NCBI GenBank assembly: GCA_964188305.1
Contig: OZ076885.1
Reading direction: 5' to 3' (one strand)
Length of the DNA stretch: 64,000 bases
Source: Podarcis bocagei
Lineage: Eukaryota
Shown piece by piece: positions 1 through 64,000 of the stretch. Within the stretch, counting starts at the first letter, position 1, and each line of letters begins with the position of its first letter. Both the position numbers and the translations under genes were made by a program. A model generated the notes under the pieces. It worked only from the letters and a program-made list of their open reading frames with translations. It was not told the origin of the DNA and ran no database searches.

Positions 1-590
1 GCGTCGCTACTTCTCAACCGCCATTCCTCGCCGATATACCTGGGAGCCTTTTCGGCGGCATTGGGTGACCCTTGACTGAGGCGCCTGTGGCTTGGCCTGA
101 GTCGGGATTTCCCGAAGCCTGGGAACCTGTGTGGGAAAGGAAAGGAACTTCGGCAGGTGCCGCTTATTCTGTCTCAGGACTCGGGAGTGCGAAGTGGCAC
201 CTGCCGACCTTCCTCCTCCTGCGCACCCCTTAAAAGTACAGGAGCCCCACATTCTGTTGCCTCTGGTCACCTTCTTTTGCCGCGTGACGAGAAAGGTCAA
301 GTTCCCAAGGCGTGTCTTCTTCCTCTTCAAGTTGCCCGGCTGCCAAATTCTTCGCTGTTCTGGTACAAGGTATGCTGCGTGAGGCGCAGCCTATAGTTAC
401 CGACCTGATAAACTTGGCATGTAGGCGTCGATACTATTCCGACCGAAGTATCTTGATACCTTGTGTGTGTGGTAGTAGCCTTCTGTAAGAGAAGAGAGGG
501 GTTTTTTTTTGACGTCTGACTACTGTGGGTTGCCCTCCCCTTGATGAATCGGCAACATCTGAACTTTCGAAATGGTTGCAACATCAGTTT
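1..590. promoter_or_regulatory. CpG-enriched segment, probably the downstream shore of the CHP1 promoter island (start of intron 1)
   Basis: Many CpGs in the first ~600 bp, fading into AT-rich sequence; CHP1 exon 1 must lie upstream of the window. A repeat fragment cannot be excluded. Confidence 0.35.
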
Positions 591-1999
591 GCTATGTGCT
601 GTTTTAAAGTCAAATGCTCAACCTGACAGTGGGTTGGAGGAGCATTTTTATCGTACTTTATCCTGCCTTCGTGATTTTTAAAATTATTATTCTGCTTAAT
701 TTGCCCCGTATAATTATGAAGAGTATAAAGCCCTTGTAGGAGCTCTTTCCATGTGAGTTGTAGCAGAGTAGAGAAGGGAAAACAACTCTACACAGGCCCT
801 CTTAATTGCAAGTGCTACGCTTGTTCCTGAGGTAAGCATTCAGGACAAGTGCTAGCTTAAATTAAGCCTTTTTGTTGTGAATGCTCCAACCTGTATCAAA
901 AGTGTTGCTTGCTGCATTCTAGATTTTCTTTCAAAGTGTTATAGGTGCCCCTCCTGTAGTTCTATGAATCTAAGTGCCATGCACATTGGTGGCACATTAT
1001 TTATGTATAGATTGATAATGCATTTCCTCTTGACATGCACTGGAGCATTCAAAGGACTGGTTAACATTTTTTATTTCATTTATAAATTCCTTTCCATGAG
1101 ACACCGTGAAGCAATTGTGTAAGCAGTTCTGATAGTCTTTAGCACAACTTTATTTAGGGCACTTTTGATGTAAAACATATTACAGCCTTTATCTTATTAC
1201 AAAGATGAACACCCACATGATATTGTTGGAATTCTCATTTTACAGCTTGTTTTCTGAGGCTCAGATAGCAACTTGCCTAAGGCCTCTTGATGGCTCCATG
1301 GCTTAGTAATGTACATCTCCCATAGCCAAACAGAACGTTATCTAGTGGGCAAAAATACAACAGAAAACAAATGTGCTATTAGGTTATAGCTACAGACTAG
1401 TTACAGATGACTATTATTTTTCCTACCCCAGTTCTGTATTAGCAAATCCCGTCTACTGTTTTGACTAGTAGCAAATGACAATATATCCATCTACAGATAT
1501 TTGATTCCTAGTATGTAGCATGTAGTTAGTTCGATTGAAAAAATAGGAAACGTGAAAGTACAAAAGTTCAGTCAGGACATTCCATTTTCTAAATTGCCAA
1601 CGTGCAGTTCCTGGTAGTGCCAGGTGATCTGTGGATTACTGCCTTATTGCATGATTGATCTCACCTTTTTCCATTGTTTAATTGCAATGAAAGAAGCTAA
1701 TAATATATTATTTCCAATAATTGCTTTGTGTATGTAAGCAACTACTGTATTTACCATAGGGATATAGCATGTCTATACAGATAGGCTTACTGAGAGTAAC
1801 ACAGTAAGGAGGAATTCTAGAGGAAACTAAGCAAAAGCTACAGTCACTAATTATTGCTCCTTATGATACATGCTATATTACATAGTTTAATGCTCTAGTA
1901 GCTACTGATTTTTTTTATTACTGGTTCAATGGTACAAATTTGGCACTAAGAAAAACAAATTCAATTAGATTTTGTCGTCATAGTGCTATCAGTTTAATA

Positions 2000-2250
2000 T
2001 AGGGGTCAGAACCTTTTTCAGCCGTGAGCCAGTCCACTGTCCATCAGACCATGTGGTGGGCCGGTCTATTTTTTTTTTGGGGGGGGGAGAACAAATTCCT
2101 ATGCCCCACAAATAACCCAGAGATGCATTTTAAATAAAAGCACACATTCTACTCACATAAAAAAACGGTGATTCCTGGACCGTCCGCAGGCTGGATTGAG
2201 AATGCGATTGGGCCGCATCCGGCCCACGGACCTTCGGTTGCCTACCTCTG
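2000..2250. mobile_element. Non-autonomous hAT-type DNA transposon (MITE)
   Basis: Termini TAGGGGTCAG...GCCTACCTCTG; flanks GTTTAATA (1992-1999) and GGTTAATA (2251-2258) form a 7/8 match 8-bp target-site duplication (TSD). Confidence 0.7.
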
Positions 2251-3816
2251 GGTTAATACTACTATTCTGAGTAGTGCTTTATTCTCGGGAAGCTAAATTT
2301 TATGTTATGCAATTATTTGACCCTTAATAAATAGAATTATTAGCAGGAGCATAAGGTGTATAGAAGCAGCCCAATGGTTTATATTCAGTAGTGGTTTGGG
2401 GCTAGCAAAAAGCATCCCTGCTTTTTACATTTTCTTGTTGGATGTCTGTATGTGGCTTATGGTAAAATAAACTAGCACAACTTTCTCAGATCAGCATATT
2501 TTTGAGAAAGATGTTAGCAGCAACAATATTGTATGGACATCACATACACATTTACTTATATATTAGTATGAAATGTGAAGGCTTTTAAAAATGAGCCAAA
2601 ATAGTAAATTTGCTGGCAAGAAGCAGAAATAGTACCTGAAGAATACTGTTTATTCAGTAAATATCTGGATCACTAAACATTTAAGAAAAGATCAGAAGAC
2701 TGGAATTGAGACATCAACTGAATAATCTGAATCAAAATTGGAAATTATGTAGCACCTTTTTAGCCAACTATAGGGGAATGAGCCATCATAGAAAATGATC
2801 TTGGCAGCCTGTCAGAGCAGCAATTTCTATAAAAGTGTGCATTCCAGATACTATTGCTGTGAAACAGTTTCTAAGGATAGCTTATGTCTATCATATGCTT
2901 ATGTTCCTAGTTTTAATGAAAGGGCAGTTATGTGAGGTGCTGATTGGGAGTCATTCATCCTTAACACCTGCAGTTCCTAATGCCAGCTACAATGTCTTGC
3001 TATGGGACATTTCTCATGTACTTGCTAAAATACACAATGACTGCAGAGACTACATCAAAGTGTATGATGTTAATTGTGTGCTTTTCAAAGTCAGGCTTTG
3101 GCATTGGCTGAATTTGATATTTATTTTTTGAGATTAGGCCTTGCTGTAGTTGAGATCACACTTCATGAAGACTGCAGACGAGTTATGGTCTTGGCAAGGC
3201 TACACATAAATACATTATAAATCAGAAACTTTAATGTGCATGTAAGTGTTACTATTTTATGCTTTATTCAGTGATTCTGTTTTTCATTGTAAGCAAGATT
3301 CATTACAAAAAACAACATTGTTAACAAATTCATTGTGCATAAGCAGTTGTTTGGACTACAGTCTACTTTAGCAGATACAGCATCTAATGGAAAAGTCCAT
3401 GGAAGCTTATGCTACAAGTCCTTAAGGTACCACAACAGTCTTCATTGCAAGAGACTAGCACAGCTATTGCTCTGGCAAGAGAAGTTAGAGATGGCAATCT
3501 CATTGCATATAATTTATGCAAAATTTTATGTTTTGGTGAAGTATACGTTTCAGTTAATAATCCCACTACTGTCTCAAGGCTTATTTAAGAAACAGATCAG
3601 GTAGCTGTTTATCATAATTGTCAAATTCATGGGGTCAATCCAGTTGGTACCTTTGTGCCCATGGATAGGTATTTGATCAGTTGAATGCCTCTGCTAATGG
3701 ACGAAAGCTAGTTGCTTGCTGCAGCCCCTAGTGTCCCCAAAAATTGGCTCCAGGGTTTGGGGACCCTTTTGAAAAGGGTAGACGATTGGGGGACTGTCTG
3801 GGAAAGCCCACATTGG

Positions 3817-3950
3817 GAAGGCAGCCCTGTTTAGGGAAGCTTTTAATGTTTGATGTATTACAGTATTTTAATATTTTTTTGGAAGCCGCCCAGAGTGGCT
3901 GGGGAAGCCCAGCCAGATGGGCGGGGTATAAATAATAAATTATTATTATT
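3817..3950 (+). mobile_element. L2-clade LINE 3' end
   Basis: Same sequence as the copies at 4664-4945(-) and 57904-58120(+); ends in an (ATT)n tail. Confidence 0.7.
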
Positions 3951-4307
3951 AAAAAGTAAAGGTAAAGGGACCCCTGACCATTAGGTCCAGTCGTGACCGA
4001 CTCTGGGGTTGCGGCACTCATCTCGCTTTACTGGCCGAGGGAGCCGACGTACAGCTTCTGGGTCATGTGGCCAGCATGACTAAGCCGCTTCTGGCGAACC
4101 AGAGCAGCACAAGGAAACACCGTTTATCTTCCCGCCGCAGCGGTACCTATTTATCTACTTGCACTTTGACATGCTTTCGAACTGCTAGGTTGGCAGGAGC
4201 AGGGACGAGCAACGGGAGCTCACTCCGTCGTGGGGATTCGAACCACCAACCTTCTGATCGGCAAGTCCTAGGCTCTGTGGTTTAACCCACAGCGCCACCC
4301 GCGTCCC
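3951..4307 (-). mobile_element. Sauria/Squam1 SINE, full length
   Basis: Minus strand begins GGGACGCGGGTGGCGCTGTGG, has the B-box GGTTCGAATCC and ends in CCCTTTACCTTTA; similar to 37663-38028. Confidence 0.88.
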
Positions 4308-4662
4308 CATTGTTATTATTATTCCTTCCGCTTCCATTAACAGAGGTGTTCACTGAATCAAAAGCCTGAGTGCAAGGCCACCAGTTAGATCCCACTCATA
4401 ATTAATTACACCATCAGTTTTTGTAATAAGAGTTTTTGCAAGCTCATCTCAATGTCGGAAACCCCCAACTTGCTGTCAAACACTTAATTAAATGTGGCTT
4501 ACATACTGTGTGTCATAAAGCCCCATGTCCATTAACTTATAAAGAAGAGTCTTATTGCAAATAACTCAAAGTAAAAATATGTGGCTTTGCATATAATTAC
4601 AAAAAAATGTATGGCAAAACTATGAATACTATGTGTAATATTAAAATGGTTCTTTCAGCTAT

Positions 4663-4663
<1 letters not shown>

Positions 4664-4706
<43 letters not shown>

Positions 4707-4945
4707 TAATAATAATTTATTTATACCCCGCCCATCTGGCTGGGTTTCCCCAGCCACTCTGGGCGGCTTCCAAAAGAATATTAAAATACTATGATACATT
4801 AAACATTAAAAACTTCCCTAAACAGGGCTGCCTTCAGATGTCTTCTAAAAGTCTGGTAGTTGTTGTTCTCTTTGACATCTGGTGGGAGGGCGTTCCACAG
4901 GGAGGGCGCCACTACTGAGAAGGCCCTCTGCCTGGTTCTCTGCCT
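4664..4945 (-). mobile_element. L2-clade LINE 3' end with (TTA)n tail
   Basis: Minus-strand translation RAFSVVAPSLWNALP...FRRHLKAALF resembles the L2 ORF2 C-terminus; (TAA)n microsatellite at 4664-4715. Confidence 0.8.
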
Positions 4946-6088
4946 GCACTTGGCCACTGCACTTGGACTTTGAAATGTAAAATACATGGTGGTGATTGTT
5001 AGTCAGACAAGAACAATATCCAGATTATGTGTATCAATTTTTTTTTTTAACTTTCTGCCTGGAATGTTTGCATTTCATAACACTTTTTCAGATGTTTCCT
5101 TAGTTAATATCAAGAGATAAAGACAAACCTAGTCTTGTAACCTTAGCTGCTTAAAGTTTCAGTCACACTCTTGTTTTACAGTTATAGTTTGCTGGGGAAT
5201 AATGCAAATGGACCCTGCAAATTTACTCATCAAAATTAAAAATAACTATTTTAGGGAGAGCTTTGTAGCCAAGGAGATCTACCTTGGCAACTTAAAAGGC
5301 TATTGGTAGGGAGGAGAGGATGTGCCATATTTTCATTGAAACCTGGCATCTACAATATTTTTTGCTAGGCAAAGCTAGTCACTGAAACCAGTACGATAGA
5401 TCAGAAAATTGTTTAGAATACTGTATTTGTATTCTTTTATCAGGGCCCTGGGGAACAGCTTTTTAAAGAGAGATCAAGTTGATTCGTGTTCTGTGGAATT
5501 AACAAGGTTGTTCCTTCCTCAATTTAGCATGCTTTAAAACCATTTGGAATTGCTTTAGTGGAGTTTTTTGCAGGGTTGGCAGCTGAGTGGTTTAAACTTT
5601 AAACTACTTCCAGCTGGAAAGGAAACTAGATTATCCAGAGGCTGAGGTAGCCTAGGGCTCCAGAACTGTCTGAATTTAAAGAGAGACTAGGAACAGGCTC
5701 TTAGCCAAGTCAGTGGACTAGTTAGTACTTCAGCCTTGTAGTTGGCCTTTGCCTGGTTGCCATAGGTGACAAGGAATTGGTTGCAAACAAGTGTATGGAA
5801 TCCAACCTGGTGTAGGAAGGACAGATTGTCCCCTTGGTTTCTGTGCAGGTCACAGAAAAAGTGAAGCACTTTCATCTACAACTAACAAGAAAATGTGGTA
5901 GTCTGATGGGAGACGAAAATATATCTGTTCCTCACCTGCAGGCCTGCTGTATTTGTTAGCTATAGGCCAGTAGACATCAGTGGGCATGCAACCTTGGAAA
6001 TGTTTTGTAGACTTTTCTTGCAAGGCTGTAATAAATTTACCTATGTAATACCTCTTCTTAAGACATGTCTGTTTAGTGAAATGTTTTA

Positions 6089-6222
6089 CCCAGTGCTATT
6101 TTTCTAGAAAGAGGTGCCGGAACTCACCATAAATGGCTCCCTCATCTTAGAATGGCAGTGGTGCCCATCTGAGAGGTGGTGGAACTAAATTGCAGCGAGT
6201 TCCAGCTGAAAAAAAGTCCTGG
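6089..6222. mobile_element. Small MITE with CCAGTGCTATTTTTC / GAAAAAAAGTCCTGG termini
   Basis: Imperfect terminal inverted repeats; a related end lies at 28484-28519. Confidence 0.5.
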
Positions 6223-6436
6223 TTTTACTAATAAGAGTGAAATGTCTTACCAATAGAGGGGTAATAGGACTTAAAATCTGAATGGAGGTCATTTTAAAAT
6301 GTAAACATCCAGCAAAATCAGTGTCCTGACCCCTGAAATGTAATGAAATTACTCTTACTCTGTATTGAGTACTGTGGATTAATTGATTTTAAAATGTTGC
6401 TGTTCAATTGTAAGTTTTAATATATTTTTGCTTCAG

Positions 6437-6509
6437 TTTCCCACAGTCAGATTACTCGTCTGTACAGTCGGTTTACCAGCCTAGACAAAGGAGAGAATGG
6501 CACTCTTAG
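6437..6509 (+). CDS. CHP1: Calcineurin-like EF-hand protein 1, exon 2
   Basis: ttcag|TTTCCCAC...CTTAG|gtaggt; 73 nt; encodes (F)SHSQITRLYSRFTSLDKGENGTL(S). Confidence 0.97.
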
Positions 6510-9500
6510 GTAGGTACTCTTTAGCAAACTTCATTGTACTGACTCACTGCTTTTGCTTAGTGCCTTACTGTACTGACTTGCTCACTGCCTCTGCCCAGTT
6601 TCCCTTGATTTACCCCCTCTAGCTGCAGCCCTCTTCCTCCTGTTCTATGCATTTCCTGAGAGTCCTCTGAACCCCAGAAGGCTATTTGGGACACACATTG
6701 GGATGCAGTGGGGGAAGGAGGAACCAGAGAATTCCTATTGTTTGAGTGTATTGGGTACAACCCATAATCCCTGTTCAGGTTTTATGCTTCATGCAGTTAC
6801 AATCATGTGAGGAACAATGGGACTGCACTTACTGGCCCAGCTCCCACTGTTGCATTACCTGCGAGTTCAGCCCCCTGCCCTGTATATGTTGGAAGTTCTT
6901 CTACGTACATAGACTTTCCCCTTTGCAATCCCAAACCCTGGGTTCTAAATTGTGTGAGGAGCCTTTGTACAAGGGTCCCATGTTCAACCCCCCTTCCTCC
7001 AAAATGCATGCCTGAAGCTGTGTTTCAAGGAACAAAAGAGCGGGGCCAGTAACACAGTCGAATTTAGAACACCAAGCCATGTTATAATTGTCATAATCAT
7101 ATACATAATTGGGTAATATTAGTGGAGATGAGAAATGAGCTGCATATGTAACAATGCACATCACAGTAGAAGTATAGCATTTCCTTAAACTTTTCCCTGC
7201 ATTTCAGCAAAGCTTTCAAAGCAACACCATTTAAAATGTGCTGAGGAGCAGAATTGAGAACAGCAAAGCAGTTGTTATTGTTGTTAAAATTTGTATACCA
7301 CCCTATACCCGTAGATCTCAGGGTGGTTCATAACATAAAATTACAATATAAAAAACAAAATACATGATGAAAATAAGAACAGAAAATAAGAACAGAAATA
7401 AACCTCCGCTTCCATATGGGAGAACATTTATTCCTTTTCCCACCCTCCATAAATCATTTTCCAAATTTGTAAGAAACACATATCTGGCCTACACAGCATA
7501 TAAAAGCAAGAAGGAATCATGTGACACCATCAAGGCTTAACAGTTCTATTGTGGTATAAGTGTTTATAGACAAGAGGCCACTTCATCGTGCCTTAATAAT
7601 AAATCTTCAAGGTGCTACAGTACTCCTGAGTTTTACTTAAACTGTTTCAGCTCAGAATACAGGGTAGATCATTTTTGTTACCTCCTGCCAAGTTGTCTTC
7701 CCTATATTTTGAGCCAAAACAGTTTAAGCAAGAGAAAAGATCATAAATTCATGTTAAGTATAGACGTGCAAAATTTCTAGTGAGTTGGTTAATTTGGAAG
7801 TGGCTGTAGGAATAAAAGTTCAAATTGCAGTGTGGCTTTGAATCCCTGACTGATTTCAGGGCAGACTGCTATTTCTGAAACTTATGGACTCTTCAGAATG
7901 GCTAAAATGCCATTCTAATAGCCTATACCATATTGATGTAGATATTAATGTCAAAACAAAGTGTTCTTTTTAAACTGAAACCCACTATTTCTTACATTTA
8001 TATCCTGCCTTTCTGCTGTCATGGAACCAAAGGCAGTGTATATGTGGTTCTTGGGCAATTGCACATCTAGGCACTGACCAGACCAGTTCTCATGCCAGCA
8101 TGCTGACAAATCCTCCCTTAAATCCAACCAAATATATGGGTCCTGTAGTTGGAGTTAATCTCTTGCCCTAAACAAGAGAGGATTATGAAGAGAAGAGGAT
8201 TTGGAAATGGATACAATCTTAGGAGCGACTTAGTTTGCTGTTGAAGATGGAAGTACAGAAAAGTCTAGAAACAGTAACTTTTAGTATTAGAAAAAACCTC
8301 TTTGTAAATAGATTGTAATGCTGATAACAATATTAACCGTATACTTTTATGTCAACTGAGCAAGGCAGGATAACTTCATAAACTTGACTTTTTGTTACTT
8401 TCTTTTATGATATGTTTGAATAAGTATTGATGGTACTGTAAAGTAAGATGGCAGAGTCAAACTGAAATAAAAATGAAGCAATAGTACAGACATGAGTTAG
8501 TTCTGCAGTGCATTCTCTCTGTTCAGACATTACAGAAAGTGGAAGTGTTGCTGAAGGCATGCCCCACTCTATAAATATGCTGCAATATGTGTAAAGTATA
8601 TGGTTTGGCAGAACGACTTATTGAGTAGAAGATGTTTGGATTTCTGTGATTCAGAATAAGCACAATGAAAGCATGCAAGTAGGTTTCAAAAATACATTAA
8701 TTCATGGGTAGATCCTGTTGGATAGTGTTCCTATGGCATGTGAACAGAAGAAAAAAATATTTCCTGTTAGTTCCAGTCTAAGCCAGGTGAAGTGGGTTTT
8801 GCTAAAAAAAAAAAAAAAAGGACAGCTTGCTTTTCAGTATTCATTTACTTTTATGATGTGTGTAGTGTTTTCCAGTTAGCGTTCTTACTTGGATAATGTC
8901 CCCTTCATAAGCGCAGTGGCTGGTAGCAATGACAGTAATAGATTTTAAATGCAGTAGTTACAGTTGGTTAATGTTTAACCTTAAGCTAAGCCATAAAATA
9001 TAGAAATTAGAAGCTGATGCCTTGCATTCCGATTTCAGATGCTGAATCTTTACAAACAGGGAGGATATGTTTTAGAACACTGGAGAGTCTGATACATACA
9101 TGTAACAGGAGATTTGCTGCTTTTCATATATCTGTCACACTGTTCAGACTCAAGGGGAGGTGGATTACTTGGGGTGGGGGGCTAGTTAACTTTTCCCCCA
9201 CTGAAATTTCTCCAGTTTAAATGTTTCATTGGAAATTGCTGTTTTTCCCCTTCTGGGCAAATAGCAGTTTAAAGTTGAATGCTGTTTAAATCAGGAAAAT
9301 GGCACAAGGTAAAATTATTATTTAATAACAACAATTCCCCCAGCACACCAGTCCCTATCCAAATTATTTCACACCCCCAGTTGCCTTTAATATGAGAGAG
9401 AAGTGAAAAATCTTATTCAGATTTCCTAGGTCACATCTGGTTTGGCTCAAAGTCACTAGACTTGCTTGGCTCTAATTATCAACTGCAAACAGAATCACCT

Positions 9501-10719
9501 TACTTGATTCTTTAAAAACTAAGCAAAAAACCCAGCCTCAAAGGTTGTAGCAGGCTTAAATTTTCTGAAGTACAGAGGTTCCCAATTAGCTAAATACAGT
9601 ACTGCAGACACATGTTTTTTTAAAAGCTAAGCCATGGACTCCCTGCTTTTGAATATTTTCATATCTCTATGGTAGTTTTTGTTATGTGACTAGTGCAATG
9701 GACCCCCTGGGTGGGATACATGCCCCCCCCCAGGGTCTGCAAACCACTAACTGGGAGCCATTGGCATAGAATAATTTGGATATTCTGTAACTTATGTATA
9801 GGTGGAAATAATTTTGGGGATATGCTAATTCATAGTGGCTGGGGCAGAAGCAGAGATGATACTCTCTCTGCCTCATTGCTTTTTACTATCCTCTGAGGCT
9901 GTCTGTAAACAAGACTTTACAGATTTTATAAAGTCCTCGAGGGCCATTAGCATTGATTTTGCCCACTGGGTCACTCCTGAATGAACAGTGGTGCGAACAG
10001 TGGACTTGCTACTCCATTCTTCCCAAGGGATAATGCATCTGCTTTGGAAGAGTTATTTTCCTTAGCTAATAATTCCCTGTTGCAAATTGGAACTGGCAAC
10101 TATGGTTGAATAAAGAAAGAACAATTACTATGTGAACTGGGAAATAGAATTTATTTTATTGAAATATAAGGTGAAAGAGCCATTTGACAGTGCCTAGATG
10201 TACATGGAAGATGATGCTTAAGAGGTTAGTATTCCATGAAATCAAGGCTGAAGCTGGAGTCAGATTGATTCAAGCCTACTGTAGGATCAACACACCAGAT
10301 TCTGCATATATTCTGTTGTCGAGGGGTTTCTCCTTTGAGTTTTATGGGCAAAAAATACTTAAGAGACTTTTGTCACATTCCAGAGGCCATTCATGGTGTT
10401 AACATTCTTAAAATGAGGGGATTCTAGTGATCTCTTTCTACACTGCAATCTTCGGCACAAAGTGGTAAATATAGGAAATGTATTGCTTTTAATTCAACCC
10501 ACTATTTCAGCAACCCTTGAACCATGGAGTAAAAGTGTACCATGGACAGATCATAGTGAATCAAAGGGTAATTATGAAGGGCATCACATCTGATGGGTTG
10601 ACTCAAGCAAAAGAAAAAAATATATAATACTTCCAAACAATAAATAGTGTCCAGGTACTATGAATATGATTGCCTAAAGAACACTATCATGATTAAATAA
10701 TGAATCTAAGTAGTTTAAA

Positions 10720-10767
10720 CTCCTATTAGATGCTGAATATATCCTCCTATTAGATGCTGAATATATC
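10720..10767. repeat. Perfect 24-bp tandem duplication
   Basis: CTCCTATTAGATGCTGAATATATC occurs twice in tandem. Confidence 0.95.
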
Positions 10768-11289
10768 CAGCAAGTAAGTACAAATGGATATATTTATTTT
10801 ATTGTTGCATACTGTAGATACTGAGAAATCATAAGTAGGATAAGAGTATCCAGTGCATGTTGACTGGGAAGCGAGTCCCATAGTAGTGCATAGGATATGG
10901 TCTTAGTTGCTAGATAGATGTGGAGTGATGTAAACTTGGGAGGAGAAGTGTGATCTTAAATAAACCATACACCTACTTTTATATCATCATGACAGCTAAG
11001 ATTAACTAAGAGCAATGCTTTGACCATGTCATCTGTGTGCCAAATCCAAACAAAGATACATAAAGTCATTCTTGCTGACTGCTTCCCATGTCCTTGAGAG
11101 CAGATGAACCTTCACCTAGATATCTATCAGAGTAAGCCTGAGCACTTTCAGAACAGCTGTAAAAAGTTCCTCTTCTGGCTGACATTCAGCAGCCAAGGTT
11201 AAGCTGGTGTCAGATAAATTACCCAAACAAAATAAGTTAACTATTGCTTGCCCTGGTTACTTGCCTCAAGAATTATATATAACTGTACA

Positions 11290-11372
11290 GGGACGTGGGT
11301 GATGCTGTGGTCTACTGAGTCTCTTGGGCTTGCCAGTTGGAAGGTTGGTGCTTCAAATCCACTCAGTGGTGG
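11290..11372 (+). mobile_element. Squam1 SINE 5' portion (interrupted)
   Basis: GGGACGTGGGTGATGCTGTGG...GCTTCAAATCC matches a decayed SINE head. Confidence 0.65.
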
Positions 11373-12245
11373 TTAGGGCTGGGTGATAGCTGGTTTTCAA
11401 CATCATGGTAATATCACCAGCTAAATATCATATCATCTTGATATATCATATGTGTCTGTGGTGGCGGACAGCCTTGCTGGGCCTCCCCACAGGGGCAGAA
11501 GGTATCACCATACCTCCTTGCAGCAGTGGAGGGTGTGCCACGCTTCCCCACAGCAGCAGAGGATCCCGTCGTACCTCCCCATGACATCTGCTTCCCCACT
11601 TAAAGGTCTAAGTGGAATCTCTGCATGCATAAGCCCCACTGATTTCAACTAAAGTAACTTCTACTTTCCTTAGAGTAAGCCCCATTGAATCCAGTAGGGC
11701 TTGCTTGTGAGTAAACACATATTTGCTTTCACTACTTACTGAAAAACGCCCTCCCCATCATTCTCATACAGTACCCAATCTCCCATTTCAGCATAAGACA
11801 GCCAGCTAAATCTTCTCCCTTCCATTTTCCCCAAAAGCCCTCATCCCACCAATCTCTCCCTTTTTATCAAAGGGAGGTAGGGAGGGCAAGCAAGCAAAAA
11901 GATAGTCTCCTTTAAATTATAAAAAAACCACCCTTCCTTTTTAATATGGAGGAAGGCTATTTAGGGAGAACCAACAACATAAACACCACCAGAAAAGAAA
12001 GAAAAAACTCTTCCCCCCCCCTTTTTTTTCACTGGTTAGGGAAGGAAGAAAAGTGCTTACCAGTTATTTGTTTACTTTGCCTCTTTGATTGTCTAGCCTT
12101 GGGGTGTCCCTCCAGGCTTTGCATAATTAGCTGACCTCTAAGTGGAAAGATACAGGTGAAGCTGGTTTGTGCAGGGCTTTTGGTCATTTCTTATCAGAGG
12201 AGGGAGAGCAAGCAAAGCTGAAGACACTTGCAAATTTTCTGCAAA

Positions 12246-12533
12246 GTGCTCAGTTGCTCTGTTCCAGCTTCTGCCAACCGAGCACTTCGAAAGCACACTA
12301 GTGCAAGTAGATAAATAGGTACCGCTGTGGCACAAAGGTAAACAATGTTTGCGTGTGCTTTTGCTTCCGTCACGGTGTTTCGTTGCACCAGAAATGGTTT
12401 AGTCATGTTGGCCACATGACCCTGAAAGCTGTCGGTGGACAAACGCTGGATTCCTCAGCCTGAAGCGAGATGAGCGCCACACCCCATAGTTGCCTTTGAC
12501 TGGACTTAACCGTCCAGGGGTCCTTTACCTTTT
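12246..12533 (+). mobile_element. Squam1 SINE 3' portion
   Basis: Contains GTGCAAGTAGATAAATAGGTACCGCT and ends GGGGTCCTTTACCTTT. Confidence 0.8.
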
Positions 12534-12857
12534 TAAAAAATCTATATAGCTGTACATTAATATTACACAACTGGGATTTTTCTATTGGTGATAGGTGTTA
12601 TGAACTGAAAATACAAAAGTACGCAGCGCAAAACTCATTTTCTTGATCTGAGGTTTACTATTTTCATGATCAATGAGCTTAACATACTGGATCTTTACTT
12701 TTTAAAAAAACACACCTTAAAAAACCCCTCATAGCTGTTGTGTGATATCTGAACCATAAATTTCAATCAGCCCTATTATAAAAAATGAATGTTTAACATG
12801 GGTGTTCAGAGATCTTATTCTATTAAAGGATTGATGTAGATTTCATTGAAATTGTAG

Positions 12858-12938
12858 CCGTGAAGATTTCCAACGCATTCCAGAACTTGCCATCAACCCA
12901 CTGGGGGACCGGATTATCAATGCCTTTTTTCCAGAAGG
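12858..12938 (+). CDS. CHP1: CHP1 exon 3
   Basis: tgtag|CCGTGAAG...GAAGG|gtaagt; 81 nt; [26 protein letters not shown](G). Confidence 0.97.
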
Positions 12939-13987
12939 GTAAGTTGCACAGTGTTTCTTCATAATAAGTTGCTTGGTGTGAAGTGCTCCTAGGACTAATT
13001 TAAGATGTGGATTCTTATATTCTATTCTTGACACCGTAAAACAATGTGCTGGACGTCAGATATTGGGGACTGGAGCATCAGTTACTAACTATTCAAAGTA
13101 AAGCTTTATTAATATTAGGTATTTGTTAGACGCTTTAGTTCTGTTTATATTCTGCCACATTTATCAAATGGCACCAAAAATATCTACTTCACTTCCCAAA
13201 TTCCCTTCACTAGCTGAGAAGTAAAACCTTGACTACCTTTCAGTTGATGCTCTAAGCAGGGGTCTGAAATTTTTGGCCAGTTGTAATTGCCAGGATCCTT
13301 CCCCCTGCTGATTGGGTGGAGGCAAGCACCTGTGCTCAATAATAAAGAAGTTCCATCAACCTTTCTCTCCTACATCAACAAGAGGTAGGGAGAGCACATT
13401 TCAAAGAAGCACAGAGCCCCAAGGCTACAACATCAGCCAATTTTTCAGAAGGAAAAACATAGTTAAGTTTGGAGCAGCAAATTGCACTGAGACTTTGAAT
13501 AGCAGCATATCTCCAAATGCTTGTGTGAACAGGTGAGTGAGTACCTGGTGCCAGAAGCCCAATACTGTAGGGCCCATTCATGCCTCCAGGGGGAGAGAAC
13601 TTTTCAGTTGAGGAGCCACAACAGAGAGAATTCTATCCCATGTCAATGTACAACTGCCAACAATAACCAGCAAAAATAGTAAGAAGCATCTCTCCTGCTA
13701 ATCTAAGGATCTGGGATGGTTGGTAATTGTTGAAGGCTGACTAATTTTTATAGTTTAAGTTATAGTTTTGAGATGGTAGTTTAATAACGTTCAGTTAAAC
13801 AGCAAAATAAAATAACAGCTGAGAAGAGAGACCAAAACAGTGAACATGGAACAATTATAGAAAAATAATAGCAAAATATGAAACTGCATTCTCCAAACTC
13901 TGGTAAATTTGTTTAGATATTGTTTGAAGTATATTGCTTGATGGATTTGCAAAATGTAATAAATTGTGTGCATCTTCTCTGGTATAG

Positions 13988-14115
13988 AGAAGACCAGGTG
14001 AATTTTCGTGGATTCATGAGGACTTTGGCACACTTCCGACCCATTGAGGATAATGAAAAAAGCAAAGACCAGAATGGGCCAGAACCACTTAATAGTCGGA
14101 GCAACAAGTTGTACT
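13988..14115 (+). CDS. CHP1: CHP1 exon 4
   Basis: tatag|AGAAGAC...GTACT|gtaaga; 128 nt; EDQVNFRGFMRTLAHFRPIEDNEKSKDQNGPEPLNSRSNKLY. Confidence 0.97.
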
Positions 14116-15223
14116 GTAAGACATTTTTAATTGGACATCTATTCAGGCTAATTGTACTGCTTTGTATTCTTCTTTGTAATCCTGCAGCTTGGAATCTGTT
14201 CCTCTTCTTTTAAACTTAGTTTAAATCTGGATACAAATCTTATGGAAGCAAGAGTAGAAAGTTATTTAAGTGAAAGTGGATTTTTGTCACTTTTGCTGGC
14301 TGTGGCTGATGGGAGTTGTAGCTCAGCCATCCAATTGAATTTCCATTTTCTTTCCTCCTTCACACTCCCAAAATCTACTCTGGATTACCACCAGAGTCCC
14401 TCATTACCACCCCCAACTGTTTTTGAGGGTGCACAGGAACAGGAAATTCCATTGTGTGCCTGGAAGTCTGTTGTGTGAGTGGTGCTACAGTGTTGGGCAC
14501 AGCCAGTTATTTCTGTCCTAATGTAAAAAAGCCTATAACCAAGCTGAAGTACATGGTACTGAAATAATTGTATTTGTAAAACACTGTGCACATTGATGGT
14601 GCTACTTTAAATGAATCATCAGAATATTTTTATCTTCCATGACCCCATATTTTACTTTATAATATTCTTAGATTTACATAAGATACTCAACAAATCTTAA
14701 ATTATTGGTAAAACTGTAGAAGCAGGCTGACTTTCCGTGACTCCTGGTAAATATAGGACATTCTATATAAGCATTCTATAAATTACTGTGTGATAGGAAA
14801 AAGAAATCTGTTTAATGTGCTAGCATGTATCAGTAACTGGTCAAAGAAAAAGAAAGATCCCAGAATTTAAGCATAAATATTTTTAGTACAGGCACCTCCC
14901 CATTCGCACATGATCTGCATGCGTGCGACTGCTGAAACATGCCTTTTTTGGCGCCCAAAGGGGGTGGATAAGGCTGGAACATACTTGCTTGTGTCCCAGA
15001 GCAGAACCCCTGCGTAAGCAGGGATTCCTCTGTATATCATTTTTTCCCTTATCCAGAAATTCCCTACCAAAATGTGACAGTTTGTTTACTTTTTCTTTTC
15101 TTTTGTATTTTTACTCAGTATTCTGCCATTTATGGCAGTTCCTAAGTAACACTACTGATTCAACAGTCTGTGGCTTTTTAATGTGTTCATGGGAAGGGGT
15201 TATTGTTGTTCTTTGTTCTTCTT

Positions 15224-15357
15224 CATAGAATTGGAGAGTTGTAAGGTACTGCGAGGGTCATATAGTCCAATCCCCTGCAGTGCAGAAATCTTTTGCCCAG
15301 TGTGGGGCTCGAACCCATGACCCTGAGATGAAGGGTCTCATGCTGTATGGATTGAGC
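15224..15357 (-). mobile_element. tRNA-Lys-derived SINE with CR1-like tail (POM/Squam2-like)
   Basis: Minus strand has a tRNA-like head with GGTTCGAGCCC and ends ATTCTATG; similar to 21479-21619. Confidence 0.7.
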
Positions 15358-15457
15358 CATGTAGAAGAGGGTATTATGTTATGTGTTTTGATTTTGTAAA
15401 CTACCCTGTGAAGGGCAGTATAAAATAAATAACCTTGAATTTAATTATTTCCTTTAG

Positions 15458-15519
15458 TTGCTTTTCGGCTATATGATCTAGATAAAGATGACAAGATTTC
15501 TCGAGAGGAACTGCTTCAG
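15458..15519 (+). CDS. CHP1: CHP1 exon 5 (EF-hand 3)
   Basis: tttag|TTGCTTTT...TTCAG|gtaggt; 62 nt; (F)AFRLYDLDKDDKISREELLQ. Confidence 0.97.
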
Positions 15520-17028
15520 GTAGGTTTAGCTTTTGCAGCCCATAAATTAATGCATTTTTTTCCGGATGACTGTCTTATTTAGCCCTTAAGGTAAAGTCTG
15601 GTTGAATGATAATACTAAATTATTATAATATATAGGCATTATATAACAATATAACTATAGTAGCAGCAGAGGTAAGAAAAGACTTTGCCAATCTCTCCCC
15701 TCCATTTTAAATCCCCTCACTCACACAGATATTGCTCAATCTTAATCTCTCGTCTGCCTAGGCTGTGTGACCCTGTTCGATGCTAGGAACAGGATTGTGT
15801 AGCCAGTGCAGGATTAAACCCTGTTCAGTAGTGATGTCAGCTCATGGGCAAATGGGTGTGGTTTCGGAAAAACAGCTTGACGGCTCAAATTGGCACACAG
15901 GCCAAACATTCCTCACCCAATGTATGCCATGAGGTTAAACTCTCCTTGCCACCAGCTATAACAATAAAAAATATACTCTGGTTCAAAACCAGCAGCCGGC
16001 CCCAATCCTATAAAGCTGTGCTCTTGGTGGTGGGGAAAGGTATTCTGTGAACCCCAAACACTGCTACAAATGCTGAAGCCCAGAACAGCCCAGAAATAAC
16101 CTGTGAAGTATCTTGTAGCACTGGAAAAAGTACTTAAAGGTTTGCACACCATGGTATGCCATAGTTACAAACTATTAGGGCTTATCATGAAGCTCTTCTG
16201 GTTGTTCTAGAGAGAACTAGCCCACAAGTACTGGTTTTCACATAAAGCTAAGCTATTAGTGTGGTTTGTTTGACAAACTGAGGAGCAAGGTGGGCATGAT
16301 TTGAGCATTTCACACCAAAGTGCTGTTCATTCAAAGAATACCATACTTGGTTTGTGTAACAATGGCTTACTTTATTTTATACTTTCTGGATGTCCCATAA
16401 TCATATTATATAAATAGTTGTGTTCTGTGTTATAAATCAAGCATTGCTAGGGGTTGTTTCTTTTTGCTTTCCAATATCTTATCAATTCTTATCAATAAAA
16501 ATTTTGGTGTGGCATGAGCAAATTTTTACTCTAAAAGGGTGGCCCAGAGAAAAAAAGCGGAGAACTTTCTGATAATTGTTAACTTGCTGATCTGAGAATT
16601 CTTGAGATGAAAGTTCTATTTTTAAGTGGTGCACTAGATGTTATTCAATGAACCTGGACTGATCTCCTTATTTCTAGAAAGTTTCCCTAAACTGCCTCAA
16701 TGTACTTCATTTGAGGCAGTGCAGTAAATGGTGGTTTGTGCCACAAGTCAAGGTGTATAGTACCTAGCAGCCAAGGACAGCTAAGGTATTTTGGCACCTG
16801 AATCAGGAAATGTCCCAAGCACCTCTCCTTGGGAGCAATAATATAATAATTAAAAATTGCTGCTGTTTTGTGATATTTAAAACCAGCTGCCTGATTGGGC
16901 TGGTCCTGGAACTTTACTTGGTTGACTTAAAATAGTAGCTTTACTTGTTTGGTGCCTTCTTAGCACTTACAGCATATTCTTTGTTAAACACTAGCATTGC
17001 ATTCTTTTGGGGTTTCTGTATACTGCAG

Positions 17029-17151
17029 GTTTTGCGGATGATGGTTGGCGTAAACATCTCGGATGAACAGTTGGGCAGCATTGCTGACAGAACAATCCAG
17101 GAGGCTGATCAAGATGGTGACAGTGCAATCTCCTTTGCAGAGTTTGTTAAG
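17029..17151 (+). CDS. CHP1: CHP1 exon 6 (EF-hand 4)
   Basis: tgcag|GTTTTGCGG...TTAAG|gtcagg; 123 nt; [41 protein letters not shown]. Confidence 0.97.
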
Positions 17152-17750
17152 GTCAGGAAACAATGTTTAATATGGCAAACCTAATTAAGTGCTAGGATTG
17201 CCGAATCAGATGTGCAATCAAATGAATAGGAGGCTTAGGTGCATAATTTCTTCAGTTATTTTGCTATTTCCCATATCTGAACATAAATTGGCAGAGGTGT
17301 GCTCTTCAGCTTCATAACAATTGCAATTTATCTTATTTGCTTAAATGATTCTTGTTAGACACATTAGCTTTTCTAAATATTTTTAGCGTGTGACAACATT
17401 GCATGCTGTTCCAAGGCATGGTCTGTGGGTACATGATACAGGAGCCTTTCTTGAAATTAAGCTGATTTAGTTTGGTCAGTGCTTTGATTAGCCCAGGGAT
17501 AATCTTGAATTCCATAAATGCAATTAAATACACTCCAAATGCAAGTGTTGCTAAGTACAGCTTTCATTTTCCATAAAATATATTACTGATGACCTCTAGG
17601 TCAAGATCTACAAAAAATAGTTCTGTAGCACAAGAGGATATGCAGTAGGAAAGCTGACTAGAATGGCTTCCTAAGACAGGACTAAAGTCTAAATGTTGAG
17701 ATAGAATTCGATTCCTGTGACAAATGGTTAACAATTCTACTTTTTTGCAG

Positions 17751-17804
17751 GTTTTGGAGAAGGTGGATGTAGAGCAAAAAATGAGCATTCGATTTCTTCA
17801 CTGA
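17751..17804 (+). CDS. CHP1: CHP1 exon 7, coding part to the stop codon
   Basis: ttgcag|GTTTTGGAG; VLEKVDVEQKMSIRFLH followed by TGA. Confidence 0.97.
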   Translation, partial: VLEKVDVEQKMSIRFLH

Positions 17805-19368
17805 TGGATCAAGGCCCATTCCTTGTTGTCCTGATATTTAAGGAATATAGTTTGTTTTACCCTCTCCTGAGCATTCCTGCTGGTGCGTGTGAGGTACATC
17901 TCCAAACCCCCCTCAGTTTGTTCCATCGATGTGAACATTCCTTCTGCATCAGAACAAAGGAACGTGGCTGCAGTGCAGCTTGGAATGGAACCTTGAAATG
18001 GCCTTTTCCTCACACTTCTCTTTGCTTTGTTTTCTGGTTATAAATTATTTCTTCCCATGTTACTATAATCTTCTACTATTTTATGAACTATGACAACAAA
18101 AATCTGACTTGGTAGTATTTGTATTCTCTATTCGGTTTGTCTGGTTAACAAACTGTTTTCTTCTGTCCTTGGTTTTGTTTAAATATAGATGTTTGCCACT
18201 CTTAACTTCACAGAGTAATGCAAGGCCAATGGTTTTGTTTTCGGAATTAAGGCTTCGGAGCTTTGTCTTGCAAGTGTGTCAAATGTTACGAATTTGTCCA
18301 CAGATGTGGGATGTCTGCCAAGAGAGTAACTTGCAGTTCTGAAAACATAGTTTCATTCAAGTACCCAATTACTATTTCATAGCAAGCTGTTTCTTAACTG
18401 GAAAAAGTTGATTGCCTCTCTGCTGCCCACCCCCTGCCACCAGCTTTGTTTAGGTAGACTATTTTGATTTGCATTATACTTAAATTACTCAAATTTCTTA
18501 CTTGTGCTTTTATTGTTTTTCAGTGAATGTTTGCAATACATAATTTTTGTTGCACAGCTTATAGTGGAAGGCTTTTCATACCAATTATGCCAACTGGACC
18601 TTTCGTCTCCAACATGCATGTCAAAGTCCAGATTTGAGTAGTACTGTGTCCCTACAAATTATGTGGGAACACTAACAGTTTTAGGAAAATTCTTAGCACA
18701 TGTGTACCTTTATTACTTCAGATTATATTTTGAAAGTTTTATTTTAACCATACACAAGGATCAAGTAACATTGTGAATTTTGATGTAAGCAGCACAATAC
18801 AGAACTGAGGGCTCAAAAGCAATGAATATGATGATCTTTTCAGGCTGGATTGTCTTTGCTTGTTAGTAAACAATTCTGTTGCACTGATTATCAATGAACT
18901 TTGACAACCATTTTTAACTGTGCAGTGTTGGCTTCCAAGATGCAGAAAAATACTTTGGTAAAAATCAGTGTTCAAATGCTCCTGACCCCTGCTATATGTC
19001 AGCATTTCTATAAGTATTGAGTGCAAGTTAATCTAGTTTACTTAAATGCGACACAATTCAATGATCCTTAAGAATTGCACGCTATCTTACATTTAAAAAA
19101 AAACTGCAGAAGAAAATCTATTCCTTCTTCAGACAAATTATAAAGATGGGAACAACATTAAAGGGTGATTGCTTACAAACACTTTAGAATTTTTGATCAC
19201 AATGTAAACATAGGAATTTTATAAAGAGAATGAAAATGAAAGTAACACCAAGTTGTTAGATTTATTGTTTGAAATCTGCTTATTTGAAAATAAGCAATCT
19301 TCCTTTGGCTATAGTGGTAATCCACAGGTGTGCCTTGTCAGATCTATTATATTCATCAACTATCCATG

Positions 19369-19374
19369 AATAAA
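19369..19374 (+). terminator. CHP1: Candidate CHP1 poly(A) signal
   Basis: AATAAA followed by GT-rich sequence, ~1.57 kb after the stop; an alternative ATTAAA lies at 20301. Confidence 0.5.
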
Positions 19375-20536
19375 ATCCTTCAACATACTGTGTTCTGTGA
19401 ATGAATTGAGGTTTTAAATAACACAAGGTGCCTGTAGAATGCTACAGCTGAAAGACTTTATTTTCTCATATACTAATCTAGTTTTTAAGAGATTGGGTGA
19501 CATCCAGTGCTGTCAACCCACTTGCACAACAGGACTTGTCTTTTTCGTCCCTGCTCAAAAGAAAGGAAAAAGAAACAAAAAACCTGCTCTGCAGGCTCCT
19601 GCAAACTTCAAAAGATTTCGGAGAGCAAAGAGAAACCCAGCTGCATAAGCAGATGTTTGCTCATGCAACTTTGGATCTCACCTCGTGTTTTCATTACTCA
19701 GGTTTTAAATGGCTTTGAATTTTCAACCTGCAGGCATTTAGAATGTTTTACAAGCAATATATATCAACTGGAATTTCCTGCTTTCTCTTAGGCCAGGAGT
19801 GTGTGGTCCTATCTGTGGCTTAGCTATTTATCAGTTTAATGGTGGGAATAAATAGGAGTTTCCTGCCTTTTACTCAGAATATGTTAAGACAGAACAGATT
19901 TTAAAACTTCAGATAAAATTAGAAATAACGGGGAATGGAGATGAAATACATGCCAGGTAATGTGTATTCTTAACTCTTGTTGTTAGTCCAGCTGTGCATT
20001 TTAACTCATATAAACTTCTCAACTTGATGGGTTTTGCTTAGGTTTCAGTAGCTGTACAATTCACTGTAGAGTGTAGAAACCTGAAGACTCGTTTAATATG
20101 TTCCTAACTAAAGGGACTAAAGGTTGATTCTCATGTTACGGTGGATGCAAATTCCCATTTGTCTACAAAAAAGAATACATTAAAGCACTGTAAAAAGTCT
20201 AATATCAATATGGAGTTACTGCAACTATTCATTTCCTGGCATGTCTTGTCAGAAAAACAACACTCAAGCCATTGTTATATATGTTAGTATTAATCTATAT
20301 ATTAAAAGTACATAATTGTAAACGTGAAGCTTCCCTAATATTAATTTCAGTTTGCCTTGATCCCACCTAAAAGACAGAGTAAGTTAATTGAAATGATGGA
20401 TCCAACTCAAGATTATGATGAACGTTGGTTATCACCCACGCACAAAATATGAATGCATAACATGACATAACTTTTGGTGTGCTATGTTATCCAAACATAA
20501 TAAACCTACTAAATTAGTACTGACTCAGTTGGTAGA

Positions 20537-21478
20537 AATAAAAAAATTCCTTCCAGTAGCACCTTAAAGACCAACTAAGTTAGTTCTTGGTATGAGCTTT
20601 CGTGTGCATGCACACTTCTTCAGATACACTGAAACAGAAGTTGCCAGATCCTTCTATATAGTGAGAAGGTGGGGAGGGGTGTTACTCAGAAGGGTGGTGG
20701 GAATGGGAGATAGGCAGATAGCTGAGAGAGCCTCTTGACGACTCTTAACGACTGTAATAGGTCTTACAGGAAAAGGCAAGGGGTGGGAAGGTGAGAAATG
20801 GTTTAGTTATGTATAGTGAGATAAGAATCCAATGTCTTTGTTCAGTCCAGGTCTTTTCATGGTTTTAAGTTTGGTAATGAGTTGTAATTCAGCAGCTTCT
20901 CTTTCCAGTCTATTTCTGAAATTCCTTTGTAGTAAAACAGCTACTTTGAGATCTTGTATAGAATGTCCTGGGAGATTGAAGTGTTCTCCTACTGGTTTCT
21001 CTGTTCTGTGATTCTTGATGTCAGATTTATGTCCGTTTATTCTTTGGCGTAAGGTTTGGCCTGTTTGTCCAATATAGAGAGCTGAAGGACACTGTTGGCA
21101 TTTGATGGCATACACAATGTTAGACGATGAGCAATTAAATAGTCCCGAGATGGTATGTGTGATGTTGTTGGGGCCAGTAATGGTGTTGTCCGGGTGTATG
21201 TGGCAGCAAAGTTGGCATCTGGGTTTATTGCAGGCTCTGGTGCCAGTGTCTGTGTTAAGTCTGGTTGTAGTATTATTGTGGGTTAGGAGTTGTTTAAGAT
21301 TGGGTGGCTGTCTGTAGGAAATGAAAGGTCTTCCTCCCAGAGCTTGAGAAAGAGAACTGTCATTGTCCAGGAGAGGACAACGTCTCTACAACCTCTCCTG
21401 GACAATGACAGTTCTCTTTCTCAAGGAAGGAATTTTTTTATTTTGACTATGGCAGACCAACACGGCTACCTATCTACT
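20537..21478 (-). mobile_element. 5'-truncated Penelope-like retroelement with GIY-YIG endonuclease coding region
   Basis: Open frame 21376->20807 with a Cys/His-rich linker and VYAIKCQQCPSALYIGQTGQTLRQRINGH; 12-bp TSD TCAGTTGGTAGA at 20525-20536 and 21479-21490; 18-bp inverted repeats at 20537-20554 and 21425-21442. Confidence 0.92.
20590..20627 (-). ncRNA. Minimal type I hammerhead ribozyme motif in the Penelope pLTR
   Basis: Minus strand GUAU-CUGAAGA-AGUGUGCAUGCACAC-GAAA-GCUCA-UAC: catalytic core, stem II and a very short stem III. Confidence 0.75.
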
Positions 21479-21619
21479 TCAGTTGGTAGAGCATGAGACT
21501 CTTAATCTCAGGGTTGTGGGTTTGAGCCCCACATTGGGCAAAAATATTCCTGCATTGTAGGGCTCAGACTAGATGACCCTCGTGGTCCCTTCCAACTTGA
21601 CAGTTCTGTGATTCTGTGA
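21479..21619 (+). mobile_element. tRNA-Lys(CTT)-derived SINE with CR1-like tail, split by the Penelope insertion
   Basis: TCAGTTGGTAGAGCATGAGACTCTTAATCTCAGGG head and TTCTGTGATTCTGTGA tail; its first bases lie at ~20521-20536. Confidence 0.8.
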
Positions 21620-22599
21620 CTAGGAGACAACAGAAAATTGTCCCATATAGCAAACACCTCTTCTGTTATGGTGCAACAACCAGAACAACAATCTTAAAAC
21701 TTGTGCAGGTCTCTAGATAGCTTCCTACAGGATATTCCCCCTAAAGTATAGTCACAGTACCAACACCATTATGAAACTAAGCTTTCAGGGTGCTATCATG
21801 CAGCCCAAACATGGGACTTCAGAATTTTTATAGTGCCCCCCCCGAAAATTACTGTCAGATCATACCTGTACCCACTGATCACACCAGGAAAAAGGGAGAG
21901 CTAGCAATTCACAGCGCCACCTAGGAGCAAAAATGGAGAATCTGAGGTACAGATCCCATGTGAATATATATGATTCCTACACAAGTTATTGATGGTGGTG
22001 GGTGACAAATCCCTTCTGAAAACCCAGAGGGTTTATTTTTGAGATCTATTTTTGCAAAATGGTGGAACGAGGAAGTGCAAGATTCGGTCTGTGGAGACAA
22101 GTGTGATCTGAGTTTTGATGATGGTTTTGGTCTACATTTTCTGTGCAGTTGTTCCAACTGTGTTTCAAGAAAGCATTCCCAACCTGCCAGAGCAAAAAGC
22201 TAAGCAGTCTGATTTCTACTGAGGAAGCTCTTTCTTAAGTAGGGCTGGCGTGAATGTACCACCCTTTATATAATGCTTATTCTCCCCCGTGTAATTTGCA
22301 GGACACCCAGAACTAAAGCTGAAAGAACTGTTTAGGTTGTAAGTGGCAGGGCCAACCCAAGACATTTTGGCAAACCACAAAATGGCACCCTCCCTCCCTG
22401 CCAGTGAAGAAGGGGTGAGTGAAGATCTAGACCAGAAACGGGAGGAATCTGCCTGCCTGCCTCTATGCCTGAGGCGGTTGCAGCACCTTGCCTTGTGGGT
22501 GGGCCTGGTGTGTTTAGGATTGAAGCCCGGTTATAGTTCCCTATCGGCCCATCAAGTAAGATCGCAAAAGATCCCGCTCTACATTCCCCATTCAATTTG

Positions 22600-23900
22600 G
22601 ACGCGCTCACTTGAGCAAATTAGTGGCAGCGGGCACGAGCATCCTACTGAGCGAGGAGGAGGAGGAGGAGCAGCTGCGGGGGGAAATGTAACAGAATAAA
22701 CAAAAGTACAATTTCCAATTTGCGCATTCCCGCCACCGCGCACAACCCCTTCCTTCCTTTAGGAGGCGTCCTGAACGACTGAGTACACCGAACGCCTAAC
22801 ACCCGCCTCCCGGTCATCCCACTTCTTCAACGCGGCAATAGGACTCGCGCGGAGGAAGGCGTATACCACATCGCGGTTGGCCAATCGCCTCTCCGTGTCC
22901 AGCCGTTTAGGGGAAGCCTACCCAATGGCAACCCAAAGCGGAGAAGTGAGTGACAGGAGAGCGGCCCACTCGGTGGGACCCGCGTTCTGTAGAACGGCCG
23001 CTGCGTCGCCCTGCGCCGGCCTCCCATTGGGCGCTCGAAGTAAGGAGGGGAAGATGGCGGAGTGAGGGGGAAGGAAGGAGAGCGCCGTGGGCTGCGGCCC
23101 TGGGGCCTTAACTGAGGTAAGACAAGGCGGGCTCAGGGGCTTCGGTGGGGAAGGTCCGTGGGCACCAGGGCCCGCTGGACCGAAAAAACCAACCTGGAGC
23201 CTGGAGCTCACTTGGCGAAGCCCGTCCGTTGAGCCGGTCGGAACCTGCTCTCTCTTTACTTGCCTGTCCCGGTTATGTGTCGCTGGAGAGAGACAAGTTC
23301 TGGGGTCCGGAGCGTATTCTTATTACCTCAGTTCTGGCCTTTTACCTCATAAGGGGCCTCCTTCCTCCTCCTCGTCCGGGGTTTGTGAGGGTGGAAGCAG
23401 CTCGCTTTTCTCTGCCTCCAGAGCCGCAAACTTGTAAGCGGGCTACGCCTGGAACAAGGGGGTCGAGAATCGCTGCGTGGCCTCGGTGGCCAAGCCAGGG
23501 CCATCCCCTCCTTTCCCCTTCTCCTACCTCCCCAAAGCTGGCAGGGAGCGACGGCTTGCTGGTGAGGCCGTGCACGGGCGAGGTGCTCCAGGCACCCGAC
23601 GCTGTGCAGCGGCCAAGAAAGAGAGAGACAAGGCACACCGCCTCTCTAGTTCTCGAGCGGGTGGGGTTGGCGAGGCATTGCTGCGCGTACTTGGGCCTCA
23701 CTGGGCGTCCCAGTGGCGAAACCATCTCCTGCCTTCTTTCCAGTGTTGAGAAGTGGGTTGGGGGTCGGTGCGCATTTTCCAGGGGGGTCCTCTGTAGCTC
23801 CTGTGCTTTTCAAGGGGAGGCTGGAGTTCGTCGTGCCTGCAGCCGACTAGCCCGGCCTCTAGTCATCGTTACTGCGCAGGGCCGATTATGTGTCCCCTTT
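22600..23900 (+). promoter_or_regulatory. OIP5-AS1: CpG island promoter of OIP5-AS1/Cyrano
   Basis: High GC and CpG content; CCAAT boxes at 22881, 22922 and 23026 (reverse); YY1 motif AAGATGGCG at 23051; donor GAG|GTAAGA at 23116/23117. Confidence 0.85.
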
Positions 23901-23915
23901 TCTTTCTTGAGCTGA

Positions 23916-24095
23916 CAGGGGTGCCAACTTGAATAAAATATCGTGGGGACCAGGTAAGCCCCACCCCACATAATCAATCACATTACGCATTTCCCACACG
24001 CTATTTGAATGGCGATGCCCGTCAACTTTGTGGGGCCCTGGCCCCCTCAGATATTTTATTGTGGGGTCCGAAGCCCCCAGGAGTTGGCTTCTGTG
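23916..24095. mobile_element. Probable non-autonomous DNA transposon
   Basis: Begins CAGGGGTGCCAACT and ends with a degenerate complement, AGTTGGCTTCTGTG. Confidence 0.4.
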
Positions 24096-25907
24096 AGAGC
24101 TGTATCTCTTGTTGATTCAGCTCCCATTTTCCCTTGTCTTGCACTTCACAGCTTTCATGTGCCTGTGTGTATCAGAAATAGAACAAGCCATATGTTTTTG
24201 TGGGGATCAGGAAGGCTTTCGCTGTCCTGTTTCCATACTCGTATAAGTGGACATATTTCTTTCCATTATTCACTTTTTCTGTGAATTTTGCTTTTTTTAA
24301 AAGAAAAACAACCCCGGGTCTTATTTGCTTCTTACAATTCTGTGTTTAATAAGTAACACATACAAGCAAGAATGACAGATCAGTTGTTTTCTTAAAGAAG
24401 TCAAGAAATAGGAGCCCATCTGCAATGAAGAAATAAATTATGACTAGCTTTGGAAAAAAACATTGAAACATACACTATGAACAAGCTGGCGGATCTTACG
24501 TAGAATTGCTGGTGAGCTTCAGCAGATGGCTGGAGTGCATTTTGAATGCATTAATTTGTATGCACTGTATCAATTGCTATATAGACAAAGAGCAGCTGCA
24601 TCTTATTGAAGCAGATACTGCAGAAATATATATTTTTTAATTGCATACTTAGGAGATTCTATTTATACAGCTGCCAAAATGTCTTTGAATGGAAAAGAGA
24701 CAGATGTGAAGAAATGGAGGTCTAATTCAAACTGCCCCAAGTAAGGGTCTATCATTTTTGGCGAGCTTTACTGGCAGAGTCAAAAACTGTAGTTGCCAGC
24801 CCACTTCTCTATGAGCCAAGCCCCTTTCAAGCCTTTCCCAAGGGAAGAACTAGTGGAAAGAATGCCAGGTTGCTGTCACTGCTTGAAAATGTCCCAAACC
24901 TTCAAGCAACAAATCAAGCACCCTCCCAAGGGAAGGGCCTGAGGGTAATGTGGCCAAGGCATGCAAGCCTTTCACACAGTGGTGCACAACATACTCCACC
25001 TGCCTTTCCCAAGAGAAAGGTGGATGGGGAGAGTAGCCAGTTGGGTGCCACTGTTTGAATGTCCCCCAAGTGCCTTCAGGCCAGTGGCATAGCTAGCCAC
25101 TTGGGCACCGCGCATAGCGGGGCAGGGTGAGCAGGGCACAAAGCCAGAATCCCAGCGCCTGAGGTGTTACGTTCCGCTCAGGCGTCCTGCAGGCCCGCGT
25201 TGCTCTTTCAAGCAGCGCAGAGCCTGCAGGAAGTCTGCCCAATGCTTCCCCCTCAGCTGGAAGGTAGTTGAAAGGGAGGCAGTGGGCAGAGGCCAGTCCC
25301 ACAGTGCTTTTTGGGGCATCATGGTGTCTGCAGGCGCCCAAGACACCATGGCTCAGGTTCGCTGTGGGCCCAGCACCGCTCGTGGGGCCAGCTCGTGCCA
25401 GTTGCATCCTTCTCAGCTGCTCTCCGGCGGCTGTGGGGGATGCAGCAGCTTGGCACCCTGCAAGCACAGCCCTGGTCCGCACTGCGCTCTGGGGTGCCTG
25501 GATTTGGGTGTCACCTTGGGCTCCAGCACTCAACACAAATACACATCCCAGCTTCTGGCAAGGACACTGGGAAATACATGGAAAAGATGAAAGCACTAAA
25601 AACTGTTATTTTGGCAACCCCAAAACCTGGGTGTTAGTGATATAGACATTTCCCCTGGAAAAAATTAATTCCAGCTTTGAAACTGCCTTATTTGATAGAT
25701 AATTGCTAATTCATTTTATAAAGCAAAGCAATGCATTTTTATGGCCTTTCTGACACTAATGGGACTAAAATTCTAAAACTGCTGATCTCTTCCTAAGTCT
25801 ATCTCCATCTTCTTGTCATCTTTGCTGGCATGACACAGACACCATTTTGCAGAGCTGGTGGTTGCTGTGTTGAGATTGGGCCTTGATCCAAGGCAATTGG
25901 GATATTA

Positions 25908-25909
<2 letters not shown>

Positions 25910-25946
<37 letters not shown>
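25910..25946. repeat. (TA)n microsatellite
   Basis: Read directly; abuts the Penelope remnant. Confidence 0.97.
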
Positions 25947-25949
<3 letters not shown>

Positions 25950-26248
25950 CAGTAGCACCTTAGAGACCAACTGGGTTTGTTCTTGGTATAAGCTTTCATG
26001 TGCATGCACACTTCTGGATATATGGACTCTGTTCTGAAACTGTAGGCCATCAGTGATCCTAGCTACATAAGTGACACCACAAACTTTCTGAGGAAAATAC
26101 AATCTTTGAACAGGTATCTGAAGAAGTGTGCATGCACATGAAAGCTTATACCAAGAACAAACTTAGTTGGTCTCTAAGGTGCTACTGGACAATTTTTTAA
26201 TATATATTTTGAGTGCGTCAGACCAACACAGCTACCTACCTGAATCTA
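25947..26248 (+). mobile_element. Penelope remnant with inverted pLTR copies
   Basis: 69-bp inverted arms at 25947-26015 and 26122-26190; homologous to 20551-20627 and to the CAGACCAACAC tail near 21453. Confidence 0.85.
26113..26152 (+). ncRNA. Minimal type I hammerhead ribozyme motif, sense to the Cyrano pre-mRNA
   Basis: GGUAU-CUGAAGA-AGUGUGCAUGCACAU-GAAA-GCUUA-UACC, with a palindromic AAGCUU stem III. Confidence 0.75.
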
Positions 26249-29200
26249 GAGGAATGGAGTATTACGTTGTACTGATATTGCAGCCATTGCACTTGAGTCT
26301 CAGCGGTGCTGTTCCATTATTAGATCTTGCTTTAAATTAGATGAAGTACAGAAATTTCAATTCCTATAACAGCCCTTTACTGTTGAGTACTGCCAAAGTA
26401 CCTGTTATAAGTAATTACATTTTACTATCATTCACTTCATTGGTTTTATTTACTATTTTAAGAAAGCAGAATAAAATTGCTTGGTACTAGAATCATTATA
26501 GCTGCTGACTAAACTGTGTCCTATTCCCCTGCTCTGCTCAGTGCAAAGTGATTGTTTTAAAACATAGCTTCCAGTTTATATTTTGCTGAATGGAGTAGGG
26601 AGATAAAGCTTCAGATTCTTTTTTGGCCTTAGTCTTATTGATGACAAAATTCTGTAAATGAAGAAGCACTGTTCTGGGAAATTGATTTGCATCACAAAAT
26701 AGTCCTGGGCACCCCCTTCCTCCAAGCTTTACACAATGCCATGTTAGCATCATGATAATGTATTAATACATTAAACATTTCAGTGTTGCTGTTCAGGGTG
26801 AAGGGGATTTATATTATTAATTGGGTGAGTAGACAACCTGCTTTGTGAATGTAGCAGTGATTTCAAAAACACAAACCTGTTTTTAAATCTTGCATTACAG
26901 TTTCAATACCTTGACTTGCATCTTCACCTTCCATGGGTTTTCATGTGAGTTGGGTATAATTCCATCATGTCACTGGAAAATCTTGCATTATTTTGTTATG
27001 AAAATACTCTCAGATATGTGGAGAGGTGACTAGAAATGAAAGTAGTACGTATAGCAGCCACGTTCTCCCACTCTCCCCTTCCTACTTTCTTCTTAGTTAA
27101 GTAGCTCAGCATTTCAGTTACTGTAATTTATCATGAGAATTGTCAGAGAATTTAAATATGCTTTAAAAATTTCTTGTAGTTAATGCGGTTTGATTTTTAA
27201 AATGAAATTTCAGAGTGCAAGATGCTATGAGAATTTAAAGACCATCTTAAATGGCTAGAAATTTCTTAAGGTGCTTACACTTCTTTGCCTTTAAAAATAT
27301 TGTGTATTGCAGAAAGTGAATAAGCACCAGAATGCTGCTGTTTGTGTGTACCGGGTATATGTGTGTGTTTAATTGTATGATGAGCACCCCTGCTCACAGG
27401 TGATCCATCATTCTACTGCTAGACTTGTCAGCTTTGCATTCTTAGGACCCAAGTGTAGTCCTTCCCTTTGAAATTTAATTAGAAACTGCAGATTTTCTGA
27501 TCTTCTCTATTTGAAACACTCCATTCTTTCCCCAAGAATTGCATATTACTTGATTAGATAGTAATTGGAGGGAAATGTACCGGTAACCCTTTGTGCTTCT
27601 TTAGTTATGACTGCACTGTTATAAGCTGTTGAAGAAATGCAGAGGCTCTGAATGAAAAATGCATTCATTTGAGCATTGCATTTCTGACTGTTCAGTGAAG
27701 GCTAGGCAAATGTGATCTTGATGAATTATACCCTGATGTTAAATGCATTGGCTTGAAGATAAGAGCTCTTTCATGCTGTACACAGCCCGCTACCACTGTA
27801 TGGAGCAATGAAGACAAGGTCCAAAGAAGGAATTGTAACTCCAAGCAAACAATGGAAAGGTACCAGGAAGGCAAAATCAATTGGTAGCTCCTGTGCACAT
27901 GTCCCCAAGCGTTTGGGATTCGCCTGTACCTTTCTGATGCTGTACATTTCAGAAGTGGTGTGCATAGCTTGTTGGGTTTTAGAGACTGTTGTAAATCATG
28001 GTTTGCCACTAATCATGGTTAGAAGCTTCTAGTTGTGTCACATTTGCCAGGGGCAGGATGGGAACAGGAGTGTGCAAGTCAGCTTCTTGTGGCATAGTTA
28101 GCATTGCATCTACGTAATCCCATTTATTACAATGAGCACTTCTATTTATTCCTTAAGACAAAATTTATGAGATAATTTATGCCTCATCGTGAAAGGACAT
28201 TGTCTGTTATACTAGCAGGCTGTGCATTGTCATCATGATTTATACGGGTTCTGGCACCTCTTTGGTGCGTTCCGGCACCTCTGTAGCATTGCAGCACGGG
28301 GGCACGCTGCTCAGGGCTGCGCGCCAGAGGCTGTGGGTGGCACTGCACTCCATGTTGAGCAACTGAGGCTGTGAGTGGCACAGTCTTTAGCGCAGTGGCA
28401 GTGCGGTGAGCGGGCAAAGAAGAGAGCCCCCCCCCCATGGTCACCAACTTTGGCCGGGCACTCCCCTAAGAAAAGCTCAGCAAGTTCCGGCACCTCTTTT
28501 CCTAGAAGAAAAGCCCTGGGTGGAGACTTTTTTCAATACTAGGAAACCCAGTATCTTAGGATAAGAAGAGGAACATGTGATACATTTTTTTTCTGTGGCC
28601 TGAATTTGAGTTTCTTTCCTGTTGTGTGCCATAGGTCCATGCATGCACCATCTTGATTGGCAGTCAGAATAAGAAAATTATCAGAAAGCTAAAGGCAAGA
28701 GTTCCTGGTGATAAAGAGTTTCTGCAGCCATAAATCAAAAGGTAAGTGTTGGTTTAACCCTTCTTTGGATAATATGAAAGCCGTTTGCGGCCTACCATAC
28801 TAGGAATAGTGTTTATGTTATACATTAAGTCTGCAACTTACACACATTTAACTAGTGTGCATTAAGCTTTACCACTTGGCAAAATAATAAAAATAAGTAA
28901 AAGGAGATGCACATCCAAGAAAAAAGACTTTGGCAATTGCACCCAATGTGTTTTGACTATACATGGTTTTGGCTTCAGGCACAATTCCTGGAACATAACC
29001 CCCAGGTAAGTTGTGGGCTTACTGTTCTTGGTTCAGATGAGAGCATACCATTTGGAGTTTTTACTAAGAAACTTGGTAGTTTTGCTGACAACTCCCTTCT
29101 CATGCAGTTCTAAAACCAATAACTATAAATAACCCCTTCCAGAATAAAGACACCACCCATGAAAGTTAGCTTTTTATGATATTGTTTGACTGATGTATGA

Positions 29201-32200
29201 TTTTTAAAAGCTCTCAATCTTTTCTTACCCAGGGGAAAACATTCTTGTGGTTGCAGTCAAAGAATCAGGAGTCAGAAAATTACAGTAGTCTTATGCAACA
29301 GTAAGTAAATATGGAAAGGTGGTGTTAAGCTGAATTGACAGAAATTATTTCAGGTCCTTGGATAGAAATCTATAAATGTGTAAAGTCGGATAAAAGTATC
29401 TGGGTGTTTTCCACTACCCACTTGAAAGCTTTTTTCCAGCAGAGGAGAAGTGGAGTCTTGGATATGTTTACACTGCCCTGCTCGGTTACCTAAGTGGGCT
29501 CAGCAACGTCTCTCCAAATTCACTTCCTGCCAGTTGGACTGCAGGTTGACAGTTATCACTCTCTCTCACTAGATGAACGCATGGGAGAATGGCAACCCAG
29601 ATTTTCCTTTTATTTTTTCTTCCATCAGTCTGCCTTTCTGTGCTCCCCCCTTTCTCCATCTTAGCAGGATGAGTCTGCCAACCCTCTCTGGAGTCATCCG
29701 ACAAGGGAAGGAAGCTGGGTCTCCCATTTCCCCTCATGACATGAAACCAACTCATAGTTGAAGTGTGCTGTATTGAAATGATGAAACACTCACCAACTGC
29801 TCACAGTTTCTGTTTATTCTCTGAGGTTTTCTTCCTCTGGCAATCTTTTTATTCCATTGCAATATCTGAATTAATTAGCATTTATCCCTGAAATAGGTTT
29901 ATTTCATACATCTTGAATGATATACCAGGTAGACTTCTAGCACTGCTCATAATGTATTTAGCATTGGCCACAGCAATCAGGATCTGTTCTTGGTGTGTGA
30001 AACCTGAGGGGTCCCAGAATAAGAACTGCTTGGAATACTATGGGGGGGCGGTGGTCACAGACACTGTAATTCACCTGTAAAACAATTCCTCCAAATCTTT
30101 AAAAGTTCCAAGGTTCCCATAAAATGTATATGTGAAGTCAGTTTCAACTTAATTTAGAGTGAAATTACTTTCTCTTTTAATTAGTTAATTTGTGTGTGTG
30201 TGTTTCCAGGTCCTTTCCTGTCGACCCAACACAGGCTGCTAAAGGAGCTTTGACTGCTTCTGGTGAAGAAAACTCATTCCTTTATCTCCATGAGGGAAAA
30301 TGAAGAAGCACTGCTTATTTTCTGCTCCACTCCTTAACATGAATTGGAGATGTAAAGCCTGTATTATAGAAAAAATACTACTGTCCTTGCAGAGCAACTG
30401 AAATTAATGGCTGACATTTCACTGAAACATGCAAACTTTTTGTTCAGAGTTTTTGCACTCTATAAATGATTTTGCATATAGATAGAGGCATAACCCTAAT
30501 TTGATTGGCATTTCCCCCCTTTCAAACTACCTTGGTAAAATAACTGCCTACTCTCAACATAGCATTTAGAGAAGCGAGAAATTGATATATCCTTGGAACT
30601 TGTTACACAAACCTTTAAAGAAAATATTGTGCAGAAATAAAAGGATATACAGGTGTACTTAAAATGAGGAATAACTTCTTAAAAAGGAAAAAAAAAACAG
30701 CTTGCGAAATTGCCCTGTTGGAATTTTTCTCCTTTTAAAAGTAGCCAATTTATAGGTGTCCATCTTGATGCTACTATGCGAAGCAGTTGAAGCACAGTAG
30801 CATTTAGTAATTTTGTTCACTGTTTTGAGTAGACTATTAAAAAACAAAACTTGCATATATAAATTTACATAATTGCTGGAAAGGAGAGGTGATCCTGTGA
30901 GTTGCTGCTTTTCTAGCAAGATCCTTCCCAAGGGGTTGAAATCTTGAAACCACCCCAGGAGCAATGGGTTTTACATGGTATCCTCAGTCTTCCTAGGGAA
31001 TTCAGCAACAAAAGGAATAATACCTTTCTCCAAGCTTTTATCCAAAGGCACCAACTGATAGTGTAAAATATATGTGAAATTTCCCACCAGTTGGATGAAC
31101 AAAGACAACACATGCTCAGAAAGGGCTTCTTCACTAATTTTGTGGGTCACTGGAAGTTAAGGTGGAAATTCTGTTTCTAACATGTTTACAAAAGATGCTT
31201 TGTCTCAATTGCACATGATTCATATAGGACATTTTCTTTAGCATGGAATAATAGCTGATTTATTAGCCACACCTTGCAAGGGTAGATTGATTCCTGGTTT
31301 TAGAAAAGTCTCTCCCGCTTCCTTATGCTGAAGCCCTCAGCACTGCACCTTCAGTCTTACTGAAAATGTGAGTTTAAAATCTGCCAATGGCTTCAAAATA
31401 TTTTCAATCTGGGTAAAAAAATGGGAGTGCATGTTATAATGGTCAGTCTTGGTTATCAACATTTTCAGTGCTACTTGATGTCTGGTTTGAGGTAGCAATG
31501 GCAATATTTCATGTCATGGAAAACAGCGGCTGTTTGGGGGTATTTAATAGTTTTGAAAGGAACATCCCAAGCTAAATACTGGTATTTGCTCATCACTTAA
31601 TCTTATGTTCCTTTTATATAATAAAAGATTCACATAAATACTTAGGAAAGCTTATTCAGATGCTTTCCTTAATTCAAATCAGGTTTTTTTTAATGGGATG
31701 TTTAATTGAAGATTATCAAACAGGTAAATATTTATAACTACTGAACATAATCATATTTATGACTTGGGTCAGCTTGCTGTGGGGAAATTGTCATGGTTGT
31801 CATTTAGATTGGCTTTGAAGTATACTTAAATCCTAATTCAAATAGAAATCCAGAAATAAAAGTAGTTGGATTTCCTTCTAGGTTCTTCTGAACAGGAATT
31901 CCTGTTTAATTTATTGGGATTTTAGATATAGGGTTAGGCTTCTTAGTTAAACATTCTCTCATTCTGGAACTGAAAATTCAGAAGACATCAAGTGTAGTGA
32001 TGATTTGCTTCTATGTTGGTAGACTTTATGTTGTCTTCCCTATGTACTTCTCTCAGATTTAATTTGTAAAAGAATATGCTGGCACAGAGTGAAAATGTTT
32101 AGTTTCCCTAAATTGTCAGGATAGATATAAGAGAAAGTGGCCATATCAGTTGCACAAAATTCCAGCAAAGAACAACTCCCCCATCCCCTTTCCCTCTAGA

Positions 32201-32402
32201 TCCCCTGACTACATGAGGACTCAGTTTAAAAACTTGGAGAAATGAGTGCTGTACATGGCCCAAGAAACCCGTTTGTAGTACTTCTCCTGTAGCATCTTAA
32301 AAGTACTGTGTCAAGGCAATACTGCCTTAATCTTTTTATTTTACATTTTGATCTGCATCTGTTTATGTTGGCAGGAAATCTTTCCCTTATGAAAAACAAA
32401 TA

Positions 32403-32418
32403 CCGGGCACGTGCAATA
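32403..32418 (+). promoter_or_regulatory. OIP5-AS1: miR-25/92-family 8mer site with 3' supplementary pairing
   Basis: GTGCAATA at 32411-32418, plus CCGGG at 32403-32407 complementary to miR-92a nt 13-17. Confidence 0.75.
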
Positions 32419-32481
32419 GTATAATATATACATATAAATATATTTTAATACTTGTGGACAAAATGTTACAAGTTGTTTGAG

Positions 32482-32507
32482 AACAACAAAATCACCAATG
32501 TCTTCCA
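32482..32507 (+). promoter_or_regulatory. OIP5-AS1: Extensively complementary miR-7 site (TDMD trigger)
   Basis: AACAACAAAATCAC-CAAT-GTCTTCCA versus the miR-7 reverse complement AACAACAAAATCAC-TA-GTCTTCCA. Confidence 0.96.
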
Positions 32508-35500
32508 TTTTGAGATGTGTATAGTTCCATAAGCATTAGTGCTTTGTAGCAAAACTGTAGTGCCATGTTAGGATCAGTGCATGAGCCTAGTAGTACTTTT
32601 TTTACAATTTCAGAGTGACAAATTAACAAGGCTGATGGTGTAATTCATAAGAAACTGACAAGATTATGGTTATGGGCTAAGGATGCAGTGTCCTTTCTAG
32701 GCAATGATAGCATATATTGGTGAATAAAATCAGTAGCATGAGGAGTGCATGGATCTTGAATCTGTAAGCAGGTAGAAGTGCACTTCAAGGAAACTACAGT
32801 TGAAACAGTCCTTAACAAATCCTTTTTTGAGCAAATAATATTTTGCTGCAATGGGAAAATTCACTGATCTCTTGGACTAAGAAGTTTCACAGATTTAAGT
32901 GTGCATAAGGCTAATCTTTGCCACAACATGTTCTCATAAAATGTCCCTCATATATGACTGTTCTCCATTCAGAAGAGCCTATAAACTCTTACTCAGTTAC
33001 CCACTAGTTGCATATTTGCTCATAAGTACCCTTATGTTAGAGCAGCACATCATCTATCAAGTTGAAAAAATGACTAAATTACAAATAATAACACTGCTAC
33101 TACTATTCAAGATTGGTAGTATTCATTTTTGAAAGCAAATGATTCTCATTTTTCTACTTCCATAGAAAGCACCTGAAGGAGTTTGCTGTTTTAAAAAATT
33201 TTAAATCATTGCAGTACAACTATTTGGGTCACTAAGATGTCTCCCTGCTTATATTATCAATTTGCTTTTAGTTCAAATAAGTGAGATCAGCAATTCAGGC
33301 ACCTGATTTTTCTGTGCAGATCCTGTAGTCTGGACTGCTGTGATTCTGTTTTTAGAAAACAACTACTTGTAGCTTAAAGAGGATACTGCATCTTTTTCTT
33401 GGTCTTGTCTGTAAATGGCTACCTTGGTGAGGAAAAAAATATTTCTGGTTTTGGTTTACCATTGGCTAAAAATTCATAGGAAACATTTAATTAACCACAA
33501 AACAAGAGATCTATGTTTAAAGGTCTCTGCCCATTCTCCCTTGAAATTTGGGAAGGTGGGTTGTTTACAAATGAGCAGTGAGGACCTGAGCTCAGCCAAG
33601 GTTCTGTTGGAAAGAAATGTATCTGTCCCATTGAATGAAATAGTTTTTAGTGCTTGGGAGAATCAATTGATGGAAAAATACCTCTGAAACTGGAATGCAA
33701 AATAGCACAGTATGTAGGGGGAAAGAATCCCTGATGCAAATAAAGCCATAAGATGACTTAATCAATAGAACTTTAGTAGCAATAACTGTTTGCATGTAAT
33801 AGGAACTACTTGCATTAGCAAGTATTGTATAATAGAATAAATGGTACTAACCAAATAGGTTTGTGGTGCTCTGTGTTGCAGGGAGTTGCCTGACATGATG
33901 AGTTTCTCTTTAAAATGTTAGGAAATTCCTCAAAGGAAGTTGGCACTTGAATGCTTTATTGAGGAGCCTGTTTAAAACTCCTGCATAGCTCCCCCCCCCC
34001 CCAATTGATGCAACTAGGGCAGAAACTTGTTGTGGTCATGGGCTAAAGATGCAGTGTGCATGAGAAAGTGGATGAACCCCTGTCCTCCTTGTCAATAGAT
34101 AGCATGTAGTTGAACTTCTGGTGTGAAAGGAAACTCTTCAGAGACTGTGAACAGGGCCAGGTTCAACCTAAACATGCAATTTAGATTTGACCGTGGAAAC
34201 TTGTTGCCATTACCTAAAGCTGGTTAGATGTGTCAAATTTTTGAGGAATGTTGGCAAGGTACAAAGCATCCTAGCACCTAGCAAGTGTTGTGTCTCCTGA
34301 AAATGTTATTTTTTCTCTTTAAAAAACCTTTTAAAAACTTGTACGCCTGTTACGTGGTTTCACTCTTAATTATAAAAGCTACTTTTGAGTTTGGAAGCTT
34401 CTATTCTAGATGGGTATGCCTGGCAATCTTACCCTCACCACTCTATAGAGTGCAGTTCATACCTCTTTAAAATGCAACTTGCACTAACCTAGTATGCATG
34501 TAAGACCATGTAAACTGTAAGCCTAATATGTAACTCTGCCTTAAACAGGATTCCGCTGAAGTAGAACAGATTCATCTACAAGGTTGGGATGTATACTTGA
34601 AGGCTTTACCTTTATTGTTTTCCTTAATTGGAAGGAGTTATATCCCAGCTGGTGTGTTTCTGCCAATAGAAGGCTTTTGAATAGGGATCAAGGCTATTTT
34701 GGGTAGCTCCCCTTCCCTCAACAGCTGCCCATACTGTTCAAAGGGCCCACCAATTCTCCAGGTCAGATTTGAGTGGGAAGGAGGAATCACTGAAGAGTGC
34801 CTCAACCCTTTTTCCACTGATGGCTCCACTGTACTAAAGAGCCTTCCATAAGCAGAATATGGCCAGAGGGTAGCCAGTATCTATCATCAGTCTGATTAAT
34901 ACAGCCACATGTTCAAGTGGATGGAAGAAGCCCATATTTTAAAAGTAGATATATATTCTGTACAGAACGACCCCTATATATTCATTCTGTAATATGAGCT
35001 TTACTAATGGTTTCCAAAATAATGTTTGAAATCTGAATCGAGGAGACTGTCCTTTATATGTGAAAAAACAGACAACAAAAACCTGTGACTATTTTGTTCA
35101 CATCACAAAATATACAAGGCACTTTTTACTGTTTTCAAACAAACATGATTCTAGGGCTAAGGAAATTTGCACTTTGTTAACCATTCTGAGCAAACTGGCA
35201 GAATCCGAAAGGCGTATCTCGGCTATGCCACCAGTAGGGCTTGCTTTGCTCTAAATTTATTTTGAGTTGCTGGTTTGCAGATACTTTTCAATTTGCAAAA
35301 CTGGTGCTTGACTGACATAGTGCTGCTGCTACCCAATTTAATAAATAATGAGCTTTTTAGCTTGGTATCTGGATAAGTGTGTGAGCTTCATACATGCAGG
35401 ATTTGCTGTTGTGGTGCTTAGTCAGAAACATTTAGGATGTGGTTAACTGTTTGAAGATGCTTGGCTATCTTGCATAACCTCATAATGGAGAGCTTTGCTG

Positions 35501-37662
35501 CCTAGATCTATAGAAATGAGGGGTTCTGTTACTCTCCAGAGCAGCCTTTGCCAGCCTGGTGCCCTCCAGATGCTTTGTGCTGTAGGTCCCATCAACCCCA
35601 GCAGCACATCCAAAACAACTGGAGGACACCTGTGAGAGGCGGCTTCAACAAATTGCACTTAATCAGTTTGCACCTCAGTAACTGTGGTATTTAAACTCCT
35701 GAAGGTTTAGCACTGAAATTTGTTTCCGTAAGCAGTTAATGAGGGGAAAGATCTTTCTATGAAGTGGCTCTTCATGGCACATAAGCAGCACTTGGGGTAT
35801 ACATGGTGTATACACCACCACCTCGTTTCCATTTATTCTCCTAACAGCCTTTATTCTATCAGTGGAGAACAGGATTTCATTCTAAGTATATTAGTGCCAT
35901 TCTTTATGAATGGTTGCAGGGGGCTCTTCTTTAATAGTCTGTCTCTATTCTACATGTGCACTAGTTTTTGTGATAAAATCCCCCTTACTTGACTTCTCCC
36001 TTTTAGACCTTTTATTCTTGCTTTGCACTTTGAAGAACAGTAATTATTGAGCAGTAGAAGTCCAAGCACAATACATGGGTGCCAATAAATGTATTTTCCA
36101 AACAGGCTTCTGGGATATAGATGGTAAGTTTGCAATTGGTAGTGTTGGATCTTTGCAACAGGATTTGGAGGCCTAAGCTGAACTGAATTTTTGTACCATG
36201 CTTTATTAAGTACTTGAAGATTGAGGGTGGGGATGGAGGAAGGACAAGGAGTTTATGCCCTCACCCTGTACACAGAAAGGCAATGAGTTCTCCCTGCCCT
36301 GAAATGTAGAGGAATGGTCAGCTAAGTGGTGCTCCCCAAAGACTGCAGGAATAAAGGCTTAATAGGGTCTCTGCTGAACAAAGAACTCATTTGTATGAAA
36401 GGACTCTTATGACAGGAATGTGGAAAACAAAATACTAGAGAATGAGAATATGTCATGTGATGGGGCAGGGGAGAATGCCCCAAGGTGAAGATTTCCTACA
36501 TAACTAGATGAGAAGGAAGCAGGTTTAGAGCTGGAGATTGGTTCTATCTGAAGGGGGGGGGCAGGATGAAAGCATTCGAGTTTGATCACTTGCTAGTTGG
36601 TTTTAGATGGAATTGTCAACTTTCCCTAATTACAGCACAATGAACATTCCACAGAGTTTAGCATCTAAATAGTTGCAACTTATCTGTCCTCTGCCATCTT
36701 TGACAAACCCTTGGAAAGCAGATGAGGTTGTGAAACTCAAGTATGGAAAACATACATGGAAAATTGACAATGGCACAAGCACATAGGCTCACAAACCAAG
36801 TCTTTTATAGAGGTAGTATTCTAATTATGCATGATTAAGATGTCTAGTGTTATAGTTATTACCAGTAAATTGATATATGCATTTATACATAATGAAGCAA
36901 TAGGAACTAATATACCAATAGCTTGAACTTACTGCTTTGATTCTCAGATTTTGATTTTAGAGAACATTCTGTCTCTTTAAAGGAGGCAGAATGTACAAAT
37001 AAGAGAAGCATGACACCAAAACTGTGTATTTGAAAGAAGAATCAGCAGAATGAGCCCTTTTGACCTCTTACCAGGTTCATTGTGTTCCCTTGAGCCTACA
37101 TAATATGAGCATGGTTGGTGGTAAGATGGGTTTCTTGGCTGCTGCAATTGTACAAATAAAAAAGGTGCAGAGTTTCAGAGTACAGAGAAGGCACTAGATG
37201 AACGCCAAATAGGGCAATAGCAAAATGTTGTATGTAGTAGGATTTTTCAGGTAACAAGAAGGAACCTGGATCACAACCTGTTGGCTGCAAATAAATGAGA
37301 ATTTAGGTGGATGAAATCATTAAGCAGTCCTTACTCTTCAGGTATTGAGTTTAAATGACAGGTTCTCCTCGCCAGGTATCTCTCACCCTGTTAGGCAGCT
37401 ATACCAAGATGAACTGGTTTCAGACCAGCATTAATATACCTTACAATAACTAATCTGAAAATGGCAAAGTTTTGCTTTAGACACAAAGCAAGTTAAAGCT
37501 TGCTAAGTAGGAGTGGAGCTTGCTAACTAGATTCAAGAGAGTAAATGGCACCCCCATAAAAATTATTGGTTTAGTTACAAAAAAAGTAAAAAGTGGGTGC
37601 ATTTAATGGTAGAATATATATGCCGAATACATATTAAATATTAAGTAGAGGATGGTAGAGGA

Positions 37663-38028
37663 GGGACGCGGGTGGCGCTGTGGGCTAAAGCCTCAGCGCC
37701 TAGGGCTTGCCGATCGAAAGGTCGGCGGTTCGAATCCCCGCGGCGGGGTGCGCTCCCGCTGCTCGGTCCCAGCGCCTGCCAACCTAGCAGTTCGAAAGCA
37801 CCCCTGGGTGCAAGTAGATAAATAGGTACCGCTTACCAGCGGGAAGGTAAACGGCGTTCCGTGTGCTGCGCTGGCTCGCCAGATGCAGCTTTGTCACGCT
37901 GGCCACGTGACCCGGAAGTGTCTCCGGACAGCGCTGGCCCCCGGCCAATAGATGTGAGATGGGCGCACAAACCCCAGAGTCTGTCAAGACTGGCCCGTTC
38001 GGGCAGGGGTACCTTTACCTTTACCTTT
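37663..38028 (+). mobile_element. Young full-length Sauria/Squam1 SINE
   Basis: CpGs intact; A/B boxes present; (ACCTTT)n tail; 14-bp TSD TAGAGGATGGTAGA at 37646-37659 and 38029-38042. Confidence 0.92.
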
Positions 38029-39189
38029 TAGAGGATGGTAGAAGCATAGCTCTTGTATCTAAACCTGGACTAGAAAATTATTTTCCTAATGTGAAGGTGC
38101 TGCTTAAAATAAACACTGAGTTTAAAGTTCCTTAACTAGATTATGGCTATACTAGTTTCTGCAGAGCAAGTTACAAACACTTCTTCATATCAAAGTTTGC
38201 TTTCTCATAGATCTGAAAAAGGATTTGTTATGGCAAATCTGCATTTTATGTTAGTGGTTATTTTCCCAATCATTTATTTTAAGCTTGTTATAGAGGCCAT
38301 ATTTTTTGCATTGCCAGTCTCAGTGATTAGTAGCTGCCAAATAGATGCATGAATATTGGAGACGTGAGTGAAGGCTTGTAATGACATCAGTTTGACTTCC
38401 CCTCTGATTTCATGTTAACATGAAAAGACTCCATAGTATTGTATCATTGAATTGTTTTTCCCAAACTCTGTCCCTCTTGTAGGTTGTGATTTAGGGCTCT
38501 GCTAATTAATTTCTTCTTTCAGAGCAAAGAAAAGATTGTCTTTGCAAATGCATAGGATAACTGATCATAATAAAAGGATTGTGAAAGCTAGAGTCTGGGA
38601 AAATGTACAGAAACATTGTATAAATTTTAGAAGTAGGCTGACATTTTGTTAACTCACTTGAACAAGCAGAACAGACAAGGAAGGTATATGCCACTGCAAA
38701 CTATTTACTCCCATTGCACAATTATGTAACAAATACCACAAATCTACCCCTGTATATATCTGAAGATTTCCAAAAGGCAGCTTGCTTTTATATCTATGCA
38801 TCTTTTGGGGAGGGAAAGAGGGTGTTAAAATTATTCTTTTGACACTGTAAACAATAATTGTTCAAAACTGAACCTGGAAACTCTGCACCTGTATACAATT
38901 TTTTAGCAATAAAGCAGCATGGGCTGAGAATGCACTTAAAATGCCATTGTGTCATTTCTTCTAGGACGAACTCTTGAAACGATAGAAATGTAGGTTCACA
39001 TATTTCAGTTTGCCTTCATTGTGGAGCAGGAGAAAGATGTTTAATCATTGCAAGCTTATATGATTGCGGTGAAACCCCAGCAGCTTTTTAGCACATATGA
39101 GCCACTTCATACTCTCATGTATTTCTCAACAATTATGTGATTGGTTGTCATGTGTTTTGCAGTGCCTCTTCTCCCTCTTCTTCCCAATA

Positions 39190-39392
39190 CAGTGGTACCT
39201 CGGGTTACAGACGCTTCAGTTTACAGACTCCGCTAACCCAGAAATATTACCTCGGGTTAAGAACTTTGCTTCAGGATGAAAACAGAAATTGTGCTCCGGC
39301 GGTGCAGCGGGAGGCCCCATTAGCTAAAGTGGTGCTTCAGGTTAAGAACAGCCCTCTGGAACCAGTTAAGTACTTAACCCGAGGTACCATTG
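39190..39392. mobile_element. Tc1/mariner (Tigger-like) MITE
   Basis: TA|CAGTGGTACCTCGGGTTA...TAACCCGAGGTACCATTG|TA. Confidence 0.88.
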
Positions 39393-39557
39393 TACAGGGC
39401 TTTAAGTTTTTTTCTGAAAACTTATCAGGTGGTGAAACGAATAGGAAAGCAGCGCCATCAGACATAAGCTAACCAGTCAGTCCATTCTGTCAAATTTGTG
39501 TCTTCGCCATTTAAACAGCACTGCAATGCACAATCTTACATTGGACTTGAAATTGTT

Positions 39558-39563
39558 TTTATT
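39558..39563 (-). terminator. OIP5: Candidate OIP5 poly(A) signal
   Basis: AATAAA on the minus strand ~600 nt after the stop. Confidence 0.45.
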
Positions 39564-40161
39564 GTTAAATTGCTTTGAGATGTTTCATAGGAAGCAATTC
39601 ATAAAGTTAATAAGAGAGACAGAAAAGCCTTTATGTAGGCTGCCTCACATCTGTACAAGTTTCCTAACCTATGCTCCACCTTTGGTAGTTTAGGCAGCAT
39701 TTTAAAAACCCTGTTAGCATAGAATTCAACTGGTGTTACAGTTAAGAGTTCAAGTTTGATGAAATTTTAATAGTTTTTAAATTGACACTTTTAGTTTACA
39801 CAGCAGGTTACTGGGTAGACTGAACTGTCTCAAGCCAAATTTAAAATAAAATGCTGAATTGAAGCCACCAACAAAACTGTACGAGCTGTACATTTCCTCT
39901 AAACAGAGGCTGCAAATGCATTCACTGTATAGTTTAGGATAGTATTAACAGATGCAACAATTCCAAAAAAATCCAGGCAGAACTATGTGTGCACATATAA
40001 AAATATAGCAGTTCATATGCTTTGTGTAATCCATTTGCCAGTCCAAGGCACACTGCCATTTTCAAATACTGTACAACCAAAACAGTGGTTGTGTGAAGGC
40101 AAGTACAACCTCATGTTCATCACAGCCAAATGCAGATATGTGACTGCAGAAATTCTACCAG

Positions 40162-40320
40162 TTAGTTGTTCAACTTCTTCCTTGTTCCCCCAGATGCTTG
40201 GCCATGTAGTCTTGTTTTGTAGACCTGCTTTTCAGACATCAACTTCTGCTGGTTTCTTTCTTCGAGTTTCTCAATCAATCGTTCTATCCGTATGTGCACT
40301 AAAACAAGGCTCTCCTTTAA
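40162..40320 (-). CDS. OIP5: OIP5 (Mis18-beta) exon 5, to the stop codon
   Basis: ttttgtag|TTAAAGGAG; LKESLVLVHIRIERLIEKLEERNQQKLMSEKQVYKTRLHGQASGGTRKKLNN followed by TAA. Confidence 0.9.
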   Translation of the reverse strand, partial: LKESLVLVHIRIERLIEKLEERNQQKLMSEKQVYKTRLHGQASGGTRKKLNN

Positions 40321-41930
40321 CTACAAAAAAAAATTTAATCGCCAAGCTTAAATAAAATGAAGTGATGCAGAAAACCAATTATATCAGCCAAATCTTTGTC
40401 AGTGAAAACAAAAAATTGTCCAATATTTTAAGTCCAGCGACACACCTTGTAACTATGCATTTGAGAGGCATCTCTATTAAAGGTGTGGGAGAAAATCAAC
40501 ATTGCACCAAGGCTATTCATTCAGGTCAAGCATTTTGGCTTGCTAGATGAATCAATCCCCTTTCGGGTGTTCTCTCAACCAAACACCCCCTTGACCCAAT
40601 TATAGAGGGCACAGGGGAAGGAGGGGGGAACCGCAGGGGACAAGCAGAAGTCCTAGTTCAGGGTATCTCTTATGTATCTTGGGAAAGTGACTAGGGCAGC
40701 TGAGCGCTCCTTCCTGATAGCTCTCCAAACTTGATTGGCATGAACCCAGCATGCTGACAACCAATCCTTCAAGAATCATGTAAGACAGTTTGTCATGTGC
40801 AAATTTGGTTCCACTTGCTCCTCACCTTTTAGCCCACCTCACTGGCCTCAGATGAAACCTGGTACTGTCAGCTGTGTAGTTTGACAATCATACTTGGGAA
40901 GATTTAAGCTCAGATAGGTCCCCTGTGGCCTACCATAGCTGTTTGCTAGCATGGCCAAGGGTTGCTCATCCCTGGTTTAAACAGTTCTACTTGATCTAAA
41001 TAAATGATGACGCTGTACAGGGCCTGTTCCAAACCTCTCCAACTGCACAGGATCCACTGCGGCAGCTATTTCATTTGACATTTGGGTAATGGCACAAGCC
41101 TTAGAATATGTGAGAGGAGTCCACAATATCTTATTAGTGGAGTATACCATATTTGCCTTTGGCATTCGGCTGCCAAATGTGTTCATGTGCTCTTTGGTTT
41201 AAATGAGCAAAGGACTGCATTAAGCTCAATTTTATGGACTGCTTGTTTTGAAAAGCTTGTTTATGAAAACAGGATGCTGTAGTTAGTTTCCAGAAAATGT
41301 TTATAATTTAAACTGAAAAATGATAATATTTGCTAGTTTAAAGTATACATATTTTCTGGAAACTAACTAGAGCATCCAATTTTCATACAACCATGTGCTT
41401 GAAAGAACAACCGGTGTTGGCTAAGTGTGCCTGGGAACTATTTTTTTTATTTCACAGACTTGGAGGGTTGCCTTTGGTTTGCCAAGCCTCAAAACAGTTT
41501 GTGCCCATTATTATTACTAGAAAAGAGCCTGTGTTTCTATGTTCCATAAATGTCTGAAAGACAGCTCTGACTACTCCTTTTAAACCTCAGTTTAGTATAT
41601 TGTGCAACAGTCTATAAGAGAAACCCAGGTTCAAATTCTGCCCTGTCAAAGACTATCAGCAGAATTCTATCTATGTCTGCTCATAAGTCAGTCATATTGA
41701 ATCAGTGATTTTAGTGGGCCTTATACTCCCAGGTGAATGGGGTTAGGATAGCAGCCTAAAAAAGTTCACTAGACGCTCTCTGTTGCAAGGGTTGCAAAGC
41801 TGATAAGAGCACTTAACATGTTTTGTAATGGTACATATTTTTGTACATTAGTCACATTTTTATCTGCCCAGTTCCCCTGTGAGAAGGGGAAAACAGTAGT
41901 TAACAAACACAAAATCAGAAGAACACTTAC

Positions 41931-42012
41931 TTTCTGTACTTGTTCCTTTAGGCTCACAGGAGGACAGGTCATCTTTGAGGCTTCAATTGTGGTTTTAGTT
42001 TTTAACAAGTAA
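41931..42012 (-). CDS. OIP5: OIP5 exon 4
   Basis: 82 nt, AG/GT bounded; (C)YLLKTKTTIEASKMTCPPVSLKEQVQK. Confidence 0.94.
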
Positions 42013-43229
42013 CTGAAAAACAGGTTAAAAGACAATACATTTTGAAATTAGCTGATCAGTCATAGGAATGTATGAATAAAGGATAAATAACTTATATTGC
42101 AATTTTTCAGAATATTGTGTTCACTTTTTTCAACATTTTATGTCTACTCCAGCAAGAGAAATCTAAATATTCAAAAGTGAAGATTATTAATAATAACAAC
42201 CATGTAATAGTATTTTGCCAGCATCCTGATTTCAATTATATCCTAACATGATATAATCTCCTGAAATTAATAGGTTTCCACAATCTCATACTGCAGTACA
42301 TTTCAGATTCTTAACAATGTATTTTGAAGGACCTAATTATTCAATATACAACACTTATTTTATTTTCAAAAAAATAACTTCTCGCCTCTCCTGTCCCTTC
42401 CTCAAGTAGGCTAAACTTTTGTGGTCATAGATCACTTATATTTTATAGCCAAGTTTTAAGCCCTTTCACACAGCATATTCAAAGGTCAATGCCTTATCAT
42501 GAAGTAATACTTAAGCAGCCAATCAACAAGTAAATGTCATCCACTGAAAAGCACCGTCTTGAGCTGTGACAATACGGTTTCTCATTCACAAGTCAAGACA
42601 CAAGACTGCATGATCATTGTTTAGCATAATAGCAAGGCTATTCAAATCCCAGGTCAGCTGTGAAGCTCACTGGGTGACTTTGGACCTGTACTTCCCACTA
42701 ACCATACAATACTGGGCTGTTGGGAATCTAAACTGGAAGGGAAGCAGTCCCCTGAGCTCTTTGTAGAGGTGATGGGATAAAAAGGGGGGGGGGACAATTA
42801 AGTGAAATCACCCTTAAGATCCAGAAAATATGAATGGTACTTTCCAGTGGCTAATTGAATAAATCTCCTAAACTTTTATTCCCACTGGAAAATTAGTTTT
42901 AGATCAGCTCTCATAACAGCATGGTGTTACTATTGGAATAGTTATTATCAGTTGTATTCTGCTTCAGTTGTACGCCTGCTTCTACCCAAACATTAGCTAC
43001 ATGTTGTGCTGCTGTAACTACCACAGCATAGTGTCTACAAATAATGCCATCAGCCAGTATCTCTTTTGGAAAAGCCTTTTTTAATCGTTTGCATGCCTTT
43101 TTATGAAACCTTCATATATAAACTTATGCAGGATGTCTTGTATGTGTCAGTTTGTTACCCTTCGTTTTACTGGAGTTTATCCGCATGACTTAACCATCCA
43201 ATCAGTTCAATATGCATCTGGACACTAAC

Positions 43230-43349
43230 CATATGATGTTGTCCTTCAAAAGGCAAAAGAAGCCTCGCAGGTGAGCCAGAGGTTTTGAACAATAGAGTCT
43301 GAAACCTATTCCCGCTTTACATTCTCGACAGTACAACATGTTGTAGGTG
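43230..43349 (-). CDS. OIP5: OIP5 exon 3 (second CxxC of the Yippee/Mis18 domain)
   Basis: 120 nt; TYNMLYCRECKAGIGFRLYCSKPLAHLRGFFCLLKDNII. Confidence 0.94.
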
Positions 43350-43518
43350 CTGGGGGGAAAAGACCATGTGTGAAGTCAGCATTCCATAATCTGATTTATG
43401 ACCAAACTAGGGGCTTCAGCCACCATAAGCAACATTTTTGGAATTTGCCCTAGAAAATCCAGAATTATTCAGTTATAAAAACCAAATTTAGAGTATGCAT
43501 CTTTACATTAGTAGATAG

Positions 43519-43652
43519 CGGGCATAGGCAAACTCGGGCCTCCAGATGTTTGGGACTACAATTCCCATCATCCCTGACCACTGGTCCTGCTAGCTAGGGA
43601 TCATGGGAGTTGTAGGCCAAAAACATCTGGAGGGCCGAGTTTGCCTAGCTTG
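43519..43652. mobile_element. Palindromic hAT-type MITE
   Basis: TAGGCAAACTCGGGCCTCCAGATGTTT...AAACATCTGGAGGGCCGAGTTTGCCTA; near-palindromic throughout. Confidence 0.8.
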
Positions 43653-44129
43653 GCCTATAGCTTCCAAATTTACAGGGGAGAGGGGTGTTGCAAAAACCTG
43701 TATGAACATATTCCTCGTGATCAGAATGCAGCATGGTTTCCTTACTACAGAATATGCATCCTTAAACAAAATATGCTGCATTCATCCAAAATATTTACAA
43801 AGAAGTCCTATGGGGGCAGCGGTGGGAGAATCCAAGGTGGATGAAAAACCAAATTGAAAGCTCTGCGGAGCTGGTAGGGCAGAAAATTGGGGTGGGGAAC
43901 AAGGAGGATGTTTCCGAATTTCTTCTTTCACTGGTTCCCATAACATCTTATTGTTTTCACAGTCAGAAAGCTAGAGAAGGCAGAAACCCTTCTCTGCCCA
44001 GATCTTTCTCTATCTATACTCTTCTAGGACCCCAGGATACCCGCCCCAGGAAACGAAGGAAAGAAGAGATGCAAAAAGAGCCGTTTCTCGGAGACAAAGG
44101 ATGCTCACTGGGAATGAAATAAACATTTA

Positions 44130-44295
44130 CCGTATTTTTCGCTCTATAACACGCACCCGTCCATAACACACACATAGTTTTTAGAGGAAAATCCGTAGGC
44201 ATGCCACCCGTAGGCATTCCCTCCATAACACGCACAGACATTTCCCCTTACTTTCTAGGAGGAAAAAAGTGAGTGTTATGGTGCAAAAAATACGG
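44130..44295. mobile_element. Tc1/mariner (pogo-like) MITE
   Basis: TA|CCGTATTTTT...AAAAATACGG|TA; termini related to those of 50559-51287. Confidence 0.82.
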
Positions 44296-44490
44296 TACTT
44301 AAGCCAGGCATTTTATTTTGAAAAAGTACTAAAAAAACCAAGTCTGGTAAATAAAGTATTATTTATTTCATTAGCCACCTTCCCCAAGTCACATGCAAAT
44401 AAAACCAAAAGGTGGCATAGGGTTCCAAGATATGCTTGCTCTTCTAAGCATCTGATGTAGTAAATTTTAATTAAAAAAACTACAACTCAC

Positions 44491-44557
44491 CATCCTTTGA
44501 GGTCTCCCTCAATACAGACCATCAAGTTATCTTCCACTACAACATCATTTGTAACCT
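44491..44557 (-). CDS. OIP5: OIP5 exon 2
   Basis: 67 nt; ttttcag|AG...TG|gtgagt; (K)VTNDVVVEDNLMVCIEGDLKG(C). Confidence 0.94.
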
Positions 44558-45017
44558 CTGAAAAGAGAAGCAGAGCTTTTGCAGATTGAATAAAGCTAAG
44601 CATTCATCAATGCATTACATTCAAACACTTTATTTCATTTAATATTTATTCAGGGACCTGTTAAGACACCTGTAAATTATTCAGATAGATCTCATAGAAA
44701 CAATTTATTTTCATGCATGAAAAATAAGAGACGGCTAGTGCTAGAATCACTGCAACATGCACTTTAGGTTTAATATATATTATTACAGGCATATTTAAAT
44801 TGGTACTGAAGCATTTTACACAAGTTAAGATCTAAATTTAAAATGTCACTTTCAGAAATCATAGTAGAAAAGGGACTCTCACTGAAGATTGCAAAAGTGG
44901 ATTCCTGTTATGATAGAAATTAATGTCATACTTTGGAATTCACACCATTTATTTAGATCATGGCTTGTTGTTGATTTATTTAACATCAGTTAAGATTAAT
45001 ATTAACATTGGTTAAGA

Positions 45018-45074
45018 TGGCGTGCTCTGGTCCATGGGGTCACAAAGAGTCCGACACGACTAAACAACAACAAC
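45018..45074 (+). mobile_element. Bov-B/RTE LINE extreme 3' end
   Basis: TGGCGTGCTCTGGTCCATGGGGTCACAAAGAGTCCGACACGACT followed by a (CAA)n tail. Confidence 0.8.
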
Positions 45075-45314
45075 ATTAACCAGTTTATTGGTTTGGAAAT
45101 GAAAGCTTCTGAACTCCTTGTGGCTATGCCACATGAGGGGAAGAGGCAGGAATCACCCCAACAGAAGGCCCTCTCCACAGCTTATTCACATCACACTAAA
45201 TTGGTTTAGTGTGTGAATGTGGCCTTCTCAGCCTCAGAATGGTTGTGGGAATAAGGGCAAATAGAGTGTCATATATGGCCTGCGGTCTACATTCATGCTT
45301 GGCCAACCCTGTAG

Positions 45315-45316
<2 letters not shown>

Positions 45317-45389
<73 letters not shown>
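45317..45389. repeat. Compound (TC)n(TA)n microsatellite
   Basis: Read directly. Confidence 0.97.
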
Positions 45390-45391
<2 letters not shown>

Positions 45392-45885
45392 ACTGCTGCC
45401 AATACTGGCAAGGTCTCATGGAACTACATCATTTTTGTTTTTTAAATGTATTTTTATTGCTTTTATTTCTTATGCATTACATTTCAGTTTGAATTACAAG
45501 AAAATACAACATAAGAAATGAAAGCAATCAAAATCAAACAGTACCTGGCAGAAGACATCACAGAAATCATGAGCCACGACCAACATTTTTCAAGTGGCGG
45601 GGGCGGGGTGGGTTTGACCATCGGCTCAAATCTTTTAAATTCCATGTTTTGAGCTTGGCACGACCCCTACACGAATGTAACAGGTGTAATGATAACCCGT
45701 GTACATTGCCACGTGCGACAACAATCCTGCGTGTATTTAGTTGAACATCTGTGCAGCCTGATTGATGAAGAGCCCGGTGTAGCTCGAAAGTTCGCGCCTT
45801 TTCTTTTTCTAAAGAAAAGAAAGCGCCTTTCCTTTTTCGCTCCGAGGCTGCCAACCCAACACTCAAAAGAGTGCGACCCACTCAC

Positions 45886-46159
45886 TGAAGCAAACGAGAA
45901 GGCGGAGCTTCTCCTCCTGGGCGCAGAGATGAAGCGAGTCGCCCAGCACCGAACGGCAACCGCGGCACTGGTAAAGCACGCAGTCCTCCAGCCTGAGACT
46001 CCGGGAGCCCGGAAGCCGCTCCCCGGGGTTCTCCGGAGGCTTTGCGCTTTGCTGACCATGGCGGCAGCTCTTCGTCCCGGGTTCCGCCCGATCCACCCTG
46101 ATCACGCCTCCCAGTCGGGGCTCCTGGAAGAAAAGCTCCAGCTGCCGCCGCACGGCCAT
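45886..46159 (-). CDS. OIP5: OIP5 exon 1, coding part
   Basis: ATG at 46159 in context AACATGG; MAVRRQLELFFQEP...LEDCVLYQCRGCRSVLGDSLHLC...VCF; donor A|gtgagt. Confidence 0.92.
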
Positions 46160-46610
46160 GTTGCTTCCCGCCAACTTTTCAAACCTAGTCCCCACCCCCT
46201 GGGGCGCCTATTGGGGCAGTCCCTCATGACGCTAGCAGGCCTTCCCCCTCCGATTGGGTGCCGCTCTTACTCCTCAAGCTTTCCCCAACCAATCGCGTTT
46301 TCCACCCAAAGGGCGCTTTTGTTTTACCTCGGAGCGTGTGGAGAGCCGGAGAAGCCTTCGCGCCTTTTCGAAACAAGGGAACGAAACGGTGGTGGGGTTT
46401 GTTTGTTGTTGTTTTAATTATTTATTTATCCGGGGTTCCTATTGGCTAGGAGCCTCCTTCGAGCACCACCCACTTTCGCTTGCGGCTCGACCAATGAGAC
46501 GGCGGGAGAGGTGATTTCGAAGGCAGCGCGGCGGGGAGGAAAGACGGCGAGCGCTGAGCGGGCGGGTTTGAAGTGCGGCGGTTGGAACGGTCGGTTGGAT
46601 AGAGGCGAGC
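46160..46610. promoter_or_regulatory. Bidirectional OIP5/NUSAP1 cell-cycle promoter in a CpG island
   Basis: 451 bp between divergent ATGs; CCAAT boxes at 46210, 46253, 46289, 46441 and 46491; CHR TTTGAA at 46178-46183(-) and 46567-46572(+); E2F-like TTCCCGCC at 46165. Confidence 0.88.
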
Positions 46611-46703
46611 ATGGAGGCTCCTTCCGCGCAGCAGCTGGAGGCGCTCAAGTACGGCGAGCTGAGGCGCCTGGCCAAGAGCGCGGGGCTGAAGGCCAACCTC
46701 AAG
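46611..46703 (+). CDS. NUSAP1: Nucleolar and spindle-associated protein 1, exon 1 (SAP-like domain)
   Basis: AGCATGG start; MEAPSAQQLEALKYGELRRLAKSAGLKANLK|gtgcgg; 93 nt. Confidence 0.94.
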
Positions 46704-46889
46704 GTGCGGGGGCTGCGCGCAGTGAAGCGGCGTTGGGGCTGGGGAGGGGCGACTGGGTGCGGGCGAGGCGAAACGTGAGAGGGCCGTTTTTCGGAACGAG
46801 AGTCGTTTTCGGCACACATGTCGGGTAACATGGCCGCCGTTCTTTAGCCGTCTAACTTGCCTTGTGAGCCTCAGAGGAGCTCGCGCGCC

Positions 46890-47205
46890 CAGGACGAGCT
46901 AATTAACTTGACACAAGCTATAGCTTAGGGCCCCACTCTCTTGGGCCCCTCCCTAAAAAAAACGAAAGCAAAAAAACCTGGATTTCCAAAATATAAGATA
47001 AAAAACCAAATAAAATAAAACCTACATACAGCAACAGTGTTTTGTGTTGTGTATGGGCCAATTAGGTTCCTAAATTACCATATAGCATATATTCAACATA
47101 AAAAACAGCTACAATTTGTCGTTGACAAAGGACAGCTGGACATATAAAGGCCCCCCCGCTTACCTTCAGTTGCTTAGGGCCTCATCAAACCTAAATCTGG
47201 CCCTG
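46890..47205 (-). mobile_element. Probable non-autonomous DNA transposon fragment
   Basis: Terminus CCTAAATCTGGCCCTG and a repeated GCTTAGGGCC motif; composition changes abruptly after the CpG island. Confidence 0.4.
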
Positions 47206-48244
47206 CAAACACTAGTGGCCAAAATTGGGGAAAGTATATTTCTGAGGTTTGACTGCTCATAACACCACCTTTTTTTGGAGCAATACCATAAAATTATGTA
47301 TCAATGGAAAGATAATTTAATGAAGAATATAATGCAACAAAGTTTGTTCAGTTATCTGTATTCTATCAATACAATTCTATCAGCTGAAACCTTAAATTGC
47401 GACCTGCGCATGCACTGACGCGGCACTGTGGGTTGCGAACATGCATGGATCGCATTCGCTACCCGAGGTTCCACTGTACATCGGAGGCACTAGTCCGTAT
47501 GAACTGTGCCCACTCAAGTTGCCTAGTCAATTTGAAACGGGTGCCCTACTCAAAACAATTATGCCAGAGGGCGATCTTTTCTAGATTGCTTTCCTGTGAT
47601 GCATTTAACTGGCCACAAACAAACACCAACTAGCACCAGCTTTGTAGCGAGTGCTTCTAGATGGCTTTATTGTGGGATCAGGGCTTACCCGTTGCACCCC
47701 TTTGTATACAAATTGGGGGTTGGCTTTTGCTGTCCAACTCCCCAAGGATATTCAAGTGCCCTGAGTCCATGATGGGTCAGAGAAGAATAGCCCACATACT
47801 TTCCATCAAGTTCTGCCTGCAGGTGTGAACAGCAAGTGGTGGAACAGCAGTGAATGTTATCACTACAAAAACAGTGTATGGAAGCTAATGTGCCAAAGAC
47901 ACAGAAAAATCTGGTCTGAATGACTTCTTTGTGATATTAAATATCCTTTCCTAGGAGCACCCAGTATGTTCCTCTTTGTCAAATACAGGGTCCCCAAATC
48001 TGTTAGCTGAACCATATAGCAGTGAAAGACTATGTAACCTATTTCTATACCTAATGTTTTGCCAACTTGAAAAGACTGCCCATTCTTATTACTCAATATA
48101 ATCTATCAGTATAATCTATCATGACATGTCTATTTAATTTAAAGTGACTTACAATGGTGTATTCTCTAATTTTATATGAAAAAAACCTGGTGAAATGAAA
48201 CCTTGTGTACACTGATCTCACATTATGCTTTAACTGTTTTGTAG

Positions 48245-48310
48245 GCAGACAAGTTGTTACATTTGTTGAAGCAGCACTTCCTTGCAACAGTAAAGGAAAA
48301 TGGAAGTATG
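48245..48310 (+). CDS. NUSAP1: NUSAP1 exon 2
   Basis: 66 nt; ADKLLHLLKQHFLATVKENGSM|gtaagc. Confidence 0.9.
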
Positions 48311-48587
48311 GTAAGCACAAAATATATTTTGCCTATCAATTTCTGTGTTTTTCATTGCCTTTAAAACACCTTGCTCACTTGTTAATTATGCATATGCTGG
48401 CACAGAAGTGATTCTCACCTGATTTTTATCAGAATTATTCTTGGGGTATAAACTGTAAGCCATTTTCTGAAATCACCAAATAAGTGATTGATTTTCAGCT
48501 AGGTGGGAAAATCTCCCCATGTTGCTTCTTCAATGTTTACAAATAATTTGGAAATAAGAATGATGTGGTCCAATTTACTTGGTACAG

Positions 48588-48740
48588 GTAAACAAAAGAG
48601 GCTTATCTACAGATACAGATGAGCTGGACAGCAGTCAAAGGCTTGTAAACGAGTCCATGGTGACTAAAAGGCGTAGAAAACAGAAATATGATGATGCACA
48701 GGGAAACCCAGAAGGAAAAACAGAACTTCCAGAGAAAGAG
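48588..48740 (+). CDS. NUSAP1: NUSAP1 exon 3
   Basis: 153 nt; VNKRGLSTDTDELDSSQ...VTKRRRK...PEKE|gtgact. Confidence 0.85.
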
Positions 48741-49169
48741 GTGACTTTATGTATCATTGAGTCTTTGTATTGTAAATATTTACCTACTGCTTTTGGAAGT
48801 TTATGTTGGTATTTTGTGCTTTTGAAAAGCGTTTTATATGAAAAGGCTATAGTGCTTTATGTGATGATCAAAAGGTAACAACATTTGCAAGTTGTGTGTA
48901 CTATGTCCTTCAAAAAGGTGTCAAGAAATGTCTGATCCTGAACCCTGTATAAATTAGGTTATGAATAAGTTACTTTGTAACATTGTTAGTTATTGGGTGC
49001 AAAGAACTATTCAGTGTACTCTCCAGCTTTTGAAATCCATGTTCTGATCGCCCTATCTTTTGTCCGTATATTTACAAGCATGCATTGAAGCCCTAAGGCT
49101 TTCTTTTACTGTTCTACTGTAGCAGAAAAGCAAAATGCTTATTTACAAGTTTATTTTTTTGAACTTCAG

Positions 49170-49338
49170 ATTCTGACAGAGGTGACAGAATGTGAAGAGG
49201 CCCAGGAAGTTGAGTCTAGAAAAACGCTGAAGACCAGCCAAAATAAGTGTCTGTTGAACAGTGGAACTGTAGAAAATTTAGCAGATAACTCAGATACTGA
49301 AGATCAACAAAAAGAGAAAAAAACCAGAAGAAAAGGAG
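49170..49338 (+). CDS. NUSAP1: NUSAP1 exon 4
   Basis: 169 nt, phase 0 to 1; ILTEVTECEEAQ...KTRRKG. Confidence 0.82.
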
Positions 49339-49773
49339 GTAAAGTAACTTGTACTTTTAAGTAAAATGCTTGTTTTGTACTAGGTCAGTACAGTGTGGGG
49401 GACAAGCTGTTGTCTGTATTTTCACACTCAGTAAAATCTAGGATTCTTGGGAGCTGAACAATAGTTTGTAGACAGTAAGATTCAGGGGCAGCAGTGTGCA
49501 GTCTCATGAAGGGTCTAATGTGAGAGGAGCTTTAATGTACCACTTTTACTTTCCTCTTTGTCATCAGCATGCTCAACAAAATCGCCATTGCACAAAGTCA
49601 TTAGTAGAAAGCCTTAGCAAACATTACCCTCATATGAAAGATTATCTGATGGAAACTCGAATAGCTAAATTTGTCCTGCTTAAGAAATATGAAAATATTA
49701 AGAACAGTTTGAAATTGTAGCACTATTGTTGCCCAATAATTTTCAAGTTTTCTCTCATATCTGTTTCCATCAG

Positions 49774-49842
49774 ATAGGATTCTTGTGGATCCTGTCTCTG
49801 AAAAGAAACCTGGGAGAAAAGGATTTGCTTCTACCACTCCAA
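49774..49842 (+). CDS. NUSAP1: NUSAP1 exon 5
   Basis: 69 nt; (D)RILVDPVSEKKPGRKGFASTTP(N)|gtaagt; joins the next exon to give TTPNFKK. Confidence 0.88.
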
Positions 49843-50558
49843 GTAAGTAGCATTAATACAGCTGACCTGCAATAGAAGGATAAAATATTAACCTATTTGT
49901 ACATGAATCTAAATATTTAAATGTGCAGGTGCTGTTTTTATCCTTGGCTTTGTCATTTGTTTGGCTGGTTAAATCACACTGATGTGCTTATTTAAAAAAA
50001 AATATGTGGGAAAGATTTTTATGGAAGAATTTTGCAGCAAATCTTCAGAGCCACTGATAATGGTAACCAGCAACTATCCTTGCAGTTGAATTCCTTGTCT
50101 TGACTACTGAAAAGTATCTTATGTGACACCTTGATGCTTGCTATTTCTGTTTTGCCTTCTGTGTAACAGTTCAGATGGAACTCACACAATTCCATGTATG
50201 TGGGATTTCTTTGTGCAAAGGGTTTTAACCAGAACAAAACATCTTTTGAAGGGCATTTGAAGGCTTATATGTACAGGAGCATGGGGAGACTTGGGAGTAA
50301 ATTTAAAGCTTCATACTAATGAGTACAGCAATAATAATAATAAATTTTTCTTTTTGATGTACTAGTATTCTGCTTATATTTCATATGTGCCAGCTCATTT
50401 TCTTGAGTTGCATCTGCTACATGTGCTTGCATCTTAAAATAACCATGCTTTCTTACTCTGATAAGCTGTAATAAATGTGCAAATATTTCCAAGTTTTCCC
50501 ATGCTCACAGGTAACTGTCCATGAAGACACTAATATCTGGTACAAATCCAACTGATTA

Positions 50559-51287
50559 CCGTATTTTTCGCCCCATAAGACGCACTTTTTCCCCTCCAAA
50601 AATGAAGGGAAAATCGGGGTGCGTCTTATGGGGCGAATGCCTGCAAGCCTCGCGCGCCCGGCAGGAGGTCCGACCGGGTGCGCGAGGCTTGGGGCGGCAG
50701 CCTGTCGCCCGAAGCACGGGGAGCCCTCTGGAGGGCTCCCCCTGCTTCGGGCGAGTGTCTGCAAGCCTCGCGCACCCGGCAGGAGGTCCCACCGGGTGCG
50801 CGAGGCTTGGGGCGGCAGCGGACTGCTTGCGCGCACCGAGAAGCTTGGGGCCAGCTGAGCTCAGCCCGCCCCAAGCTTCTCGGTGCGCGCAAGCAGTCCG
50901 CTGCCGCCCCAAGCCTCGCGCACCCGGCGGGACCTCCTGCCGGGTGCGGGAGGCTTGGGGCGGCAGCGGACTGCTTGCCGGCATGCAGAAGCTTGGGGCG
51001 TGCTGAGCTCAGCACGCCCCAAGCTTCTAGGTGCGCGCAAGCAGTCCGCTGCCGCCCCAAGCCTTGCGCACCCAGCGGGACCTCCTGCCGGGTGCGGGAG
51101 GCTTGGGGCGGCAGCGGACTGCTTGCCGGCACGCAGAAGCTTGGGGCGCGCTGACCTCAGCTTGCCCCAAGCTTCTGGATTAGCGCAGCGCACCTGGGGG
51201 GGAAATAAATTTTTTTCCCTTTATTTCCCCCCCTAAAATCTAGGTGCGTCTTATGGGCCGGTGCGTCTTATGGGGCGAAAAATACGG
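50559..51287. mobile_element. Young Tc1/mariner (pogo-like) MITE with a palindromic GC-rich interior
   Basis: Perfect 27-bp terminal inverted repeats CCGTATTTTTCGCCCCATAAGACGCAC at 50559-50585 and 51261-51287; TA TSD. Confidence 0.93.
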
Positions 51288-52366
51288 TAATACATGCTTC
51301 CATGACATTACATGCAGATAACCTGTAGTTACTGGCGTGTTAGAGAGGGAAATGTGGGGAAACTGTCAAACTCATACTTCTGGAACATTGCTGTGAAAAA
51401 GCAAAATTCAAGTTTTGACATCTGAAAACATTTGGAGATTACATTTTTACATACCCAATTAACAGTTCTCTTAAGCTACTGTTTGTTGTATACTGTACCA
51501 AAACTTAGAGGCACGAATGATATTCTATGCTGCAAACATAAATGAGATATCAAAGCTTTTCAGCATTTGTGGTAGACTTGTTATTTTCTTAAAAATATTA
51601 GTCTGATTTATCAGCATGAATAACAATAAGGAAGATCTCATGAATCTGATATTTTTACTGACATTCATGAAGCTAAAAAATAGATGTCAAAACCCTGGGT
51701 GATAACAGAAGCAGGAATGGTTTGTGCAAATACTGAACGAAAGAGACTTTACAACTAAAAATGGGAGAATAATAAGGGTACAATTACAGATAATTAACAC
51801 AATGCTAAAGAACTAGAGGAGGAAGATAGCTGTCACTTTAATTTTTTTAAATGGGAACTTTATTTCGGGAGCAACAAAGCACCTATTCAAAACAAACGTC
51901 TGTTCATGTATTGAATCCACTTTAGAAATTCAGCAGTAAATCTTGTAATACATATTTGTATCCAGTGCTGCACAAGTGGAGTTGCACTCACACAATGATA
52001 TTTCCCCTTCCTCCTTCTCTGTTCATCCACAGAATCTTCTCTGGAGCAGATGTTCTGGGTATATGGGGTAGGGCTGTATGGGGCAGGAGAAAAGGAAGTT
52101 ACTGTGCAAATGGAACAGCAATGTTGGACACAACCTTGTAAAGTTACTATTTGCAAATAGAATAGCAATCCTTGACTCCCAACTGCAGCAGTCTGCTGCA
52201 TTTCTCTGCTGCGTGCAGATAAGGGAACTGAGTGCTCCATTTCTCTTCTAGCACACTCACCTGCATGATTCTTGTTGATTTATAGGGGGCTGCAAACTAG
52301 CAATTAAATTGGTATGTGTACTTTTAAAGAAAAATATTGGTAACAATGTTCTTTTTAATTCTGAAG

Positions 52367-52479
52367 ACTTTAAGAAAATTCACGAGGCTCAGTTCAAGAA
52401 AATGCAATCTATTGATGAATACATTGAAAGGAAAAATAAAATGATTCGCAACTTCAGCAATTCAGTTAATGAGGTCAAG
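52367..52479 (+). CDS. NUSAP1: NUSAP1 exon 6
   Basis: 113 nt; (N)[22 protein letters not shown]...EVK|gtaagg, the conserved NUSAP motif. Confidence 0.95.
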
Positions 52480-52716
52480 GTAAGGATTAACTTTCTCCAC
52501 CCCACCCTATATGCAGGGTATTTAGAATGAAACCTGCATTCACTCATAGTAATTAGGGTGCATGTCATAAATTTAGCCCTCCTTTCTTCCAAAGACCATC
52601 TCACCAATCATTCCCTGCGTACTGTGAAGTTCTTTCATACATTGTATTCTGACACACAGAGTAGCTTGGCCCATTCCTAATTGCCCTGCATTCTCCTTAC
52701 CTTTCTTTTGCTTTTG

Positions 52717-52718
52717 CT

Positions 52719-52758
<40 letters not shown>

Positions 52759-52759
52759 T
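52717..52759. repeat. (TTTC)n microsatellite
   Basis: Read directly. Confidence 0.95.
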
Positions 52760-54374
52760 TGTTAGAGCCTCCTTAATCTTCAGAGGACATTCTTACCAGG
52801 GTTGAAACAAACTTGTCCCCATAAGTCTTGTGGAGATTGACTCTTTAAACATTTGTATTTTATAATCACCAGGTATTTCAGCATTATGACTGCAGGACTA
52901 TTAAAGTATTCTGCGCTCCTACTCACTCCCCTCACCAACCCCACAATCACTCCAGCATCATCATCCTAGAGCTCCTTCCCACCCCATGCAGTGATAAAGC
53001 TCGCTTTTCATATCTCCAACCCCATTCAGGATAGAAGTCACTTCTATTCTGCAACCCTGCTTTGCACCGGTTTTTGCATTCACCCCCACGTCCATGCTGC
53101 CTCTTCCTTACTTTTTTATGCACGCTCCCTGCACACAGACCCACCTACATTCTCTTCCCAAACATTGCAGCTACTAATTACTCTTGTCATCTGCCAAATT
53201 ATGAAGCCACTATCCCCTCCTATTCAGTAGCCCCTTTTGTACCCCTACTTTTTTGTAGCCCCTTTTGCACCAGTTTTACCATCACCCTCTACCTTCCCCC
53301 ATCCCTTTCCTTTTCTCAACTCCTGCTTGCACACAGACCATGCTTCAATGAACAGCATTGCATGAAGGTACTATGGAATATTTGAGGGCTCCACATCAAT
53401 CCTCTATCTTTCTCATATTAGGCAGCTGAAGAATGGAAGAGGGAGAAATTTGAGTACACCATGAAGCAAGGGACACTGACGTATTCCCCTTCATTTCCCT
53501 CAGTGCTCCTTCCACCACAGCACTGCAAATGCCCCATTTAAATCCATCCACTTTCATCTACTCCCCAATTCCTCCTCGGCAGCCTTTCCCCCCCTCTGCT
53601 ATTAGTGCCCTAAAATTGTGTTTCTCTCACAGTTTCCTTTCTTTCTATTCCCCTCATTCCTCCAAATGCCACCTTTACCCCCACCCAATCCCACCTACCC
53701 CGTCCTCTTCTCTTCCCCACCTCACACACAGAAAGACTTACCCTTCCCCACCAAGTCATTTACAATAGTGTCTTCTCCCTTTTCTCCCTCTTCCTCCTCC
53801 TGCCCCTGCTTTAGAAAGTTAGGAATCAGCCCCCGAAAACAACACAGAGGTGGGCTAGTGCAAATATAATTAAGATGTGAAAGTTTGCTAGGCATCATAG
53901 CCAATGTGATAAGCTAACAGCTTCAGATAACATTCCAATTGAGACCCACATGATCTCTGCCTGCTTTTCAGCAGGCAATGAAAATGTGGCCCTTTAGCTT
54001 AGGGCACTAGATACAGCCTGGTTTTGGAGTTTGGTTTTGTGTTTATCACTTGGTTTAACTTTGTAAAGCACTAAAATATCCTAATGGACTGAAATGCACA
54101 GAAGTATTGACAAATTAAACTTTAAAGCAATCATATTTTGAGGTTCATATACTGATTTCAGCGGTTTTTCATCTCCTGGTATAGTAGCTTTCCTAATGCC
54201 TGCCTAGGGCTCAGACAGACAGCAATAGGCAATGTCTGCTTATGTCAATTTTTGTGGGATTTCTTATTTTGGCTAAAGCAAGCCATATTTGCTTTTAATT
54301 TGGCAATGTGTTCATCTTGGGGAACTAGAATAACACCCATAGAAATGATACAGTTTATCTTCAAATGTTGGCAG

Positions 54375-54413
54375 ATGCTGGCTCAGAAGACATCTCAAAA
54401 CAGTAGTTCCAAG
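54375..54413 (+). CDS. NUSAP1: NUSAP1 candidate 39-nt symmetric exon
   Basis: ggcag|ATG...AAG|gtgaga; MLAQKTSQNSSSK; phase 0 to 0. Confidence 0.65.
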
Positions 54414-54523
54414 GTGAGAATAAATTATTGGTTTTCAGCTAACCTTAAAACTTTAATGATCCCTGACTTACTCCAAATCACCGTGCAGACTTGAAAATAT
54501 GCTAATATCCCTCATATTTGCAG

Positions 54524-54711
54524 AAGCGTTCCAGTTCCAGAGGGTTTTTATTAAGCCCTTATCCTCAAAGGAATAAGCAGTCTGCTGTGTGTACTCCCGT
54601 AAACTTGCGACACTCACCACGCAATTCTTCTGGCACTGCAAACAAAAGCATTTTATCTCAAAAATCAATATTCAGCTCAACCTGCCTCTCTACCACCAAG
54701 ATGAATGTCAG
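54524..54711 (+). CDS. NUSAP1: NUSAP1 exon 8
   Basis: 188 nt; KRSSSRGFLLSP...STTKMNV(R); NAGNAG acceptor CAGAAG. Confidence 0.9.
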
Positions 54712-55000
54712 GTAAAGGCACTATAAGTAGCAACAGCTAATAAAATGTTAGTATTGTGAGATTGTGACATTTATAGAATGCTACACAGTTGAAGCATGTG
54801 TATATTTAATTACAACAATGGATGAAGGGTTGATATACACATCTAATAAACAAAATAAAAATAAACACTACTTTAAAAGATTGTGGGGGGTTAGTAGTTC
54901 GGGCTCTGTTGCATGTTTTCAGTGTTTATTTGGAAGAAAATTGATTTAAGGAATAGCTGAAACTCGACCATTAAATACTGAAAATAACTGTTTTGCTCAG

Positions 55001-55182
55001 ATTCTCTACATCTACAAAGGATAACGAGCACAAGCGCTCCCTTACCAAGACGCCATCTAGAAAAACTCCTTTCCCGAACGTTGGTACCCCAGCCAGCCAG
55101 GAGAGCAATAAGTCAATAACCATGACAAATTCTAAAGGAAGTGCAACAAAGCATCAATCAGCAGAAATCCCAACAAACTCTG
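55001..55182 (+). CDS. NUSAP1: NUSAP1 exon 9
   Basis: 182 nt; RFSTSTKDNEHKRSLTKTPSRK, a conserved NUSAP1 motif. Confidence 0.94.
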
Positions 55183-55957
55183 GTAACTGATGAACTTAAT
55201 TTGCAAAAAACCACAATGGCAATTGTCTATACTTGATTCTACAAGGACGAGGTAATTCTTGCAGTGTAGGCATCTGGTGCAGAATCTGTGGGCTATTGTT
55301 GCATAGTCAGGATTGGGTTCTCTCTCAGTGTCTAAGGTACTGAAATAACTACACTGATGGAGTGGGCTACAAGAAGGGAAAAATTAATTCAGCATGAAAA
55401 GCTGGAACAGCATTGCCCTCCAATATGCAGTCCAGTGTGTTATAAGTAAACTGTCTCTGGAGACTGAGGTCTTTCTTCATTCCTTCCTTGATTTGTCTCT
55501 TGAAGCCCCATGTGGTGTCCTGTCTCGTCACTCTTCACCCCCTGCGACCCATATTCTTAATGGAAATTTTCTTTCCTTTAATAAGCGCTTGTCTAATTGA
55601 AAGGCATTCATGCTCCTTTGGAATAAAGGCAGTTTTATAGTGTAACTATATTTGTAACTTATTTGTTCAGTACATTAGATGACTGAAAAACTCAAGCCGA
55701 CTTTAGTTTAAAAAAGAGCAACTTCATCATCTTTTTAACCTTTTGCTTTTGCTCTGGGGAGTTCAGTATTTAGTCTAATTACTACTAGAATCCAAATGGA
55801 AGTGTAAGGGTAATTGGTTTTTCATCAAATTTACAGCTCGGTCAAGCTTCTATACATAACTTCTATACACTTTCAAGCAGCAAACAGTTTAGCTGGTATC
55901 ATTTGCTAAGTTTTACCTGCCCGTCACTGGTGTTCATATGCGGTCTTCTTTTAATAG

Positions 55958-56056
55958 CCGTTACGCCTTTCAAGTTTGAATCCACCAGCGCAAAGAAACC
56001 AGTATTTGATCTACAAGCAAGTCTGTCAAGACCTCTTGGTTATCAGCCACACAAAG
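55958..56056 (+). CDS. NUSAP1: NUSAP1 exon 10
   Basis: 99 nt; AVTPFKF...[21 protein letters not shown](G). Confidence 0.95.
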
Positions 56057-56128
56057 GTATTGAAAATTGGCATGCCAATATAGTTGCAAAATGTGTGTTT
56101 TCCTAAAATGACCCCAACTTTCAGTGTA

Positions 56129-56268
56129 CATAGAATCATAAATTTGTAGAGCTGAAATACACCACAGGGTCATCTAATCCAACCCCCTGCAATGCAGGAA
56201 TCCTTTGCCAAACATGAGCCTTGAACCTACGTCCCTGGGATTAAGAGTCTTGTGTTCTACCGACTGAG
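56129..56268 (-). mobile_element. tRNA-Lys-derived SINE with CR1-like tail
   Basis: Minus strand begins CTCAGTCGGTAGAACACAAGACTCTTAATCCCAGGG and ends ATGATTCTATG. Confidence 0.75.
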
Positions 56269-56870
56269 ATCACACCACTTGGATCAATAAATTTTATGTA
56301 CATCATTTAGAAATCTTATTGAATTTGTCTTTTCTAAATCATATTGAAATGAGTTCATTCTTGATTTGTGAAGGCCATGACGCAGACCTTTAGTCAAAGC
56401 AGAAAGCACTACCAATCCTAGGGATTTTTGCCTGTTACATACCGAGGTAGGGAAAGTGCATTTCTGTCTAGTTCTGTTAACTGCAAAGGATAGCAAGTAA
56501 AATAACCCATCTTGCAGCTTTTCTTGAATTCCTATAACAATTATGCTTTACTGTATTAGTACTGTTCGCTAGTTTCTCACAGAAGACATACAGTAGTTGT
56601 GTGAGTAAAACCCACTACTGATAGGCTTGAAAAAAGTTACCTGATCTAATCATTCCTTGATAATAAAATTCCATGTGTTCAAGCTTATGTAGGTCAGCAC
56701 TGATTTCTAGATGAATTTTGCCTTTCCAGAGTAATAATACACTGCAAGTAGTAAGTGCTAATGTGCAGACTGAAATTGGAATATACTTAATTATCTTCAA
56801 GTTCACTCAAACAATTTGTGCTATATACAAAAGCTAAATCTTGGCATATTTTCCTTCTATGTAAATATAG

Positions 56871-56961
56871 GAAAACTGAAACCTTGGGGCAAATCAAAGG
56901 AGAATCTCCAGTCTCCATGTTCACATAAGAGAAATTATAAACAGCCACTTCTTCAGACTAG
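56871..56961 (+). CDS. NUSAP1: NUSAP1 exon 11 (KEN box; GC donor)
   Basis: 91 nt; GKLKPWGKSKENLQ...YKQPLLQT(R); donor AG|gcaagt. Confidence 0.92.
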
Positions 56962-57903
56962 GCAAGTATATGACTTAAGGCTGCCATACAGCCTACCATA
57001 AGCTGTTTTCAGATGTTGTGACCACTCTCATAACTTTACCTCACTTCACTTCACTCCACTCACATGTGTATGCTTTGGAAATAATAAAAGAGCTCAGTGG
57101 ACCAATCCTAGTATGGGCCACCTTACCTACCCTCTAGTAGCAATGTTGGTGGCCCCATGCCATCCAGTGAGGTCTCCTATAGACAAAGTAAGGATTTGAT
57201 AGTTCTGCAATAAGACTGCTGTGTATAGAAGTGATCAAGCAAGCAGTGTCACACCTGCGGGCCATACACATGGCAAGCGAAAAGGGTTTTGTGCATATAC
57301 TAACATACTTGGCAAAGTATTTTTATATTGTGGGTGGATGTTATGTATTACTTTACTTAAAATATTGCCTAACACAAGTATGTGCCTAACATACGGTATG
57401 TGTAGAAATTCTCCCCATGAGACGGGATACTGAGCCACTCGAGATCTCCCTCTCCCATGGATGAGCTCTTTGCACACATTAGTGTGCATGCCTTCTCACC
57501 CTCACAAAATATGCAGGGAGGGAGGTCTGGCCACCTTTCATAGGCTTTCAACTTAGGAAGCTCATCTGAAGCCACTTGATAGAAAACATTGAGAGCCCTG
57601 ACAAAAGCAAAGGGAAGAACTTGATTTAAGAGAGGGACATGAAAATAGGTGATATACGTTTAAGTTTTAATTGTGCGAAGCATAAAAGACAGCGACAGGT
57701 CCTCAGGCACCCTTAGGTTGGAGATACAAATAATGAAAAGTGGTCCCCCATTAAGTAAGGGTTCCCCCTGAAGTGTACTCTTAGGTTGAGAGCCCGCCCC
57801 CCCAACACTTCTGTCATTCTGCAGCATGAGGTTTGGGGCCAGCAGTACAGCTTAGGGATAGGGGAAAGGGAGGTATAAAATAAACCATAAGGTGTGTTGT
57901 TCA

Positions 57904-58120
57904 TGGTGGGGAGCCCGCCCTGTGAAATGCCCTCCCATCAGATGTCAAGGAAATAAGCAACTATCCTATTTTTAAAAGACACCTGAAGGCAGCAGGCCTG
58001 TTTAGGGAAGTTTTTAATATTTAATGCTGTATTGTTTTTAATACTCGATTGGGAGCCATCCAAAGTGGCTGGGGAAACTCAGCCAGATGGGCGGGGTATA
58101 AATAATAAATTACTATTATA
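57904..58120 (+). mobile_element. L2-clade LINE 3' end
   Basis: Homologous to 4664-4945(-). Confidence 0.75.
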
Positions 58121-58667
58121 TTACACACTCAATTTAAACTTGCTTTAAAGGGCAGTATTAGGCCAAGTACTTCTGTCCTTGCAGGCCCCTGACTAATATT
58201 GCCCTTTAAAGAGATGAAACTATCTTCAGTTTTCAAGCCTCCCATTAAGCTACAAATAATCTTAAGTGGCAGCTGAAGCTACTTATCAGTATTAAAAATC
58301 TTGTATATAGTTTATGCAATTTAAACCCCAATCTGGATTGAAACCTTTCTCCAGTGTATCCAGTATTATTCTCAGAGCAGTCATTCAGAAATACAAATAC
58401 TTGATTTCTAGGCTGAGCTAGCAAGTAGATATGGAAAGCAGAGAAGTAACTACAGCAATTTCTTATTTGCCTATCTTCTGGATGGGGTCATACTTATTTT
58501 CCCAAATATTCTCAAAGACGACTTAATTATTTCACATATGACTGGAATTCAACCATGCAACTTTATAGTCGAGTATGGTCCGCCCCCCGCCCCCCGAAAA
58601 TGTAATGCCTCCTTCCAGATGTAAAAATGGATGCAGCAACAAAAGAACACTGAGCGGTTTGTCTTTA

Positions 58668-58872
58668 CAGTGGTACCTTGGGTTAAGAAATTCGTTCTGG
58701 AGGTTTGTTCTTAACCTAAAGCACCACTTTAGCTAGTGGGGCCTCCTGCTGCTGCTGTGCCGCCACTGCACCATTTCGGTTCTCATCCTGAAGCAAAGTT
58801 ATGAACCTGAGGTACTATTTCTGGGTTAGCGGAGTCTGTAACCTGAAGCGTATGTAACCTGAGGTACCACTG
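58668..58872. mobile_element. Tigger-like MITE, same family as 39190-39392 in opposite orientation
   Basis: TA|CAGTGGTACCT...AGGTACCACTG|TA. Confidence 0.88.
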
Positions 58873-58939
58873 TATGGGCTTTGTGTACTTGTTAGCACTG
58901 GTGCATGAGTTAATCTAATATGGTATGTTTTGCTTACAG

Positions 58940-59027
58940 AGAAGTGAGGAGGGAGAGGCATGTCCAGGAAAGAAAACAGAGAAAAGACGAAGTGCTTAGA
59001 TCCCGGAGAGGATTAACTGTTACTTAA
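58940..59027 (+). CDS. NUSAP1: NUSAP1 last exon, to the stop codon
   Basis: ttacag|A GAA...; (R)EVRRERHVQERKQRKDEVLRSRRGLTVT followed by TAA. Confidence 0.93.
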
Positions 59028-59433
59028 GGCCAACTCAAAAATGACTCTGTAAACAGCATTTTAATTCAAAACATTTTCTTTCCTGTAAATACATTTACTT
59101 ATTTCCTATGCAGTTATATTCTTAAGTCAATCTGTTGTCTTGTACAGAACTATCGTCATCTAATGAGAAAATATAGGGCACTGGTGTCAGCTAATTCAGT
59201 TTTAACTATCTGAAAAGGGGTTGTTAACAGCTTCAAACCTGCAACTTGTAATAATTAACTTCTTTTGTGAATGTCTTCTCTAGATTCACTTACTATCTTC
59301 TGGAGTAGCTGAAAACTAAAAAATTATTCCAGCTGTGGACCAAAAAAGTGTATTGTATAAGATAAAAGGAACAAAATTAAGTTTTAGATGCATTTAATTG
59401 AGTGTTTTTATATAACTTTGTTTTACTAATTTC

Positions 59434-59439
59434 ATTAAA
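59434..59439 (+). terminator. NUSAP1: Candidate NUSAP1 poly(A) signal
   Basis: ATTAAA in U-rich context with GT-rich sequence downstream. Confidence 0.55.
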
Positions 59440-59825
59440 GCAATATTGTTGACAGTATGTTGTGCAACTTGGATAAAAGTTAATTTTAAATCAGTGAACA
59501 CTATCACACAGCTCTGCCACCACAGCTATTCTCTACTGCTGTAGGTGCTCTGAACCTCAGTTAGCAACAACAATCGTTCATGTGGTGGTTAGCTGTATAT
59601 TCTCTACAGCAAATGTTGCAAACCTTTTCAGATCCATGAACATCTTTTAATTTCTGAGTCTGCTTCTCTGACTGTTTATTTTCCAGCTGCAGACCATGGG
59701 AAAGGTTTCAAATGCTACACTTTTCAGATGGCTGAGGGTGCATTTCCAAGTGCTATGAGGTTTCTAGTTCTGGCTGGCTGGGGTCACTACTCACTTCCCT
59801 GCCATTGGCACCTCAGCACCTTTGG

Positions 59826-60399
59826 GGGATATATTTGTAGGGCAGCCATCTAGTCTTCTGTGTCTACATTTGTGAGACATTACAGAATTAATGCCTATTC
59901 AACTGCTGGAGCTTCTTCTGGTAGGAGAGTACTGCAGCAGGTGCCAGTAAGAGTAGGGTCCATAGCTGGTCCCACCCATCTCAGTAGCTTTGATACATCG
60001 CATCCAAGAATCCCCTCCCCTCTGCAGGAAAATGTGACATTGGACCTCCTATAAAGGTCTATTTCCTGCAGGGGCAGGGGGACCCTATCCGCCCTAGGTT
60101 AGTTTGGGTCACTGGCTGTGGGTTGGACAAATTTATATATATTTTTAGTATTCTCTCAAATTGAGTACCCCCTAGTTCAGTTCAATTTTGTACTGGTTTT
60201 ATACTGGACGTTCTTCCTCAAGTCTTGTTTTGCACGTTGTGTCTATGAGCTGCAGTCCTTTTCTCCAAGGTTAACATTCTTTTCTTCCAAGCTGGATGAC
60301 CTTGTCTAATTCACATATTTTGCCTGTGGAGCAAATTGGAGAGACAACCCATCTGAGGATCCACTCCATCCCTCATGGGAGGCCCAATGTCACATTTTC
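59826..60399 (+). mobile_element. DIRS-type tyrosine-recombinase retrotransposon 3' fragment
   Basis: Translation DICRAAI*SSVSTFVRHYRINAYSTAGASSGRRVLQQV resembles the tyrosine-recombinase C-terminus (RHY catalytic Tyr); 21/22-bp inverted repeat at 60028-60049 and 60378-60399. Confidence 0.8.
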
Positions 60400-61388
60400 A
60401 ATTGAATACAGGAATTCTTAAATAATGAATTGGGAATTTTCTGACTTCCTACATGAAAAAGTAGTATTGTACTGTTGCCTGATCAAGACCACATAAGCTT
60501 AATCTAAGTCCTGGCTGGTGATCAGTTAAGGGTGGGAATACATTTCATCACCAAGTCTGTCCCCACCCCCTTCAAGCGTATACTATAGCTTTAATCAAGG
60601 ACACTGGAGGATGAGCAGACACAATACATATTTATTCTCTAAATTTATATCCCATTCACGGCAAAACAGCACCCAGGAAGGATCACAACATGCATTGCAT
60701 AAAAAACTACTAAAACATGTTCTTCCACCTGTCCTAAATGTCTTCAGTCAAGGCTGATCTTCAAAAGTTGCAGAAAAACATTTTCACCTTGCTCCAAAAT
60801 TAATTGATGTTGGTACCAGCCTGCAGGGAAGTGTGTTCCTTCTATGGGGTACCACCACCAAGAAAGCCTCAGAGGCCCAGGCATCTAGAACTCATCATGA
60901 TTTGACCAAAAAGGCTTTAGTCACAGGCAGGACATAGTAGAGACGAGGAGGGTTGAAGGAATAGTCCCTAGTGGTATTGTCCTTCCATTTGACTGATAGC
61001 AGGTGCACACTTCCCTGTTTTCTACTCCATTATGAAGAGTTCTGATAACACACAGATTCTTCCCACCTAAACGGAATGGAAGAGGATCGCTTTCTGCTAT
61101 TGCATGTGTAGCTTGTTTTGCAAGCCTCTTCCAATGAAGGGCTTCTAAATGGGACAGACTAAGGTCAGAAAGGAATTTCTTACTCCCTCCAAATGGAATT
61201 GCAACTAATCTCTGCACGCTAGTGGCTTTGGTCACAGCATGGATTGCATTTTTGATCTCACTCATTGGGACCCATTTCTAACAAGCTTTGGCATGTCTGC
61301 AAATTAGCTCATCCTACCCGTGATGGCTGGTAGCTACAAAAAACAGTCACAAAGAATGCAGTAGCCAGAAATGAGTTTAGGGTAGAAA

Positions 61389-61394
61389 TTTATT
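61389..61394 (-). terminator. NDUFAF1: Candidate NDUFAF1 poly(A) signal
   Basis: AATAAA on the minus strand; a second one lies at 61533-61538. Confidence 0.5.
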
Positions 61395-61747
61395 AGGTAG
61401 CCCAACACACAAGCCCCCAAAGCCTTCTACATCACTCATTAGTTAGCTATTCGTTTCCCATAAAATACTTGCTTCTTTTTCTTCAAGTGAAATGGATATT
61501 TCAATGTAATTTTAGACCTTTGACCTGTTGACTTTATTCCAACTTAGTAAACCACTAGAATGCATCCAGTCACCTATCCTTGAAAGCCATTAACTTTCAG
61601 CTACTACTGTCTTTCCACATGCTATTTTAGCAGGCCACGGTTTTTCCCCTCCCCCTGCTGTTTGCAAATTTTGTGTAAGGGGGGGGGAGGGATGGTGGAA
61701 GTTTCCAGTTTCAGATGAATAGCAGTCCTCCAAATGTTCAGTAAGTT

Positions 61748-61897
61748 CTACTTCTTGGGATTCTTGGGATTTCTTTCATATAGCTCATAGGCAGTTTCCT
61801 CTGAATGGGCTGCATCATAGAACAATCCAATGAAGTCAATCTCCAGCTGAAATGGACCATTTACTTGGTCAGCTATGGTGAATCCTAAGGTACTGAT
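61748..61897 (-). CDS. NDUFAF1: Complex I assembly factor 1 (CIA30), last exon
   Basis: aaacag|ATC; [49 protein letters not shown] followed by TAG. Confidence 0.95.
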
Positions 61898-62721
61898 CTG
61901 TTTAAAAACAACAACAATGCATAATTTGTAATGGCATTTTCCAAATTATTCCTCGAATTAACAGACTTGTGGAGGCCAGAACATTTCTCTACAAAGATCC
62001 ATTCATATTTTTTAATGGTCACTGATTGTCAGCTTATAATCAGAAAACTGGTCTTGGTTTATTGGTAACTAGAAAGTATACAAATGTATGGCAAATAGCC
62101 TTGGCTGAGAAGCTAACAAAGGTTAGAAACAGGACAATTTCAATACAGACTGGTATTGCTTCATTGCACACATCAACAGTCACTAAAACTACAACAAACT
62201 CCAAGCCAAACCCTACGTTTGGTTCTCCAGCTTTGCCTTCTCTTCTGATTCTACAGCAGAGGTTCCAACAGGAAAGAAGGACCCGTATGAGAAGAGTTCC
62301 TCTCATCACATACTCTAGTTCAGGTACAGCCCTCCTGGGACTTTTCAATTTCTCTGGTTCTGCTGTAGGCCTTCACTGGGAAGGTACTTGAAGGACTTGG
62401 CACTGGTGAGCGCATAAGCTCCCTGCACTTTTTCTTGGAGAGCAACAGGGCAGCTCTACAAGTTAGCCAAGAGCTAAGTGCAGGTTTCAAACATGGAATT
62501 TGTATAAAGCACTGAAAGCTTTTGTCATTTGTCTCTGTAGAGCAGGGGTGTTCTGCAGTTCAAAAGTTCTTTGCAGTTCACAATTAGTCTAAAGAGGATG
62601 GGGTATGGAGGGAAATTCCGAAAGAGCACCATCAGCATACAATTTGCGGACTTGTTTCATTGGACCATATAGTTAAAATCTTGCACTTTCAAGTAGCAGA
62701 TTTAAGTGCAAGAATATTTAC

Positions 62722-62796
62722 CTTATCTAACCAGAGTGCATGTTGGTTATCCTGGATTCTCCCCCGGCTTGTAAAAAAGAACTTAGAAAATGGAAT
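62722..62796 (-). CDS. NDUFAF1: NDUFAF1 penultimate exon
   Basis: 75 nt; [25 protein letters not shown]|gtaaat. Confidence 0.95.
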
Positions 62797-63683
62797 CTGC
62801 CAATAAGAAATTATTTGTTATTGTTGTTTATTAAATTTATATACTGCTCTTCACAAGATCTCAGGGCTGTTCACAGAATAAAATACAAGATAAAAACACA
62901 AGTAAATACTTAAAACAACAACAATAACCTCCCCCGTCTCCCTTTAGTCAGAAGCAAGCATATTTTAGGTAACTGGTAGCAAGTGCCTTCATGCAGCTCA
63001 TAATTTCATATTGTGATTTTCATAGTGGTGCTGGCTCTGAATACAAAGCAGGTGTGTATATATATATGTATGTGTGTGTACTCACACTGGGATGGCTATG
63101 TAGCTAAGTTTTTTCCTACCCATTACTATTTATAATCCCTGTCACTTGTGGATAATGCAGCATTCTCTCAACTGATTAGAACTGAAAGCACAGTTATGTA
63201 CAAGAACAGGAAGATCTTTAAAAGAACAAAATAAGTTATGGAGCAGCTAGAATGAAGGATTGGTCAAGCTATCTGTCTAGGAGGAATTACCACAGGTAAA
63301 TGGAAATCTGCATGACAAAGACACATATTAACACTTGAGATTTTCAACACTATATAAACTCAACAGAATAATGCTGCATTCATGATGCAGTAGTAGCAGA
63401 ATACTTTTCAATAAAGCTTCGTTTTTTAAAACCATATTACTATTAACTATGCAAGTGCTGTTATAGTTTCACAATGCTTAGCCTGCAAATCAGGAGAAAA
63501 ATAACTGAAAGCAATAATTCTGAAAATACAACTCCATGTGACTACAGTCACTCCTGTGCCAAATACATATCTCCCAAAATAGCCTTGTCAATAGTTTGCT
63601 GAAGTCTGCAAAGAAGATACAATTGTACATACATACAGGCTACCTATATGCTTAATTAGCTATTATTATTTTAAAAATTTGTA

Positions 63684-64000
63684 AGGTAAAGGTACCCCTG
63701 ATTATTAGGTCCAGTCGTGGACGACTGACTCTGAGATTGCGCGTTCATCTCGCTCTATAGGCTGAGGGAGCCAGCGTTTGTCCACAGACAGTTTTCCGGG
63801 TCATGACTAAGCTGCTTCTGGAGAACCAGAGCAGCGCATGGAAACGCTGTTTACCTTCCCCCTATTTCTCTACTTGCACTTTTGGTGTGCTTTCGAACTG
63901 CTAGGGTGGCAGGAGCTGAGACAGAGCAACAGGAGCTCACCCTGTCGCAGGGATTCGAACCGCCAACCTTCTGACTGGCAAGCCCTAGGCTTTGTGGTTT
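63684..64000 (-). mobile_element. Sauria/Squam1 SINE, cut by the window end
   Basis: Homologous to 3951-4307. Confidence 0.85.

Follow-up and report, generated by a model that had tools for sequence, protein, structure and literature searches.

The analysed stretch of Podarcis bocagei DNA (64,000 nucleotides, hereafter the window) carries, with a probability of about 0.92, the lacertid gene orthologous to the lncRNA Cyrano (OIP5-AS1), for which an exon model and a miR-7 site of the target-directed microRNA degradation (TDMD) type can now be described. The original prediction had proposed such an orthologue, and the assignment is upheld because four independent lines of evidence agree: synteny, use of plus-strand exons in stranded spliced reads, the layout of the miR-7 site, and the presence of nine of nine published motifs in their published order. 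Position, strand, splicing, site layout, motif order and sequence conservation were each observed directly and are presented in turn.

Cyrano is the downstream neighbour of CHP1 and faces OIP5 tail to tail, and the promoter region of OIP5 is shared with NUSAP1. The same arrangement is found in the window, where the gene order is CHP1 (plus strand), a gap, OIP5/Mis18-beta (minus strand), and NUSAP1 (plus strand), so that the lizard RNA follows CHP1 and converges with OIP5. Upstream, the last coding exon of CHP1 lies at 17754–17807 on the plus strand (translation VLEKVDVEQKMSIRFLH, then the stop), and a further CHP1 exon at 16939–17181 matches CHP1 structures (PDB 2e30, E 4e-22). Downstream, OIP5/Mis18-beta occupies 40165–46159 on the minus strand. 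Its exon 1 shows 97% identity to Mis18-beta of Podarcis raffonei, exons 1 and 3 give Pfam Yippee-Mis18 matches, and its exons can be aligned to the snake loci. A PDB search with OIP5 exon pieces returned no useful Mis18-beta match, and the NUSAP1 exon 1 piece gave a spurious match only; NUSAP is called beside OIP5 in 7 of the 7 fetched loci. The 17-kb gap had been described as free of recognisable coding exons, which holds overall, with the exception of a Penelope-like transposon ORF at 20810–21385.

The 5′ part of the model starts in an orphan CpG island (22500–23900, no strand assigned; GC 0.61, CpG observed/expected 0.77, 93 CpGs), which probably acts as the promoter of the lncRNA and contains exon 1 (23045–23116, plus strand; predicted 5′ boundary, 3′ boundary from reads). 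The island and its strong donor, GAG|GTAAGA directly after 23116, are as originally described. Exon 1 contains an AUGGCG at 23054 that opens a three-codon ORF, ATG GCG GAG TGA (23054–23065).

Splicing was followed in stranded RNA reads (runs X23 and X24) from a close relative about 1.5–2% divergent from the window; read counts below are given for the two runs in that order. Reads with loose ends before 28635 (13 and 9) spell the 30 letters of 23085–23114. This stretch has no second copy in the window and ends immediately ahead of the exon 1 donor's AG|GT. Exon 1 is in this way joined to exon 2 (28635–28741, plus strand), exon 2 is joined to exon 3 (29233–29300, plus strand) by 27 and 11 reads, and exon 3 is joined to the terminal exon at 30210 by 6 and 10 reads. 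The last junction was listed as 29280 to 30210 with 18 letters between, because the species from which the reads come has a 2-nt deletion there. Hence, the three predicted junctions, 23116 to 28635, 28741 to 29233 and 29300 to 30210, are used, with GT..AG ends, in plus-strand RNA of the relative, and the splice sites of the candidate exons (28635/28741, 29233/29300 and 30210) are present as predicted. The model nevertheless gains one element, an optional cassette exon of 44 nt (26901–26944, plus strand) that the original prediction lacked. Exon 1 letters appear as loose ends before 26901 in 8 and 11 reads, and a joint from 26944 to 28635 with GT..AG ends is carried by 9 and 10 reads.

The terminal exon (30210–38930, plus strand) measures about 8.7 kb. 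Its acceptor is used in the relative and conserved in both snakes. Read depth, examined on a stretch ending at 32300, 183 nt before the miR-7 site, is continuous from 30210 to 32300 at about 4–40x, all first mates mapping to the minus strand; no AATAAA or ATTAAA occurs between 32300 and the site. As in Cyrano, a spliced plus-strand RNA runs opposite OIP5, according to the close relative's reads, and its terminal exon would include the miR-7 site. The end proposed near 38930 is consistent with the sole GCAATAAA of the region from 22 to 42 kb, at 38906, and it is from this conserved poly(A) signal that the 3′ end is predicted; we infer both transcript ends and polyadenylation. Two contig runs labelled “RNA?” were also considered. 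One (X4) was rejected as transcript evidence, since it covers the intron and leaves the exons uncovered and thus behaves as DNA; the other (X1) had no match to the locus.

The miR-7 site itself lies at 32483–32507 on the plus strand and reads ACAACAAAATCAC-CAAT-GTCTTCCA, where the original prediction had placed it in a long last exon. Thirteen nucleotides pair with miRNA nucleotides 11–23, perfectly up to the 3′ end of the miRNA, CAAT stands opposite nucleotides 9–10, and an 8-mer seed match follows; the central bulge is therefore made of four target letters facing two miRNA nucleotides. This is the layout published for Cyrano (bulge definition, PMC11662681; miR-7-5p sequence, PMC12563637). 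An ungapped search with the miR-7 reverse complement, allowing 3 mismatches, found nothing because of this four-versus-two bulge, and the gapped pattern succeeded; the latter appeared in 0 of 100 shuffles. The site is identical in five other sauropsid loci; in those of two snakes, two birds and a gecko it stands opposite the OIP5 strand.

A course of events may be proposed for the lizard RNA. The plus strand is transcribed, with the CpG island as the probable promoter, and the product, tail to tail with OIP5, is spliced from exon 1, the optional 44-nt exon, exon 2, exon 3 and the predicted terminal exon of about 8.7 kb, the last carrying one extensively paired miR-7 site. By analogy with the mouse, Argonaute loaded with miR-7 would bind this site by pairing of the seed and of the entire 3′ half of the miRNA, the central four-versus-two bulge would prevent slicing, and the ZSWIM8 ubiquitin ligase would recognise the bulged pairing shape, so that Argonaute would be degraded and miR-7 lost (TDMD). 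Decay of miR-7 in lizards is thus an expectation drawn from the mouse. A Cyrano orthologue might instead use its site mainly as a miR-7 sponge, or miR-7 might regulate the lncRNA through it, with no decay involved. In 293T cells, retargeted sites of the Cyrano type did inhibit miRNAs in a largely ZSWIM8-independent way (PMC11662681). However, the lizard layout matches in every letter that of the site that causes TDMD in the mouse, one site per transcript makes a poor sponge, and the site is invariant from lizard to bird; we regard this alternative as improbable and favor the decay-type site.

Around the site, the lizard RNA displays the elements by which Cyrano was characterized. Nine short ordered elements, conserved in 17–18 vertebrates, have been defined with LncLOOM from 18 species, none of them a reptile (PMC7798263). 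All nine are found in the lizard with order and spacing kept, the series starting with AUGGCG in exon 1 and ending with GCAAUAAA at 38906, one of them with 8 of its 9 letters. The first element, AUGGCG with an ORF of 2–3 amino acids (PMC7798263), corresponds to the start of exon 1 described above. The incomplete one is the miR-25/92 element, published as UGUGCAAUA, which begins with C rather than U in the lizard and is a full 9-mer in snakes and birds; the remaining 8-mer seed match, GTGCAATA, lies at 32411–32418 (plus strand), 72 nt upstream of the miR-7 site. Downstream of the site come the Pumilio element TGTATAG (32518–32524, plus strand; published element 6), invariant in six species, and, 53 nt beyond it, an Rbfox motif TGCATGA (32578–32584, plus strand), for which the published spacing is “about 55 nt downstream.” The four motifs flanking the miR-7 site would each arise by chance in 0.2–1.7% of 5000 Markov simulations; the miR-25/92 8-mer was met within 110 nt in 17 of 5000 and the Pumilio element in 9 of 5000. 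At the far end of the exon, a miR-153 seed match CTATGCA (38794–38800, plus strand) invariant in seven species precedes the poly(A) signal by 112 nt, compared with a published “about 100 nt upstream of the PAS” (PMC7798263). The poly(A) signal (38906–38913, plus strand), which is also a miR-137 match, is likewise invariant in seven species and has a conserved GU-rich stretch behind it. These flanking miR-25/92, Pumilio, Rbfox, miR-153 and miR-137/PAS sites probably regulate the lncRNA itself. The result amounts to an exon model and a motif map of Cyrano, both checked, in a squamate. Squamates were absent from the 18 defining species, and all nine elements hold in this one.

Compared with Cyrano (linc-oip5) of zebrafish, mouse, chicken, frog and others, the lizard gene shares the place between CHP1 and a convergent OIP5, the start in a CpG island, where AUGGCG opens a very short ORF, the short 5′ exons followed by a very long terminal exon, the identical miR-7 layout, and the order and spacing of the nine motifs. 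The lizard model, at 8968 nt, falls inside the published range of 2340–10155 nt. It differs by its miR-25/92 match, reduced to an 8-mer, and by the 44-nt cassette exon seen in lizard RNA. Among other systems, libra/Nrep, the TDMD trigger of miR-29b, is also a long RNA that destroys its miRNA through a conserved, extensively paired single site, with ordinary seed sites for other miRNAs around it (PMC7798263); in contrast, it concerns another miRNA and another locus, and is coding in mammals. Viral TDMD triggers (HSUR1, m169, UL144-145) combine seed and 3′ pairing with a central bulge in the same way, but are viral transcripts directed at other miRNAs and have neither a syntenic nor a sequence relation to Cyrano. 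Cdr1as/ciRS-7 is a non-coding RNA dedicated to miR-7 as well; it is, however, circular, restricted to placental mammals, and bears dozens of seed-only sites that stabilise miR-7. No such array exists in the lizard window, where GTCTTCCA occurs once in 64 kb.

According to the literature, the lizard lineage is without Cdr1as and miR-671 (PMC13125240). The background given with the prediction, namely that Cyrano converges with OIP5 from fish to mammals, that in mouse brain it belongs to a non-coding network with miR-7, Cdr1as and miR-671, and that the latter two are mammalian, agrees with published work, in which the vertebrate-wide conservation of Cyrano and the later origin of Cdr1as and miR-671 are already established. 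The special interest attributed to the reptile locus for an ancestral role was overstated, because the Cdr1as-free question is itself in print and can be addressed in zebrafish, frog and chicken, in which Cyrano is already curated; these Cdr1as-free vertebrates also have better genetics than the lizard. Conceptually, nothing new is added, and the value lies in the annotation and in a clean comparative data point.

As far as 38964, the terminal exon shows collinear sequence conservation with snakes, gecko, Rhineura and birds. In Cyrano, a core of 67 nt is conserved from fish to human, and about 300 nt in tetrapods. Within sauropsids, a comparable core surrounds the lizard site (32440–32630, plus strand), where 100-nt bins show 97% identity to snakes. 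In six sauropsids, about 190 nt hardly vary, almost unchanged in gecko, loon and quail, and about 300 nt can be aligned among lizard, snakes, gecko and birds. Jones et al., in 2020, reportedly described a cloverleaf of about 100 nt around the Cyrano site. As a single sequence, the lizard core does not fold more stably than shuffled versions (z +0.5 and +1.0), and its variation is too low for covariation analysis. In the 5′ part of the site, which pairs with the 3′ half of the miRNA, the minimum-energy fold forms the hairpin GUUGUU-UGAG-AACAAC. Rfam contains no family matching the core even at E<=1; at the gathering threshold, the whole window yields only a tRNA-like match at 21468.

Two further islands of the terminal exon, at 33680–33860 (plus strand; 91–93% identity to snakes, alignable in 6 of 6 other sauropsids) and at 36800–37200 (plus strand), show the same degree of conservation between lizards and birds as the 3′ end, itself conserved in 6 of 6 other loci. 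The 33.7-kb island contains an AATAAA, but a conserved proximal poly(A) signal was ruled out there, birds having AACAAA. The nine published motifs do not account for the two islands, and such blocks without an assigned RNA function (33.7 kb and 36.8–37.2 kb) could favor the idea that the conserved sequences are DNA enhancers of CHP1, OIP5 or NUSAP1, the transcript being a by-product. Against this idea, which we consider highly implausible, what is conserved consists of strand-specific RNA motifs in fixed order (miRNA complements, Pumilio, Rbfox, poly(A) signal), and splice sites are both conserved and used.

Equally implausible is a protein-coding transcript, whether for a small protein or as unrecognised exons of a neighbouring gene: the three-codon ORF of exon 1 and terminal-exon ORFs of up to 90 amino acids could be invoked, but the 90-aa ORF, the longest when exons are checked singly, has stops and frameshifts in both snakes, is without transcript contigs on record and in no record a called gene, conservation peaks outside it, and junction reads connect the CpG-island exon only with downstream exons. 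By the same exon-by-exon check, the lizard Cyrano has no conserved protein-coding frame.

Finally, the two extra islands might, as a tentative and rather doubtful proposal, be binding platforms on which Cyrano exerts another function, one that would not depend on miR-7 and would be older than the mammalian additions Cdr1as and miR-671. In the second of them, the letters of an invariant UGCAUGA at 36828 point to Rbfox.

In the window, from a Podarcis-like lacertid, the gene order is CHP1 (+), a gap, OIP5 (-) and NUSAP1 (+), which the original prediction had assumed. On the upstream side, the plus strand carries exons of CHP1 (calcineurin B homologous protein 1). The piece at 16939-17181 matches PDB 2e30/7dsv (E 4e-22), with CHP2 ranking lower, and the C-terminal exon ends in KMSIRFLH, followed by the stop at 17807. 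On the downstream side, the minus strand carries exons of a Yippee/Mis18 protein, the first of which shares 97% identity with 'protein Mis18-beta isoform X2 [Podarcis raffonei]', the next matches being other squamate Mis18-beta (OIP5) proteins. A SAP-like N-terminus begins at 46572 (+), and a NUSAP-domain gene lies head to head with OIP5 in 7 of 7 fetched orthologous loci. OIP5 has its stop codon near 40165, and all three minus-strand poly(A) signals (39040, 39558 and 39766) are located to the right of the putative Cyrano end at ~38930. Therefore, Cyrano and OIP5 are probably arranged tail to tail as non-overlapping genes.

The miR-7 site predicted near 32.5 kb is present on the plus strand at 32483-32507, as ACAACAAAATCAC CAAT GTCTTCCA. 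miR-7-5p is UGGAAGACUAGUGAUUUUGUUGU (PMC12563637). GTCTTCCA, which occurs once in the 64 kb, pairs with its nucleotides 1-8, CAAT faces nucleotides 9-10, and ACAACAAAATCAC pairs with nucleotides 11-23 with no mismatch. In the published Cyrano site for target-directed microRNA degradation (TDMD), seed nucleotides 2-8 are paired, two unpaired miRNA nucleotides face four unpaired target nucleotides, and the 3' end is perfectly paired (PMC11662681); the window site agrees with this layout in every stated feature. The gapped pattern was found in 0 of 100 dinucleotide-preserving shuffles.

Cyrano was curated by the LncLOOM study in 18 vertebrates (eight mammals, chicken, Xenopus, seven fishes and elephant shark; no reptile) and has nine ordered elements (PMC7798263). 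All nine are found in the window, on the plus strand and in the same order. Element 1, AUGGCG at the extreme 5' end, opens an ORF of 2-3 codons (PMC7798263); it is found at 23054 as ATG GCG GAG TGA. Element 2, UGUGCAAUA (miR-25/92), lies ~60 nt upstream of the published miR-7 site (PMC7798263); its counterpart GTGCAATA is at 32411, 72 nt before the site, and the 9-mer has C as its first letter in the window. The miR-7 site itself accounts for elements 3 to 5. Element 6, UGUAUAG (Pumilio), corresponds to TGTATAG at 32518, and element 7, WGCAUGA (Rbfox), published ~55 nt past the Pumilio element, to TGCATGA at 32578, 53 nt after it (PMC7798263). Element 8, CUAUGCA (miR-153), is located ~100 nt upstream of the poly(A) signal, which is element 9, GCAAUAAA, and also a miR-137 match (PMC7798263). 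In the lizard, CTATGCA is at 38794 and GCAATAAA, the sole occurrence in 22-42 kb, follows 112 nt later at 38906. The chance of having the four site-flanking elements at the required places is 17, 9, 84 and 11 of 5000 (sequences from a first-order Markov model of the terminal exon).

For comparison, OIP5 loci were fetched via NCBI-named Mis18-beta proteins from seven sauropsids (Protobothrops, Naja, Eublepharis, Rhineura, Gavia, Cyrtonyx and Sceloporus). In 5 of these 7 loci (two snakes, the gecko and two birds), the exact gapped miR-7 site is found on the strand opposite OIP5. In Rhineura, the 10-kb flank ends before the site position and aligns almost continuously to window 33545-39181. Sceloporus undulatus differs from all of these in having no Cyrano trace within 10 kb of OIP5: neither the Cyrano 3' end nor the core was found in the 10 kb downstream of the gene (15107-25106 of L007, the fetched locus), which could reflect a large insertion, a rearrangement or a loss. 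The core is 87-88% identical to the snakes over 440 nt, and ~190 nt around the site (32440-32630) hardly differ among lizard, snakes, gecko, loon and quail. The snakes share the terminal-exon acceptor, TTCCAG|GTC. Lizard, snakes, gecko, Rhineura and birds also have three further plus-strand segments of the terminal exon in conserved form: 33680-33860; 36800-37200, in which UGCAUGA at 36828 does not vary; and the 3' end, 38770-38965, comprising the miR-153 match and the poly(A) signal followed by a GU-rich stretch. The islands 33680-33860 and 36800-37200 are not accounted for by the nine published motifs, and their lizard-to-bird conservation is about equal to that of the 3' end.

CpG richness peaks twice in the window, at 22.5-23.9 kb and 46-47 kb. 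Exon 1 sits within the first (GC 0.61, CpG o/e 0.77, 93 CpGs) and is followed after 23116 by the donor GAG|GTAAGA, so that the predicted CpG island with a strong donor is recovered. The proposed splice sites at 28635/28741, 29233/29300 and 30210 are likewise all canonical. Within intron 1, the block 25000-25700 (GC 0.57, CpG o/e 0.34, long ORFs on both strands) is likely a repeat rather than a second promoter.

Transcription was examined with two stranded RNA runs (X23 and X24, ~12% of each) aligned to 26301-32300. The reads come from organism B, a relative ~1.5-2% divergent from the window, and not from the window's own species. In both runs, the first mate of all aligned reads is on the minus strand, as in usual stranded libraries for plus-strand RNA, and the GT..AG ends lie on the plus strand; the RNA is thus plus-strand. 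Read counts for X23 and X24 are 27+11 for junction 28741->29233 and 6+10 for 29300->30210. Owing to a 2-nt deletion and a substitution at this place in organism B, the second junction is listed as 29280->30210 plus 18 bridging letters. Junction 26944->28635 (9+10 reads) reveals an exon that the original prediction lacks; it is 44 nt long (26901-26944) and has an AG acceptor and a GTGAGT donor. Loose read ends before 28635 and 26901 spell CCGTGGGCTGCGGCCCTGGGGCCTTAACTG, whose single occurrence in the window, at 23085-23114, is followed by AG|GT. The CpG-island exon is therefore joined to exon 2 both directly (23116->28635, 13+9 reads) and via the cassette exon (23116->26901, 8+11 reads). Hence all three junctions of the original prediction are seen in organism B. 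RNA depth is ~4-40x without break from 30210 to 32300, and the 183 nt from there to the miR-7 site contain no AATAAA or ATTAAA. The outcome named as refuting the prediction, absence of a plus-strand transcript that runs from the CpG island to the site at 32.5 kb, is contradicted by the junctions and by this depth as far as 183 nt short of the site. We infer the transcription start site, the poly(A) site and transcript coverage of 32301-38930. The exon model totals 8968 nt, within the published range of 2340-10155 nt. Plus-strand depth of ~2x at 27501-27900 in intron 1, seen in both runs, could come from unspliced precursor RNA or from an additional, rarely used exon. Run X4 was rejected as RNA, as it behaves like DNA, covering the Cyrano intron and not the exons (26301-29914); for runs X1-X14, the label 'RNA?' is a guess and was not counted as expression evidence.

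The longest ATG ORF in the terminal exon, with exons checked singly, encodes 90 aa (at 33415). It is disrupted in both snakes by stops and frameshifts, no called gene product is on record for it, and the conservation peaks fall outside it. A cloverleaf structure has been published for Cyrano (PMC7430676). In the minimum-energy fold of the core, a hairpin, GUUGUU-UGAG-AACAAC, covers the 5' portion of the site, which pairs with the 3' half of the miRNA. The folding energy of the core is no better than that of shuffled sequence (z +0.47 and +0.99), and the nearly invariant alignment gives little scope for covariation. An Rfam search of the window and core gave no match to a family for the Cyrano core.

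By homology, the lizard RNA would offer one high-affinity, non-sliceable miR-7 site. The mouse site triggers ZSWIM8-dependent miR-7 loss (10.1101/279687; PMC11662681), and miR-7 decay would take place likewise in the lizard, where the seed sites on either side, together with the Pumilio and Rbfox motifs, would regulate the lncRNA itself. The literature search yielded no report of Cyrano by name in a lizard; the locus adds a species to an lncRNA already known. The background invoked for Cyrano versus Cdr1as and miR-671 is right according to the literature. The suggestion that a reptile could show the ancestral role is not novel, since it has been published before and established model species allow it to be tested.

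A 192-aa open frame (20810-21385, -) in the interval from CHP1 to the Cyrano promoter includes a GIY-YIG nuclease domain (Pfam PF01541, E 3e-6) and resembles the endonuclease end of a Penelope-like retroelement. An adjoining tRNA-like Rfam match (21468-21540, +; 35.8 bits), for which ARAGORN makes no call, probably represents a tRNA-derived SINE head. In NUSAP1 intronic sequence, a GC-rich 148-nt unit is repeated 2.8 times at 50762-51176 (91% matches), with all frames open around it, and the plus strand of 53000-54000 is strongly pyrimidine-rich (GC skew -0.44).

What the first reader, a model, noticed from the sequence alone, without database searches (positions are those of the whole stretch)
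32482..32507. Near-perfect miR-7 site: target-directed miRNA degradation trigger
Seen: an 8mer seed match plus 14 contiguous pairs to miR-7 nt 11-24, with a central loop (CAAU opposite nt 9-10) that should prevent slicing. Established: this architecture in mammalian Cyrano triggers ZSWIM8-dependent AGO degradation and miR-7 loss. The sequence matches the mammalian site as I recall it. Inference: the system operates in squamates.
Basis: partly seen in the sequence, partly recalled or inferred. Interest (0 to 1): 0.85.

Follow-up and report, generated by a model that had tools for sequence, protein, structure and literature searches.

The report
Lizard Cyrano lncRNA miR-7 degradation site
The site is real and is the lizard copy of the well-known miR-7-destroying site in the conserved long noncoding RNA Cyrano (OIP5-AS1), so it is a correct but already-known feature rather than a discovery.

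Summary
Window 32482-32507 (+) has a 14-nt block, a 4-nt CAAU loop and an 8mer. It pairs with miR-7 nt 11-24 and nt 1-8 and leaves nt 9-10 unpaired. It is unique in the window and far beyond chance.

It lies in the lizard orthologue of the lncRNA Cyrano/OIP5-AS1. The gene order is CHP1(+), this locus(+), OIP5(-), NUSAP1(+). The ordered short elements published for vertebrate Cyrano are present on the + strand at the published spacings; one has a single changed base.
- TISU-type AUGGCG mini-ORF at a CpG island.
- miR-25/92 site 64 nt upstream.
- Pumilio and Rbfox motifs downstream.
- miR-153 site.
- GCAAUAAA poly(A) signal.

The 26 nt equal the published human CYRANO trigger 26/26. The flanks are about 90% identical by hand count. 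RNA-labelled public runs hold the surrounding 3 kb.

The most likely mechanism is the known ZSWIM8-dependent target-directed degradation of miR-7. This is inferred for squamates, not shown.

After that I sent none of those letters to any search tool, so strand and splice junctions are not shown by reads.

Novelty: already known. Interest is low. Another first-stage note on this same window (s1-354185) also named the Cyrano locus.

The parts
22001..24000 (.). CpG-rich island, the likely Cyrano promoter
   Evidence: GC 0.563 against about 0.39 in the flanks. It holds the TISU-type start element.
23050..23065 (+). TISU-like element (11 of 12 by my recollection of the consensus) with an AUGGCG mini-ORF: ATG GCG GAG TGA, 3 codons
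   Evidence: LncLOOM reports AUGGCG at the very 5' end of Cyrano as a conserved 2-3 aa ORF in TISU context (PMC7798263). The AAGATGGCGG head occurs 0.02 times per simulated window.
23040..23116 (+). Predicted exon 1. The start is approximate. The donor is GAG|GTAAGA, with GT at 23117.
   Evidence: Sequence. This is predicted only and is not shown by reads.
29629..38930 (+). Predicted large terminal exon. The 5' edge is uncertain: acceptor candidates end at 29233, 29629 and 29665. The 3' end lies about 15-25 nt after the poly(A) signal.
   Evidence: RNA-labelled runs hold 0.63-0.79 of the sampled words of 31500-34500 (organism A: RNA 0.79, DNA 0.80). They hold only 0.25-0.39 of 27500-31499 (organism A: RNA 0.25, DNA 0.63). 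Acceptor candidates are and the poly(A) signal.
32403..32418 (+). miR-25/92 8mer seed match (32411-32418), with a CCGGG block (32403-32407) that could pair with the miRNA 3' region
   Evidence: it is the only GTGCAATA in the window and ends 64 nt before the miR-7 site. LncLOOM element 2 lies about 60 nt upstream. The first base of the published 9-mer differs here (C for U).
32482..32495 (+). 14-nt block pairing with miR-7 nt 11-24
32496..32499 (+). 4-nt internal loop (CAAU) opposite miR-7 nt 9-10
   Evidence: The wild-type CYRANO loop length is 4.
32500..32507 (+). 8mer seed match to miR-7
32518..32524 (+). Pumilio recognition element UGUAUAG
   Evidence: [quoted passage not shown]
32578..32584 (+). 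Rbfox motif UGCAUGA, 54 nt after the Pumilio element
   Evidence: The published position is about 55 nt downstream.
38794..38800 (+). miR-153 seed match CUAUGCA
   Evidence: It starts 112 nt before the poly(A) signal starts; the published spacing is about 100 nt.
38906..38913 (+). GCAAUAAA: the poly(A) signal, which overlaps a miR-137 site
   Evidence: It is the only copy in the window. The miR-153-to-PAS pair at this spacing occurs 0.02 times per simulated window.
13986..17801 (+). Upstream neighbour CHP1. Coding exons lie at 13986-14117, about 15.45 kb, about 17.0 kb and 17721-17801 (the last ends at the stop).
   Evidence: E 9e-22, 43 of 44 residues identical to CHP1 residues 64-107 of PDB 7dsv. 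Further exons were recognised by eye.
43205..46159 (-). Downstream convergent neighbour OIP5 (Mis18-beta). Exons lie at about 45866-46159 and within 43205-43375.
   Evidence: Pfam Yippee-Mis18: E 2e-4 for profile positions 2-30 and E 2e-6 for positions 54-93, above the curated cut-off.
52348..52482 (+). NUSAP1 exon
   Evidence: Pfam NUSAP, E 3.6e-17.

Best explanation
The stretch is the miR-7 site in the terminal exon of the squamate orthologue of the lncRNA Cyrano (OIP5-AS1). The predicted transcript starts at about 23.05 kb and ends at about 38.93 kb on the + strand.

Proposed mechanism, following the mammalian work. AGO loaded with miR-7 binds the 8mer. The 14 contiguous pairs to guide nt 11-24 pull the miRNA 3' end out of the PAZ pocket. 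The 2x4 internal loop prevents slicing and bends the duplex. The ZSWIM8-CUL3 ligase recognises this AGO shape, together with the flanking RNA, and polyubiquitylates AGO. AGO is then degraded and miR-7 is lost.

Shown here: the site and its pairing, the orthology of the locus, and the presence of the surrounding sequence in RNA-labelled runs. Inferred: expression strand and splicing, the presence of an identical miR-7 and of ZSWIM8 in this animal, and actual miR-7 degradation.
For: Site and pairing:
- The site is exact and unique.
- The duplex has 8 + 14 pairs and a 2x4 loop at -28.6 kcal/mol. The next best stretch in the window reaches -20.1.
- It matches the published human CYRANO trigger 26/26. 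By my hand count, about 146 of 162 aligned columns are identical from the miR-25/92 site to 57 nt past the site.

Locus:
- Gene order is CHP1(+), locus(+), OIP5(-), NUSAP1(+).
- Seven LncLOOM Cyrano elements outside the site are present in order on the + strand at the published spacings.
- The local trio occurred in 0 of 300 simulated windows. The 3' pair and the 5' head each occurred 0.02 times per window.
- No ORF longer than 101 aa lies in 29.8-38.95 kb.

Expression:
- RNA-labelled runs hold essentially all of 31500-34500 but under half of 27500-31499. This fits a large exon that begins near 29.2-29.9 kb.

Literature:
- Architecture and function of the site.
- Conservation across vertebrates.
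- AGO-ZSWIM8 contact residues conserved across bilaterians.
Against: There is no functional data for any squamate. No miR-7 gene or ZSWIM8 gene lies in this window, so their presence in this animal was not checked.

The run kind is only guessed ('RNA?'). Strand, splice junctions and the poly(A) site are therefore predictions.

The first base of the published miR-25/92 9-mer differs here.

In the papers I read, Cyrano-directed miR-7 loss was demonstrated only in mammals. The zebrafish knockout paper reports no miR-7 measurement.
Confidence: 0.88

Rival explanations
1. The locus is Cyrano, but in squamates the site mainly does something other than ZSWIM8-dependent miR-7 destruction. It might be a high-affinity miR-7 binding or decoy site, or a site through which miR-7 regulates Cyrano.
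For: Cyrano-directed degradation was shown only in mammals in the papers I read. Cdr1as and miR-671, the mammalian partners, arose only in mammals (PMC13125240). The predicted local fold pairs parts of the site with flanking sequence, as Jones et al. report for human, mouse and zebrafish.
Against: The site is 26/26 identical to the human trigger, including the 4-nt loop. Changing the length of that loop reduces ZSWIM8 binding and ubiquitylation. Simple binding would not require conserved pairing out to guide nt 24 or a fixed loop. The AGO and ZSWIM8 contact residues are reported conserved across bilaterians.
Confidence: 0.08
2. The match is a chance or relic sequence in untranscribed intergenic DNA.
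For: No reads could be laid, and the run kinds are guessed.
Against: The pattern appeared in 0 of 100 shuffles even with 3 mismatches allowed. The conserved ordered elements span 16 kb. The flanks are about 90% identical to human. RNA-labelled runs cover the downstream 3 kb fully but the upstream 4 kb only partly. DNA runs do not show that pattern.
Confidence: 0.01
3. The minus strand encodes a miR-7-like hairpin gene, and the + strand complementarity is only its mirror image.
For: The minus strand reads as a miR-7-like guide with two extra central bases.
Against: The Rfam gathering-threshold scan of the whole window found no mir-7 family match and no other miRNA. Its only hit was a tRNA-like match at 21.5 kb. 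All the other conserved elements, including the poly(A) signal and the splice donor, are on the + strand.
Confidence: 0.01

Closest known systems
Cyrano / OIP5-AS1 (mouse Oip5os1, zebrafish cyrano): conserved vertebrate lncRNA with the miR-7 TDMD trigger site
   Same: It shares the same neighbours and orientation. It also shares a TISU-type AUGGCG mini-ORF at the start and a large terminal exon carrying a single site. The 26-nt site is identical to the human one (8mer, 4-nt loop, 14 pairs). The miR-25/92, Pumilio, Rbfox, miR-153 and GCAAUAAA elements lie in the same order and at the same spacing.
   Different: This is a squamate, a group absent from the 18 species used by LncLOOM. The first base of the miR-25/92 9-mer is C rather than U. 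There are a few substitutions and two 1-nt indels in the flanks. The predicted transcript is about 9-10 kb, within the published range of 2.3-10.2 kb. Cdr1as and miR-671, the mammalian network partners, are not expected outside mammals.
libra / NREP miR-29b TDMD trigger
   Same: It is an endogenous vertebrate transcript with a seed match plus extensive 3' pairing inside a conserved block. It triggers ZSWIM8-dependent miRNA loss.
   Different: It involves a different miRNA and a different locus. It is a lncRNA in fish but an mRNA 3' UTR in mammals. It is unrelated in sequence to this site.
Herpesvirus saimiri HSUR1 miR-27a trigger
   Same: It has the same trigger logic of seed pairing, a central loop and 3' pairing, and is recognised by ZSWIM8 in vitro.
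   Different: It is a viral small RNA with a weaker seed site and shorter 3' pairing than the Cyrano site (RNA sequences).

Membership tests
Cyrano/OIP5-AS1 orthologue | Lies between CHP1 and OIP5/NUSAP1, on the CHP1 strand and convergent with OIP5 | tested here: met
   CHP1 exon, E 9e-22, with further CHP1 exons. OIP5 Yippee-Mis18 exons on the minus strand. NUSAP exon, E 3.6e-17. The human gene order comes from my own knowledge and from the gene name.
Cyrano/OIP5-AS1 orthologue | 26-nt deeply conserved core complementary to miR-7 | tested here: met
   26/26 identical to the published human CYRANO trigger.
Cyrano/OIP5-AS1 orthologue | LncLOOM ordered elements: AUGGCG/TISU at the 5' end, miR-25/92 site about 60 nt upstream, Pumilio element, Rbfox motif about 55 nt further on, miR-153 site about 100 nt before a GCAAUAAA poly(A) signal | tested here: met
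   All are present in order on the + strand, at 23054, 32411, 32518, 32578, 38794 and 38906. Chance levels are 0/300, 0.02 and 0.02 per simulated window. One base of the miR-25/92 9-mer differs.
Cyrano/OIP5-AS1 orthologue | Tetrapod-conserved core of about 300 nt around the site | tested here: met
   My hand alignment to the published 137-nt and 120-nt human fragments gives about 146 of 162 identical columns. Only this part of the 300 nt could be compared, and the count was made by eye.
Cyrano/OIP5-AS1 orthologue | Spliced, polyadenylated noncoding transcript with the site in the terminal exon | tested here: inconclusive
   RNA-labelled runs hold the region, and no ORF exceeds 101 aa. The donor, acceptor and poly(A) signal are predicted. 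No reads could be laid, so strand and junctions are not shown.
Cyrano/OIP5-AS1 orthologue | Cloverleaf-like local structure that partly masks the site (Jones et al. 2020) | tested here: inconclusive
   The predicted fold puts the 5' part of the site in a hairpin with a 4-nt apical loop and the seed match in a second hairpin inside a multiloop.
TDMD trigger (ZSWIM8 pathway) | Seed pairing plus extensive 3' pairing, joined by a central unpaired region that blocks slicing | tested here: met
   8 + 14 pairs with a 2x4 loop opposite guide nt 9-10. The definition is from PMC10899785 and PMC13083262.
TDMD trigger (ZSWIM8 pathway) | Site in untranslated RNA with tens of nucleotides of flanking RNA | tested here: met
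   The site sits kilobases inside a predicted noncoding exon. The role of flanking RNA is described.
TDMD trigger (ZSWIM8 pathway) | The cognate miRNA is present with a matching sequence in the same organism and cells | not testable with these tools
The literature reports that the non-seed part of miR-7 is also highly conserved.
TDMD trigger (ZSWIM8 pathway) | Removing the site or ZSWIM8 raises the level of the miRNA | not testable with these tools
   This needs an experiment.

The most novel reading that the evidence does not exclude
The flanks of the site remain about 90% identical between a lizard and human. Yet ZSWIM8 binding in vitro tolerates scrambled flanks. The conserved core, with its miR-25/92 site and possible 3' pairing, Pumilio and Rbfox motifs and site-masking hairpins, may therefore carry a second, still unexplained function. 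One possibility is gating when miR-7 is destroyed. Squamates lack Cdr1as and miR-671, so they would show this ancestral function without the mammalian circular-RNA layer.
Probability: 0.25. Interest if true: 0.35.

Novelty: already known. Interest (0 to 1): 0.1.

Why it matters
The result confirms that the scan can recover a textbook noncoding regulatory element from raw sequence. It also gives a usable annotation of the lizard Cyrano locus: start, conserved core and poly(A) signal. Biologically it adds one more lineage to a site already described as conserved from fish to human, so it changes no open question. It has modest value as a non-mammalian amniote in which the miR-7 degradation axis could be studied without Cdr1as.

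Tried and rejected
- **Reads.** The pairing and folding analyses ran in local scripts on the stored window. Two whole-window local annotation scans, ARAGORN and TRF, ran by reference. The human comparison was made by reading a published table and counting by eye.
- **Transcript contigs.** I tried to fetch transcript contigs through exact ORF products lying beside the site. Nothing was on record.
- **Paper ids.** Two PMC ids that I guessed for Kleaveland 2018 and Ulitsky 2011 are not held. I used the bioRxiv version and later papers instead.
- **ORF 48579-48878.** It has no Pfam match, so it is not used as evidence for NUSAP1.
- **OIP5 exon 1.** It has no PDB sequence match. Pfam supports it instead.
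- **Fold significance.** It is weak, so the cloverleaf is not claimed.
- **Rejected readings.** Chance match, and a minus-strand miR-7-like gene; see the rival explanations.

Full report
**Observation**

One search shows, at 32482-32507 on the + strand, a 14-nt block, then CAAT, then an 8-mer. A pattern with the 22 outer bases fixed and the 4 central bases free occurs once in the window on both strands, even with three mismatches allowed. It appeared in none of 100 dinucleotide-preserving shuffles.

The 8-mer is the only miR-7 8mer seed match in the window. About 2.3 are expected by chance, so the seed alone would be unremarkable. The 22 fixed bases together are not.

A local script gave these results:
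- The two blocks are exact reverse complements of miR-7 nt 11-24 and nt 1-8.
- The loop is CAAU opposite guide nt 9-10.
- The duplex is 8 + 14 pairs around a 2x4 internal loop, at -28.6 kcal/mol. A perfect complement gives -36.7.
- The next best 30-nt stretch on either strand reaches only -20.1.

It agrees with the 'fully complementary' CYRANO RNA in Supplementary Table 1 of PMC13083262.

**Context**

There are no N in the window. The neighbouring genes are:

| Gene | Strand | Position | Evidence |
|---|---|---|---|
| CHP1 | + | 13986-14117, then exons to a stop at 17801 | E 9e-22, 43 of 44 residues identical to CHP1 of PDB 7dsv; later exons |
| OIP5/Mis18-beta | - | about 45.9-46.2 kb and 43.2-43.4 kb | Two consecutive parts of the Pfam Yippee-Mis18 domain |
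| NUSAP1 | + | 52.35-52.48 kb | Pfam NUSAP, E 3.6e-17 |

From my own knowledge, this is the arrangement around human OIP5-AS1. Two CpG-rich islands lie at 22-24 kb and 46-48 kb.

**Independent test of orthology, beside the site**

Ross et al. (PMC7798263) list short elements that keep their order in Cyrano across 17-18 vertebrates, none of them squamates. All the elements outside the site are on the + strand here:

| Element | Position | Note |
|---|---|---|
| AUGGCG | 23054 | Inside a TISU-like context; opens a 3-codon ORF (ATG GCG GAG TGA); a strong splice donor follows at 23117 |
| miR-25/92 8mer | 32411-32418 | Only copy in the window; ends 64 nt before the site (published: about 60 nt) |
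| Pumilio element | 32518-32524 | |
| Rbfox motif | 32578-32584 | 54 nt after the Pumilio element (published: about 55 nt) |
| miR-153 match | 38794 | Starts 112 nt before the poly(A) signal starts (published: about 100 nt) |
| GCAATAAA | 38906 | Only copy in the window |

In 300 first-order Markov simulations of the window, the local trio never occurred. The 3' pair and the 5' head each occurred 0.02 times per window. One base differs from the published miR-25/92 9-mer, but the 8mer seed match is kept.

**Comparison with the published human RNA**

Supplementary Table 1 of PMC13083262 prints the human CYRANO trigger fragments. The lizard site is 26/26 identical, including the CAAU loop.

I aligned the printed 137-nt and 120-nt fragments to by hand. 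From the miR-25/92 site to 57 nt past the miR-7 site, this gives about 146 identical columns of 162, with two single-base indels. The count is by eye, because long sequences may not be typed into tools.

**Transcription**

Fourteen runs labelled 'RNA?' hold 0.63-0.79 of the sampled words of 31500-34500. In organism A the RNA share (0.79) equals the DNA share (0.80).

For 27500-31499 the same kinds of runs hold only 0.25-0.39, against 0.61-0.63 for DNA. This uneven coverage is what an exon boundary near 29.2-29.9 kb would give. Strong acceptor candidates end at 29233, 29629 and 29665.

Strand, junctions and the poly(A) site therefore rest on sequence signals only.

No ORF in 29.8-38.95 kb exceeds 101 aa.

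**Mechanism**

The published work gives the following picture:
- The Cyrano site has an 8mer and 14 contiguous 3' pairs (PMC10899785).
- Only guide nt 9-10 are unpaired, which should prevent slicing (bioRxiv 10.1101/279687).
- A ZSWIM8 dimer with CUL3 then clamps and ubiquitylates AGO.
- The wild-type loop length is 4, and changing it reduces binding and ubiquitylation (PMC13083262).

The lizard site keeps every one of these features. The paper reports that the contact residues in AGO and ZSWIM8 are conserved across bilaterians. The non-seed part of miR-7 is reported as highly conserved (PMC13125240). The same mechanism is therefore the most likely one in squamates. It is still an inference.

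**Local fold**

The predicted fold places the 5' part of the site in a hairpin with a 4-nt apical loop and the seed match in a second hairpin inside a multiloop. This resembles the site-masking cloverleaf that Jones et al. describe. The z-scores are weak (-0.7 and -1.3), and I could not obtain their structure file.

**Novelty**

The literature already states the following:
- Cyrano is conserved throughout vertebrates.
- It arose in the ancestor of bony vertebrates.
- Its 300-nt core is conserved in tetrapods.
- Its 26-nt core is complementary to miR-7 in all species with sequence.

I found no paper that describes the squamate locus explicitly. A lizard copy is exactly what this literature predicts. 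The finding is correct but already known.

Another first-stage note on this window (s1-354185) named the Cyrano locus at 23045-38930, and my independently derived ends agree with it. A follow-up note elsewhere in this genome calls the animal a lacertid lizard. I did not test that.

Noticed in passing
window 32403-32418 (+): The conserved miR-25/92 8mer is preceded, after 3 nt, by CCGGG. This could pair with nt 13-17 of miR-92a (guide recalled from memory), giving a 3'-supplementary type site. No energy was computed.
   Followed up: partly
window 29618, 30987, 32033 (+): Three further weak miR-7 seed matches lie in the predicted terminal exon, upstream of the main site: one 7mer-A1 and two 7mer-m8. 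They may be chance.
   Followed up: no
window 20807-21115 (-) and 21468-21540 (+): An ORF with a GIY-YIG nuclease domain (Pfam E 6e-6), as in Penelope-like retroelements, lies next to a tRNA-like Rfam match (35.8 bits). ARAGORN does not call that match a tRNA. Both are probably transposon or SINE remnants between CHP1 and the Cyrano promoter.
   Followed up: partly
window 50762-51176: A GC-rich 148-bp tandem repeat has 2.8 copies at 91% match. It accounts for the cluster of overlapping long ORFs on both strands at 50.4-51.2 kb. It probably lies in a NUSAP1 intron.
   Followed up: partly
window 52001-54000: There is a strong excess of C over G on the + strand (GC skew -0.31), just after the NUSAP1 exon. 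It is unexplained.
   Followed up: no
window 38930-43200: The predicted Cyrano poly(A) site and the nearest recognised OIP5 exon (minus strand) are about 4 kb apart. The last OIP5 exons and its 3' UTR were not mapped, so it is unknown whether the two transcripts overlap tail to tail as in human.
   Followed up: no
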